DNA from: Paramoeba atlantica
Lineage: Eukaryota; Protista; Discosea
DNA length: 64,000 nucleotides
NCBI GenBank assembly: GCA_977017575.1
Contig: CDRNVI010000030.1
Coordinates: forward strand, 1,155,808-1,219,807
Direction of reading: 5' to 3'
Under the pieces are notes generated by a model that worked only from the letters and a program-made list of their open reading frames with translations, did no database searches and was not told where the DNA came from. This document shows positions 1-64,000 of this stretch, piece by piece. The position numbers and the translations under genes are program-made. Position 1 is the first letter of the stretch, and the number at the start of each line of letters is the position of its first letter.

Positions 1-437
1 TTGGTACTCGAAATACTGGTCAAAAATGGCATTTTCCAATGTACAGTCCAATTCCCTCCTTTTTTTCATTCACAATTGCTTTCTAGAATAAATGTTTAGG
101 ATACTTTAGGAGTAAGTACGCCACTTATCCAAAGAAAAAAAAGATTTTGGACCAAAAATGACAGATAACCAAGGGGGGGGTGACAGTATTCATCGAAATC
201 TAACACAATTGCATAATTTTTAACAAGGTAAGTTCTGTGCATGTAAATTTAATTTTTTTTGCGAAACAAATCTATTAGTAAATGATAATGATCCTATGTG
301 TGCATTTGCAGCGCGAATACATTTACAAAAAAAGTTAGAATAGTAATAATGATATTCATTTTAGTATTTGTTTTATAATACTTCTACTTTATCAACTATA
401 TTTAAAAAACATTTTACCTTCGAATGAATCGACACGC

Positions 438-941
438 TTACTTTTTCTTCTTTACCAGCGTTTCAATAAATGTCTTGCCCTTCTTACGGAGTCGTGCTGC
501 TTCATATGAAAGAGCTTTGCGTTCAGCGGCTGACAGCTTCTTATACTTGGCAGATACCCTCTTTACCACCGCTCGGAAACAAGCCTTACGATTCTTGTGG
601 TTTCCCTTCTCTGCCTTGTATATCGCCGGCACGGTACGCTTCGAGAACAAGGCATAAGGAACGTAGCGTGCGCTTTTCACTTGTTCTCTGAGCGCTTTCT
701 TCTGTTTCATATTCTGGGCAGCAATCTTACTCAAGGACTGGACTTGAGCCGGAGATAATTTTTTAAAAGCGGCATGTCCTGCGGCGAGACTTCGTTTAGC
801 CTTTTTAACTCGGAAAAACTTTGACATGAATACACGTAGCGCACATGTCGGTCCTGAGTTTCCATCCCACGGCTTCTTGATCACTTTGCGACGAAGCTTT
901 GCGATGTCCTTGGCGAGGTTTGGAAGCACACGAGAAAACAT
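438..941 (-). CDS. Basic tandem HMG-box-like protein, probably kinetoplast-associated (KAP3/KAP4-like)
   Basis: First ATG at 941 (MFSRVLPNLAK, presequence-like); 167 aa, very K/R/A-rich; two HMG-like segments (ALRVFMSK..FKKLSPAQVQSL and PYALFSK..VSAKYKKLSAAERKAL). Confidence 0.65.
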   Translation of the reverse strand: MFSRVLPNLAKDIAKLRRKVIKKPWDGNSGPTCALRVFMSKFFRVKKAKRSLAAGHAAFKKLSPAQVQSLSKIAAQNMKQKKALREQVKSARYVPYALFSKRTVPAIYKAEKGNHKNRKACFRAVVKRVSAKYKKLSAAERKALSYEAARLRKKGKTFIETLVKKKK

Positions 942-1087
942 TACAAGTAGAAAGACAGGGAAAAAGAGAGAGCTGCGTTCAACAAAGAAGACTTTGTGTG
1001 ACACAAAATGTACAAGAAAGCCCAGCAAATCAGAAAGAAATTATAGGTGAAAACGGGGAGCTTTGCCCCTAAATGACATTATCACGG

Positions 1088-1155
1088 ACTTCATAAACAC
1101 GCTTGTTACCGGTCCCGGCGTCGTCGCGAGTTGCGACGAAGTGTGAGGGAGAAGT
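1088..1155 (+). ncRNA. Degenerate twister ribozyme copy (AAGCCC of L4/P4 deleted)
   Basis: ACUUC-A-UAA-ACAC-GC-UUGUUA-CCGG-UCCC-GG..P5 hairpin UCGUCGC/GCGACGA..GUGU-GAGGG-A-GAAGU; homologous to 29569-29639 but 6 nt are missing from L4/P4. Confidence 0.55.
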
Positions 1156-2048
1156 ATTCACCACGTAGATGACATGTATTGTATAACAAGGTAACCTTCT
1201 TATAAATAAAACTGTTGGAGAAACGATCGAACAATGCAGACGAAGAGGAAAGTCTCTCCCATGATCTGGAATGCTCTGGCGAAGATGAAGAAAGGTCAGT
1301 TGACGAAGAAAGTTCTGAAAGTGATGAAGATAAACGTGATAAACAAATCGATGTACTCTTTACTTCACGCGGGTGTATTTCAACTGGCACGGAGCGACAT
1401 CTCAAATATTTCGTTGCCCAACACGATGACCATTCCATTTATCATTTCAACAATAAAATGTAATAAGCTGTTATCTGCAATGCATGACATGTTATATATC
1501 ATATCATCTTACTTTCTTGCGCAACGTTGATGCATTGAACTTCATCCGTAGATCACGATCCACCAAAATAGGGCGCCTCAATGACCTGCATTCGATTAAC
1601 GTCCCCAACAATAATCTGGCAATCCAATTGTACATAGCTAGACAACGATTCAAATCCGGACAAGGCGTAGTTACTGCAGTAGTGTACACCAGTACTGGTA
1701 GTACAACTACTACAGTACTTTTTTGCCCTTCTTGATAGTTTTCTTCAATGATCGAGGGCAGAACGGTAGTTGGGTAAATTCCGAAATTATGCGTTTCTAA
1801 ACGCAACGTGTTTTTATATGCATCTACATGTATAACTAGTTTACAAATATGCATGGTCTGTACAAATAGTATACATGAGCTGTTGAATGGACTAAAACTA
1901 AAGTGGGTGACGTCGAGAATTGACGCCAATCTGAATGAAACGTATAATGTCACATTTTTCATGTACTCTCTTATTTAATCCGTAATAGAGAAAACACAGA
2001 CAATTCGTTATTTTAAGGGTTAGGGCTGATTCGAATCGTCAGGTATTT

Positions 2049-2636
2049 CTATATGAACCGGGATTCACGGGGAGGTCGCTCCTCTCGTGTGTCCTGGCGA
2101 AATCGACGACGCTGCAGCTCATCACTACGGCGCCCGCGGATATCCTCCTCACGACGATCACGGAGGGAATGTGGCACTCGGCGGGACGCGGGGTGGCGAT
2201 AGCTGCGAGTGTACTGAGGGGCGTTTTCGGAAACTCGGGAGCGGGGACGCACCTCCCCGTACCGATGTGTGCGTCGGTGACCATACCCAACGGGGTCTCG
2301 GCGTGAACTCCAGCGGTCCTGATGGAAGGCATTTAGTTGCACCTCACGCTCATGGCTACTGCCCCCACCACGACCAAAGCGGCGTGTGATGGGTGCTCCC
2401 CGACCGCCTCGTTGTGCCGAATGATGACTTTGGTGGTACCCCTCCGGAACGCGATGGTGAACTTCATGGTAGGGTCGAGCGTTGTTGTACGGTAGGGCGC
2501 CGTGCGGACGTGTGCCGTAGGAGCCTTGTCGGGGGTAACGTCGCTGTCCGATCTGACGCCCACGCTGCGGTTTCGAGCGTTGTATCTCCTTCACAAGGTC
2601 GTCCAAGGGTCGGTTGAGATCGACTTCAAGATCCAT
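2049..2636 (-). CDS. R/G-rich protein with N-terminal UAP56-binding-like motif (ALYREF/UIF-like mRNA export adaptor)
   Basis: MDLEVDLNRPLDDLVK resembles the LDMSLDDII motif of ALYREF/Yra1; the rest is R/G/H-rich low complexity with no RRM visible. Confidence 0.55.
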   Translation of the reverse strand: MDLEVDLNRPLDDLVKEIQRSKPQRGRQIGQRRYPRQGSYGTRPHGALPYNNARPYHEVHHRVPEGYHQSHHSAQRGGRGAPITRRFGRGGGSSHEREVQLNAFHQDRWSSRRDPVGYGHRRTHRYGEVRPRSRVSENAPQYTRSYRHPASRRVPHSLRDRREEDIRGRRSDELQRRRFRQDTREERPPRESRFI

Positions 2637-3880
2637 TGAGTTAGAAAAGGAAAGTAAAGTTGGAATGTCGTAGGGGATTGGATGTGTTTGTTTTACGGTT
2701 TTTTATAAGCCTAGTTTCACGGAGCCCAATTTCATATTTGTTGCCGGATGTCAGCGTATTGAATATGAATTTAGCGGGGTTCCAGTTGGAGCTCATTTCT
2801 GTATTAAAGCCCGTCCAATCGCCCACAGCTGTCTTGTAGATTTTCTTGCTTTTTTTTAAATGCCTTGTTGTGCAGATCTCTGTGGATCGTTCTTATTTAA
2901 AATTTAAGATTCATGACACACCTGCTTTCGATACTATACACAAGTGTGTAACCTGTACATATTGCATACATGGAGGTTGAGCTAGTTGCTCTCTGATGAG
3001 CAATGCTTCTGCATTAAATTATAAAAAAAGTAAAAAAATACATTTATAAAATATTTGCGATGATTGTCCACTTAGAAAACAAATGGAAAGAATTCGTATG
3101 CTTGACGTGATATGTGGTGCATTGACACATGCATAGATGAGTGTTCCGGATACAGTACACATGAACAGATACCGTTCCCCCCCTTTAATATGGGCAGGGA
3201 CTATACCGTCCTCTCTTCTCTTATTGACTTCGGTTTTACCTTTGCCACACTATGACTGAAAACGGCGCCACGACGGGGCGCCATCTTTTTTTAGTCAGTT
3301 TCATCACCCTCCCAAAGCCGAAAAACTTTTAATAATATAGGGGGTCACAGTTAGTGATACATACACAGAGACATACTGTGTACATGCAGAGAGACAATCA
3401 CGTGTACAGTAAGTATGAAGCATGTTTCTTATGTTTCTATACGCATGTTGTTGTGTTCTAATATACACGCGTTCTAATGTTTTACACATGTTCTAATGTG
3501 TACGCGTATATTGTGTATTACAGTAAAGTCCTTTGATTTTATTCGAAAGCAAGAAATTCTATTGGTAAAATAAAGTAAACAGAGACGAAATAAAGTAAAC
3601 ATCTCCACGCCTTAGAGCGCTTCCTGGCAAAGGGAGCAAGGTTATGCCACAAAAGGGCTAACGGCGAAAAGTGAACGTACGTATAGAATACCAGAATATT
3701 CATATTTATGGGCTTTATAGAAATTATTAAAAATTATCATATACGGTCGCGGATTATGATAAACAGAAAGGACCGTATTTTTGTGCAAGGAAAACTAAAT
3801 AAAGTAAGCGCATTTTTTGTAAGCAATTTCTTTGTCTGACACAATACAATAGCTAGTATGTGTGAACAATTTTAGAAGGT

Positions 3881-4876
3881 TCACATTGCATAGTCAATTA
3901 AAGCTGGAGACGCCTCCAGGTAGAAAGTCTCGATTTTAGAGCATAAGAGTTCAAGTTGATGTTTGAGTGGCATTTCATTTTGTGGTACAATTTCGCCTAA
4001 CTGTTCATGAGGACCACAGTAGCAAAGTGCAAGGCTAGAAATATTGACTAGCTCAACGCAGAATTGCGTAGTCTTTTCTACAGCTTCGCGCATATCATCT
4101 AAAAGGTTTTGCAATCGTTCGTTTTCTGAATTTTCTGTCGTTTGGTCTGTATCAGTAGGCGCTTCCGTGCGCATTGTAGCTGGTGGAAAATTCTTCATTT
4201 CCTCTTTCAGCGAACGAATAATGTCTTCAACTTTTTTACGCAAAGGAAAACTGGACTTATCAGAAGAGGTAATTCCTTTCGACGCAACACTCGAGTCTCT
4301 GGCCTGCATCGTGCTATTAATTGCCGTTGAGGACATTGGTGCCGCTAAATTGGCTTGTGACGAGTAAGTCCGCAAGGTTGGTGAGCGACAATCCGTTCCT
4401 ACTGTATCGGATTTCGTCGCTTTCTGGATGTCTGACAAGGAGGTTTCTGTGGCTTTAAACTCGCAGCTTTTCGTAGCAGATGGCATGGGCATTTCCGTGT
4501 CTCGTCCCTGTGACACAGTATCCAGCGTGTTCTCCGGAGCTGGTTCAGACAATTCAGATAAAGGATTCACAGACCTCTGCCCGGGCGGCGAAAACGGCCA
4601 AGAAGTTGGCCTCTCTTTCTTTACTTCTGGCAATGCTGTATCTTCCACTGATCCCGACGTGTGGCCTGGCGTGGCCGCAAACAAGTCGGAGGGGTCAAAC
4701 GTATCCGTAACAAGGTCAGCACCCGGGTTCGCAAGATTACTTGAAGATATGATCGGGTTTGTGTTTACTTCACCGTCTTGTGCTGCAGACAAAGAGGTTA
4801 AATCAAGCCCGGCTGCTAGCCAGTCGAATCCCTGAACACTGGATTTCTCTAGGTCAGTGCAAGTTACGGGTTCCAT
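3881..4876 (-). CDS. Hypothetical protein, S/T-rich N-terminus and helical C-terminus
   Basis: 331-aa ATG-started ORF on the cluster strand; no recognised motif. Confidence 0.7.
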   Translation of the reverse strand: MEPVTCTDLEKSSVQGFDWLAAGLDLTSLSAAQDGEVNTNPIISSSNLANPGADLVTDTFDPSDLFAATPGHTSGSVEDTALPEVKKERPTSWPFSPPGQRSVNPLSELSEPAPENTLDTVSQGRDTEMPMPSATKSCEFKATETSLSDIQKATKSDTVGTDCRSPTLRTYSSQANLAAPMSSTAINSTMQARDSSVASKGITSSDKSSFPLRKKVEDIIRSLKEEMKNFPPATMRTEAPTDTDQTTENSENERLQNLLDDMREAVEKTTQFCVELVNISSLALCYCGPHEQLGEIVPQNEMPLKHQLELLCSKIETFYLEASPALIDYAM

Positions 4877-5088
4877 TTACAATAGATCGGACTAAGATGT
4901 AGCAAAAGAGATAGTACACCTTGATGTGAAATGCGAATGAAACCATATCATCTTTTTTTCGTATTCAAAAGCGTATCGTTGCACTATTTAAGTATCCCAC
5001 ATGTGTTTCCGATACCATCTTGTGGGTCTACCAATACCCATTCAGTAATGTACAAAAAAGAGGGGAAATCCCCCATCTCTCCATTCCC

Positions 5089-5763
5089 CTAAAACTTAAC
5101 GATCGGCCGATAACGATACGGTCGGGACCACGTCCCGGGCACCGCATTCATTAACCGGGTATGCACCATTTGCTCATCCTCTGCGGTGATCTCATCCTCA
5201 TTCCAGTCCCTTGGCCTCTCCTCCGGCGTATGCTCCACCGCGGAATTCGCCTCAATCGCATCCACCACATGGTCCTTTCCGGAATCCGACGTCCCCAGCA
5301 GCCCCGCCTGCTCTAATGTCGCATCCAAATCCAACGCCCTCCCCTCTTTTGCTAGGGTAATGTTATGCAGCTCCGCCCACGGGGCATGGTTGCTCGCGAC
5401 CGTGTAATGCAGCAACTGTCGTACCGTACTCCCCTGGGGGATACGTACCGTCTGGTAATGTAGCCTTTTCTCCCACCGAGAGGCGACCCAGACATTGGAA
5501 CTGAACCGCACATGGAACGTAACCTGTGCGGAGCTCACGGGGTCATCCACGACGGGACGCCAGTAGTGACGCTCCGAATCGGGCAAGATCTCACGTCGAG
5601 GGATTTTACTGTAGTAACACTGGACGGGTCCGGGGGTTGCGGCCTTGATGGGGCCGGGGTAGGTACGGGAGGCCCGGAGACGACGCTCAGCTTCGTACAT
5701 TTGTTGCGCGTAGTAGGGGAGTTGACGCTCGTGGAGGCGGAGCGGGGAGGTGCGGAGGAGCAT
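5089..5763 (-). CDS. Putative mitochondrial protein with central ubiquitin-like (beta-grasp) fold
   Basis: ATG at 5763 (MLLRTSPLRLHERQ, presequence-like); VTFHVRF..QTVRIPQGSTVRQLL..ITLAKEGRALDLDATLEQAGL is a ubiquitin-like pattern; 224 aa. Confidence 0.6.
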   Translation of the reverse strand: MLLRTSPLRLHERQLPYYAQQMYEAERRLRASRTYPGPIKAATPGPVQCYYSKIPRREILPDSERHYWRPVVDDPVSSAQVTFHVRFSSNVWVASRWEKRLHYQTVRIPQGSTVRQLLHYTVASNHAPWAELHNITLAKEGRALDLDATLEQAGLLGTSDSGKDHVVDAIEANSAVEHTPEERPRDWNEDEITAEDEQMVHTRLMNAVPGTWSRPYRYRPIVKF

Positions 5764-5934
5764 GGGGAAGGAAAGGGAAAAAAGGAGGGGGAAGAAATTT
5801 TTGGAGAGTCGGATGGTGTGTCGAAAACAGTAACGGACGAAACATGTAAAACCAGCTCCTGTATGGGTTCTTTTGCAAAGAAATCCATTCTTCTTTTTCA
5901 AGCCAAGGAAACATCCCCCCTTCCCCCCCCTCCC

Positions 5935-6639
5935 TCACCCCCCTCCCTCCCCCTTTCCCCCCCACATCTCCGCCTCCATCATCTTCATCTCCTCCTTTGT
6001 CCTCCCCTCCACCACCTCCTCCACACTCAACCTCCTCCCTCCCCACATCCCCACCGCCGCCTCCCCACCACCCCCCTCCGCCCCCTCACAATAGTTAATC
6101 CCGTACTGCCGAAACGACGGCACCTCCGCGGCCCGTTCCACCGCCCCCCACAGCACCTCCACCAGCCTCCCCCACCCCTCCCCCCCCTCCCCCCCGACCA
6201 CCACCGTCTCGTCCACCAGCACGTCAAACGTGGTGTGCACAACGGCGTACCGCCCGTGGGGCCCCAGGTGATGTTTTCGCGTGTCCCGTAGCCCCGGGGC
6301 GGGCCGGGGGAACAGCTGCAGGGGGCCGTGGCCCTGGGGGGGGCGCATGCCGCGCAGGAGCCCGAGGCGGGTGGCGTGGGGGGGGAGGCGGAGCAGGGCG
6401 GTGAGGGCGCGCTGCAGGGGGAGGCGGCAGGGGAGGAGACGGGAGCGGGGGGTGGCGGAGCCGAGGGTGAGGAGGGGGCGGTGGGAGGGGGTGTGGGGGG
6501 AGAGGAGGAGGGCGGTCCAGGTGGCGGCGCGGGCGGCGGGGTTGGCGTGGGAGGCGAAGCGGGGGGTGGGGGTGCCGGGGGGGACGAGGTCGTCGGGGAC
6601 GTCGTGGTGGTAGGGGGTGAGGAGGGTGGGGTGGAGCAT
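5935..6639 (-). CDS. Hypothetical protein in a C/G-skewed island; 3' end possibly frameshifted in a G homopolymer
   Basis: ATG at 6639; protein-like core HLGPHGRYAVVHTTFDVLVDETVV..RLVEVLWGAVERAAEVPSFRQYGINYCEG; another frame continues MFPWLEKEEWISLQKNPYRSWFY after the G-runs near 5930. Confidence 0.5.
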   Translation of the reverse strand: MLHPTLLTPYHHDVPDDLVPPGTPTPRFASHANPAARAATWTALLLSPHTPSHRPLLTLGSATPRSRLLPCRLPLQRALTALLRLPPHATRLGLLRGMRPPQGHGPLQLFPRPAPGLRDTRKHHLGPHGRYAVVHTTFDVLVDETVVVGGEGGEGWGRLVEVLWGAVERAAEVPSFRQYGINYCEGAEGGGGEAAVGMWGGRRLSVEEVVEGRTKEEMKMMEAEMWGGKGEGGG

Positions 6640-7151
6640 GGGGGGTGTGCAGATGGGTTGTGGGAGTTTGAGAATGTTTTTTGGTCAAAAAGGTATATTT
6701 TTGTACCAATGTTTTTTTCAATGAAATTTCTCTCCGAGGAGTAGAAAAAAGTTATTAAACTTGCCTAAGCATTTTGTCGTTCCTCATTAATACTGTACAT
6801 AAATATTACAAATGCTTGTATTACGGGATTGCAATCCCCTTTCACTTTTGCAATGCGCAAAAGAGTGTTTAGAAATTCTAGGAAGGAATGTTCATCCCGT
6901 AAGTCAATGGTAGGATTTTACTCACTCAAATAAATTGAGTTTATAGTATTGTATCACTCCCTTAGCAATAGAAGCTCATAGCGAAATAGAATTTTAAGGG
7001 TAATGGTGCTAGAAGGAGCCACTGCTGCGCGCTTCGCGTTGAAAACTACCTCCGCGTTTAACGAAGCGACTAAAAAAGAAAAATTGACAAAAAATCATGA
7101 ATGATATATTTTTTAGGTGAAAACGCCCGATTTTTGGGCCTTTGCCAACGT

Positions 7152-8596
7152 TGTGGATTGTCAATGTCAGTGCAACAATTTGTCATACTTAGTGCAACAA
7201 ATTAATAATAATTGTCATACTCAGCGCAACAAAAGGTTAATTTCTACATAATACACTTCATATACTAATTTCTACATAATTCAGTTCATTCATGCCAAAG
7301 TACAGAAGATTATCTGAAAACAATCGCAAAGATATTCAAACGATGTTTGAAAGTGGCGCCACGAGGAGGGAAATTGCCCGATCGATTGATAAGTCCCCAA
7401 GTACGGTATGTCGTGAGCTGGCACGCAACAGGAAAAGAGGTGGGCAATACCGTTCCAGCCGTGCCCATCGTGTTGCCAAGAGACGACTGGTTAATAAAGG
7501 AACCAGACCACGTCTAATTCGAGCCAGTCTTGAAAAAAGTGTAAAGACCCGTCTCCGAAAGCTTCACAGCCCGGAGCAGGTTGCTAATACACTTGTTGTC
7601 GGCTCACAAGGTTCACCATCCACTTCCACAATCTATCGATTTGTTCGTCGAGACAAAGACAATGGGGGGAAGATTCATAGGTGCCTACGGATCCGCGGAA
7701 GGCGGCCTTATGTTCGACGCATTCATGGTCGAAGTACCATTCCAAACCGGGTTTCTATCGATCATCGTCCCCAAATAGTAAACACACGACGTCGGTATGG
7801 TGATTGGGAGGCCGATTTAATTGAGGGAGCAAAGAAAAGTGGGTATTTCATCCTGACTCTTTGTGAACGAAAGAGTAGGTTTGTTGTCCTTCGTGTATTT
7901 CAATCCAAGCAGTCAAAAGAAGTTGAAACACAGGTGCTGAAAGCCTTAAAGAAATACAAAGTGCATACCATAACGTATGACAATGGAACTGAAAACACCA
8001 AACATGAAGCCATCAACAAGAAGTTAGGATGCAAATCTTACTTTTGTCATCCTTACCATTCATGGGAAAAGGGGGCCGTTGAAAACATGAATGGTCTGGT
8101 CCGTCAGTATCACACCAAGTCAGATACTTTTGAGGAGTTGACACAGCGCGAAGTTAGTAAGACGGCCAACAAACTGAACAAACGGCCACGAAAGTGCTTG
8201 AAATGGTTCTCCCCAAAGAGCTTGGAAGGCCAAATTTTACTATAAAGAGACGGTACTATACATGAAAGCAGTAAGTTGTATAGCCGTAAGTTGTAAAGCA
8301 GTAAAGGTAAAAAGTTTATCTCTTTACTAAAGAAACGCGTTATGTTGCTCCGTCAATATCGATTATCCAGGTACTCCTTTTTTCTTCTCCTTACATAATT
8401 TTTTTTTCTTAATCCATTGTTTCTTTCTTAACATGGCTCATACAATCCCGCGTCCGTTTGTGGTGCTGTCCGACCGAAAAAACAGTGTTGCACTGAGTAT
8501 GCGAAAATCCTGACATCCGGAACACACCCATATTTTTCTCATTTTTGTTGCACTGAGTATGACAAAAAGGTGTTGCACTGAGTATGACAATCCACA
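7152..8596 (+). mobile_element. IS30-family DNA transposon, apparently complete
   Basis: 26-bp IRs TGTGGATTGTCAATGTCAGTGCAACA / TGTGGATTGTCATACTCAGTGCAACA; the TTGTCATACTCAGTGCAACA motif occurs 3 times at each end; ACGT flanks both sides; intact transposase inside. Confidence 0.9.
7292..8245 (+). CDS. IS30-family transposase
   Basis: 317 aa; N-terminal HTH (RREIARSIDKSPSTVCRELARN), SPEQVA, STIYRF, GDWEAD (D), TYDNGTE (D), SWEKGAVENMNGLVRQY (E), LNKRPRKCL: IS30 signature with intact DDE. Confidence 0.95.
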   Translation: MPKYRRLSENNRKDIQTMFESGATRREIARSIDKSPSTVCRELARNRKRGGQYRSSRAHRVAKRRLVNKGTRPRLIRASLEKSVKTRLRKLHSPEQVANTLVVGSQGSPSTSTIYRFVRRDKDNGGKIHRCLRIRGRRPYVRRIHGRSTIPNRVSIDHRPQIVNTRRRYGDWEADLIEGAKKSGYFILTLCERKSRFVVLRVFQSKQSKEVETQVLKALKKYKVHTITYDNGTENTKHEAINKKLGCKSYFCHPYHSWEKGAVENMNGLVRQYHTKSDTFEELTQREVSKTANKLNKRPRKCLKWFSPKSLEGQILL

Positions 8597-8973
8597 ACGT
8601 TAACTCAAATTTTGGCCGTATTTGATGCTTTACCAGTAGGGGCAAGAGGCGTCTCAAGAAAAACGTCGTAGAATGGTAGCTGAGGTCGCAAGCTCCCAAA
8701 ATACCGTATTTTAGGGGCTGCAGCTATTGACTTACGGGATGAACACTATTTAAATTTATTCAAATATTACAAAAATCGTTTTCACTCAGTCGGAAGAGTC
8801 GGTACAAAAACATGCCCGTTTCACCTGTTTTTTTTTGTTTTCACATGCTTTTGGAGAAAAGGGGATGGTGGAAAAAAAAGTGGTGGGAGTGTGTAGAAAA
8901 ATAATAATGTTTGGAGAAGTAGAGAGATGTCTGAGCAAACTACATGTTTTTATGTAGAATTTGCCACAGGAAG

Positions 8974-9483
8974 TCAGACCTCGGCTACTTCCTTAGTATT
9001 TTCATCGTCGCTCGACTCCAACTCCCGTCTACGCTTGGAGACGTCCATGCCCCTGGGAGGTTGGATATGACCCTGCTTTTTTATCATGCGCTTCGGTTTC
9101 TCAACTTTGCTGGGCTTGGTGTCGTTTTCACCCCGCTTGTTTTCGCCAGGAAGTTGTGTTGGACTTGTAATAGAGGAAGTCCCCACTCGGTTATAAGTCG
9201 GCATTTTCGCTGTAGTGTTTCGTAATCTTTGAATGGTCTCTGCACTGGGCTGCCAGTATTTCGAATCACGCGGAATTAAAAAGAAAGGGTCCCTACTGAT
9301 AGGGTCAAACGTGTTCGGCTCTCCGTCAGAATTCTCCGTGTCCTCTTGAATTTTCTTAGAAGCAAGAAGGGGGATATTCTTCTTAAAGGTCTCTGTTTTG
9401 CTTCGTAAGGGTCGTCCAGTGGCATAACTGCGACGCTGCTTTTGTTGTGTTGTCTTCTTCCACGCTCCTTCGTTGATTACCAT
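8974..9483 (-). CDS. Hypothetical basic protein
   Basis: First ATG at 9483; about 169 aa, hydrophilic, on the cluster strand; no motif recognised. Confidence 0.45.
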   Translation of the reverse strand: MVINEGAWKKTTQQKQRRSYATGRPLRSKTETFKKNIPLLASKKIQEDTENSDGEPNTFDPISRDPFFLIPRDSKYWQPSAETIQRLRNTTAKMPTYNRVGTSSITSPTQLPGENKRGENDTKPSKVEKPKRMIKKQGHIQPPRGMDVSKRRRELESSDDENTKEVAEV

Positions 9484-9979
9484 AATGTTCCAATGGTGCA
9501 ATAAGATCGAAAATCGAAATCAAAATTTGAACATACAGTGAAATCTGAACAACATAAAATTACAATGCTTTGCGTGTACCGTCACCCCCTTCACGTACAT
9601 CTTCGAAAAAGTGGGAAAAGACTAAAATCAAAAGCGCTGTTACTACGGTAGCACAATACGCCCCCCCCACTCAAAAATCATGAAAACAGTAAGAGAAAGG
9701 GCCAGTAAGAGAATGGGATTTGGGTCAAAATGACCAAATCTCTCTTACTGGGGGGGCATGCTTTTTCGGGGGGAAATCTGGACCATTCATCCTAACTTGG
9801 GCTTTTGCACAGAATTGTTTCTAGAGGCGAGATTACGAGGCCGTAAGAAAGGTTTAAAAAAATCATTTTTTCACTTACCCGTGTTCCTAAATATTTATTT
9901 GCTATAAAATAGTCGGTAGCAAAAAAGGCTAACACTCCGTGGTACAAAGTCTATTTTCCTGCTGGATACATAGAACTCC

Positions 9980-10180
9980 AGCCCCTCCGTCTCTTATCCT
10001 TCCGGTATCTCTCCGTTCTTCCCCGTCTTCCTCTTCCTCTTCTTCCCGCTCTGCCTCCCCCCTCCTCTCTTTCTCTTCCTTCTTCCTCTTCTGCCTCTTT
10101 CTCTTCTTCACATTTTGTCTCTTCCCTTTCTCTCTCCACCTCCTTCCCCTTCTTTGCTTTTCTCTGCTATCCGTTCCAGC
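9980..10180 (+). repeat. Polypyrimidine (CT-rich) low-complexity tract
   Basis: About 200 bp almost entirely C/T on the + strand. Confidence 0.7.
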
Positions 10181-11294
10181 TTCTTATTATGGCACAAGCG
10201 TGATTCCCCGCAATGGAGCGATGCAGGGACACTGTCCGCATAAGGGATGCAACTAACAGCGTCATATGCGCAAGTTAGTTACATCCTAAAAATACTCTAT
10301 CTTAAATGGTATGATATCATCATGCTATTTAAATTTCTTACTTAAAATGTATTTCCATGACGCGACACTTTCCCCGACGAACTCATGCCAATGCCCCGCA
10401 GGACTTCACAAGAGAACCACGCGGCGTTCCTACGCGAAACACTACCACATGTGACCATGTAAGCCTCTACTCCGAGCAGAAGATCTCGTCTCTAATGCCC
10501 GCATCACCACTCCACGACATCAAAGGTGCCACAATTTCCGGAAATGACGGCAACACTGTCCGTCACAGACGCCCCCTGCAAACACAAATGTTTGAACCAG
10601 AACACGTGCCTTCATAAGTGTTGCAAAAGATATATGATTAACACGTATGACATAAAAACGAAAAGCTTCCTCGATTGTATGCAAGCAACAGTAGTAGTCT
10701 CGGGCGATTTGATCGGCCTTGTAGGAAAGGATAGGATCTCAGTCGGGGGAACGTGGGGGAGCTGGATTTTCATTGTTCCATCAAAAGATGCCAGACATGC
10801 GTTCGCCCGAACGGAATTCCGTCTCCTGCGCCAGTGGTGAATCTAGAGGGGTTATGCGGGCTTCATGTTGTGCATAATCTGTGTTTGTTTCCGTTCCCTA
10901 GCGGCATAGAGAACAGACTCACGAGGAAAAACTTTTACAAGACTTATTATCCGCGTGGTTCATAGATTCTGCCTCCTAGCCTGCACCGTCTTCCTTGCTT
11001 CCACAGCAAGGTAGCGACATAAAAGTGGTGGAAAGTAGTGGGGAAGATGAGCATTACGAAACAGTCAACCAACTCGTCAAAGACAGTGATATAGCAGGTG
11101 AAACAACACATGGATGGGAAGAACATACATGTATACTGTGACCCCCTTTAATGTCGACGCAAATTCGTTTCCCGTCTCTACTCCCAGGTCTCCTTTGATC
11201 GTAACACGTGAGAGACAATGCTTCCTATGAGAGATTCCGGTAGGAGACAAAATTCTGATAAGGCCAAGAAGCAGCACCATTTTATTACGCCGTC

Positions 11295-11825
11295 CTATCG
11301 TTCGTCATGTTGCTTGGCTAATGAAACCGTAAAGGGGGTTATTTTTTCCTTTCTGTGCGTCAAGAAAATTGGAGGAGTTGAAAAATATCCCGCCGTCTCA
11401 TGATTCTTGTACTGCAATTTTGCTTCTGCGAAGCTTAGCGGTTTTCCTTCAGTCCCGTTCTTTTCAGAAACGTTTTGTTCATTATTGCTTACAGTGAAAA
11501 TGGCATTCTCTTCTTCGGGTAAATTGTAGGCATCACCAGCGTCGGAAAAATCGTCGCCGCTTAACCGGGCGAGAAAACGGTCCTTTGCGCTCTTTCGAGT
11601 GTCTTCTACGCTCTGCCACTTTAACCTATTAATCCACGAGGACGCGGCTTGAGGTGACATTGTGGCTTGAGAATCGGTTGTTGACGCACGATCTTTTGAT
11701 GATTCAGCAACTCTCGAAGCTTCCCCTTCCGTCGGGTTTTCCGCTTGTTCCTTTATGGATCTTTCTTCATACCGCGTTCTGAACTTTTCTAGCATTGCTA
11801 GAGTCCGTGCTCTGTGCTCTTGCAT
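11295..11825 (-). CDS. Hypothetical protein
   Basis: 176-aa ATG-started ORF on the cluster strand with charged, protein-like composition. Confidence 0.6.
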   Translation of the reverse strand: MQEHRARTLAMLEKFRTRYEERSIKEQAENPTEGEASRVAESSKDRASTTDSQATMSPQAASSWINRLKWQSVEDTRKSAKDRFLARLSGDDFSDAGDAYNLPEEENAIFTVSNNEQNVSEKNGTEGKPLSFAEAKLQYKNHETAGYFSTPPIFLTHRKEKITPFTVSLAKQHDER

Positions 11826-12098
11826 TAGACATACGTAATAGTAAGTATGGTGATCCGGCAGAATCTACAACTAACTGCAACTTCAACACTTTATAACTGC
11901 AACTCAATTTTCAATTGCTACAAAATATGAAAACCTAATCTATGAAAGAATCTTTTGGGATTGGAACAAAGTGTAACTATTCTGCTTTTGATGAACGAAA
12001 ACCATGTTCTCCAAGTAAACTCGTAAACAAGGAGAAATAGAAGTGAAGCAGCACACGAAAGGGTGCTTTGATGCTCGCACAAATTAGAAACGCAGCAA

Positions 12099-14423
12099 TT
12101 ATGCCGCATTGTTAGTCAAAATCTCCTCCAACTTTTGCAAAAATGTCTCAGTGTATGTATTTGATGCACGTATTTTTGTTGTCCATGGGTATTTCTGCAC
12201 AATATTCTGCACCCAATTTTGATGTTCTTCAGAACAATGCGAAAGTTTTGTTCCTGCTGTAGTGTAGAGCATGGACTTGCACACGAGACTTTGATGTATT
12301 TCCACCAGTTGAGCTACTATTTCTGAGCTAGTTTCCTCAACGAACAAAGTTGACTTCGACCGCCAAAGATCTAGATAGTGCAGCGTGGCCATTAAAGTGC
12401 TGTCAAGTTCAGTTTTTGAACTTTCCCATGCAAAACCCCTTTTCAACTTGAAGTATTCCCCTATCGGTCGACGAGACAGGGATTGTGATATGCCCGTTGT
12501 GTCTGAGTTTCGATAAAAGAGTTTAAGTTCTGCATCTTTCGCCACTGTGGCCAGTGATTCAGCGTAGGAATACCACATCATCGTTTCATACTCTGTCGCT
12601 TCTGATTCACATGATACCAAATCCTCATTCGCGTTCTTTTCGCGTAACAAGAAGAAGGGTCTACCAAGTGCTCCATTTAAAATGAACCTTGCATCATTCA
12701 ATTCTTCCTGTAACTGTCCTATTCGAACAATAGCCTCTCGCAGTCTGCTCAGCATTACTCGTAACGTTGCCTCACAGTTTCTAAGATTGCACCCAAGAAA
12801 GACCCAAAAATAAGAACGTGTAAATAATTGTAGTTCTGTAACCTGGGATTCATTGGCGATGTGGTATTCTACAGTCTTGGTTATTTTCTCGGCCAAGACT
12901 GGAGCGTGCAACATCTCTTCACGATCCCATGAAGAATTTTGATAGCGGGTGTGCGTTAAACAATCGAACACGCTAAACATGTGCGCAAGCAGTGGTTCCA
13001 GCCGATCGCTCGGCATTGAATTGTTCCCCGCTGTGTGCGCCTCAATGAAATATTCTACAAGATGCTCATCACGAGCTGTATCACTCTGTATGTCACATAA
13101 TAAGTATAAAGGGGCTTCGAAAAGTCGTTCTGCGTCGCCTTCCCGGGCTTTATTTGCTTCCTTACAGTAGGCGGCTGATGCAACCTGCATAAGTGTCGAA
13201 TAGCCCTTATGTTGTGAAATGTCAAAAGGAAAACTATGCCCCATAAAGCTCATGTGCAAAACAGAAAACAAATGGGCCAAAAAAATTGTATCAAAAGCAG
13301 TCTGGTGAGTTATACCTACCGTGAGAGCTTCATGAATCCATTCTTTCTCGTTACATAACATGCCGCCCAAAAGCTTCACCATAAGCTGATCCCTTGGATT
13401 CTCATCCTTAGCATTTTCTATGCAACTGTGGACATCCCTAACGAGCCCTTCCTCCGCTTTCTCGAGCCATGATTCGATCCCACTATCGGACCACGATCCG
13501 ACCTTGTGAGCGGCGGACTTTTCACAATGGAGTTTACTGGAAACCTGTGTCTGTATATGAATAAGATGACATCGTAAAATTGCCCACAAACGGTCATACC
13601 AGAAATGAAACACCCCTTCCGTTGCGGCTATCTCCCCGCTGAGTAAACCACTTACACAACGATTTAAACGCTGTGTTGCCGCGGAGGTTTCCTCTGATCC
13701 TCTCATGTTCTGTGCGCCACGGGATTTTAACTCCTTCATGGTCCCCAGCGTTCGTACACGCTGAGCGTCATCCATCACTGTGCTGTTAAGCTCTTGGGTG
13801 GGATCCGTGGCGTATTCCCCGAACAGAGGAATCAGGGAGGCATTGGGGAACCATTTCGACAAGCCTGGGACGCGGCTGGGCTGTGCACACGTGAACACTG
13901 CCCCTCGCCATGCCGCTCCCTCCTCGGTACATTGTCTCGCGGCCCCTTGGAGATTTCCTTTTCGAATGTGCGAAATGACCGCATAGAGCAGCTGCTCTTC
14001 CTTTTCGTACCCTAGCCAGTTATTGTTCTTTAGGAATTGGGCCATAGAGGCCTTTTCTTTTTCCCGCAGTGATTTTGTGAACGCGGAGTCTTCGTGAGCT
14101 TCGTACCGAAAGAAGAGTTCCAGCCACCGACAGGCTAAAATCGCCCGTCGAAGGAAGGGACGTGTTTGGGCGAGATGTTGAAGCAAGACGATGTGCGGTA
14201 TAGTACGGGAACTGGCACTTGATGAGGATAGAGTAGGACTCCCCTTGTACATCTCTTCCTTTGTATTTTCCGCGTCATTTACAAAGAGGTACACCATATT
14301 CCAAATTATTTGAGCGAATTTATCCTGCTTCACATTAAGTAGGCGCTGCAGTGGCTTGGTGAGAGATGTCGTGACGAGTTTTGGTTCAAATCCATGCAAG
14401 GCGTGTGCGTATTCCAGGTTCAT
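12099..14423 (-). CDS. NUP107: Nucleoporin Nup107/Nup84-like
   Basis: 774 aa helical; RWLE, EEQLLYAVISHIRKGNLQGAARQC..GAAWRGA and WYDRLWAILR match conserved Nup107/Nup84 blocks. Confidence 0.8.
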   Translation of the reverse strand: MNLEYAHALHGFEPKLVTTSLTKPLQRLLNVKQDKFAQIIWNMVYLFVNDAENTKEEMYKGSPTLSSSSASSRTIPHIVLLQHLAQTRPFLRRAILACRWLELFFRYEAHEDSAFTKSLREKEKASMAQFLKNNNWLGYEKEEQLLYAVISHIRKGNLQGAARQCTEEGAAWRGAVFTCAQPSRVPGLSKWFPNASLIPLFGEYATDPTQELNSTVMDDAQRVRTLGTMKELKSRGAQNMRGSEETSAATQRLNRCVSGLLSGEIAATEGVFHFWYDRLWAILRCHLIHIQTQVSSKLHCEKSAAHKVGSWSDSGIESWLEKAEEGLVRDVHSCIENAKDENPRDQLMVKLLGGMLCNEKEWIHEALTVGITHQTAFDTIFLAHLFSVLHMSFMGHSFPFDISQHKGYSTLMQVASAAYCKEANKAREGDAERLFEAPLYLLCDIQSDTARDEHLVEYFIEAHTAGNNSMPSDRLEPLLAHMFSVFDCLTHTRYQNSSWDREEMLHAPVLAEKITKTVEYHIANESQVTELQLFTRSYFWVFLGCNLRNCEATLRVMLSRLREAIVRIGQLQEELNDARFILNGALGRPFFLLREKNANEDLVSCESEATEYETMMWYSYAESLATVAKDAELKLFYRNSDTTGISQSLSRRPIGEYFKLKRGFAWESSKTELDSTLMATLHYLDLWRSKSTLFVEETSSEIVAQLVEIHQSLVCKSMLYTTAGTKLSHCSEEHQNWVQNIVQKYPWTTKIRASNTYTETFLQKLEEILTNNAA

Positions 14424-14594
14424 TTGGATATTGAAAATGCTATATGATATAATAAGTCAAATTTATCAGAGTTAGTCTGTTAAAAAATTCATATCCTGAA
14501 TTTACAAGCGATACAAATGAAACATGCTGGTATTCTTTGTCCTTTCGTATTCAAAGTTCGTATGGAGTTGTCATATACATGCTACAAGAATTTT

Positions 14595-16148
14595 TCATGT
14601 GCTAGCTTCCGAGGCGGTTTCAGCTTTCAAGGGGTTTTCTGGTGAAGCAAAGTAAAAGTTGTGAACTGCGTGTATTGCGGCCTCTTGCATTGATTCCTGA
14701 AGATCATATCCCTCACCAATTCCTAAGACATGTTCCCCAAACAGGAGTTCAGTTGCCATTAGTTTTTCACGTTGCGGTTGTTGTTCGGTCGTGTAATCCT
14801 GTGGAGGGTCATCATCCGCCGTGACGTACGCGGGACGAAACGATATTGGTTGTCCCTCTATCGACGCGGGTGCCAAGCCCGAGTACTTCACGATGAACTG
14901 TATTTCCTTCAACGCGTTCGGCGGATCAACAATCTCAACCAGCACATCCGGAACATCCGGGAATCGCGCCTTACGCTTTACCATTTTTGAGCTCGTAAAC
15001 AGCCGGGTGGAGGGCATACCCCCTGCGGAGCGCTCCGCTCTCCGTGCCACCTCGCGCTTCCTCTCCAACGGGTGTCTCCCGTCCTTTCCCCCTTTCCTCG
15101 CGACGGGAAACATCAACTTTCTCACCAACGCCCGCGCAAACACCTCTCCACGGATCAGGTACACATACCCCACCCACGCCCACACATGGTTACACAACCA
15201 CCTCACCCTTGGCAACAAATCCGGCAACTGCGCGGGGGACCGCCTCCGCAACTGCCGCGTGGCCGCGCCCAGCGCCCTTCGATAATGAAAAATCCTCTCC
15301 CCCACATTCCCCGACAGCACCTTATCCTGGGCCCTCCCCAGGGCCTGCCGCAGCCTTGCGCGTCGCAGCTGCAGCACCTGGAGCTCGCGCCACAGCCCCA
15401 CCTCGGTGGCCAGGCCCAGCACGCGGGCCATCCCGAGGCGCCCCGCGCAGCCCACCACGGGGGTGAGCCCACACACGGCCGCGGTGAGGGCCTCGAGGTG
15501 CGGCGCGCGCAGCCGTGGGAACTGCCCCAGGAAGGTCTCGTGGAGGAACTCCTGGACGCGGCTGGAGCCGAGGAGGGTGAGGGGGCCGAGCGGGGGGTCA
15601 CGGAGGGTACGGCAGGTGAGGGCCTGGTACGTGCGGTAGGTGAGGGGGGTGTAGTGGGCGGGAGGGGTCGGGGAGGGGGGGTTGCGTAAGGGGTCAGAGG
15701 AGGAGGAGGGAGTAGTAGGAGTAGGTGTATCGGGGCGATGGCTACTCTTCGTACCGTTGCTGGTAGGATGTAGAGGCGTGGTTGTTAGGGTTGTGGTGCG
15801 AAGTAGGGGGTACCGGGCCTCACAGACGCGTAGGCAGTAGGCGTAGAGTGCGGACTGGGGGTGACGACTAGGGGTGCCTTTACGGGGGACGGGGTGCTGG
15901 GTGGCGTGTCGGGTGTCGTGGTAGCGTTGGTTGGAGGCGTCGACCCAGGGGACTCCGGTTTGGGTGGAGGGGGGACGGAGGAGGTCACGGTGAAGGGGGA
16001 GTAGGGTGCGTTTGTGTCGGACGTGGGGGTGGTAGGGGTGGCGGATACCGTGGGCTCGCTCGGCGCGGGTGCTGTACGGGCGTGGTCGGGATGAAGAGGA
16101 GTAGGGGAGGAGGGGTAGCAGAGGTGAGATCCGCCGTGTAGCGGACAT
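14595..16148 (-). CDS. Degenerate RNase III + dsRBD protein, mitoribosomal mL44-like
   Basis: ATG at 16148 (MSATRRISPLL); LLGSSRVQEFLHETFLGQFPRLRAPHLEALTAAV resembles the mL44 RNase III-like domain; C-terminal FGEHVLGIGEGYDLQESMQEAAIHAV is a dsRBD-type ending. Confidence 0.6.
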   Translation of the reverse strand: MSATRRISPLLPLLPYSSSSRPRPYSTRAERAHGIRHPYHPHVRHKRTLLPLHRDLLRPPSTQTGVPWVDASNQRYHDTRHATQHPVPRKGTPSRHPQSALYAYCLRVCEARYPLLRTTTLTTTPLHPTSNGTKSSHRPDTPTPTTPSSSSDPLRNPPSPTPPAHYTPLTYRTYQALTCRTLRDPPLGPLTLLGSSRVQEFLHETFLGQFPRLRAPHLEALTAAVCGLTPVVGCAGRLGMARVLGLATEVGLWRELQVLQLRRARLRQALGRAQDKVLSGNVGERIFHYRRALGAATRQLRRRSPAQLPDLLPRVRWLCNHVWAWVGYVYLIRGEVFARALVRKLMFPVARKGGKDGRHPLERKREVARRAERSAGGMPSTRLFTSSKMVKRKARFPDVPDVLVEIVDPPNALKEIQFIVKYSGLAPASIEGQPISFRPAYVTADDDPPQDYTTEQQPQREKLMATELLFGEHVLGIGEGYDLQESMQEAAIHAVHNFYFASPENPLKAETASEAST

Positions 16149-16559
16149 GCAGGAGAAAGGGAAGTGAGTGCTGGGAAGGTGGACGAGAAAGGTCAAGGAG
16201 CTCAAGTATTAGTTAGGTGTTCGAAGGGAACAGCTCATAAGATGAAAAATGATAATGAGCGAAAGTATGCTGAATAGCATCAAAGATACATATAAACACC
16301 TCGACAAGAATAAGGCACCCCCCCTTGATTTTCGCAAGCGGGGACCCATGGGGGTTGTAGCACCACTTTTTGGTTCCAAATTTTGAGATCTGTGTTCCCG
16401 GGGTTTTTAGCCTGTTTTAAGACTTTGAAAAAAAACGTTTGAGAAAATAATTTTTGAGAACTGGTTTTGTAAAATTATGGTAAAATCCAAGTACCGTACA
16501 CCATGGGGAGGGATGACACCCTGGGGAAAATATTATTGTGCACAAGTATAGTATGGTCA

Positions 16560-17158
16560 TAGTATTACTATGACAAAAGGTAAAAGAAATAAGTTGCTCC
16601 GCGTATGTTGGAGAAGGAATGGAAACGCAAAGTGTCGAAAGCGATTAAGCAGTTTGGCTCCTTATTTTTCGGCTAAGCAAAAGATGTCAAAGATGAAATT
16701 CATGTTCTGGATTAAGCTATGTCAGAGGGTCGAAATGTCTAGTATAGCTTCCCAGTGTATGGTCAGCCGGGTGACTGCTTTTAATGGAAACGTCAACTTC
16801 TAAGATGGGTGTCGAAGGCCGTTGAAGAACGCAACAAGACTATACGGTTTTCGAACTCCTTCGGTTGATACTTGTTTGATCGATTTATACTTCTAAAATA
16901 TAATATAAATAGAAAGAACTGTGCCGTGGACGAAACCTTTCTGGCAGCAAGCAACGCTTCCGGGCGCTTTTGCTGTCCCTTAAATCTGTTAAGAAAGAAA
17001 TTATTTTGACAGAAGGTGAGGAATCTTGTTCTGATTCATCTGAAGGAGAAGAAGCAGAAGATAACGAAGGTGAAGGAGATGACACGTGGAACAGAATAAA
17101 CGATTCATGTCGTAAAGCGGAAGCGAGTGTTCAAGATGAAAGCAATGTATTCTTTTAA
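16560..17158 (+). pseudogene. Merlin (IS1016/ISXO2-like) transposase remnant with internal deletion
   Basis: CRKRLSSLAPYFSAKQK..FWIKLCQRVEM and CAVDET match 49124-49744; the acidic tail RALLLSLKSVK..LTEGEES matches 49688-49845. Confidence 0.6.
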
Positions 17159-18439
17159 AAAGTGGTTCAAAAATATTATGTTTGAAAGTGGGTAAAATAT
17201 AAGTTGTCTGCACCCGGAAATGTATATCGAGCGCACTACATACTACAGTACACAACATGCGACGGTAGTTACGCCTCAAGATCATATTATATTGGATTGA
17301 AACGTTTATGAAACTCTAGGAATAGTGATTCGGCGGTGTGAGTGTTAATTGGAATTCCCAAAAGCGAAGAATGCTTTAGCAGGGAATTGTACTCTAGTAC
17401 TAAACGGTTCACACCTAAAAAAGATATTTAAAAAAGGGTTTTATAGAATCTTTGTGCGTGTAATTGTATTTGAAATTTTATGCCTTCACAAACTCCTCCA
17501 CCGGATTTTTATCACTTGGGAACACGGAGGCGAGGTTAGCGAGGGACGTGGTTAAAATCGGTCGGCAAATACTGACGCCTCGCGAATGTACTCGCATTTA
17601 TGCTTCTCTCCACTATGAGTATCACTATGTACTCACAGAAGTCCGGGGCCACATTATCGCCGTACATGACAGTCAGCGCTTACACGCGCCTGCTGCTGCT
17701 GCAAAGGCGAATGTAGATCGTTTAAAAAAATGTCTCATGAAGGTTCTGCTGGTAGATCGTCCCAATACGTACTCACTAGTATACACTAGTATACTCACTA
17801 GTATTTTGCTTGTCTACAACAGGAATCCGGGATCAAAGATTGTGCCCTACATGTCATCAACAATCTAAATAATGCTGTGCGTGATACGAAAAGTATTGTG
17901 ATCACTCGCAATTTGTCCCTAACATTGACTAAAATGCTTGATGGAAATAAGTTTGGATCGCAGCAGATGACCCAATCCCAGCGGATACAACAATAAACCT
18001 TGGAGTCATTCAAATTAGAGCACCAGAAATTGGAGGTGAGCCAATTACTTGGAAGAAATGGATGCGTAACATTCTGAGAACCCACTTAGATGCGTACTTT
18101 ACATTACAAAATCATCCCACCTTCAACTCACCCATTAGTCGTTCGCACATTATTGCTTCAGCTATATTAACGCGTACCTTTATGGCCATGCACTCCAGGA
18201 CTAGATGGATAGCACGAAACACACAACGTCAAATTGCTACTGATCTTTCTAAAGAATGGTTTCCTCGAAAACAATAGTTTTGTTAAAAACTTGAACAAAA
18301 TATTTTAAAAGGATATTGCTCATGCAGTATGTTTTTATGCTAGTATGTTTTTATGCCCCCCCTTTATACTTCCAATGGTACTGAAACCGGCAGAAGTATA
18401 AAGGGGGGGTGACAGTATACTATACATATATGATATATA

Positions 18440-19180
18440 CAGGGGTGTAAATTTGGATGTGGGGGGGTATAAAGTTTGTAAAACTTGGCCAATTTTGGAA
18501 AATTATAGCGCATTCGAGAGCTCTCGAACTGGGCTCATGAACGTGCATGTACGGCATCTGCGTTAATTAGAATTTCGAGTGCACGTAAAAAAAATTAGTT
18601 TTTTTGGGAGGTAAAATTTTGCATTTTTCACAGTTTTTCTGATTTCTCCCCTGATTAATGCTACAAAGATGGGGTTGTGGGCCATCACCCGAACACAAAG
18701 ACTACGAAAGGGTTTATTCTTCGCCTGGACACGTAAAAGCAAGCTGGTGCATGGTTCTTGTTGCGGATTACGAAACAACACAATCTTTTTCGCGCTAAAA
18801 AATCATGTTCCATAGTGGGCGACTCCAAAAATGGTTGAGCCCCTCGGAATAGTGCAGATTTGATTATTGCGATCGAAGCAGCGTTTCAAGGCCCATGAAA
18901 ATGCCATGAAGAGCTTTCGAAAGCGATGCTGTATTGTGATTGGGATTAATCGACGATAATAGCAATTATAATTTTTTTTTTCGATATTTGCTATTGTTTT
19001 AGAAAGTTGCAAATAGCTTTTGGGGGCGCTTTGTCTAGGGGGCAATACCCCCTTGTGCATAGTTCGGCCTTGTTACGTTCATGAGCCCTGTTCGGGAGCT
19101 CTCGAATGCGCTATTATTTTCCAAAATTGGCTAAGTTTTACAAATTTTAGACCCCCCCCACATCCAAATTTACACCCCTG
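18440..19180. mobile_element. 741-bp MITE, Tc1/mariner-type ends
   Basis: About 105-bp TIRs starting CAGGGGTGTAAATTTGGATGTGGGGGGG, TA on both sides; inverted second copy at 36356-37097. Confidence 0.9.
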
Positions 19181-19271
19181 TACTATACATATATGATATA
19201 TACTATACATATATATACTGTATATTAGTCTAGTAATAAACATATTACATGGAGAAGCAGTCGATAAATAT

Positions 19272-19592
19272 TTGGGTTCAGTGGGTTCAATGAACCACGA
19301 AATAGGGTTCACTGAACAACTAGGTATGGAAATACGGAGCGTTCGAACCCTTGCTACCGGCCCACGGAAAACTGACACCAAAGGAAGTACTTCAAATGTT
19401 ATAAGGATTGGCATGCGCCATTTCGCAAGCGTATTCAGAGAGAAACGAGTCCATCGACGTACAGTAGACAGGTTTACCCAAACATTTGAACACCTAATGG
19501 CCTCTGTACACGATTTAAGTTTTGAAAAAATCCAAAGGCACTGTGGTGTACCTTCAAAAGGACGAGACCTTTGTCTCAAAGATCAAGATTAG
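19272..19592 (+). pseudogene. Possible Merlin-like transposase C-terminal fragment
   Basis: MNHEIGF..STSNVI loosely resembles the VNHS..F..TN.IE block of IS1016/Merlin. Confidence 0.3.
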
Positions 19593-19966
19593 CAGACACA
19601 ATAAGAGTAAGAGGGTCCGCAAAGGGGGTTCTACTGTGTATCACGTTCTTGTGAATTGTCATCGCATAGTAGACACTGAAGGAAGTATTCATCAGCCAAT
19701 GCTCGATATCTTCGTTCGTGGCCTGCCCCAAAGAGATGGTCAAACGATGTTACAAGACGTGGAGCACTTGGCCAAGAACAAGCGAACCATCGTAAGTAAC
19801 GACGCACATCGTGCTAGCTTTGTGGTTGGTCGAAAATTTCAGAAAGATGGGGCGGGTGCACACTACGGCCAAAAATACGAAAACCTATCTTTTCGCTTCA
19901 AAAATTGAATACATATATTGGCCAATATATTTGGCATTGAATACATATATATAATTGAATACTAAT

Positions 19967-20290
19967 TGGCCGGCTAATTCTCCCGGCCTTAATCCTATTG
20001 AAAACGTGTGGGAAATGATTCAACAGTGTAAATGAAATGAATCCGTCTTGTACTATTTTTCTAGTTAAGTGCGTAAAGAAAGCTTTTGAGAATATTGGTG
20101 AATCTGAGCTTGACCGTACTGTTTTAAGTTTCGACAAAAGGCTGGAATCTTGCAAAAAAATGGTGGCGAAAAAGTGAAAAAATAGTAATACTAAATTCAA
20201 CTTTTTTTGCATTTTATTTTCTCTATGATATGCGAAAACAAGCGTCACCGAGATCTGCAAAATGCAACAAAAAATAGCCCAAACGAAGAC
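19967..20290 (+). pseudogene. Tc1/mariner DDE C-terminal remnant
   Basis: Reads WPANSPGLNPIENVWEMIQ then VLSFDKRLESC; the downstream DNA matches 47300-47340. Confidence 0.65.
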
Positions 20291-20809
20291 TCTACGCAAA
20301 GCACTATTCGTTTGCTTTCTTTACTGTTTATCGCGTTTTTTCGATTCTATGATTTTTACTGGTGATATTATTAACCCCAACTGATAACTTTTAATGATAA
20401 TCACGTTTTTAACATTTTAGCCAAATAACTTATCATACCTGTGACCTGCTACCATAACTGTGACCTCGTACCGGGGGGATATGCTAAACCGGACCCGTTT
20501 ACAAAGAAATTTGCATCAAAAAAAATCAGATGAAATGCGCCACCTGCCGCCATCACTGAATCTACGCGGACTAGTTGAGGGTGGCATAGTTTGATGGGAC
20601 GAAAAGTTTTCTTTTATGTCTGCAGTGATAAATGGTGACTAAATGTTGATTTGTTTTCATGGTGACGGTAACCCCTTTCGGTGTCTGAGTGAAAAGCTTG
20701 AATAGAGTACATACTATGCACTCGAGTCAAGGATAGAAGTTTCATCACCTACATGAGATGGTAAAAATTGATGGTGAGAATTGGTAAATTTCTCCTTTTT
20801 TTACCTCTA

Positions 20810-21712
20810 CTATCTTAGAAAAACTGGAAGCATGCATTTCTCGATCACCGCTCTAGACAGGAAATCCGAGGAAGAGGACGGAAAAGACACACTGGCCATA
20901 CCTTTTTGATTCCACTGAACCACGAGACAGTTACCTTCACCGAAGGTGCTCTTATTGCCACAGCCAAACAACATGGCACAGTGACCCATGAGGTACTCAT
21001 GGTACACGTCGGAATCTCCAAACAGCTCCAGAGTAGAGCCAGAGGAGCACTGTAAGGAGATCGTGAGGCTACCATAAACTCCCCCGAGGCCCTTAAACGT
21101 AACCACTTCACTTTCCCTATGCAACGAAACGCCAATGTGTGTACAGGTGTACGACATGAAGCTCTGGACCACCTCTCGCATTAAAGCGATCTCACACTCC
21201 AAGTGTGCCACCACGTGAAAGGAGGAGAAGCTCATGTTAAGGGGCTCCGCTAAGTCGGTTTTTACAAAGAGGACGGTTTCAATTTCCGCCTCTATGGTGC
21301 GTTCGGGGGATACAAGAACGGTAAGGCCGTGGCTCACGGCGCCGTCGTAGTCAAAAGTAACCGTGCGCAAGTTCTCACCCACTCCTTCCTCCCCGAGAGC
21401 TTCATTCGAACACGAACGATTGGTCTTACCGAGCTGGAGGGCAAAAATAAGAGCGTTGAGCTCCACAGAAAGTCGCATGGGTGTGGTCACGGAAAACGAG
21501 GAGAACCAATCCTTCGGGATGTGGAGACTTGCCTCCACGGACAAGTCGTCCGACTCCGTGCGTATTAGCAAAGGGGTTTCCTGGGAAAGCACCAGTGTAA
21601 CCCACTGTTGCTGTCGCTCCCCACTTTGTAAAGAATAGAGCGCGTTACAGAGATGGGGAGGAGAGGCTCGGAGCTGTGCGGAGAACACGGATTGTCCCGT
21701 TGCGGAAGCCAT
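20810..21712 (-). CDS. RAD1: 9-1-1 checkpoint clamp subunit Rad1-like (PCNA fold)
   Basis: 300 aa; VFSAQL..LCNALYSL, VEASLHIPKDWFSSFSV..MRLSVELNALIFALQLG and the alternating beta/alpha pattern fit Rad1/Rec1. Confidence 0.65.
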   Translation of the reverse strand: MASATGQSVFSAQLRASPPHLCNALYSLQSGERQQQWVTLVLSQETPLLIRTESDDLSVEASLHIPKDWFSSFSVTTPMRLSVELNALIFALQLGKTNRSCSNEALGEEGVGENLRTVTFDYDGAVSHGLTVLVSPERTIEAEIETVLFVKTDLAEPLNMSFSSFHVVAHLECEIALMREVVQSFMSYTCTHIGVSLHRESEVVTFKGLGGVYGSLTISLQCSSGSTLELFGDSDVYHEYLMGHCAMLFGCGNKSTFGEGNCLVVQWNQKGMASVSFPSSSSDFLSRAVIEKCMLPVFLR

Positions 21713-21955
21713 TCCTAAAATGAAATCGGTGTAGATGCACGAGAATGTTTCTAGTTTCTATTTCCCTGAAATTCGTTTTCTGTTTTTATAATCATGTCAT
21801 AAAAACTTTCACTACATCGTCCTGGCGCGTACGTATAATCTTGTATATCTTTGGACATACATGTAATTGGGGCTCCAAACCTATGAAAATAAGAAGACTC
21901 CAATGAAACGAACTTACATCATTGAATCGTACTCTGAAAATATAGTCCAAAAGTA

Positions 21956-23617
21956 TCACACAGAAGCCACTGCCTCATCTTTGGTCGTGTGACAGGTGTG
22001 GCACCATGGCCTCCACGAGTAATTAAAACTTCCACACGTGGAACACATAAATTGTCCCGGCTGTAGCGGCTCCGTGTCACCCTCGATCATCGCCCTGCGT
22101 GTTCCACAAAAGAGACAAAGCATACGAGCCCCATAGTTCACCTCGCTACAGCACTCACACACGAAATTCCCCCTCCGAGAGAAGCTCCTCACCACGGAGC
22201 AGGTCGCGTCCCGGGCCGCACCGCATACCCAACACATTTTCCTCTTGTTCGGGTTGATCGTTGCGCACTGGCCACACTTCCAGTCCCCGAGCGAGGCACT
22301 CTCCCACGAGCGGCTCTCCGCCACTTTGTGTACGTGATGCGGGTCCGTGTATACCGTGCTACAGTGCGCACACACCTGGGTCTCCTCCCGAAAGTTAATC
22401 CGCTCACATTTCACACACAACCAGTCCCCCGGCACAGCCTCCGCGAGCGTCCTCCCGAGGTTATACGGTATCCTCGGCGTGTCCTCCCCCCGCTCTTTCG
22501 CACACATAAAACACTTTCTCCTTTGCCGGTAATTCGCCACCCCACACCCCTCACAACACCAGTCCCCCGGCCACGCCTCAAACCCCTCCCCCAACCCCAC
22601 CACCACCTCTTTCCCTCCCCCCTCCCCCCTCCCTTTCCCACACCTCACACACCCCTTCCGCTGCCCCCCCACATTATTCCACCCACACCCCCCACAGTTC
22701 CAGTCCCCCCCCCTCGGCCCCCCCTCCCTCCCCTCCACCATCTCCACCCGCTCACTCACCCCACTCCCACACCGCACACAGCCCACCCGGTACCCATAAT
22801 TCCACAGCTCACACTGCTCACACCTCCAATCCCCCCGCCTACTCCCCGCCCGCACGTGCGCCGGTCCCGCCCCCTCCGGCCGCCCCGCCTCACACTTAAT
22901 GCAACACACCCGCATGCTGAAGTTCAGCACCCCGCACTGGGGGCAGTAGAACTCCCCCTCCTTCAGCTCCGGCAGCGGGATCACCCTACTCCCCACGACC
23001 GCCCCCTCCCCCCCCCTCTCCCGCGGGGCCTCACACCGGTAGCACCCCCCCCGTGCCTTGAAGTTCCACAGCGCGCAGTGGGTGCACTGCCAGTCCCCGG
23101 GGCGGGGGGCCATCCCCCCCGCGGGGCGCCACGGGGAGCCGTCGGGGTGGGCCCAGCGCAGGCAGCCCGGGGCGAGGGGGGTGGCGCACACGTAGCACGC
23201 CGTGCGGGTCTTGAAGTTCGACCCCTCGCAGACGGGGCAGAGCCAGTCCCCGGGGAGCCGCGGGGGGTCGCGGTCGGGGGGGGGCCGGGAGGGGGGGCCA
23301 CCACGACGCCGGCGGGTCCCGCGGAGGCGACCGGGGGGGTGGTGGGGCTGGAGCTCACCGAATTCATCGAAGTGGGGACGACGACGGGGGGAGGGACGGA
23401 AGGGGGAGGGGGGGTAGGGGTTGCGGTTGGAGGCGTCGTCATCGTAGGTGGGGGGGTGGTGGTGGTGGTGGTGATAGGGGGAGGGGGGTGGGGGGGTGGA
23501 GGGGGAGGAAGAGGGGTTGGTGGAGGGGGAGAATTGTACCATGGGGGTACGGTAGAGAGAGGGGAGAGGGCATGGGGGGGAGGGGGGGAGACGAAAGGTG
23601 CGAAAGAGGATACGCAT
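21956..23617 (-). CDS. RanBP2-type zinc-finger array protein (10 fingers)
   Basis: Ten W/F-x-C-x2-C-x3-N-x6/7-C-x2-C repeats counted by hand; Arg-rich, acid-free N-terminus (MRILFRTFRLP). Confidence 0.85.
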   Translation of the reverse strand: MRILFRTFRLPPSPPCPLPSLYRTPMVQFSPSTNPSSSPSTPPPPSPYHHHHHHPPTYDDDASNRNPYPPSPFRPSPRRRPHFDEFGELQPHHPPGRLRGTRRRRGGPPSRPPPDRDPPRLPGDWLCPVCEGSNFKTRTACYVCATPLAPGCLRWAHPDGSPWRPAGGMAPRPGDWQCTHCALWNFKARGGCYRCEAPRERGGEGAVVGSRVIPLPELKEGEFYCPQCGVLNFSMRVCCIKCEAGRPEGAGPAHVRAGSRRGDWRCEQCELWNYGYRVGCVRCGSGVSERVEMVEGREGGPRGGDWNCGGCGWNNVGGQRKGCVRCGKGRGEGGGKEVVVGLGEGFEAWPGDWCCEGCGVANYRQRRKCFMCAKERGEDTPRIPYNLGRTLAEAVPGDWLCVKCERINFREETQVCAHCSTVYTDPHHVHKVAESRSWESASLGDWKCGQCATINPNKRKMCWVCGAARDATCSVVRSFSRRGNFVCECCSEVNYGARMLCLFCGTRRAMIEGDTEPLQPGQFMCSTCGSFNYSWRPWCHTCHTTKDEAVASV

Positions 23618-24096
23618 GGAGGAAGTGAACGGTGGGTTGGGGATGGTGGGGGGGTTAGGGGATCGGCATGTCCCGAGGCAAGTCGTTAAGAGATGAAAAT
23701 AGAATAAAGAGGCTCAATGGATAAAGAAAATTCATTTCGGTTGGGTGGCTATAAAGTTCTTATACTAAGCTTTTATACGATTTGTATAATGTCCGATGGT
23801 AGATTACATGCTTGATGGCTTTACATGAATGATGGCTTTACTGTAGGATGGAAAGTTATGGAAGGAAACTTGCTACAAGCGACAGAGCAAAGTAGTGAGA
23901 ATGAAGGGACTTGTTATACATGGATAAAGAAGTTGTGCTCTACCAAATATATTTTTTCTGACCTCCTTTTAATTCCATAAATTCTTTAAAGTTTCAACAT
24001 TAACGCTGTACAAGTAATGGATTTGTCAATCCATAATGAGATTTATAAATCATCCTTCCCATTAGTTTTCTAAAGAATGACGTACTCTAATCATCG

Positions 24097-27000
24097 TTAT
24101 GCAGCAATGGTCACTGAAGTGGGATCGGCGTCACTCGAACTGCATACTTCAGTTGGAGCCTCACCATCTTCGTTCCAAAACTCGGAGCTTGGTTGGCTTT
24201 GTGCTTCGTCTCCCCATCGATTGTGGCATACGTAGCAGTAGGTTCTCCAAGAATAGTTCAGCGTACCACAGAGATGGCATGGAACGGGCTTCTTCTTTAC
24301 GGTGGATTCGTACAAGGATGTTTTGGGTTTGGGGGATGTACGACGCATGTGGCAGCTCATACATATGGTGCGGTAGGCGTAGTTCTCCGCATCACACTTT
24401 GCACAATGCCAATCTGAATTATGGGGGTACATTCGCGACACAGATGAGGTGCTGCACGCGTTACATGTAGTGGTTTCATTTTTATTGATAGTCCCACATT
24501 TACATAGCCAACTGTTCGAGTCGCTGGACTTCACATCCGGAACAATCATCGCTGTATGGTCCTTTTCTTTTGTACACGAGTGACACTTCTTGTCGTCTTT
24601 TTTATTGTAATTTCGACACGAGAGGCATTTCCAGTCACCCGGAACGAAGTTCAGTGACCCCGTCGGGTTAAGTTTCAAGTCGCAGGCATCACAATAGGGG
24701 TGGTGACGAAAATTTGTTGCCTCACAAGCGACACATTTCCAGTGATCAGCTGGATGTACGATATTCACCTCTTTCTTCTTGTTACCGCAGCGCACGCAAT
24801 CGTTTCGTTTCGAAAAGTTCATAACGTTGCATTCTGCACAAATCCATTCCTTATTCCGAAGCGCCAAATTGATAATCTCACAATGCTCTGTTTTTTTAGC
24901 GCTGCAACGATAGCACGACGACCGGACACGAAAATTTATTGTAAGGCATTCGCCACACTTCCAATCGCCGTTCAGAATTTTAAACTCAACAAGTTGACAC
25001 TTGTCATCAAGTGCACGTTGACACCACACGCATACGGCTGACTTGGCATGATTCATTTTATCGCAGCCCGCACATTTCCAGTCTCCATAAAAGCTATCCT
25101 CCCAACTTAAAGGGGGGACAACGTAGCATTCGTTCGTTTGGCTGGAACTACAAGAAACACAAAGAGATCTCGCTCGAAAGTTGAGCTTCCTGCAATTCTG
25201 ACAATACCAATCTCCAGGGGCCTCGACTTTCTTGAATTCGTTTTCCTCCGCACCTTGGACGACTAGACACGTATCAGTTTTGCCAGATTGGCATTGAATG
25301 CACTTAATTCTTTTAGAAAAGTTTAAAGTTGAGCATTTTTCACAGGTCCAGTTACCTACTTTCCATCGTGATTCTGGGATAGAAGCACATTCTGGGCTTC
25401 TAGGGGCTTGACAGCCAAAACAGTTTTCCCTATTTCCGTAGTTTGCGCAGCGGCACTGTGAACAAAACCAATCTCCATGCCTTCTAGGAGTTTCATTTAT
25501 TTCTTCGCACTCCGAATTTTTTTCAGACTTGCAGTTATAGCAGGTGGATCTACTCCGAAGATTCATCATCTTGCAGACTGCACATTTCCAGTCGCCTTGC
25601 ATTGCTTCAATTTCTACAATTTGAGAATCCGGGCTTTTGACTTTGTTACACCATTGACAGGAAGCATCCCATGATAAGTTCATAAGTTGACAGGAATTGC
25701 ACTTCCAATCTCCGAAAAAGCTATCTTCCCATAGTCTTGCAGGTACAATCGCACATTCAAGGTTTTTCTTTTCTTTGCATTTGACACAAGAACTACGTTC
25801 CCGCTTGTTATGGCTCTGACACTGCCTACATATCCAGTCTCCTGGAAGTAAAATACCGCTGTAGACTTCTCTCATTTTTCTCATTCCAAAAGCGATAGGG
25901 CAGTGGGCAGTTCTCGCACTTCTGCACTGCATACAAAGTTGTCTGTGCGCGAAATTTAACTTTGAACAATGCTGACAAAGCCAATCACCAATCTGGGAGA
26001 GAGCAGGAATCTCTGTTTTCGCTGTATCGTCTTTTGGCTTTTTACACTGCGCACATTCGTTCGACATGTGAAAAAAATAATTCAGGGCATGACAATAACC
26101 ACAGGTCCAGTCTCCAGGCTTATACTCACCTTTCATTTCATGGCAAGAAGCATCTTTTGGAGAAGAACAGGTAACACAAGCACTGTTGCACCGGTAGTTA
26201 TATGCTTTGCATTGACTGCACTTCCAATCCCCTTGTAAGACCTGTACTTCAACGATTTGGCAATCTGTTTTCTTCGCTTCGGAACACCACACACACATAG
26301 TACGTTGTAAAGGGTTCATTTGGTCACACGCCCGACAGTGCCAGTCGCCATATCGACTCTCCTCCCATGATTTGGCAGGGATAACGGTGCAATCTGGAAG
26401 GCGAGGGACATCACAACTTCTACAGCTCACAAAGGAGGGCGACGACGTCTGCTCGCATGTTTTACATACCCAATCACCGGGTAGCGCTCCTTTATCTCCT
26501 ACTGATCTTGGAACTCTGCCTTCCGTCCGTAAAGTTTGACAAGAGCTGTCCTTTGTGTACAGACAACGAAGGCATTCCATTCGAGCGCCAAAGTTAACGA
26601 TTTTGCATTTTGAGCAAACCCAATCACCAGGAAAAAGAACTTTGGGATTAGAGACATCATTTTGCGCACAGGAAGGGTCTTTTTCTTTTCTACATTTCGT
26701 GCATTTCGTTTCGGTACCAAAATTAATGCGTTCACACGAGCATTGCCAATCTCCCGGTCGTCCCTCCTGAAGAGATCGAGGAAGAATGCTTTCACAATGG
26801 GGTGATTTGGCTTCTGAGCAACGAATGCAAATGTCTCTTGACGAAAAATTAATCTCTTTACAGTGAACACAAATCCAATCCCCACGTTTAGCCTCAGTGG
26901 AAGATATGGCACGCAGAGGTCGTACCGTGGGGGCCAGTTCGGTCAATATTCTGGCTTCATCGGACTTCGAAGAAAGACACCTGATACAGGACGTTCGCCG

Positions 27001-29115
27001 CGCATTGTTTGCTTCCTTGCAAGTAGTACATTCCCAATCTCCAAGGCGCGATAGCTCAAAAGGTCTTCGAGGAGGTCCGTACTCCTTGACGCGACAGTCA
27101 TCCGTTTTTTCTTTCTGGCATTCCGTACACTTTTCGGTACTGCGGAAATTGACCGCTTGGCAGGAAGCACATTCCCAGTCGCCTCCTCTTGCGTGTATCA
27201 CGAATTCGCGCTTGATAATACGACACGTATCCGTCTTCTTAAAGGTACAACCAAAACATGTCTCGCGACTGCGACGGTTGCATGTGAAACATGTGCAACA
27301 AATCCAGTCCCCAGGCATCTCCTGTAGACGCTTTCGTGGCGTCAAAATATCTGCTGTTGCCTCAGTTATGACTTCACAGGTCTCACTACGAGGTTCTCTG
27401 CAGCCAAAGCAGGTTATCATCTGAGAGGAAAAGTTTAACAGAGAACATTTTGAACAGATCCAATCTCCAACTCTGGTTTTTCCTGGAGGACTCGTCGCTC
27501 CTTCAATCGTTATACATTCGTCTGTTTTCGTTGTTGTGCATTTAATACACGACGTGCGAACTGCAAAATTACTTAGTCCGCAACTTTGGCAGATCCAATC
27601 ACCGGGAGATGCTGCGACAACATCCTTGTAAGGGACCGTCTCGACCTCTATACCTTTCGCTGCGTAGCACTTGATACAATTAGGACGATTGCGATAATTC
27701 AAAGTGGTGCAAGTTGCACAGCGCCAATCCCCCGCCCGAAGACGTTTCCTGCCAAGCGGCTGTCCAAGAACTGCAGGACGAATTTCTTTACAGCCAAAGC
27801 ACTCCGTGCGCTCTGAAAAATTTACTGTCTCACACTTCGGACAAACATATTGCCCAGGTCGCAAAGCAACTACTTCACAATCCGATGATTTGGTTTCGTT
27901 ACACGCTACGCATGTTTCTCGAGCTTTGAAATTCATTGACCCGCATTTGTTACATTTCCAGTCACCGTATCTGTAGCGAATCGCGCGCTTCACGATGATG
28001 ATGCAATTTTCTGTGTGTTCCGCATTGCAGTTGACGCACAAATTCTTGTCGTGTGGATTCACAAATTTGCACGACTCGCAAATCCAGTCGTTTGCAGCAC
28101 AATCTGCGTCCGTTATAGTTTTGCAGGTTTCGTCACGTGTGTACTCGCATTTAATACATATAGCTCGGCTTCGAAAATTCAAAGTTTCACACTGGGAGCA
28201 ATTCCAATCGCCGGGACTGCCTTTACGCTGGGGTACGTCCGACACAATCTCGCATGACTCATCTCGGGGTCGCGAACATGACTCACACTGCTCAGCGCGC
28301 ATTCTGTTTATAAACTTACAATCAGAGCAGTACCAATCACCAGGGCGTGCTCTTCGAGGAACAACTGGACCCGCAGAGCTTGGACGTGGCTCACTGCATC
28401 GCCTGCATTGCTCATACTCACCGAAGTTGAACGACTTACAGTTTTCGCAGACGAATTGTCCTTTTTTCAAAAAGCTCGGTTGAATTTTTGCTGCATCGAT
28501 TGTCCAGGGCGCAGTGCAGCGCACGCATAAGTCCCGTGAGGCCCAATTCTCGAACTGACATTGTACACAAGTCCAGTCACCAGGAACTGGTCGACGCTCC
28601 GCCGGTGGCTTCCACGGAGTTCCATCCGGATGACTCCAACGCGGCGCGTCCTCGGCTATTGGAGCAAAGCACTGCTTACATTCCATGTTTCTACAAAAAT
28701 TTACCATTTCACACTGTTGACACAACCAGTCTCCCGGTTTGGGCTCCGGGGCAAGCCGCTGCATTCGTCCCCGACCACGTCCTCTGCCACGTCCCCGACC
28801 TCCGCGCCCTCGACCGCCCGACCTTCTGCTTAAACTTTCACCAAACTCATCGTACGTTCGATTTGCACCCCGGCCGCGCCGTCTATCGTACGTAGTGGAA
28901 GCGTACTGATCATTTTCTCCTTGAGAAGAATTGTCCTGGTAATAACTCCGACCGGAAAAGTGGTATACAGCGACAGTATCCGCTTGCAAGCACGTCTCGT
29001 GCAGTTGCTTTCTCGAGAAACTGAAAGTAGGAGGCGATGCTTTTCCAATGTGATATTGGAACAAGTCGCGTGAAGCGCCTTTTTGCTTCAACAGCACTGC
29101 GTAAAAACGGTGCAT
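24097..29115 (-). CDS. Giant RanBP2-type zinc-finger array protein (about 36 fingers) with N-terminal RG repeat
   Basis: 1672 aa; about 36 GDWxCxxC..N..CxxC units; GGRGRGGRGRGRGRGRG precedes finger 1. Confidence 0.95.
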   Translation of the reverse strand: MHRFYAVLLKQKGASRDLFQYHIGKASPPTFSFSRKQLHETCLQADTVAVYHFSGRSYYQDNSSQGENDQYASTTYDRRRGRGANRTYDEFGESLSRRSGGRGRGGRGRGRGRGRGRMQRLAPEPKPGDWLCQQCEMVNFCRNMECKQCFAPIAEDAPRWSHPDGTPWKPPAERRPVPGDWTCVQCQFENWASRDLCVRCTAPWTIDAAKIQPSFLKKGQFVCENCKSFNFGEYEQCRRCSEPRPSSAGPVVPRRARPGDWYCSDCKFINRMRAEQCESCSRPRDESCEIVSDVPQRKGSPGDWNCSQCETLNFRSRAICIKCEYTRDETCKTITDADCAANDWICESCKFVNPHDKNLCVNCNAEHTENCIIIVKRAIRYRYGDWKCNKCGSMNFKARETCVACNETKSSDCEVVALRPGQYVCPKCETVNFSERTECFGCKEIRPAVLGQPLGRKRLRAGDWRCATCTTLNYRNRPNCIKCYAAKGIEVETVPYKDVVAASPGDWICQSCGLSNFAVRTSCIKCTTTKTDECITIEGATSPPGKTRVGDWICSKCSLLNFSSQMITCFGCREPRSETCEVITEATADILTPRKRLQEMPGDWICCTCFTCNRRSRETCFGCTFKKTDTCRIIKREFVIHARGGDWECASCQAVNFRSTEKCTECQKEKTDDCRVKEYGPPRRPFELSRLGDWECTTCKEANNARRTSCIRCLSSKSDEARILTELAPTVRPLRAISSTEAKRGDWICVHCKEINFSSRDICIRCSEAKSPHCESILPRSLQEGRPGDWQCSCERINFGTETKCTKCRKEKDPSCAQNDVSNPKVLFPGDWVCSKCKIVNFGARMECLRCLYTKDSSCQTLRTEGRVPRSVGDKGALPGDWVCKTCEQTSSPSFVSCRSCDVPRLPDCTVIPAKSWEESRYGDWHCRACDQMNPLQRTMCVWCSEAKKTDCQIVEVQVLQGDWKCSQCKAYNYRCNSACVTCSSPKDASCHEMKGEYKPGDWTCGYCHALNYFFHMSNECAQCKKPKDDTAKTEIPALSQIGDWLCQHCSKLNFAHRQLCMQCRSARTAHCPIAFGMRKMREVYSGILLPGDWICRQCQSHNKRERSSCVKCKEKKNLECAIVPARLWEDSFFGDWKCNSCQLMNLSWDASCQWCNKVKSPDSQIVEIEAMQGDWKCAVCKMMNLRSRSTCYNCKSEKNSECEEINETPRRHGDWFCSQCRCANYGNRENCFGCQAPRSPECASIPESRWKVGNWTCEKCSTLNFSKRIKCIQCQSGKTDTCLVVQGAEENEFKKVEAPGDWYCQNCRKLNFRARSLCVSCSSSQTNECYVVPPLSWEDSFYGDWKCAGCDKMNHAKSAVCVWCQRALDDKCQLVEFKILNGDWKCGECLTINFRVRSSCYRCSAKKTEHCEIINLALRNKEWICAECNVMNFSKRNDCVRCGNKKKEVNIVHPADHWKCVACEATNFRHHPYCDACDLKLNPTGSLNFVPGDWKCLSCRNYNKKDDKKCHSCTKEKDHTAMIVPDVKSSDSNSWLCKCGTINKNETTTCNACSTSSVSRMYPHNSDWHCAKCDAENYAYRTICMSCHMRRTSPKPKTSLYESTVKKKPVPCHLCGTLNYSWRTYCYVCHNRWGDEAQSQPSSEFWNEDGEAPTEVCSSSDADPTSVTIAA

Positions 29116-29221
29116 TTGGGTAGAAAGTTACAATATTTCACTAGAATACTTCACTCAGGGGGGAAATAAGGTGTGATAGTTTGCGATTGTAGATGTGTAC
29201 TAATGTTGTTGTATAATATTG

Positions 29222-29402
29222 TACCCCCCGTTTAAGCGCACCTCGTTTTCCGTGAAAAGTGCGCTTAAACGGGGGTCTGAATCAGTGCACAAAAAAAACA
29301 TTGGCGCCGCTTAGCGGCGCCGGAGACTTCACCTCAACTCTATGTGCGCTTAAACGGGGGGTCTGACCTTACGGGTACGCTTAAGGGGAGGGGGGGACGG
29401 TA
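29222..29402. repeat. Small foldback/MITE-like element
   Basis: CCCGTTTAAGCGCAC and its inverse GTGCGCTTAAACGGG (twice); ends TACCCCCC / GGGGGGACGGTA. Confidence 0.45.
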
Positions 29403-29568
29403 CATTAAAAATAAAATGTGATTATTCTTTTTAATTTCTTTTTAATTTTGGACCACCGTAGCCCACTTCTATATCCTTTTCTTCTAATATAAACCCTCCG
29501 TCACGAATAAGTGACCACAGGCTAAAATCTGTGTTGAGGGGGGTATGGGAGTATACCACATTATCACT

Positions 29569-29639
29569 TCTTCGTAAACACGCTTGTTACCAGTCCCAAG
29601 CCCGGCACCGCCATATTCGGCGGAATGTGAGGGTGAAGA
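29569..29639 (+). ncRNA. Twister self-cleaving ribozyme (type P1 with P5 hairpin)
   Basis: P1 UCUUCG/UGAAGA; U29575-A-A; P2 ACAC/AUGU; T2 GC(29582-3) with GC(29600-1); P4 CCAG/CCGG; L4 UCCCAAGC; P5 CCGCC/GGCGG; G29629-A-GGG giving T1 with CCC. Confidence 0.85.
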
Positions 29640-29804
29640 TTTCAATACATCTATAGCACGATTATAAACTTAAGAATATAATTGAACTACTCCTTTCTAG
29701 TATCCAGTAGAACTACTACATTTAGCTCCATTTAACTAAACAATCTTACACGCCTGCAAATGTCAGGCATCAATTGAATTCACTTAGTCCCGGCCTGGCA
29801 ATGC

Positions 29805-30480
29805 CCATTCTCTGTAACGAGGCCCATGGGCTCCGTACCCTTCGGGGTACCACCGCCCCAGTATTCGTGCTGGGAGGCCCATGGGCTCCGTGTCCTTCGG
29901 GGCACACTTGCCGTTGCATTTATTCATCCTCTGTGACCAGGCCCATGGGCTCCGTACCCTTCGGGGTACAACCGCCCCAGCATTCGTGCCCCAGCATTCG
30001 TTGCGTTTATTCATCCTCTGTAACGAGGCCCATGGGCTCCGTACCCTTCGGGGTACCACCGCCCCAGCATTCGTGCTGAGAGGCCCATGGGCTCCGTACC
30101 CTTCGGGGTACCACCGCCCCAGCATTCGTGCTGGGAGGCCCATGGGCTCCGTACCCTTCGGGGCACACTTGCCGTTGCGTTTATATATTCATCCTCTGTA
30201 ACGAGGCCCATGAGCTCCGCACCCTTCGGGGTACCACCGCCCCAGCATTCGTGCTGGGAGGCCCATGGGCTCCGTACCCTTCGGGGTACCACCGCCCCAG
30301 CATTCGTGCTGGGGGGCCCATGGGCTCCGTGTCCTTCTGGGCACACTTGCCGTTGCATTTATTCATCCTCTGTAACGAGGCCCATGGGCTCCGTACCCCC
30401 TTCGGGATACCACCGCCCCAGCATTCGTGCTGGGAGGCCCATGGGCTCCGCGTCCTTCGGGGCACACTTGCCGTTGCATT
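29805..30480 (+). repeat. Tandem array of GC-rich hairpin units (55/64-nt subunits, 11 copies of the core)
   Basis: GAGGCCCATGGGCTCC occurs 11 times, each followed by GTACCC-TTCG-GGGTAC or GTGTCC-TTCG-GGGCAC. Confidence 0.9.
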
Positions 30481-31984
30481 TGCGCTATACATCTTCCTCT
30501 CCAGCATGTTTTTTCAATGAAGTGAAAACAGAATAAAAACAGAAGGGAGAGGGTGGGAAGTTGTGAGCTGGGAAGCTGTGTGTGCTATGGCATGCCTGGC
30601 ACCGGTCAAAGTAAAGGACTTTTGCAGAAGTCCTTTTTTGACCACCAACCTCTTAATATCCATTCGTTGATTCCGAACGGGAGTTAGTTATCACCAATAA
30701 CGTTAGTTATCACCAATTTACAGATCCATGATCACACTGCCTAAATACCCCCTATTTCGCGTGCTCGTATACAATGTCCGACAGGACCAACGACCCAATA
30801 TTTCACAAAAAAATTGACTTTGGTGAATCTTGGTTATATATTGCCGTTGTACTGCATGGTAAGTTGAAGACCTTGTGCACGAAGGCTAGATAACGGCTAA
30901 ATATGGTCCTATGTACAACCTTAACCTCGAAACAACCGTTTCAGTATAAAGGGTGACCCCTTAAAAACGCCAAAAAACGACGATTTCTGGTGTTTTTTGG
31001 GGTAAATTGTATTTTTGCGCCTTTTTCGGTCGTTTTTTATCGGGGTAACCCCTTATACCAAAATAGAGATTCTTGGAAATGTATGCTGCTGAATCACACT
31101 TTCTATACTTCACTGCCATTACATCTACTCACGAGTGACCTCAGGTGCGGGGCTTGCTTGTAACATAAAAAATGAAAATTGAAAAAAATGGTTAGGTGTT
31201 CCACAAAAGTCCTTGACTTATGCAAAAGTCCTTGACTTATGCAATAGTCCTTGACTTGCAGGTCCTTATCCCAGGACAGCGGTACCTAGTTTAGGTGTCT
31301 GGAGGCAAAAGCCCCCGTTTGCGAGCAAGGCCCAACTGTGAGCGAAGCCCTGGGACAGAATTATATTTTTTAGCGACCCGCACGCTCCAGTCAGGAACCA
31401 CTGAAATTTAAGCCCTAATTGCACTTCTGTCTTGCACCCGGTGAGGCCTCGGAGCTGGGAGAGGCCCCATACCCCACAACTACCACCTTCCCCCCTATTT
31501 AGCGGAAGTCGCAAGTCCTTTACTTATGCAATAGTCATAGCAGCAGTAATAATTTTTGTAATAGAAATTATTAATAATTTATTATTATTATTATAAGAAG
31601 GTGAATTATTAATAATTATTATGAGGACCTTTTTAGCCCTCATGGAGCGTATAGTAAGCGTACACATGTATACATGTGGATATTTCAGAAGAGATTGTCG
31701 TCTCCCATTTTGTATGTCAAGCCCAATCGATACAGTAGCAAATGATATTCTAGGTTTAACCACGTTAATAAAATTCGTTTAAAAAGGGAAAAACAAGGAA
31801 AATGATAGGAAAACATAGAAAAAACCCTTGTAAACGAAGAAAAATCAAAAACGAAGGTGAGATTCAAAAGAGGTGTACTATTTTAAAATCACGGTATTAC
31901 AAAGGTTTAATTATAATTTAATAATTATAATCTAATAATTATAATAATATAATAATTATAATTTAATAATTATACGACTCAATG

Positions 31985-33250
31985 TTATGGCCATTGCTTG
32001 AGAATTTTAAAGCCCACTGCTGAAAATGCAGAAACAGTTTTTGGTTGGGTCTCACTGCCATGTCTAACGTAGCTAAAGAGCTTCTCTTTTTTTCGAAAGT
32101 CTGTGTGAACGATACGGATATCCTCGTTCTGCACTACCGCCCGACTTTCTACTTTTAGATTGTCCAAGGAAGTACCAACGAAGTGTAATTCCATTAGACA
32201 AATGAATTCCTTGTGGGCTACTTCCCGTTCTTTTCCCAAAAGCAATTTGCTCCAATTCACCGATAAGGTGTTGAATTCCGAAGGAAATGAAAGAGTGTCT
32301 TCCTCGCGTTCTTTGCGCGCCTTGTGTCGGTTTAGGTTCTCCGGATCATTGAAAAAGACTCGCACCATACCCTCAAGTAGGTCATCAGAAAGATGTCTCT
32401 TCTTGTTTTATATGTGCAACATGTGACCAAATTCGCGTTCCGTGTGTGTTTCAGAAAAGTGAATCCGGTTAATTGCTTGTCTAAACACTCGGATGTGCTT
32501 GTATTTTTGAGAAACAGAACTTCGCCAATAGTCCTCCACAACTTGTTGCTGTGTATCATCAACCATGCGACCAAATTCCAACACTTCTCGTGACACATTA
32601 TTTTCGAAGATACGCGTTACCTTACTCTTTTTACCGTAATACACGAGCAGTGCGTCTACGACAATTTTTTTCATGTGCTTCACTATCGTATCAGAAGGGA
32701 AATCCGAGTACTTAACAAATGGTGATAGGGCGCACAAGCAAATAAAAATCGGGGAGCGCAGTTGCTTGTAATAGCGCATGCGCAGATACGGTAAAGTAAG
32801 ATACGGTAAAGTAAGATAAAGTAGTAGGTGTTGCAGCGGAGGTATGCCAGTATTCAAGCAGGGTGAAAAACTCGTTTACACACTGAAGCGCAGTCGTGTC
32901 CGACGCCTCGCATAATTTTCCAAAAATTCTGAGAGGCATGAAAAGATGAAATACCCGCATCATATTTTCCTGATCCTGAGTAGAGAATGCCTGAAGTGTG
33001 TCTGGGCTATTGGCTGCCTTCAAGGCGGAATGAATGCGCTCATAACCAGACACCATCTTGTGTCATTTTTTTTTGGTGGCGTGGCCCCAGGCTCGCCATT
33101 CGCATAATGGTCACATAAGTTCAGACACACAGCCCACTCAGGTAGTAACGCGGTCGTTTGCCACTGGGGACAGTGTTCCTCGATGATGATATCGGTACTT
33201 CCTATTGGAGGTTCGGGGTCTCCTTTAACCCTGCTAAACCGGTCCAAAGC
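31985..33250 (-). pseudogene. hAT-like transposase C-terminal half (frameshifted)
   Basis: DTRWCLVMS (RW motif) and DYWRSS..KYKHIRVF..SETHTEREFGHML (hAT dimerisation-domain ER.F motif). Confidence 0.6.
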
Positions 33251-33829
33251 CCGGGGCTATGTAAACAAATACATAGAAAGGTGATGGAAGGACTCTTGTG
33301 AACTTATGAAAATGATTGCATTCTAGAATCGAGGATTCCAAGTTATTTTTTTGGTTTGTAAAAGACCGCTTTTCCGTAAACCTTTATCATGTTTTTTACC
33401 TAGCCATTTTCATGTTTTACAGCGCGGACAATGTATACGTAAAAAGAGAGAGGGGGGGAGATGCGTCCGACCCGCGGGCCTTGTCCCTCGCAGGGTTAAA
33501 GGAGACCCCGAACCTCCATTAGGAAGTACCGCGTATGGAGCCGATTGTGCCCATACACTTCGAGCGAGATGCGCACACTTCCTGCAGAGGGCAGGGGTCG
33601 GACGCCTAACCACAAGACACAGCGCGGAGGCTCCCACGTTAAGGCATTAGAATATTTTAGTCTTATTTTATTTTATAAGGATGTTTTATAAAGATGATCG
33701 GCATTCATAGCTTGCACCTCAGAAGACACATGGCTCCAAAACATGTACGACTAATAGCTGAGATCTCTAGTTCCACCTCAAATAGTTGTCCTCAATAGCG
33801 TGATCACTGCGGGTTAGTAAGTCAATTAA

Positions 33830-34079
33830 TCAATTAGTTAGTCAGTTAGTTAGCTAGTCAGTCAGTCAGTCAGTCAGTCAGTCAGTTAGTTAGTTAGTTA
33901 GTGAGTGAGTGAGTGAGTGAGTGAGTGAGTGAGTGAGTGAGTGAGTGAGTGAGTGAGTGAGTCAATCAGTCAGTCAGTTAGTTAGCTAGTTAGTTAGTTA
34001 AGTTAGTTTTAGTTAATTAGTTAGTCAGTTAGCCATTTAATTAGTTAGTTAGTTAGTTAGTTAGCTAGTTAGTTAGTTT

Positions 34080-34131
<52 letters not shown>

Positions 34132-34290
34132 ATCAGTTAGTTAGTCAGTGAATCAGTCAGTCAGTTAGTTGGTCAGTCAGTTCTTTAGTTAATCAGTTAG
34201 TCAGTTAGTTAGTTAGTCAGTCGCTTAGTCAGTTAGTGAGTGAGTTAGTTAGTTGGTTAGTTAGTTAGTCAGTTAGTTAGTTAGTCTATG
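33830..34290 (+). repeat. Compound tetranucleotide microsatellite (TTAG/TCAG/TGAG)n
   Basis: About 460 bp of AGTT, AGTC and AGTG units in blocks. Confidence 0.9.
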
Positions 34291-34566
34291 GGTAGCTGGG
34301 TTAGTTAAGCGATTAGTTTGGTTGGTCTATTCTTTAGTCTTCAATCAGTTAATCTTTTGGCCAGTTAATAGTTAGTGAAAAATTTGTTATTTTTAGAGAA
34401 AAGTTTATGAATTGAGGCGCTACTGAGCTAGTTTCGGCCTAGTTGCTTAATTTCTTCCTGAATATTTCAATACGACCTTACATTGGTATGAACTACGGAG
34501 GATTCACTACGATAAACTAACTGCGTCCTTATTCAGCATATTTTCATCAGCTTTTACTTTTTTGAT

Positions 34567-35502
34567 ATGGTTGACGCCATTCCAGAAGTTGTACCCACTG
34601 AAAGTACGCTTTCTGAGGGCCGCGCTGCGTTTCTTGAGCTGTGCTCCATGAAGCGCATGCGATTAACGATAAAAGAGAAGCTTGTTCAGCTTCTCCCAAC
34701 CGCCATTGAGTTTGTAAAGTCCTACATGTCAGTTACTCCCTTGTTAGAAGAAGCTTCTGCAGTGGCTGGAGATGGAGACACGACACGCGGCGCACAAGTG
34801 ATCATCCGCACCGTAACTGCTCTCAAAAGTGGTACCTTTTCTTCGCGTGATGTTTCTCAGCCGGTTCTTGTGGCTTTACGCGATCAGCTGTGCGTTCACG
34901 AGGGCGCCCTCACTGCCCCTAGTTCTCAATCTGTAGCTCCCCAAGCAGACGACCAGCGTAAGATGAGCCGCCTGCCCAAGGATATGCAAGAGGCTTTTCG
35001 TTCCATTGTAGGAACACGGGAGGATCCCCGCTGTTCTGAAGCGTTGCATCAGTGTCTTAACCAAACTGGTTTTAGCGCTGCGACTTGGCTCACGCCACGG
35101 GTCAAGGAGGCTGTGCGTAACGCCGTCGGCACCCTCCCAGACTCAGTTTACTATGCAAAACTGGTCTCCGAATTCCCCCCGGACTCGCGGCTCACCTCCT
35201 TGGATTCAGAAGGAGTTCGTCTTGGAGTTTGGACCCTCCTTTGTAAGCTGGGGGGCGTTCTCCTGTCCTATCAGCTGGCGCACGAAAATGCCCACGTGCC
35301 AGCCGAAACCCTGGAGAAACTGATGCTCGACGACGCATCAGAACGATCAAACAAGTCGATCGTCTCCTTTCTTGCTGGACACACGCGAGCGCTCAGTATC
35401 ATTACTGGTGCGCAGCAGCAAACAAAGCGAGTCCCCCTTCCGTCTTTCTCTGGTCCCCGCCCTCAGTCTTTCATGCCCCGCTCTCAGTCTTTCGTTCCCT
35501 AA
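34567..35502 (+). CDS. Orphan helical ORF against the cluster strand, possibly a retroelement gag-like ORF1
   Basis: Clean 311-aa ATG ORF on the + strand, between two halves of a broken hAT; no motif recognised. Confidence 0.6.
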   Translation: MVDAIPEVVPTESTLSEGRAAFLELCSMKRMRLTIKEKLVQLLPTAIEFVKSYMSVTPLLEEASAVAGDGDTTRGAQVIIRTVTALKSGTFSSRDVSQPVLVALRDQLCVHEGALTAPSSQSVAPQADDQRKMSRLPKDMQEAFRSIVGTREDPRCSEALHQCLNQTGFSAATWLTPRVKEAVRNAVGTLPDSVYYAKLVSEFPPDSRLTSLDSEGVRLGVWTLLCKLGGVLLSYQLAHENAHVPAETLEKLMLDDASERSNKSIVSFLAGHTRALSIITGAQQQTKRVPLPSFSGPRPQSFMPRSQSFVP

Positions 35503-35516
35503 TAAACTAAAATATT

Positions 35517-36340
35517 CTAATGCCTTAACGTGGGAGCCTCCGCGCTGTGTCTTGTGGTTAGGCGTCCGACCCCTGCCCTCTGCAGGAAGTGTGCGCATCT
35601 CGCTCGAAGTGTATGGGCACAATCGGCTCTATACGCGGTACATAACAGTTGAACAGTATGTGGCCAACAAGGCAACAAAAAGGCATGACACCCGGAAAAG
35701 ACTTTGCTAGCCCCAAGATTCTCCCTCAGATTTTCCTCAAACCTTTTAGCATCTCCCTGTGTGTTGGTGGCGTTGTCTGCTGTCATGGCTATGATATCAA
35801 CGTTTCGTTTGTCGCAGATTTCAAAGAATGCTTTTAGGTTCCCTCGGAGGTTATTGGAGCCTTTGTCCACGATTGCTTTTGCGACAACAGTGTGATGACA
35901 CCGCGCTTCTGGATCATGTACACCGATGTTAATGTATTCAATATTTTGAATCTTACCCAGGTCAAAGAATCCACTGACATCGATAATCTCCCTAGGAAGA
36001 AGGTCTTCGCCTCGTTTTTTTATTGCCTTCTTGACTTGATCCTGGTTCATCGTTGTGTTTATGGTTGTGCGCAGTGGGCCACGCAAAATAATGAATGCGA
36101 TGGGAGTAGATGAAAAAAAGACAAATTTGAGATTCTGACGCTTCTGGGATTACACATGTATTCAAGTATGTTTGCCTCAAGGAAGCTTCAGCAACTGTAC
36201 CAGTTACCTCCACCATCTCATTATTTCTCTCAAGCGATCGCTTACGCTCCGGTTGCTCATGGCGTCGAACAATTTTCGCTTTCGCGGCAACAAACTCTTC
36301 TTTGTGGGCAGTAGTTGATATAACGTCCTTCCAGTTGCCA
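35517..36340 (-). pseudogene. hAT-like transposase N-terminal half
   Basis: IIAMTADNATN (catalytic D), LPCWPHTVQL (CxxH), upstream MHGNWKDV..AHKEE (BED-finger-like). Confidence 0.65.
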
Positions 36341-36355
36341 TGCATCGATTTCATA

Positions 36356-37097
36356 CAGGGGTGTAAATTTGGATGTGGGGGGGGTCTAAAATTTATAAAA
36401 ATTGGCCAATTTCGGAAAATAATAGCGCATTCGAAAGCTCTCGAACAGGGCTCATGAACGTAACATGACCGAACTAGGCACAAGGGGGTATTACCCCCTA
36501 GACAAAGAACCCCCAAATGCAATTTGCAACTTTCTAAAGCAATAGCAAATATCAAAAAAAAAAAAATTTAATTGCCATTATCGTCGTTTTATCTCAATTA
36601 CAATACGGCATCGCTTTCGAAAGCTCTGCATGGCATTTTCAGGGGCCTTGAAACGCTGCTTCGATCGCAATGATCAAATCTGCGCGATTCCGAGGGGCTC
36701 AACCATTTTTGAAGTCGCCCACTATGGAAAATAAATTTTTAGAGCGAAAAAGATTGTGTTGTTTCGTAATCGGCAACAAGAACCATGCACCAGCTTGCTT
36801 TTACGTGCTCAGGCGAAGAATAAGCCCTTTCGTAGTCTTTGTATTCGGGCGATCGCCCACAACCCCGTCTTTGTTGCATAAATCAGGGGAGAAATCAGAA
36901 AACCTGTGAAAAATGCAAGATTTTGTCTCCCAAAAAAATGAGTTTTTTTATGTGCACTTGAAAATCTAATTAACGCAGATGCCGTACATGCACGTTCATG
37001 AGCCCTGTTCGAGGGCTCTCGAATGCGCTATTATTTTCCAAAATTGGCCAAGTTTTATAAATTTTAGACCCCCCCCACATCCAAATTTACACCCCTT
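36356..37097. mobile_element. 742-bp MITE, inverted copy of 18440-19180
   Basis: Same TIRs and internal sequence in the opposite orientation; TA flanks. Confidence 0.9.
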
Positions 37098-37201
37098 TAT
37101 GTTCAATAAGGACAGAATGAGATCGTTCTGCAGACTTCTTGATGGCTTTGTAGCCATATTTTTCATTGGCTCTTGGGCACTTCGTACATAACCAATAAAT
37201 C

Positions 37202-39258
37202 CATACCCCTGCCGGGTAAATGGGTAATTACCCACGTGGTGGTAAACGCGGGTAATTTACCCGGGTCATTGACCCATTTACCCGCTTTCACCCAGATTTA
37301 TCAACCAACCATACGATCCCGTACTAGAATAAAGCTCGATGACTGTGCCAACTTTGCTGAGCAAGTTGTCGCTACAGAAACAGTATCTCAATCCATAGAA
37401 GGAAAAATCCGTCTTTCATTCGGTTTCCCCCCTTTCCTATCCCCTAAACCAAACAATTTTGTTTTATTTTTTTTTATTTTTTTTTATTTTTTTCTTGACC
37501 TGGCGGGCTAATCCCCGCTTCATACAGTACTAATACTATACTGTATAGTAATCACTGTACTAAAATCAAATACAACTACTGCGTACAATCCACATAATGT
37601 TAGGTCAGTTATGTTCTGTATCTGACAATGATTCAAGCTCACTATCATTTTCCAGCGAATCAGAATCGCCTTGAGTCATATATCCTAGCTTGTCGCAATT
37701 TCCTCGCACGAATATCTGGTGCGATACAACATCGGGAGTAAGGGAGGCCTGGCGTGAGCTATACATATATCCAAGCACGGAAAGCCAGGAGTCGCACTTG
37801 TTGACCAGGGGTGGCGTCCAAACGTAGTGTACGGCAGCTTCGTAAATCGCTGGGAACATTCTTCCGCCTTCAGAACTCCCTGATCGAAGCGAGCCAGAGC
37901 GAGATCCAGAGCAACTCCCTTGTATTTCCCTTTTGCTGCACTCGCTCGTCCTCCTGAATAAAAGGACTGACTGAACGCTTTTTTGAAAAGAAAGCACGGT
38001 GACTCTTCGTAGGGCTTCAAGGTCGTTTGGCAAATGTTATTCAGCATATGACCTATGCAAGACAGGAGTATTATCGAAGGGACACGAGAAGATATGCCTT
38101 GCTGAAGTACTGCAGTGTCACTCTCCCCAATCGGGGAAATTTGGTCATATATGCGTTTGAGAGCTCCTTCGCAATTGTTACGTGCCACGTGATTCACAGA
38201 ACTTCCGTCCGCGATCATGAATTTTAGCTTTAAAAGTCGGTGCTCACCAAGATTCGCCTGAAGAGTAAACACTAGTTGTTCGGCTACTGTTTTTCCATCA
38301 AAAGCACGATGACTAGGAGAATAAATGGGAGGTAAGACGTATTCTTCAGGGCCTACATATAAGACGGACAATAAAATGTGCTCAGACTTTGCTCGGTCGA
38401 TTCCTGCATCAACGGCAATTCCGTACACCATGTGTAAGTCAATGGCAGCGCAAAGCTTCTCCCAGACTTCGTGGGCTAAAATTTCACAGTGTTGATGCCA
38501 CTTCTTCAAATTTGTTTCCGGAATAGCCTCTTTGATAACATTCGGTGGAAGGTCGGGGCGGAGATCCTCATACTTGCGAATCAGCCAAACGAATTTACTC
38601 GACGGAAGGTTTGTTAGGGTTTGTAGACATGGGAGCACCTTCCCAGCGAATCTTTGAACGGCCGCTCTCTGAATAAACGAAACCTGCGCAGTCGCCAAGC
38701 GAGCTCGCTCCACGCCCTCACGACACTTGCGTACATGCTTATGATAGACGTTCTTACATCGGCAATGAGATTGAAACGTGCAACCCTCTGTCGTGCACAC
38801 AAAGTGTACTTTTTGGTTAAGGGGGTCTGTGAGAACATCCGCGTGTTCATGCGGACAGTTTGGCGGGCAACGAGCCAAATTAAAGTGCCCAGACAAAGAC
38901 TTCACCGTCATCTTGTGCCGCTCGTTTCGCTTTGATCGCTTTGGGTCCGGGGTCACTATCTCATCCTCAGAGCTTGATTCAGATGAAACGATCGGTTCGG
39001 GCGTACTGACTGTCGATGATCTTCGTTTGGGCATGTAATAAATAGAAGATAAAAGTGCAACGCTATCAGCAAAGTAAATGATATTATGATTGAAGGAAAA
39101 AGAATCTGAGATTTTTCTGATAGATATACAAAAATAAAACATTCAAAATCATTTAAGGTACAACTTTTCAGTTCCTGTCTTCGAGCGGGTAAACGTGGGT
39201 AAAGCGGGTAAATGGGTAATTTACCCGGGTAATTACCCATTTACCCGGCAGGGGTATG
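37202..39258 (-). mobile_element. hAT-like transposon copy A (internally deleted)
   Basis: 32-bp perfect TIR CATACCCCTGCCGGGTAAATGGGTAATTACCC; flanks TAAATC/TAAATA; ORF from ATG 39034 with GIAVDAG, MIADGSSVN, SCIGH; about 890 bp missing relative to copy B at about 37860. Confidence 0.9.
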
Positions 39259-39454
39259 TAAATAGCATTCCCAGGGTCCCGCGCAAACCACCACTCCATC
39301 AACTGATCACCATCAACGCTTTTTGGCATATGAAAAGATTGAAATTAAAATGACCGAAAATACGAATCGCTATGCCTGAAAAAGTTAGATTATCAATTGT
39401 AAGAATTTATAATAGTTATTAATAATTATTAATAATTCTTTAATAATAATTATT

Positions 39455-39549
39455 GCGGTTGTTGTAAAACTACCGCTCTACCCTCGATTATTGAAAAAAA
39501 AGTGAACAAAAACAGTGAAAATATAAAGAGGAACACAGTAATATAATAG
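39455..39549 (+). repeat. Dispersed ~100-bp repeat (also 42111-42215, 56856-56965, inverted at 46425-46473)
   Basis: GCGGT(T/G)GTTGTAAAACTACCGCTCTACCCTCGATTATTGAAAAAAAAGTGA..GAGGAACACAGTAAT recurs four times. Confidence 0.8.
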
Positions 39550-39564
39550 AGGGGCTGCGGGTCG

Positions 39565-39680
39565 CGGGTTCGGTGCGGGTTCGGTGCGGGTTCGGTGCGG
39601 GTTCGGCGCGGGTTCGGTGCGGGTTCGGTGCGGGTTCGGTGCGGGTTCGGTGCGGGTTCGGTGCGGGTTCGGCACGGGTT
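39565..39680 (+). repeat. 11-bp minisatellite (GGGTTCGGTGC) x~10
   Basis: Direct tandem repeats; two more units near 42052-42075; resembles the CGGTGCGGGT subterminal motif of hAT copy B. Confidence 0.9.
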
Positions 39681-39890
39681 GAAAAAAATCCTCTGAAAGC
39701 ATGCGAAATTAGTCGGAGCTGCAGATATTGAAGGAGAAAAATAGTTAGATCGAAGGAGAAATCATAATGTGCGACATACATAGTGTACATAATATACGAT
39801 AATAACAAAAATTTATAAGCCATGTATACGATATGACTACGTAGTTTACATTTCGCAATTCATCGAAAACGACTAGATCCTTAATTTTAT

Positions 39891-40988
39891 TTAGTTTTTG
39901 ATCCATGCTGTGGTTTCATGTTGGGGAACATATCCCACATCGTATATGTGTTCTTTGAGCCAATCCCTCCGTTCATCAATCGGTTTGACTAAACCACACC
40001 CTTTGCTACACCAACAAAAAGATGAGTCATCGATATTTTGTAAGTGTACATTTATTTCACTATCAAAGTCGTATTGGGGTTCTGATGCAAGCAAACCATA
40101 CACTGCAACAGATACAATCTGAACGGCATCCTTTACCCACGTAATATCGTGGTCCGTTCCATGAAAAAAACGAAATTTATCGAAATGAGCGAAACAACGC
40201 TCGATTCTTGAACGAATCCAAGAATGCATGCGGTTGAACCGATTCTGGTGTTCATCAAGGCAACCTTTGCGTGGTGCCTTGAATGGAACAAAACAGTGGT
40301 TGCAACCCACGTATCCTAGATCCGCCAAATACATTTCATCTTCATGATGGTCAAAAAGAAATGTTCCGTGCGTGGTTCTTTCTTTATAAATTTTCGCATC
40401 ATGTACACTGCCCGGAACGGGTCCGCGAAAAAAAATAGGGACTCCGGCAAGCGTAAGCCAGAACTCCACTTTAAAACAGTGTTCCCTGTGCTTGCCGGAG
40501 TAGGTCGCATCTTTTTTTCTCATTTCCTGAGAGGCTTCGTCCCATACGTCCCGCGGTTTCCTTGCACGACATGGGATTGTCATGACGTCCATCATACATG
40601 TCACGTCAGACATCCAAGATACCCCATGCTTGAAACGAAGTTTCGGATTCATTAAAGCAGGAGAGCGGCAAAGATCAGCGATGCGGCTAAAGTCATCGCG
40701 GAGAGTCCTGATGGATAGAGGAGGAGTTTCGGGAGCAATCCACATGGGCTGTAAATCATACAGTTGCTCCCATGTGCAGTTCAAAGCGCACATAGCTAAG
40801 GAAGAGCTAAGGCGTCTGAGATCAGTGTCCGTGGCGACAAGAGGACTTGCTCTCTGTAGCTCAAGAAAAAAATCTGTGAGTTGCTCTCTGGTAATGCCGT
40901 ACATGATAGAATTGCAGGATAAAATAACGCCTAGAGAGAAAACAAAAAGTAAGATGACGTTCATGGGTAGGATACCTAACTTATTCAT
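39891..40988 (-). CDS. PIF/Harbinger-type (DDE_Tnp_4, IS5-related) transposase
   Basis: Uninterrupted ORF (ATG 40988); CMMDVM (D), YSGKHREHCFK, PGSVHDAKI, YLADLGY (D), RFNRMHSWIRSRIERCF (E). Confidence 0.85.
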   Translation of the reverse strand: MNKLGILPMNVILLFVFSLGVILSCNSIMYGITREQLTDFFLELQRASPLVATDTDLRRLSSSLAMCALNCTWEQLYDLQPMWIAPETPPLSIRTLRDDFSRIADLCRSPALMNPKLRFKHGVSWMSDVTCMMDVMTIPCRARKPRDVWDEASQEMRKKDATYSGKHREHCFKVEFWLTLAGVPIFFRGPVPGSVHDAKIYKERTTHGTFLFDHHEDEMYLADLGYVGCNHCFVPFKAPRKGCLDEHQNRFNRMHSWIRSRIERCFAHFDKFRFFHGTDHDITWVKDAVQIVSVAVYGLLASEPQYDFDSEINVHLQNIDDSSFCWCSKGCGLVKPIDERRDWLKEHIYDVGYVPQHETTAWIKN

Positions 40989-41141
40989 GATACAAGATGC
41001 ATGATATCTAAAAAAAGAATGATATATAAAGGTTAGCACTTCAAACTTCAAAAAAAACGAGCTTATCACTTCTCTTGAATTACAGCTCTTTTTCTCTTAC
41101 GTACGATTTGTGCGGGAAACGTTCGCTTCTGCGAGGGAAAA

Positions 41142-41807
41142 CTAAAGGGAAGGAAAGCGCATCACGCGAGAGGAACGTGGCTTCAAAGAGGCTTCCCCAA
41201 GCGAAGGTTGAGGGAGCGAGGAAGGTTGAGTGCGCAAGTTGGGTGAAGAGATCACCGTAGAAGAAAGGGATTCCTCTGCTACGTTTTCTTTACCCTGGCC
41301 ACTCTTCCGTTTGCGCCACAGAGTGCATGATCTGGAACGCTTTCCTGAAACAGAACGCCACACGTTCTCCACGAACTCTCGCACAGCTCCTTCATGAGGA
41401 GGGGCGTAGAGAGGGTTCTGTTCCAAGAAAGCTTCCAGATCACGCGTCGCCTCTGCAAGGAAGTAGACCCCTCGTGGCAGACAATCCAAGAGAAGGTGTC
41501 CTCGGCGCTCCACAAGGTGGAAGATGACACGCTGCAGCACTTGGGAGCTAACCTCCACGCCACACACAGAGCGTGTGGCATGTAAGTAGCTGTCCATCGT
41601 GCGCGATACGCGCCTCATGCATTCTTCCACCTTGGCTCCCAACTCCTCCTCAGTGACAACGAGTGCTGGAGGGGCGAAAGGAGTTTTGCGCTTCGTGAAG
41701 GTGCGCATAAGCGATGCGACAATGACGTCGTATACGTCATCATCCCTCGCAGATGTTACCTTCATACGTGAAGTGAAATCTTCGTTGCTCTCAACAGGGC
41801 TCATCAT
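41142..41807 (-). CDS. Hypothetical protein upstream of the Harbinger transposase (possible accessory ORF)
   Basis: 221-aa ATG ORF, same strand, about 150 bp from the transposase start; no Myb/SANT motif seen. Confidence 0.5.
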   Translation of the reverse strand: MMSPVESNEDFTSRMKVTSARDDDVYDVIVASLMRTFTKRKTPFAPPALVVTEEELGAKVEECMRRVSRTMDSYLHATRSVCGVEVSSQVLQRVIFHLVERRGHLLLDCLPRGVYFLAEATRDLEAFLEQNPLYAPPHEGAVREFVENVWRSVSGKRSRSCTLWRKRKSGQGKENVAEESLSSTVISSPNLRTQPSSLPQPSLGEASLKPRSSRVMRFPSL

Positions 41808-42268
41808 ATAAAAAGGAGGTTAATGTAAAAGAATTATGCATCTATTGTGGAGGGTATATTAATTGTACATTTGATTTGTGTAATGCATACACCGTTCGTA
41901 TACAGCACCGTATACAGCGTACACCGTATTTTCACAGTAAGGCGGCTATGTACGGTAACAAACTAAAAAAACTACACTTTAAGCTACTTTGTTAGTGTAC
42001 AATCCATTTTTTGGGTCTAAAATAGACCTCGTTCGACCTCAAATGCAAAGCGCGGGTTCGGTGCGGGTTCGGTGATGCACACCCGCAGCCCCTCAATAGA
42101 AGAAAAAAATTGCGGTGGTTGTAAAACTACCGCTCTACCCTCGATTATTGAAAAAAAAGTGAGCAAAAACAGTGAAAATATAAAGAGGAACACAGTAATA
42201 TAATAGAAGAAAAAAATATAAAAGGAGGCTCCGGTGGTCCAAAACTGAAAAAAAAAATAGAAAAAAAT

Positions 42269-42375
42269 GGGGGGTCCAGGGGGGGGGTCCAGGGGGGGGT
42301 CCAGGGGGGGGTCCAGGGGGGGTCCAGGGGGGGGTCCAGGGGGGTCCAGGGGGGGGGGGGTCCAGGGGAGGGGGT
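42269..42375 (+). repeat. (TCCAG-G6-12)x8 tandem G-run repeat
   Basis: Eight TCCAG spacers separated by long G-runs; meets the G-quadruplex pattern. Confidence 0.85.
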
Positions 42376-42958
42376 CATGGTTGAGCAATTTTTTTCGAAA
42401 AAATTAGTTTTCGAAAAAAAACGCAGAAAGGGTAGCCGGGGTCTTGGCGCGCATTTTCCACCCCCCTACCCGGGGGTGACCCCCCCGCGTATCCGCAGGA
42501 CGGGTCGGCCGAGTTCGGATTCTTTCGGAAAAAAAAATTTGAAAAAAATTTCAACTTGGCGAAAAAAATGGCAAAAAAAATATTTTTCCAAAATCGTTTC
42601 CCCTATTGTATTTTGATAGTTTGGGACCTACACTAGCTTTCTCTGCAGTTGCTTTCGCAAGGTATCCCTTCTTCGAACCGTGGTCCGCCCCTCAAAATGA
42701 CCCATTTTTGACTAAAAAAGGTGAAAAAGTATTTTTCGGACCTAAAGGGGCATTTTTGTGTCGAAAGAATGGTATGGTTGGAGTCGCATTCTCTACCCAA
42801 TACGTTCAGTAGGCTTCCATTCATGCCTACTAGTGATTTCCCACGCGCAAATGTCGGATTTAGTGCTCTGACAGCAAAAATACGCGAAAATCACCCCATT
42901 TTTACCCGAAATTCGGCTATTTTTGGCTATAATCTTTCCGTTTTCCAGGCTAAATTTT

Positions 42959-43068
42959 CTTTTTTAGGCTCTTCGTTAAACGCGGCGGTAGTTTTCAACG
43001 CGAAGCGCGCAGCATGAGTGACTTCTAAGTTGAGAACAACCACCGCGTTTAACGAAGAGCCTAAAAAA
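42959..43068. repeat. Foldback element with ~40-bp imperfect arms
   Basis: TTTTTTAGGCTCTTCGTTAAACGCGG..GTTTTCAAC / GTTGAGAAC..CCGCGTTTAACGAAGAGCCTAAAAAA. Confidence 0.7.
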
Positions 43069-43160
43069 GTTATTAAAGAAAAGAATTATTAAGAATTTTG
43101 CTACTATGGCAATAGTCCTTTACTTATGCAATAGTCCTTTGCTTATGCAAAAGTCCTTGA

Positions 43161-43213
43161 CTTCCACCCCTGGCACCCAGGGCTTGGTCCCGGTAACATG
43201 GTGCTTACGAAGG
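43161..43213 (-). ncRNA. Degenerate twister ribozyme copy
   Basis: Minus strand CUUCG-UAA-GCAC-CAUGUUA-CCGG-GACCAAGC-CCUGG-GUGC-CAGGGG-UGGAAG; P2 covaries, but the catalytic G and the T2 GC are lost. Confidence 0.45.
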
Positions 43214-44549
43214 AGTGATAATGAGGGAGTTGCTATGCCTTGTCCATGGCATCATGTTCAGGGGAACAGCAGCTCCACATGACTATGAAAATTTGGATGG
43301 CACTGGATGGCAGCGGATGGCACTGGATGACTAATTTTTATGTACTTGTGTACTACAAGTACCCAAAACTAAAATTTGTGGGACGGTTTGCGCACATCTG
43401 AATAAAAGTAAGGAAGTAATCGAGGCAATCTTTTTCTGAAACTTACGTGCTTACATCGCCTCCAACAAATACTGGAAACAGAGTGACGAACTTTCCAACC
43501 CTCGTGATCGTGTGGACATTTCTCTTCGGTCCGAACGCAAAAAATCTTCAAAAGTTTTTGGTGTGTCCCTATCATGCTTTCACTTTAAAATTCAACTCAG
43601 AGCACGCAGAAGAAGAGACCGAGAAAATATCTTATTTTGCAAAAGGAAAAGAAAAGACGTGTTTTTGAAAAATCAGTACAATTGAATCCGACATTAGCCG
43701 CTTTTTCATATCATGGCCATCACTTGTCCTACAACATCCGGCGGAAATGGAAAGTTCTTCGGTCCTCCAAATCAAAAAAAAGGTCTTCGGTCCTCGCTCA
43801 TATCTCTGTTTTGGATGGCACTGGATGGCACTGGATGGCAGCGCATGGCACTGGATCGCAGTGGACAACTGCATAGTGTCCATTATCTCGGCGTAGTAAA
43901 CACGCCTTGGCTTGCCTGGTACTACGATTGCCGAAAAAAAAATACTTAGTTCCTTAATCCTCACTTGAGGCATGGTAGCGGGAGTCCACCCCTAAGAAGA
44001 AGTTGAAAAATATGGAGTGTTCGGGGGAGAAAAAAAGGAGGGGGAGTATTGTTCGGTACGTTATAGATCCTCCCATACGGATATATCGAGGCAACACCCC
44101 GGACGTCTCGGGTTGACGCTGGAAATAGGCTTTTCAGGATATCTCGCCTAGTGAGAATATTGATTCGGAAATTCAGACCGACGATAGTGAACGCGCTGGT
44201 GCTTATTCGGCGGAGAGAGAAAAAGAAAACTAGAAAAAAAAGCAAACGGTTGCTTTGCTTGATGTGTTTATACCCGAATTCTTTGTTTGCGAAGATTCAT
44301 CATAAATACTGAAGGAACAACTTGGTTTCTTTACATCAACACACCTAAAACATGGTTTACCATGGGGTATCAAAAGTTGCACGGCATGGAAAAGTACCCA
44401 AAATTTTATTGAATGGATAAATTGTCCCCCTTTTCACGGGAAAATAGGAAAACTATCCTCCGGGGTTTGGTTACAACATTTATTAGGACTCGTGGAATGC
44501 GGGGTGCTACGTGTGGCACACGACTCTCGATCATCATCACGTATACTTA

Positions 44550-44790
44550 CGTATATTTACGTTACTTTGAGGAACCAAAAGGGGAGGAATTGTCAAGAAG
44601 TATTGCGGATGGAACACCACTAAATGAGATGTGCAATCGCCCTCCTTGCTTGAATTTTCCAGCTATCGCTGAAATTATCCATGTAATAGCGAATTTCCCC
44701 AACGTAAACTTTTTATCCGCTGATATGCGACACTGGTTTCACCAGATTGAAATACCATCAGAATCGGGGCGTACATCAGTTAGGAGATCG
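44550..44790 (+). pseudogene. Reverse transcriptase fragment, TATE/VIPER/DIRS-like
   Basis: SRSIADGTPLN..PPCLNFP..FLSADMRHWFHQIEI matches RT motifs of tyrosine-recombinase retroelements. Confidence 0.65.
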
Positions 44791-45733
44791 ATATGTAATG
44801 AGATCACGGAAAATGTATGAACAGATAGGAAAACATGGACATTCTTTTCAAAGCTTCTATATTAAATCTAAAGAAAACCCAGCGGACGGGTTGACTTGAG
44901 AAGAGCATAATTATGACATAAAAGAAGGACTCCTGAGCTCAGCTCCAAGAGCTGGCCATGTACATGTAGACCCTATGTAAGAATTATAGAAAGCGTAACT
45001 GGAGGAAACAAATACACGAATCTAGAGTAATTAGTAAAATTTATGAGTGGAGAGCATGAGGAATGGCAAAGAAAGTAAATCCCCCCCAAAAAAAACGTTA
45101 ACCAAAAGTTTACGCCAACCCTTTGTTCTATTGCACTCAAAGTTTTCTACTCCATTATACAGTAAAATCTCCTTCGTATTTCTTCTTCCGAAAATTTTCT
45201 ACAAATGCGCCCTGGTCTCACACCCCAGCCTTCTCGACGCATGAGTAAAACCGTGCTGCCGGGAAGATCACTCGGTTGTGGGAGCGGGCCCCTTAAGTGG
45301 GAAGCGACTGGGCTGCGAAATGAACCGAAAATATATTTTTTTCGGCAATCGTAGTGCCAGGCAAGCCAAGGCGTGTTTACTACGCCGAGACAATGGGGAG
45401 CTGCTGTTCCCCTGAACATGATGCCATGGACAGGGCATAGCAACTCCCTCATTTTCGTGTAGAATTTCTCGTTCTGCACTTTCCGCTATTATTTTCTGTC
45501 TTAGAGAAACTAGATTTTTCAAAAAATTAAAAATAACGATTTTTTGAAAAACGCTTTTTTATGAGGATAAAACTCTCCCTACCTAAAGGGGGTTTGACGC
45601 AAGCAGGGAAGCTTATAGTCCCCCTCTCATTAATCATTACAAACCTGCAAAAATCGTTAAAGGGATTGTTTATAGAAATTTAATGAGATTATAATTCTGA
45701 GTCTCACTTTTATAATTATAAACCTCAAGTTCT

Positions 45734-46117
45734 TCATTTTTTATCTAGAAAGACACCTGTACCACATACAGTGCACGAAAACAAAGGGCAACGTAGGGGA
45801 AGTGTTGCGTTTAGGTGATCCATTACGGCGATACTGTCCATCGTAAAGGCAGGGGTGATCACAGGGTTGGAGCGACTAGTTGGGGTCCTTGAAACATCAC
45901 CCGTTTCCTCGTGACGTTGAATCCAACGACAAACTGTACAGCTAGTCACATTGCAGTGGCGTGCAGTGGCTCGGATCGATCCCACGCGATAATAGTGTTC
46001 AACGAGGAGCATACGATGGGTTAACTTGACCTGTCCAGCTCTGTAAGAGAGGGGGGGCACGCGGCTACAACGGGGGCACGTGTTAATCCCAGAAATTAAC
46101 ACGACTTTTGTTGACAT
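45734..46117 (-). pseudogene. Tc1/IS630-like transposase N-terminal HTH remnant
   Basis: HYYRVGSIRATARHCNVTSCTVCRWIQRHEETGDVSRTP: HTH followed by the G.V...P linker. Confidence 0.55.
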
Positions 46118-46478
46118 AACTTAATTTCCCCCCTGTATCCATTGCGTAAAGAATGCATGGAGCAAGATTCCCACTGGGGTTATGGATCATAGTATGGTTC
46201 TTAGCTTCAATAAGCGGCTGAAAGCTTCTATTGAGAAAAATGGCGAAAAGGCGAAAAAATGGTAGGCGACCCCCCCTAGGTGTAGGTGTTCAGAATTTGT
46301 ACCAAGTGTGTGACCCCAAGATATTAGGGCCTGAGACCTGCAAATTGCAACAAGAATTAGCTAAAACGGCTTTATATACCATAAGTTAGCCTATGGTCAC
46401 TTATCGTGACGGGGGGTTTATTACTGTGTTCCTCATTGTTCACTTTTTTCAATAATCGAGGGTAGAGCGGTAGTTATA

Positions 46479-47389
46479 AACCCCGCCCAACGAATAAGTC
46501 ATCCCCCACTTTTTTTACACGTGAGGGCCTATGGGGGCTCATGCACCACTTTATCGTTCAGAATTTCGAGATCTGCACGTTCCCACTATTTCTAGCTCAT
46601 TTCAAAATGTAAAAAATTAATTAAAAAATGTAATTGTTTTTTTTTTCGAAAAAATGCCTAAATCCGCATACCGACTGCCAAAAGGGGGGCTTACGAATAG
46701 CGGGAAGGTTCTTTTGACGATGAGAAACGGGCAGGGAGTCTCAAAAAAGCATAAATATGTGGGTAGCACCCGGTCAAACAGCGGCCCCACGTCAAAAAGT
46801 ACGATGGGCGCCGAAATGTCAAGTTTGGGGGGCTATAGGTGTAGGTTGGAGACACCTAGTTGTTCTCGATAAGGACTCGTCCATCACGAGCATATCTTAT
46901 GTAAAGACGTTGAAGAAAGTACAATTTCCACAGAATTGTACCTTTCAACAAGATGAGGCTACAGCCTCTATGGAGTACATTACGGGTAGAATGAGTGATG
47001 TACTTAAAAATTGGCCCCCCAATTCACCTGACCTTTCCCCCATGGAAAACGTTTGGTCGATGGTCCAGGATACGGTGGACGAAAAGACTCCATCGGATAA
47101 ACCTTCACTTATCCGATGTATACGCAAAGCGTGGTCTCGTTTGCCAAAAAAGGTGATCGATAAAACTGTTTTGAGTTTTGATGCTCGCCTTAAGAAGTGT
47201 ATAGAACTCAAAGGCGAAAAAGTGACAAAATGATAATTGTAATCTAGAAACGCTAGTTGTTCTTTGTTTCAGCCCACTCTTAGGTGCGCAAAGTTCCTAT
47301 GGTGAGATCTGCAAAATGCAACAAAAATGAGCTCAAACGGCCACTCGGCCGAAAAAAAAGTAGGGGGTGACTTTTCGTTGGGCGGGGTT
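46479..47389 (+). mobile_element. Internally deleted Tc1/mariner element retaining the DDE C-terminus
   Basis: TIRs AACCCCGCCCAACGAA(T/A)AAGTCA with TA flanks; ORF 46757-47233 has QVWGAI, FQQD, WPPNSPDLSPMENVW. Confidence 0.85.
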
Positions 47390-48019
47390 TATAACCATTA
47401 GTATAAAGAAACATGCTTCGTTGTATAATTTATGAAAACATTTTCAAATTTGCATACCTTTTTTCATCAAAGTGGTCGAAAGCGGCATTCCGAAAGTATT
47501 GAGAATGCTGATGGTTTCACCATCGTTGGGAAATGTAGGGGATTGTGGTGACGTCAACCGGTACCTCCGCAAATAATTTGTATACCGTTACCCCCCCTAG
47601 ATATCCCGCATTCCGTCTCCGAAATGGACGGTTTGAGGATAAGTAACGTACTAGGATAAGTAGCATACTAGGATAAGTAGCGTACTAGAAGAAGTTCGAG
47701 TGACCTTTGTGCCAAAAGTTGTTTTTAGCATGATACAACCGCGTCGAAAGTATTCGCCGATGTGTTCTTTTCGTTGGAGTTGCACGCTGTCCAAGTGAGG
47801 CATCAAAATCAAAGTTAAAAATTATGTGATGGCTGTGATAAAGGAGATATGCTATGTAAATAATGTGTTGTATACGAAAAAAGATACGTAAGCATTTTGC
47901 TTTCAAACATACACTGTGCCACTTGAAGGAAGAAGCGCGCGGAAATTGGAATACCTATAGAAGATTTACAAGACACTAAGCAAAACCACAGAAAAACTTA
48001 GATATGACTAGTAAAAATA

Positions 48020-48945
48020 AACCCCCACAGCGAAAAGTCACCCCCCTCTAACTTTTCAGCCAAGTGTCCGTTTGAGCTCATTTTTGTTGCATTTTGCTTT
48101 TCCCAACATAAAGAATTTGCGCGTTACAGCATGGAACCAAAACTCTCAAATGCGTGCATCCGATAGATGGATTATCACTTTCTTCACATTTTTCAAGAGA
48201 CCAATTTCTCACACTTTAACAAATTAAATCTTCTCCTCCCATGAGAAATTCAATTATTTTTGTCCGTTTTTGCTGATTTTTGTTGCAAACGAGAGATCTC
48301 GTTCTCCTAGCAAAGATCTTTGCCGTTATTTTTTAATATTGGCCCACTTGTGCCCCCTGGCCGCGGAATGTTTGTTTGCTCAAATTAGTGTGGTATGACA
48401 ATGCAAAAAAAATAAAACCTAAAAACAATTTTCTTTTTCGGTTTCTAAAATGATCTAAAAATGGTGGGAACGTGTAGATCTCAGAATTTTGTACGAGAAA
48501 ATGATATCTTAACCCCCTTAGGACCCTTCAAGCAAAAAGTAAAGGGGACAGCTTAAAAAAGTTGATTTATCACCGTTTCAAGAAAGCACCAACCAAAGAC
48601 AAATATTCCACCACGTGACAAATTGAATGTTTGTTATCTGTTTTTGATCATTTTTGTCGCAATTGAGAGATCTCGTTCCCCTAGCGAAGATCTGTGGCAC
48701 TATTTTCATGTTGACCCCCTCCTCCCCCTCCTGCTCGAGGAGCATGAGATTTTTCAGGTAATATTGGCATGATTATGTAAAAACGTCATTAAAAAAATTA
48801 GTTTAAATTTGTTATCTGTGAAGAGGTCTAAAAACAGCGGGAACGTGCAGATCTCGAAATTTTGAACGAAAAAGTGGTGCCGCAACCCCCCTAAGCCTCG
48901 TTGTACAAAAAAAAGAGGGGGGTGACTTATTCGTTGTGGGGGGTT
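48020..48945 (-). mobile_element. Non-autonomous relative of 46479-47389
   Basis: TIRs AACCCCC(C)AC(A)..GAA(T/A)AAGTCACCCCCC with TA flanks; subterminal DNA matches both ends of 46479-47389 inverted; no ORF. Confidence 0.75.
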
Positions 48946-49123
48946 TATGAAGTGTGGAAGGCGGGGAGCGCTAAACCCCAACATTGGGTTAAAGACTAGT
49001 TATATTGTAGTCAAAAAAACCAATTTTCCACATTTTGCATATCAATTGTGTTTGATGTATTCTACCGTTACGCGGGCTTATTTGTACCACTTTAGAATAC
49101 TAAGCGCTGCTTTACTTACATAA

Positions 49124-49845
49124 ATGTCAAATTGTTCATGCTGCGACCTCAGTTGCGTCCTCACATGGCGCAACGACAGCCACATTCCTAAGGATTTCGC
49201 CACTTTCTTGAGGACCCACGGAATCGTGAAAGACGAAGTACGCCCTCTACACGAAAAGACCGGTACACCTCACAAGACAAATTCTCTTCTAAGCGTATGC
49301 TGGAGTCGAGTGGGAAAGGGAAGTTGCCGAAAGAGGCTTTCAAAATTATGGCCGTATTTTTCAGTAAAACAAAAGAACGCATCCTCTAAGTTCCTCTTTC
49401 TAATAAAATTTTGCCAGCGAATCGAAAACCAGGTCATTGCCTCCCAATGCAGTATCAACAAAAACACAGTGGTCAAGTGGAAAAAGGAGATTTTGCAGGT
49501 GGTGGCTAACTACATATGTATGTATGTAAAGGATCGAAACGAAAAAACTACTTTTCTGAAGTGTGCTGTTGATGAAACGTACATTTTCACACGAAAATAT
49601 AATTATGGAAGAAGGAGGCGACAAAAGCCTTTCTGGATGGCAACAGTGACAGGAATCAGCAGAGATGGAAGCACTCCTGATGATGGATCAAGCACTCCTG
49701 ATAGCCCTGAAGGAAGCGAAAGATTTGGATTTGACAGAAGTTGAAATGTCAAGCGATGAAGAACCAGATTCTGAGCTTATTGTTGGGCAACGCAGCGCCC
49801 ACAGCATGGAGGTTGACGACAATGAATTCTCAAGCGGGTAAGAAA
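49124..49845 (+). pseudogene. Merlin (IS1016/ISXO2-like) transposase remnant
   Basis: Cys-rich N-terminus, HTH (QVIASQCSINKNTVVKW), CAVDETYIFTRKYNYGR..FW (Merlin DE motif); deletion then acidic tail. Confidence 0.75.
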
Positions 49846-49925
49846 GTGAAATGATTACTCTAATTGAACGTTTGTTAGACACTTCTCTTTAAAAGTTTGT
49901 GATAGATAGGAAGGATGAAGGCATA

Positions 49926-50711
49926 CAGTCCAGGTACTGGTTTCCCCCCCCAGGCTCCTGAGCACACCGTAAGAGCTTTTGACCTAATTCCTTCGGCATT
50001 CAACAGATCTCGAAAAAGTAGAGCGTTTCCCGTCGTTTTTTTGCCCATCACCCCCCCTGGGTCAAAAATATTTTGAAAACACACGAAAACATAGCATAAT
50101 TTTAACAAAAAAAAAATCCAATATTTCAAAAAATTAGGAGTTTTTTATCAAATATGGTTTCTTATTCTATGAATTTGAGGGATACCCCCGTTAAATCTAC
50201 TAAAAGTCAGTACTCCAACCCGCCGAAAAACAAGACACCCCCTACTACCCATAAAATTTCGCGATGTGCACTCCCAGAGCGCCTTGAAATTTCCCGCCAA
50301 TATAGAAAAGAAATTCTGAAGCCAGAGACTGAAACACAGCTCCGGAAGGCAATAAAGAAAGCCTTCATGATGCTTGAGCGTCATCCTTATCGATGCCAAG
50401 TTTTAAATTGCATAAATTCAGTACCTAAACGCTTGCGAATAGTGCAGAGCGTTCAAGGAGACCATTGTGGGTATTAATATAGGAATTCATACACCTTTTT
50501 TGTCATTTTTTATCCCCCTTCAAAAATATTTTTATTTTTGAAATTTGCCATCTTTGATCACGCCCACCCAGAACCCAGGGGGGGTGATGGGCAAACAAAC
50601 GGCGGGAAACGCTCTACTTTTTCGAGATCCGTTGAATGCCGAAGGAATTAGGTCAAAAGCTATTACGGTGTGCTCAGGAGCCTGGGGGGGGGGAAACCAA
50701 TACCTGGACTG
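49926..50711 (+). mobile_element. Deleted Tc1-like element with ~130-bp TIRs
   Basis: TA|CAGTCCAGGTA..TACCTGGACTG|TA; internal ORF ends CINSVPKRLRIVQSVQGDHCGY, a typical Tc1 C-terminus. Confidence 0.85.
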
Positions 50712-50814
50712 TAGATGGTGAAAGCGTAAAAGATACAAATAAGTTTATTGAACTGATGGTACAGGCGCCGACTAAATACCGTTCCTAACTACTCTTTATA
50801 TTATACACATTACT

Positions 50815-53668
50815 CATACCCCTGCCGGGTAAATGGGTAACTACCCGGGTCTGCGACCCAGTTACCCGCACCGACCCGCACCGACCCGCATTGACAGGTC
50901 GTCTTAGAAAGCTACATATACATGTATACATCTGTTTGTTGTATCTTGTCATCGGGAAATAAACGTGCATCTTTGTTTCGGACCTTATGGTGAAGTGTTT
51001 TAAGGCTAAGTAAGAAGTCAATAATCATATTACTCTTGTGTTTGATCGCACTAACGAATCTCTTCTTACTTAAACTTATCTGTACTCATGGCTCGTCAAC
51101 GACGATTAGAGCAGACACCTAGCACGCCTGAATTATTTTCTTCATCTGATACTGAAGATGGTAATACCCCCGAGTCAAAAAAAATGAAGCATCGCGATAC
51201 TATACGGCACAAAATGACAGTAGAATCCTTATCTGGGCAATTCGTGCTCGTGCGCTGTCCTCCCGGATGCACCCACACACACACAGATATTCTCACCGAT
51301 CCTTTGGGCCAAAAGCTTCATTTCATATGTACCAAGGAAGGATGCGCTTTTGAATCTCACTCTCGTTATAAAAATGTGTATCACAAGCATCGTCGCGAGT
51401 GCTCAAGATCTCTTGAAAATTCCCGATTGGCACAGGTGGAGAGTGCAAATAATCAGGGAGTAATTGTACAGCGCTTCGTAGGAAAAGTACTGCCATGCTT
51501 ACAGACCCTAACGAATCTTTCTTCTAGTCGGTTTGTCTGGCTCGTGTATAAGTACGAGGATTTACGCCCTGATGTACCTGGAACGGAAAGACGGCAGCTG
51601 AGCAGTTGATTTCTACTCTTCTGGCGAACCTTGGTGAAGTTCGTTTGCTCAAAATGAGATACATTATTGCGGACGGCAGTGCTGTAAATTACGTGGCCAG
51701 AAACCACTGTGAAGGCGAGCTCAAGCGAATATACAATCGGATTACACCCATTGGTGAGTCTGATACGGCTGCGCTGTTGCAAGGTATTTCTTCTCGAGTG
51801 CCGCGCATTACTCTCCTATCTTGCATCGGACATATGCTAAACAATGTTTGCCAAGCAGCCTTGAAACCATACGAAGAGCTCCCGTGCTTCGCCTTTAAAA
51901 AAGCTTTCAGTCAAGCTTCTTACTCCGAAGGACGTGCAAGCGCCATGAAAGGTAAATATTGGGGCGTTGCCCTGGATTTGGCGCTCGCCCATTTCGATCG
52001 AAGTGTCCTAAAAGCAGAAGAAACGTTTCGACAATCATATCATGGACTTGGCGAAGATGTTCCTACCTTCTGTCGAAAAAAGCTACAGAACACCCTGCTT
52101 GAATGTGTGTCGAAATTAAAGGACGTTTCACCGTGCGAGTCGGAACCAATAATTGAGGCACTGTCAACAGATCAAAAAACGTGGAAAGAGAAGCATTGTC
52201 TCCTACTCTCTGAGGGAGTAAAGTTGCTGAAGTCCTTACAAGAGGCACGGGAAACTCGGGGAATTCAAACACCGAAGCTAGGAGGTGTAACACGATGGTG
52301 TACCGACAAATTCACCTGCATGCAGTTCTTGGCCGAGAACATGGACACTGTCTCGGCATTTGTTCACAATGAAAGTGAGAAGCCCAAGGCTTCACCCTCC
52401 ATACTGAAATGTAAACGTTTGCCGGATCAGTTTGGTTTCAGGGCGATCGGTGCCAGTTGCGAAGATTTTCTACAGTAATGCAAGATCCTACACAGCGCCT
52501 TGCGTAAATTTTCGGACAACGCTGGTAAGCCAATGGCGACGCACGTTGGAACAACGCTGCAACTTTTATTCGAGCACAGCGAGAGTGAATCTGCACCGGA
52601 ACGTCTGAAAGAATCTTTGATTTATCACAAAAAGCGCTTGCAGAAAAACCATAACATGCGATTTTGGAGCGATATTCTATGGTTTCGCCCAGCGTGGATC
52701 GTGCAATTCGCTCGTCCATGCGCATTACAACCCATTTCAGTGGGTCGAGCGAACAACATATTTGATAAGAATGCGGATGGAACATCTGCTGAAACTCCTA
52801 TCTTTGAAATCTCGGCTGACGAGTGGTCGAAGTATGTCTCCTGCTCCGATTATGGTTGGGATCCGACGGTATTTCTGAACGAGTACGAGTGGTGGTGTGG
52901 TCCCGGAAGTGAGATGTTTCCCTCTGTTTGCGAAGCGGCTACGCACTACGTATGGACGCCTCCCTTAGTTAACAGATGTGATTCGTGGCTGTCTATAATC
53001 GGGTACATGTACAGTTCCAGACAGGCTTCCCTGGCTCCTGATGTCGTTTCTCACCAGATCTTCGTACGTGGAAATTGCGACAAATTGGGTTATATTCTTC
53101 CGGACGAAGGTGTTTCTCAGGATGGTAGCGATGTTGAAGTATCTGATGTCGAGGAAGATGAATTTGTTATGCAGTAATGATTAATGCATAATATTTTATT
53201 GTTAATATTAATGCTATGCATAGTATCACAGTATCATACACTGCCGTATAAATGTTTTCTACGTGGTGATTCTTTATAGTTTCGCCTTAGTTTGCTAGGA
53301 CTCGAGGGTAAACTCGACTGGCCAAAAAAAAAATGGTACCATTGCGGTGTTAGGGGGTAGGCTTCCGGTGGGCCTAGGGGGTTCACACCAAAAAAAATAA
53401 AATAGATGGGCGACACAAGCAAATCAGTAGAGGGAATTCTTCTTATGGAAGGAATTCCTCATCGCTAAAGATACCGTTTCTGTACATAGAGCATTCCGTG
53501 CCAATCCTACGAATCAGCACACTTGAGAGGAAATCATTTTGTATTTAATGGCTAGTGCGCCGATGCGGGTCTGTGTGGGTCGGTGCGGGTAACTGGGTCA
53601 CAGACCCGGGTAATTTACCCGCACAGACCCGCTAATGGGTAATTACCCATCGACCCGGCAGGGGTATG
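50815..53668 (+). mobile_element. hAT-like transposon copy B (deleted and frameshifted)
   Basis: TIR CATACCCCTGCCGGGT; exact 6-bp ATTACT on both flanks; transposase in three ORFs (51088, 51606, 52500) with IADGSAVN, SCIGH, GVTRW, FPSVCEAATHYVWTPP. Confidence 0.9.
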
Positions 53669-53867
53669 ATTACTTGGCGCTACCTTTGTTAATGTCAAAA
53701 TAGAACTAAAATAAAACAGATTTTTTGACTACAATATAATTAGTCTGCATCCCAACATTGTCAAAAAAGAAAATAGGCAATGCCCCTGACCTATAGCCTT
53801 GAACCCACCTCGAAAATAATGATACAAGAATTGTTAAAATATATGCCGCGCACATACAAGATGATTT

Positions 53868-54400
53868 TCAGTAGTATACTTCAATAATCAAAATTAGCCT
53901 AGGAAATAACATCATTTCCACATTTTTTGCACACATATTTGCACACATTTGCAAAATGACAAAAGCGTAGCCAAAACTTTGCCATACTACGTCTTTGCCA
54001 TACTCAGACAAGCCCCAAAAGTGAGCTGAGTTACCAGAGAAAAACGAAAACATCATTGTCTTCGTAACTCCAGTGAGAGCTTCCCGCAGAGTTTGCAGCA
54101 TGTTGGCTCCGGCCTCATATAGTGAGGCATTCGGGCGCGGAGATTGATACTGGTTCATAGAACCGCAGCCACGGCGCACCAAACGGTCCCACTTTTGCTT
54201 TCTTTTATAAACCATGTTCCAGGATACTATCCTGGACTCAAGGTGATACTCTTGAGCAACCTGTCGTTCTGTTTTTCCTGCATCCAGAGACGCGCAGGTG
54301 TTGCGTTTCGTAAGCTCTACTCGAGACTTGCGCTCACGCTCGCTTTCCACATGCTGCTCCGTGAGAAGCTGAGATGTCGGAAGGATGTTGGTAATGTTCT
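53868..54400 (-). pseudogene. pogo/Tigger-like (CENP-B HTH) transposase remnant
   Basis: RKSRVELTKR..LDAGKTERQVAQEY..W..KRKQKW then LREAL..VTK resembles tandem CENP-B-type HTHs. Confidence 0.45.
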
Positions 54401-54806
54401 CTGGAGCAGTGACAACAACGACAGGGTCTCGAGGCATTAGAGCACCCCTAACCTGATTCGCGCTACAAATGAGTGATGGCAATGGTACAAATGTGATGGC
54501 ATTTGGTAGTAATAGAGTTTTAGTATGCAGTGTAGGAATAGTATAGAATAACGATAGAATGAAACCTTTTTGATAATTTTTGAGCAATTTGCAGTCCGAG
54601 GTAAAAATCTTTTTTCAATTATCATTATTAATGAAAGGGGGTGTAACAATAAACGAGTCCCCTTTTAATTCTTTTCTAATTCTTGTCCACGTTCAACGGC
54701 CAATCAATTTTAAAATGTATGTCGTAATTTTCTGTATGTCTAATATCAAAGATGGAGTGTATCTCCAAAAAATGTACTACCTAACTACTGGCGTATGACT
54801 AGCACA

Positions 54807-56630
54807 TCATGATGTGTTTTGCTTAATAATTTCATTTGTTGTTTCGTCCTTCTGTACAGGTGGAATATCTCGCGTAATCCATAGATCACGCGATTTACGA
54901 AATGCGATTACGCGTAATGCGCATTTCGCTTCTCTAAAGCTACATTGGCCGGGATACGCTTTCAGAAACTCGTGAACCATAATCTCCGTAGTGAACCCGT
55001 GGCGTGCGTGCGCTTCAACGTAGCGAAGGAGTCCGTTGATCAGCTCTTTGCGTATGGGAATGTCCGGAGTAAAATTTGATATTTGTCCGGCATCATGATA
55101 ATCTTCTTGAAATACTTTATCACTTTTTCCGATACAGATTTCAATCTGTTTTTCAATAGTAGTTTTATCAACGCGTGGAATTTCAAGAAATTTTCTGTAA
55201 ATAACGGGTGTGACATTCGTGATCAAATTTGGATACGTGTGTATATCATAAGTAGGCGGAAGAACTGGTGACTTTGTAAAATCGAAGAGAGGATTTTTAA
55301 ATCCGTCAAGGGCTTGAAAGGGTAATAGACCCGTAACTTCACCAAGTTGATTCTCCAGATCGTCGTACAGGACTTGAGCTTGATAAAGCTCCTTACAGAA
55401 TTGTGAACAGAAATCCAGTCTGTTCTTTCTCTCCTGTGTTTCTATTCCATGTTTTTTATTTTCGTCTTCTAAAAGGTCGAATATTTCGTCACGATCAAGA
55501 AAGTCTTCCAACTCCTCTGTATCAGTTGTGTCGTCCTCCGATCGACTTTTTGTTGTGCAAGATTCTGCATCGCTGGGTTCGCTTTCCCACTCATCTGCGG
55601 AATTTTCGAATGGTTCTCCAATATCACGAGAGTCCCTTAGCAAACTAATTTCGTGATCGGAAAACTTAAAGATTCCTTGTAGAGGCACCGTATATGAACC
55701 CCAATAGGCAGGTCTGGGCTCAAGTTCCTCGAAACCTTCAGCGCACCAATGGGCTAGCACGCTCTCCATACCTTCTGAAGTTCCAATGAATGAATCTGAT
55801 TGCTGCCACTTTGTGAGAGCTCCCGCAGTTGCATTGGCGCAAAAGCTATTTAATGGAAAAGCATTCCACGCCGACGGGACAGTATTTTTAACCTCTATGG
55901 ATAGGAAATCAGTTGTTTTTTGGCGCCGGATAGAGCGCCACAGCGTGGCGAAAAGCCGAGTGTCGTCATTGTCTTCTATATCATGAAAGACATAACATTT
56001 CGCACTTCTGATCTCTGCTGTTGCTTGAGAACGTTGCTTCATCACAAAGCCAAAGGCTGATAAAGAACGATACGAAACTGAGTTCGTAACATCAGGATCC
56101 TTGAGTTTTATAGCATCGGAACATTGAATATTATTCATGCACGTCAATGGTTTATTGTTACTACTGATGTCGCTCAAATGCGTTCCCGCTTCAAAATCTA
56201 GAATTCTCTTTCTGCGGCCCGGTAAGCGGTGTATTGGTTTTTTGTGTGGTAATCCATCGACCGGGCAGAAAGGCAAATGGCGTAGGCGACAATTTCGACA
56301 GTCTAGATTCACAGCGTCAATCTGAGTTTGAGAAGGGGACAGTGCGCACTCCTTTGATAAAAGCAAAGAATCTCCAGCATCTTTGAAAGTATGAGAATCT
56401 CCTGCATCAGATGTGGTCGCAATGATTTTTTGGTGCACCGTTGATACACTACCCACATCTTTGAAATGAGAATAATAATTTTCGCGTATATTTCTCATTG
56501 CTAAAAATATATTGCTTTGGATCTCTGTCAACTGTTCGGAAGTAATCTCAAACGGAGATATTGCAGGCAAGACGACGCAGGCCACGGCTCGAAGCTGAAG
56601 GTCACTCAAACGCTCAAAAGAAGAATACAT
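54807..56630 (-). CDS. CHAF1A: Chromatin assembly factor 1 subunit A (p150/Cac1)-like
   Basis: 607 aa; PRPAYWGSY (cf. RPAYWGTW of p150), acidic SADEWESEP..EDD..EDFL (CAF1A domain), C-terminal winged-helix-like LINGLLRYV..FLKAYP..AKCALRVIA..W. Confidence 0.7.
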   Translation of the reverse strand: MYSSFERLSDLQLRAVACVVLPAISPFEITSEQLTEIQSNIFLAMRNIRENYYSHFKDVGSVSTVHQKIIATTSDAGDSHTFKDAGDSLLLSKECALSPSQTQIDAVNLDCRNCRLRHLPFCPVDGLPHKKPIHRLPGRRKRILDFEAGTHLSDISSNNKPLTCMNNIQCSDAIKLKDPDVTNSVSYRSLSAFGFVMKQRSQATAEIRSAKCYVFHDIEDNDDTRLFATLWRSIRRQKTTDFLSIEVKNTVPSAWNAFPLNSFCANATAGALTKWQQSDSFIGTSEGMESVLAHWCAEGFEELEPRPAYWGSYTVPLQGIFKFSDHEISLLRDSRDIGEPFENSADEWESEPSDAESCTTKSRSEDDTTDTEELEDFLDRDEIFDLLEDENKKHGIETQERKNRLDFCSQFCKELYQAQVLYDDLENQLGEVTGLLPFQALDGFKNPLFDFTKSPVLPPTYDIHTYPNLITNVTPVIYRKFLEIPRVDKTTIEKQIEICIGKSDKVFQEDYHDAGQISNFTPDIPIRKELINGLLRYVEAHARHGFTTEIMVHEFLKAYPGQCSFREAKCALRVIAFRKSRDLWITRDIPPVQKDETTNEIIKQNTS

Positions 56631-57429
56631 GAAATGTAAGCTTAAGTAATAGGTTGTCGAAGAAAAGTAACTTATTAGTGGCAGTACCAGTCTCTCTCAT
56701 AGCCGTTACTGTGACCCCCCCTTTAATATACACCCCTTTCCCTCTCCCCCTAATCTGCACGAATTACAACTTGAATTTTCAGAGCGTTTTTCGACAGCAG
56801 ATGTTTTGCTTATTTTCAGGATTCGCGGAGACTATAATACAACTATAATATTATATTGCGGTGGTTGTATAACTACCGTTCTATCCTCGATTATTGAAAA
56901 AAAAAGAGAACAAAAACAGTGAAAATATAAAGAGGAACACAGTAATGTAATAGAAGAAAAAAATATGAAAGGGGGCCCCGGTCCTCCAAAACAGAAACAT
57001 TTTTTTCTAGGGAGGCTAGAAAACGGTTTTCCCCGTTCGTTAGTTCCGTAGTGTTTGTGTATGAGGCTATTATGAAGGACATACAGTATAGTGCGAAATA
57101 TTTTTAGATTGAAATACTACATTCATATGAAGAGTCATTATACGGATATTATCTAGGTTAGGTTAGGGAATTTATATACTGTTACATACGTAGTAGAATA
57201 CCGAAAGTCTTATTGATATTCTTACTAAATTACATGCAATGATACCATGCACCAATTATAAGTAATACATAACGCCGGTGTCCTCCGTTTGCTGAATTCT
57301 CTTGCTGCTCATAAAGGTCAATATTTCCTTCAATCGGACACACGATCGAATAGAAAACAAATCCCCCCCCTCTAATTTTAATGAGGTCACATTCAGGGTC
57401 GCTATGGACAACTTCTCCTTCACAGCCGA

Positions 57430-57600
57430 ACCATTTTGGTTCTCCCGCCGCCCTTCCCGCCGCCCTTCCCGCCGCCGTTCCCGCCGCCGTTCCCGCCGCT
57501 CTTCCCGTTTTCCCCATCTCTCTCTCCCTCAGCTGCGCTATTTACTGCGCTCCCCGCCCCGCTCCCTCTCACCGGCCCCTTCCTTGTCTCACTGTCCCAT
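57430..57600 (+). repeat. GC-rich (CCCGCCGCC..)n tandem repeat
   Basis: Short C-rich tandem units; related tracts at 59690-60000 (inverted) and 60670-60900. Confidence 0.7.
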
Positions 57601-57869
57601 GTTATGGAGCTACCCGGCGTCAGTAAAACAAGACGTCAAAAAACTAGGGTAGTATCCACGCAACAATTCAAATTTAGGCAGGGTCGTGGATTAACTTGTT
57701 AAACCACGCTGGGGAGTAGCGAACCCCTCCTACCCTGGAGCTGTTAATTATTGGCTTCCTTCATTGGAGGATAATATTGGAAAACTAACTCCTCTCCAAG
57801 CGGAGGTCAGCCATAGCTTGCTATGGCCGGATACGTCGCAAGACGTATTCGGACTGCCCGTTTGGGGAG

Positions 57870-58178
57870 TTGAGGGGCCAAAACTTTTCGGAGTCAAAAG
57901 GCCCAAATCATCATCATGAAGTTAATAGAGCAGAGGCCAGAGCGGTACGTCTAGCTTTTGAAAGATTCGTACACCATTTTCACCACGACACGTGTATTGA
58001 CCTGTACGTAGACAACACATCATGTGTTGCAGCTATCAACCGAAAAATGTCTAAATCCGATGGAATAACGACTGAATTGGGAGGACTTTTGCGATACTTG
58101 AAAAAGAATGGAGTGTTAGTGCAAGCTCAATACATTTGTTCTAAACAAAACCCAGCAGATCCTATAAGCAGAATGTAG
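57870..58178 (+). pseudogene. RNase H domain of a DIRS/TATE/VIPER-type retroelement
   Basis: VNRAEARAVRLAF..LYVDNTSCVAAIN..YICSKQNPADPISR has the E, D and ADxxSR motifs. Confidence 0.75.
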
Positions 58179-58899
58179 CAACGAAGCTATTAGTATCAAA
58201 TTGTGTAAAAATCAAATTCAAAAAAAAAATCAATAGAACATTACACCGGAACATACAATGTATCTTACAAAAGTTGCAGGAGCAGTGCTGAGTTGGGAGT
58301 AGGCGCCTAACTTGGCACGAAACATGCGATCGGGAGTGATGAAGCGAAGTAGTGTACGAGCGATTGGGTGGTCCCCGCGTGACACCCGTTCGCAAGAGAG
58401 TAGATATGCAGATGACATACATGTATATATTTTAGGACGTCCTTATTTTGTTTCAGATTTGTGTTTTATATTCATTAGTACGATGCTTATTGAGCTCAAA
58501 GTTTTGATTATGTTGTACATAAACATCGTAAAATCATCTATGACAAAACTTGATTTTCTACATCTTATACGTGTTCGTATTTCGATGAACAATTCTCAAA
58601 GTTTACGGAGAGAATTGGGCGAGAAAGAAGAACCTTATTTATTACCTATACGTGATTGGCCCGGCGGGCATTTGCGTGGATTTCCGTTTTGATTCAAACT
58701 TTACAGGGATAAATAAATATATTCATGATTAATATTTTGAAAGAGCGAACTCAATAACTTTCTATCTTTTGTGTTATTTATCTGCGAACCACGAACGAAA
58801 AAATTTACCACGACATCCAAACGAGAATGGAGCGAAAACAGTAAATCAAATTCGACAGCTGCAAGTACCAAGGCTACTTCCAGGGCACGTAATGCTACG

Positions 58900-59565
58900 A
58901 AAGTATCAGGACTGGAAGGATCAAGCACATTTCCTACTTCGGGCAGTGCTACGAATTACGGACCATTCGATGAGGGAAGCTCTTCTAAACCTATGGGGAC
59001 CGCGAACCTTGGAGACACGGACCAGACTGATAAAGGGCCTATCACAAAAAGGTTTTCCACTCAACGAAACCGGTATCGTCTCGTATATGCGACAAATCTC
59101 GGTGTCGCTCCAAACAAAAAGAATATACGTAAGTCATTTGATTGCAGTCCTAAAAGCGTTAAATCAGTCGACACTGAAAGCGGAAATGTACTCTCATGTC
59201 TTGGTAAGGGAGGGCGCGACAGCGCCGTTGCATCAGGCCACACCGGTCACGCCGGAACAGCTGCGGCGCGTAATAAGTCACATGACTCAGGATATGGCGG
59301 TGGTCACCATGATCGCCTACAAAACGGCCTCCCGCGCCGGCGAAGTAGCCAACCTTATACGAGCCGATTTCATAATGAATACCCCTTCTCGCGTAATAAT
59401 ATATTGAGGAAGGAAAACCAAGGCAATGAAGGCACAACCTTACCGACCGGACAGTTTCTCCGTCATAGAAGGGACTTATACTCCAAGAATTTGTCAGTAC
59501 GTCGAAACCCTGCGACCACGACAACACATTATCCCTGATCCTGTAATTTTGCACTATACCTTATA
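58900..59565 (+). pseudogene. Tyrosine recombinase of a TATE/VIPER-like retroelement (premature stop, 3' truncated)
   Basis: APLHQATPVTPEQL..IAYKTASRAGEVANL (catalytic R); in-frame TGA at IIY*GRKTK, then PYRPDSFSVIEG; no HxxR or Y box seen. Confidence 0.75.
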
Positions 59566-59689
59566 AGAATACGAGAAACCTAGAAAAAACCGCATTTAAA
59601 AAGCTCATTTTATGCTTTCTAAAAGTTTGTTGCAAGGATTCGAAATGGGACTGTATATGATACCGGGCGGTGCCACCCATTCCGGCGAA

Positions 59690-60000
59690 AATGGGGCGCG
59701 GCGAAGAGCGAAAGGGTGGCGGAGAGCGCAGCGGAGCGATAGCGTGGTGGGGAGAACGGCGGGGACACCATGGGCGCGGCGGAGAGCGAGGAGGGGAGCG
59801 TGGCGTGGAGTGCAGCCGGTGCCACGGCGGGTGGCGCGGCGGGTGGCGCGGTGGGTGGCGCGGCGGGTGGCGAGAGCGGGGAGCGCGGGTGGGGAGCTCA
59901 GCGGGGAGGGATGCGGGGAGCACGGCGGGGAGAGCGGCGGGTGGCGCGGCGGAAGCGCGGCAGATAGCACGGTGGGTGGTCAGAGGGAGGGGTGAAGGGG
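59690..60000 (-). repeat. G-rich GGCGCGGCGGGT-type tandem repeat
   Basis: Inverse-orientation relative of 57430-57600 and 60670-60900. Confidence 0.7.
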
Positions 60001-60051
60001 GTCATGGGGGAAAAAAACAAAAAAAAAGCAACAAGGTAAAACGCTTACTCG

Positions 60052-60130
60052 CTCTTAGCTTTTGCAGATGATGTTGTACTCTGGGCTCAAAACGAAAAAC
60101 ACCATCAACGGGTACTTCAGTGTACTCTAC
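60052..60130 (+). pseudogene. Non-LTR reverse transcriptase fragment
   Basis: An unlisted frame reads LLAFADDVVLWAQNE, a YADD-box context; very short. Confidence 0.4.
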
Positions 60131-60669
60131 GTCCCCTTATGTCGGGAGGCTGCCTGTATGGTCGAGAGCTCTGCTCTCTCGTGTTGGCAGTGATGCATAG
60201 ATCATCAACCCCCGCACAGCGACCTACGCTGGAAGTAGGAGACCACATCTTTACGGAGACAAATGGTCTGAATTTCTATCTATCTATCTTGCCGGAGCGT
60301 AAAGGGGTTATCCGCGCTCATCAACAAACCTCCGAGACAAGAAGTCTCACTTCCCGCCACTCCAGAATACACAATCTCATCACGTGCCCGTTGAAAGTAT
60401 TCCGCAGCACTCTCCATCTTTCCAGTTTGCCGGAGCGTAAATGGGTTAACCGTGCTCATCAACAAACCTTCCAGATGAAAAGTATCACTTCGTACTTTCA
60501 ACAAGCACGCGACGTTATTGCAGACGCGCGTCACACTCGATTCCTTTTCTCTTCGACGGCCAATTGCCTTGAATCGCGGACGAAAACGCGAATCTTCCGA
60601 CGATGTGGCATTTAAAAAGATCATGGTAAGAATAGGAAAAAAAATTCAACAAGGTACAGGACTTCTACT

Positions 60670-60900
60670 TGCGCTGCTGCTGCGCTCCCCGCCGCGCTCT
60701 CCCGCCGCCCTCCCGCCGCGCTCTCCCGCCGCCCTCCTGCCGCGCTCTCCCACCGTGCTCCCCGCCACGCTCCGGCCGCGCCACCCGCCGCGCTCCCCGC
60801 CGCGCTCCCCGCCCCCCCTCCTCGACTCCTCCTTAGCCCTTCTTGGGCGCTGTCCTCCTCGCCGCCCCCGTGTCCCCCCCTGTGCACCCCGTGCCGCCTC
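60670..60900 (+). repeat. C-rich CCGCCGCGCTC tandem repeat
   Basis: Imperfect tandem units preceding the conserved hairpin at 60917. Confidence 0.7.
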
Positions 60901-61138
60901 TATTACTTGAATGGCACTACCCGGTGTCAAGAAAACAAGACACCAAGAAACTAGGGTAGCTGTCCTGCAGAATGGGTGGCACCTCCCGGTATCAAATATA
61001 ACAAGATACCAAATAATTAGCTTAAGCCGAATGCCCTGACTGGGCATAGCTCACCCTCTTCTCCCCGCCCACGTACGTTGCCCAGGATGTCACCTAACCC
61101 TAGCATCGGATGACGCCATTACACATATTTCCGGCTGA

Positions 61139-61701
61139 GTGAAATGTCACGGAAACAACGCCACAATGAAACACCACAGAATGGTAAGACGCATTTATGA
61201 ACTTTGCCTTAAGGGAGGAATCCCGTGCGAGCTGGAACCCCGTAATCTGTCGTCCTACAAGTGCACTGTATGTGGTGAATCAATACAAGCCGAAAGACGC
61301 CACGAGCATCAACGCACGTGTGGTACCGGTGCCTTGATTCGTTCGGGTCCAGAAATTGTGATACACTGGGCCTCGGGTGACGTTTACTACGACTTCACTA
61401 TTGTACACGAACTTTCGCCCTCAAACATCGGCAGAAAAGGTACACATTGAAGGATGCAATTGGACGCAAAATTAAAACGTACGTGACAACAGAGCTCATC
61501 CCATCCAATCAGTTTGTGTGCATCCCCGTCCTGTCCGGTGGGGCGATGCACGCGAACACGAAGCTCCTGCTGAACACTCTCGCAGACATGTCGGGCGCGG
61601 AGCGTGAGACCGTGCTTGAGGACTCTCCAACTTCAAGAATTGAATGGAGACGTAGTGTATTCTCAGCTGAAACAGTTTCTTGCTCCAGCAACAGGATTTG
61701 A
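61139..61701 (+). pseudogene. Restriction-like endonuclease domain of a CRE/SLACS-type non-LTR element
   Basis: C-HGNNATMKHHRMVRRI..GIPCELEP, GPEIVI..YYDFTIVH, RKIKTY, FVCIPVLSGG; frameshift at about 61445. Confidence 0.6.
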
Positions 61702-62228
61702 GTACGTGGGTGTATAAAACTAATCTTGGTAAGCAATAGGAAATATTTCTAAAAACTCTTGGAAATACTACTCTTGTATACTCGGTCTTTGTACCTGTCA
61801 GAAATAAATAAAAAACTTAAAAAAAACGTAGCATCTGTGGTGTTCGCAGCAAGCAAGGACGGATGGAATCCACTGGACGCGGAAGGTTTTTCACCTGCCG
61901 TCAACGACGTGAACGCAAAAGCAGGAGGCACTCTCGTAGACCCCGAAACGGGTCGTTTCCTTTGCCCCACCACCCAACAGCGCGACCGATCACATCCCTC
62001 TTTTCCCCCAAAGCCATCCATTCACTCTTCCACACAGGTCGATACAGCCCGCGAGCCATCGGACACCGGACCTCTTTTAGATACTGACCCGCCGTTGGGC
62101 GCTGACCTTGACATAGATATTGACCCGCCAGAATGGGACGAAAGTTCAGGCGGGCGAATCTCCTGAAGGCGATCTCCTGAAGCGGTGGGCGACCTCTGAA
62201 GTTCAGGGATCTTCAGACGTACTGCTCT

Positions 62229-62733
62229 TTGGCACCCCAACGAGAGCACAGTCTTGGCAATCGAGGTCCCGGAGGGGGGCTCACCAGGCCAGGCGATGTG
62301 TTTCTCCCCACGTATTCCAAGGCTAAAGGCATGGTCCTTGATTTTGCAGTTACCCACGCTCAGCAAACTAAATACAGGGACAAAGTTCGTAACGCTAGCT
62401 GGGTAGCTGCAGGATCATTCGCCGAGCACTACGCCACGGAAAAAAGGGTGTACCAACGGTTGGAGGCTGAGGAAGCAGCCATGGATTCACAGCAGGCATG
62501 AATTCACAGCCATGGTGGTAGAGAGCTAGGGCTCCTGGATCGTGAGCGCAACGTCCGTTCTAAAGGGAGTCGGAAAGAGGCGGGCACAGGCCTCAAATGG
62601 GACCCTTACGGAAGAGCAGGCTACAAATAAATTGTATGCCGAATTGAATGTGACCCTCATGCGAGCACAAGCTCGTATGATGGTTACACGCATGGCTGTG
62701 CCCGACCCGAACGAGCCCATCACGAAAGGATAG
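62229..62733 (+). pseudogene. Second CRE-clade restriction-like endonuclease 3' fragment
   Basis: RPGDVFLP..GMVLDFAVTH..AEHYATEK, then FTAMVVES*GSW..LYAELNVTLMRAQARM: typical CRE C-terminus with a frameshift and a stop. Confidence 0.75.
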
Positions 62734-63540
62734 TGTCGGACCCAACGGATCCTATGGTGGTGACATAGGCCACGGGTGCTGGTCGGGTCGACAGAGTCTA
62801 TGCTCACGCCTAGCCCGCGAGGGCTAGGTACCCCAAGTGAGGTAGTACACGGGTAGTGAATCTCCTCCCCGTCGGCCAGTATCCTGTTTCGCGACCGTGT
62901 CGCTGTCGACACAGGCCCGCGCCTGCGCCCTCCCGTATAGCAAGGGAAGGGTTCACAAGTCAGGCCGTGGAGTGGTCGAAAGACCCGGTCCGGAACGCGC
63001 GAATGGTTGGGGAGCCACCTGCAGTCCGGGTGAAACGAAGCTGAGGGAGACCTTACCCTCCCTGAAAAGTTGAAAAGTTGGGTAGGGGAAAGTAGGAAAG
63101 TAAGGAGAAAGGTGGGGAAAAGTATGTCAAGAGGTGAGAAAGTGAGAGAGAAAGGTGAGAAAGAGAGTGAAAAATTTTCTATGTCAAGAGGTGAGAAAGT
63201 GAGACAGAAAGAGGAGAAAAAAAAATTGCTTGTTTTCAATTCATATACCCCCCCCAATGGACCTACTTGGTTCGTCTACTGGGTCAAAAGATAGAGGCAA
63301 TGCCGCGATTCATACTTCTCCCCCCTTATTAATTGAAATAAAAATAAAAAATTCTTGGAAATCCGCGCCTTCAAAGAAGGTGGTGCAAGAAAGGAAAAAA
63401 AGGGGGGGACGGGGGACGACGGCGAGGATGGCAGGCGATGTTGTTGTTTTCTTTTCTCTTAAAAGTTGAAACCTAAATGACTACGGGGGGAACGCGCTCC
63501 ATCGTTCGAAAGAGGAGAAAGGAAAACAGGTGTTCGTGCA

Positions 63541-63784
63541 TTCTACAGGCGAGGTCTCCTCACATCCACCGGCAAAGTCTCATTGCGCGCGACCGTTGGC
63601 ATCTTGATTCTAGGGCGCCCAAATCCCTTTTCAGCTCGGATCTGGTTTGTCTGCGATTGCTGCGTTCCCGAGGTTTTGTCGGGACGGCGAAATCAGTGCA
63701 CGGATCTGCGGTTCTACTGGCGAAGTCTCCTCACATCCACCGGCAAAGTCTCATTGCGTGCGATCGTTGGCATCTTGATTCTAG
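63541..63784 (+). repeat. 73-bp direct repeat, period 171 bp
   Basis: TTCTAC(A/T)GGCGA(G/A)GTCTCCTCACATCCACCGGCAAAGTCTCATTGCG..ATCTTGATTCTAG at 63541 and 63712. Confidence 0.75.
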
Positions 63785-64000
63785 CTAACTCACCCGGCGT
63801 CGCACAACAAACCGCTACATGATGAGAAGATGTATTGTGCCTTTTGACTCCGAAGAGTTATGGCCCCTCAACTCCCCAAACGGGCAGTCCGAATACGTCT
63901 TGCGACGTATCCGGAGAGCCAGCCATAGCAAGCTACGGCTGACCTCCGCTTGGAGAGGAGTTAGGTTACAGCTAGGGAGGTGGGGTGTGCTATACCCCTG

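Follow-up and report, generated by a model that had tools for sequence, protein, structure and literature searches.

A twister-class motif probably marks the 5' end of a decayed tyrosine-recombinase retrotransposon copy in a kinetoplastid genome

Introduction

Twister ribozymes are abundant, yet to our knowledge only one biological role has been shown for them, that in the Perere-3 element of Schistosoma. HDV-like ribozymes of R2 and of the trypanosome elements L1Tc/NARTc are 5' self-cleaving RNAs that free the retroelement RNA from an upstream transcript, and the host of L1Tc is a kinetoplastid. These ribozymes belong to a different class from the twister described here; they cut right at their 5' edge, so that the element loses no sequence and requires no template for repair. 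For Perere-3, the published account places a twister-type ribozyme at the 5' end of the retrotransposon, where it is co-transcribed and releases the RNA (PMC8501958); a 5' twister on a retrotransposon is what the family described below has in common with Perere-3. The two differ in that Perere-3 is a non-LTR element that moves by target-primed reverse transcription, with a target duplication supplying P1, whereas the carrier here is a probable tyrosine-recombinase element with no target duplication. Unlike Perere-3, the element studied here has its predicted cut 17 nt inside the element and holds an internal inverted spare of those 17 nt.

The layout of the family is that of elements of the DIRS order, to which VIPER and TATE of kinetoplastids, including Bodo saltans, belong (PMC6681497). 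The family shares with DIRS-1, VIPER, SIRE and TATE the order Gag-like protein, putative recombinase and RT/RNase H (PMC6681497, PMC7192593), and with DIRS-1 an internal region complementary to the element ends; as in the likeness of SIRE to VIPER, it also includes short non-autonomous derivatives with common ends. A full-text literature search of partial coverage returned no paper joining twisters with kinetoplastids, DIRS, VIPER or tyrosine recombinases, in agreement with a preliminary description of this DNA that had known of no twisters in trypanosomatid retroposons. The pairing of a twister with a recombinase retroelement is apparently undescribed.

Here we analyzed a twister-like motif in a stretch of 64,000 nucleotides (the window; positions 1155808 to 1219807 of contig C30 in an assembly of 45.7 Mb and 248 contigs, here G000). 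Like twisters of type P1 (RF03160; Oryza sativa Osa-1-4 and environmental twisters), the motif has the UAA cut-site loop and the GC, UCCCAAGC and GAGGG blocks, with P1, P2, P4 and two pseudoknots in the same order and spacing. It differs from the Rfam twister-P1 consensus in lacking P3, in an added P5 hairpin, and in one mismatch each in P2 and P4; it differs from the Oryza and environmental twisters in its host, a kinetoplastid-like protist. In our view, it is very probably the twister from the 5' terminus of a tyrosine-recombinase (DIRS/VIPER-like) retrotransposon, in a copy that is dead and internally deleted, and we propose a mechanism for the family.

Results and Discussion

The motif occupies 29569-29639 on the + strand, and its sequence reads exactly as in the preliminary description. 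Alignment to Rfam, a model built from this genome's own copies, and covariation place it as a P1-open twister without P3 and with P5. P1 (29569-29574 with 29634-29639) forms six of six pairs, one of them G-U, while P2 (29578-29581 with 29625-29628) and P4 (29590-29593 with 29602-29605) form three of four each, leaving unpaired C29581.A29625 in the assembly and A29592.C29603, respectively. A P5 hairpin pairs 29608-29612 with 29619-29623. Both pseudoknots are intact, the first joining G29582 C29583 to G29600 C29601 and the second C29595-C29597 to G29631-G29633, and the predicted cut falls at U29575/A29576. All conserved twister nucleotides are present, namely, UAA at 29575-29577, GC at 29582-29583, UCCCAAGC at 29594-29601, and GAGGG at 29629-29633. 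The U/A cut site, both pseudoknots, and the P5 hairpin had all been reported beforehand and are found here, the predicted cut position 29575/29576 is supported, and the two stem mismatches noted in P2 and P4 are correct for the assembly, although read contigs with G at 29625 would restore P2. The antisense placement also holds, as the twister strand is opposite nearly all long open reading frames (ORFs) of the window, which are intron-free and mostly on the minus strand.

By Rfam, the motif is a poor match, and a chance resemblance to the twister consensus, with no ribozyme ancestry, would find its support here. The twister-P1 model (RF03160, clan CL00120), the type of search that the preliminary description had named, did align end to end with 29569-29639, but at 23.5 bits, far below the gathering score of 67.2; the E value was 0.0069 for the 301 nt searched and 1.5 for the whole window, and a search of the whole window with Rfam at the gathering threshold gave zero matches. 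This low score arises because the model expects the P3 that is absent here and has no room for P5. Likewise, folding the 71 nt by minimum free energy alone does not yield the twister structure, and the fold obtained does no better than shuffles (z of -0.63), a result that is not decisive because pseudoknots are outside the fold model. The nested twister fold has an energy of -11.6 kcal/mol in the window copy, where a non-twister fold at -19.9 competes with it, compared to -20.9 in an intact sister. Against chance, the core descriptor TAA-4N-GC-6N-CCNGTCCCAAGCCNGG matched once in the 64-kb window and in none of 100 shuffles, the motif is 91 to 95% identical to sister copies in the twister stretch, and the genome holds a large family of such motifs.

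Searched genome-wide, twister-P1 gave 56 sub-threshold sites in several subfamilies, the best copy at 39.1 bits and all below gathering. Thirty distinct family sequences were aligned (A1), and a model (R1) built from this alignment found at least 143 sites at E ≤0.01 among 150 candidates scored, duplicated contigs included. In the window, R1 matched 29569-29639 (69.0 bits, a score that is descriptive only and not independent evidence, since R1 includes this sequence), 33220-33293 (63.9 bits), and 1088-1155 (53.5 bits). Across A1 (n = 30), 91.9% of cells at the twister pairs are paired, compared to 37 to 54% when the 3' partners are slid by 1 to 3 columns. Both sides change in 12 of the 19 pairs, one pseudoknot pair included, and the covariation score of 0.453 stands against at most 0.145 for the slid versions and was reached by none of 500 shuffles. 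Helices P1, P2, and P4 have 84 to 98% of cells paired, and every P1 and P2 pair covaries: P2 reads ACAC:GUGU, CUCC:GGAG, or CCCU:AGGG by subfamily, and the third pair of P4 is G-C, A-U, or U-A. The second pseudoknot is mostly CCC:GGG and becomes CCA:UGG in one subfamily (6 of 30 sequences), with all cells paired. Covariation that includes a pseudoknot pair, the at least 143 members, and the shuffle test together refute chance resemblance, to which we leave practically no probability. Rfam alone is weak, and the significance of the call comes from the genome family; judged by its sequence and that of its relatives, 29569-29639 is a genuine member of the twister class. Every subfamily head examined begins with a twister, and the word ribozyme is absent from the VIPER/TATE study (PMC6681497). 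A metagenome scan with the head and core of the window copy's subfamily gave no matches.

The twister was found to be the front of a repeated retroelement, drifted in sequence and split by a 12.6-kb insertion, rather than a stand-alone feature of the host locus. Sister copies of its subfamily have nine different 5' flanks, and homology among them begins sharply at 29558/29559 with CATTATCAC. The element spans 29559-45456 on the + strand, of which the element proper makes up about 3.3 kb, internally deleted. Its first 81 nt reach through the twister, which begins 11 nt inside the element, so that a cut at U29575/A29576 would remove the first 17 nt (29559-29575, +); these start where homology among copies starts and include CATTATC, the 7-nt end core, as well as the 5' strand of P1. 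Downstream on the same strand follow a leader common to the sisters (29640-29805), a G+C-rich hairpin tandem array with periods of 55 and 121 to 178 nt (29806-30481), whose length differs between copies, and the element body up to a break (30482-30603). Homology with the sisters runs from 29559 to 30603 and then stops, and the sisters' next part, the inverted head, resumes at 43178. Between these positions lies a nested insertion of 12,565 bp (30604-43168), with terminal inverted repeats matching at 22 of 27 nt and a perfect 9-bp target-site duplication, the left copy being the last 9 nt of the body (30595-30603, CCTGGCACC) and the right copy 43169-43177. The CCTGGCACC flanks and the terminal inverted repeats indicate that a transposon, or a nest of transposons, split the element.

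Beyond the insertion, the + strand continues with the internal complementary region (43178-43276), made of an inverted copy of the head (43178-43223) and an inverted copy of the 3' end (43224-43276); it matches the 3' terminus at 45336-45449 and the head from 29559. A reading of 43150-43224 as a separate, dead minus-strand head was rejected, since this piece represents the element's own internal complementary region. Remnants of an RT/RNase H ORF are found at 44363-44977 (+), where tblastn with a full-length relative matched residues 72-205 and 516-583 of its 585-aa ORF, with 62% identity over 74 aa and an E of 5e-28. The 3' terminus (45336-45456, +) is complementary to the internal region, and its last 7 nt (45450-45456, CATTTTC) repeat the end core.

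The borders of the element were fixed by empty sites. In six other copies of the host repeat, the outer flanks lie 13 to 15 nt apart and the element is absent; the empty sites read ACC-A-TATTTTC-GTGTAG and the filled site ACC-A-[CATTATC ... CCCT]-CATTTTC-GTGTAG, by which A29558 is a base of the target. The element inserted at a short homology; it has the 7-nt core at each end, and the target was not duplicated, which is what insertion by a recombinase would be expected to give. Each of the copies examined is a lone insertion, and none forms part of a tandem array. The window element lacks the gag gene, the recombinase gene, and most of the RT gene, and is unable to move on its own. The leader hairpin array, seen here at 29806-30481 and in sisters such as L042, differs in length by copy, with about 2 units at the low end and more than 15 at the high end.

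The class of the element was read from 7-kb relatives, which encode Gag-like, putative tyrosine-recombinase, and RT/RNase H proteins in this order. One of them, L053 (C30:377400-386400), is a full-length member of a neighbouring subfamily, in which the element runs from 186 to about 7132 with a twister at its head. Its internal region (1370-1533) repeats, in inverted orientation, the 3' end (7007-7132) and, directly joined to this, the 5' start (186-231), and three ORFs follow it; each subfamily's internal region matches its own head. ORF2 (293 aa) matches Phage_int_SAM_4 and Phage_integrase below the Pfam cut-offs, with the motifs LRSCE, HTLRH, and HY, and all 10 of its 10 nearest atlas clusters are tyrosine recombinases. 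ORF3 (585 aa) matches RVT_1 and RVT_3 below the Pfam cut-offs, RT motifs A and B are readable, and its nearest atlas clusters are euglenozoan RT/RNase H proteins. In PDB sequence searches, the recombinase and RT ORFs gave chance-level matches only, and a homologue search with the recombinase ORF returned six unnamed proteins without Pfam domains, apparently from the same genome. Repeat searches of L053 and of L044 found neither the long inverted terminal repeats of DIRS-1 nor the split direct repeats of Ngaro and VIPER; the only repeat pairs are those between the internal region and the termini. In the RT of L053 (4694-6451), motif C reads W-I-D-N instead of Y-x-D-D.

Compared to its sisters, all of them natural copies, the window copy is decaying, since the other copies of the subfamily pair perfectly at its mismatch sites. 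In the sisters, P2 (GUGU) and P4 (CCGG) are paired at four of four positions, and the window copy reads AUGU and CCAG; the changes are G>A at 29592, G>A at 29625, and C>U at 29569. The mismatch in P2 is in doubt because a near-identical duplicate of the locus on contig C3, with the same flanks and the change at 29592, has G at 29625, as do all contigs covering this position from three DNA runs; one 139-nt contig spans 29520-29658 with G at 29625 as its sole difference. An allele, a rare variant, or an error of the assembly could thus account for this mismatch, and by comparison with the sisters the ribozyme is drifted by two or three transitions. The C3 duplicate (L032, C3:599194-603887) is decayed further, by a P1 change and a large deletion, and has no equivalent of window positions 31485-45433. 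At its deletion junction (C3:602380-602420), the 15-nt AACTCCCTCATTTTC is present in two copies, suggesting that the deletion ran from one element-end core to another.

These data also bear on the reading implicit in the preliminary description, that the host took over the motif for self-cleavage, the RNA processed being an antisense or intergenic transcript of this locus. In its favour, no core nucleotide is lost and neither pseudoknot is broken, and a survey of more than 1900 natural twisters reported broad tolerance of mismatches in P2 and P4, the helices in which the window copy has its own (PMC11662667). Yet the motif sits in its standard position in a standard copy of the element, its stems have lost pairs that the sisters retain, the element is disrupted, and its C3 duplicate decays further; adoption by the host is accordingly very improbable. 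According to the same study, an A.C mismatch in P4 reduces twister cleavage only modestly, and the sensitive parts are the pseudoknots and the catalytic residues (PMC11662667), which are intact in the window copy. The 71-nt RNA of this copy, if transcribed, may still cut itself, probably more slowly than its intact sisters; we put the chance of detectable in vitro cleavage at about one half for the sequence as assembled, and higher with G at 29625.

For working members of the family, we propose the following mechanism. No promoter is evident in the element itself, which would probably be transcribed within longer host transcripts; genes in this type of genome lack individual promoters, and RNA release from longer transcripts suits a genome with polycistronic transcription. 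The twister would cut the RNA 17 nt inside the element and so free a defined 5' end. The lost 17 nt would be kept as a spare in the internal complementary region, the inverted copy of the joined 3' and 5' ends, which, by analogy with DIRS-1, could template the missing end and the circle junction during cDNA synthesis. The recombinase would then insert the circle at a short look-alike of the 7-nt core, without target duplication, and such an insertion at a core look-alike is demonstrated for the window copy by the empty sites. The window copy itself would no longer be capable of any of these steps.

The spare was assessed by comparing heads with internal regions. As far as the cut, the two agree at every position (and for 2 nt more in subfamily D, that of the window copy); past the cut, they differ at fixed positions, in independent copies, and the differences would destroy the first pseudoknot and the loop. 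A perfect spare upstream of the cut with divergence after it is the pattern that end repair predicts, and the anatomy of the element thus suggests a repair role for the internal region. This comparison also weighs on a different account, in which tandem or circular element DNA gives rise to multimeric transcripts that the twister cuts into unit-length RNAs, as happens in rolling-circle replicons and retrozymes; each RNA would then carry the 17 nt at its 3' end, with no loss of sequence. A circular DNA stage is generally assumed for recombinase retroelements, the 7-nt core is repeated at both element ends, and one ribozyme per unit would suffice, all of which fit unit-length processing. That the examined copies are single insertions instead of tandem arrays does not fit it, nor does an internal region that spares perfectly what precedes the cut and diverges after it, and we regard unit-length processing as unlikely, though less so than adoption by the host.

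Release followed by end repair, extended to the whole group, leads to a broader and tentative proposal, to which we give slightly less than an even chance: that twisters are the standard device by which kinetoplastid tyrosine-recombinase retrotransposons define their 5' ends, the internal region rebuilding the discarded 17 nt (about 34 nt in another subfamily). If true, the proposal would add a hitherto undescribed strategy of retrotransposition and give twisters a second natural role, and it would explain how promoter-less elements escape from polycistronic transcripts. Compared with Perere-3, the twister here stands at the front of another class of retroelement, and the host belongs to another eukaryotic supergroup. 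The model of a cut 17 nt inside the element, followed by restoration from an internal inverted spare, is testable, and the genome offers about 140 twisters as a natural series in which compensatory changes occur, also in a pseudoknot. The site itself is a decaying relic, and its value is that of an example that is dated and has well-defined borders, and for which an empty site, a nested insertion, and a duplicate copy exist.

Other features of the genome and the window were recorded. The probable kinetoplastid origin given in the preliminary description is supported by a KMP-11 match at 151 bits, where none of 14 control genomes matches, and by about 800 spliced-leader-like words. A homologue search with the Nup107-like protein of the window matched that protein alone and did not inform on the organism. 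This word, CAGTTTCTGTACCTTGTTG, occurs at about 800 dispersed places in the assembly, on both strands. At L071:1462-1520, a spliced-leader-like stretch lies between a poly(A) run upstream and an ATG downstream, an arrangement that looks like a retroposed, trans-spliced RNA. The full-length element L053 sits within spliced-leader-like sequence, at the core CAGTTTC; targeting of spliced-leader sequences by the family was considered and dismissed, as only 1 of 23 heads checked has such flanks.

The window contains two further twister heads, and all three are on the + strand, opposite most long ORFs. The second belongs to a small element of another subfamily (33193-35641, +), with its twister at 33220-33293, in which the pseudoknot is of the compensated form CCA:UGG. 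The first 42 nt of this element recur in inverted orientation at 33490-33531, next to a 136-nt inverted copy (33526-33661) of its 3' end (35506-35641), a layout that is the same as in the first element; a (TTAG)n tract (33834-34285) and a 311-aa ORF without a Pfam match (34567-35502) follow. The third head (1077-1155, +; 53.5 bits with R1) starts with CATTATCAC and is almost certainly dead, because six nt of the UCCCAAGC loop and P4 are deleted.

The nested insertion (30604-43168) has 27-nt terminal inverted repeats and subterminal 19-nt repeats and holds a DDE_Tnp_4 (Harbinger/PIF-type) ORF at 39891-41069 (-), the second twister-headed element, and other repeats; a small look-alike of it, with matching inverted ends, lies at 30604-31260. 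Elsewhere in the window, a 317-aa ORF (7292-8245, +) combines HTH_38 with the integrase core rve; this architecture is IS30-like, although the genome is eukaryotic. RanBP2-type zinc fingers abound in two ORFs that lie next to each other, at 24097-29115 (-) and 21956-23617 (-), with 12 and 3 repeats, respectively, and the larger one ends about 440 nt upstream of the element.
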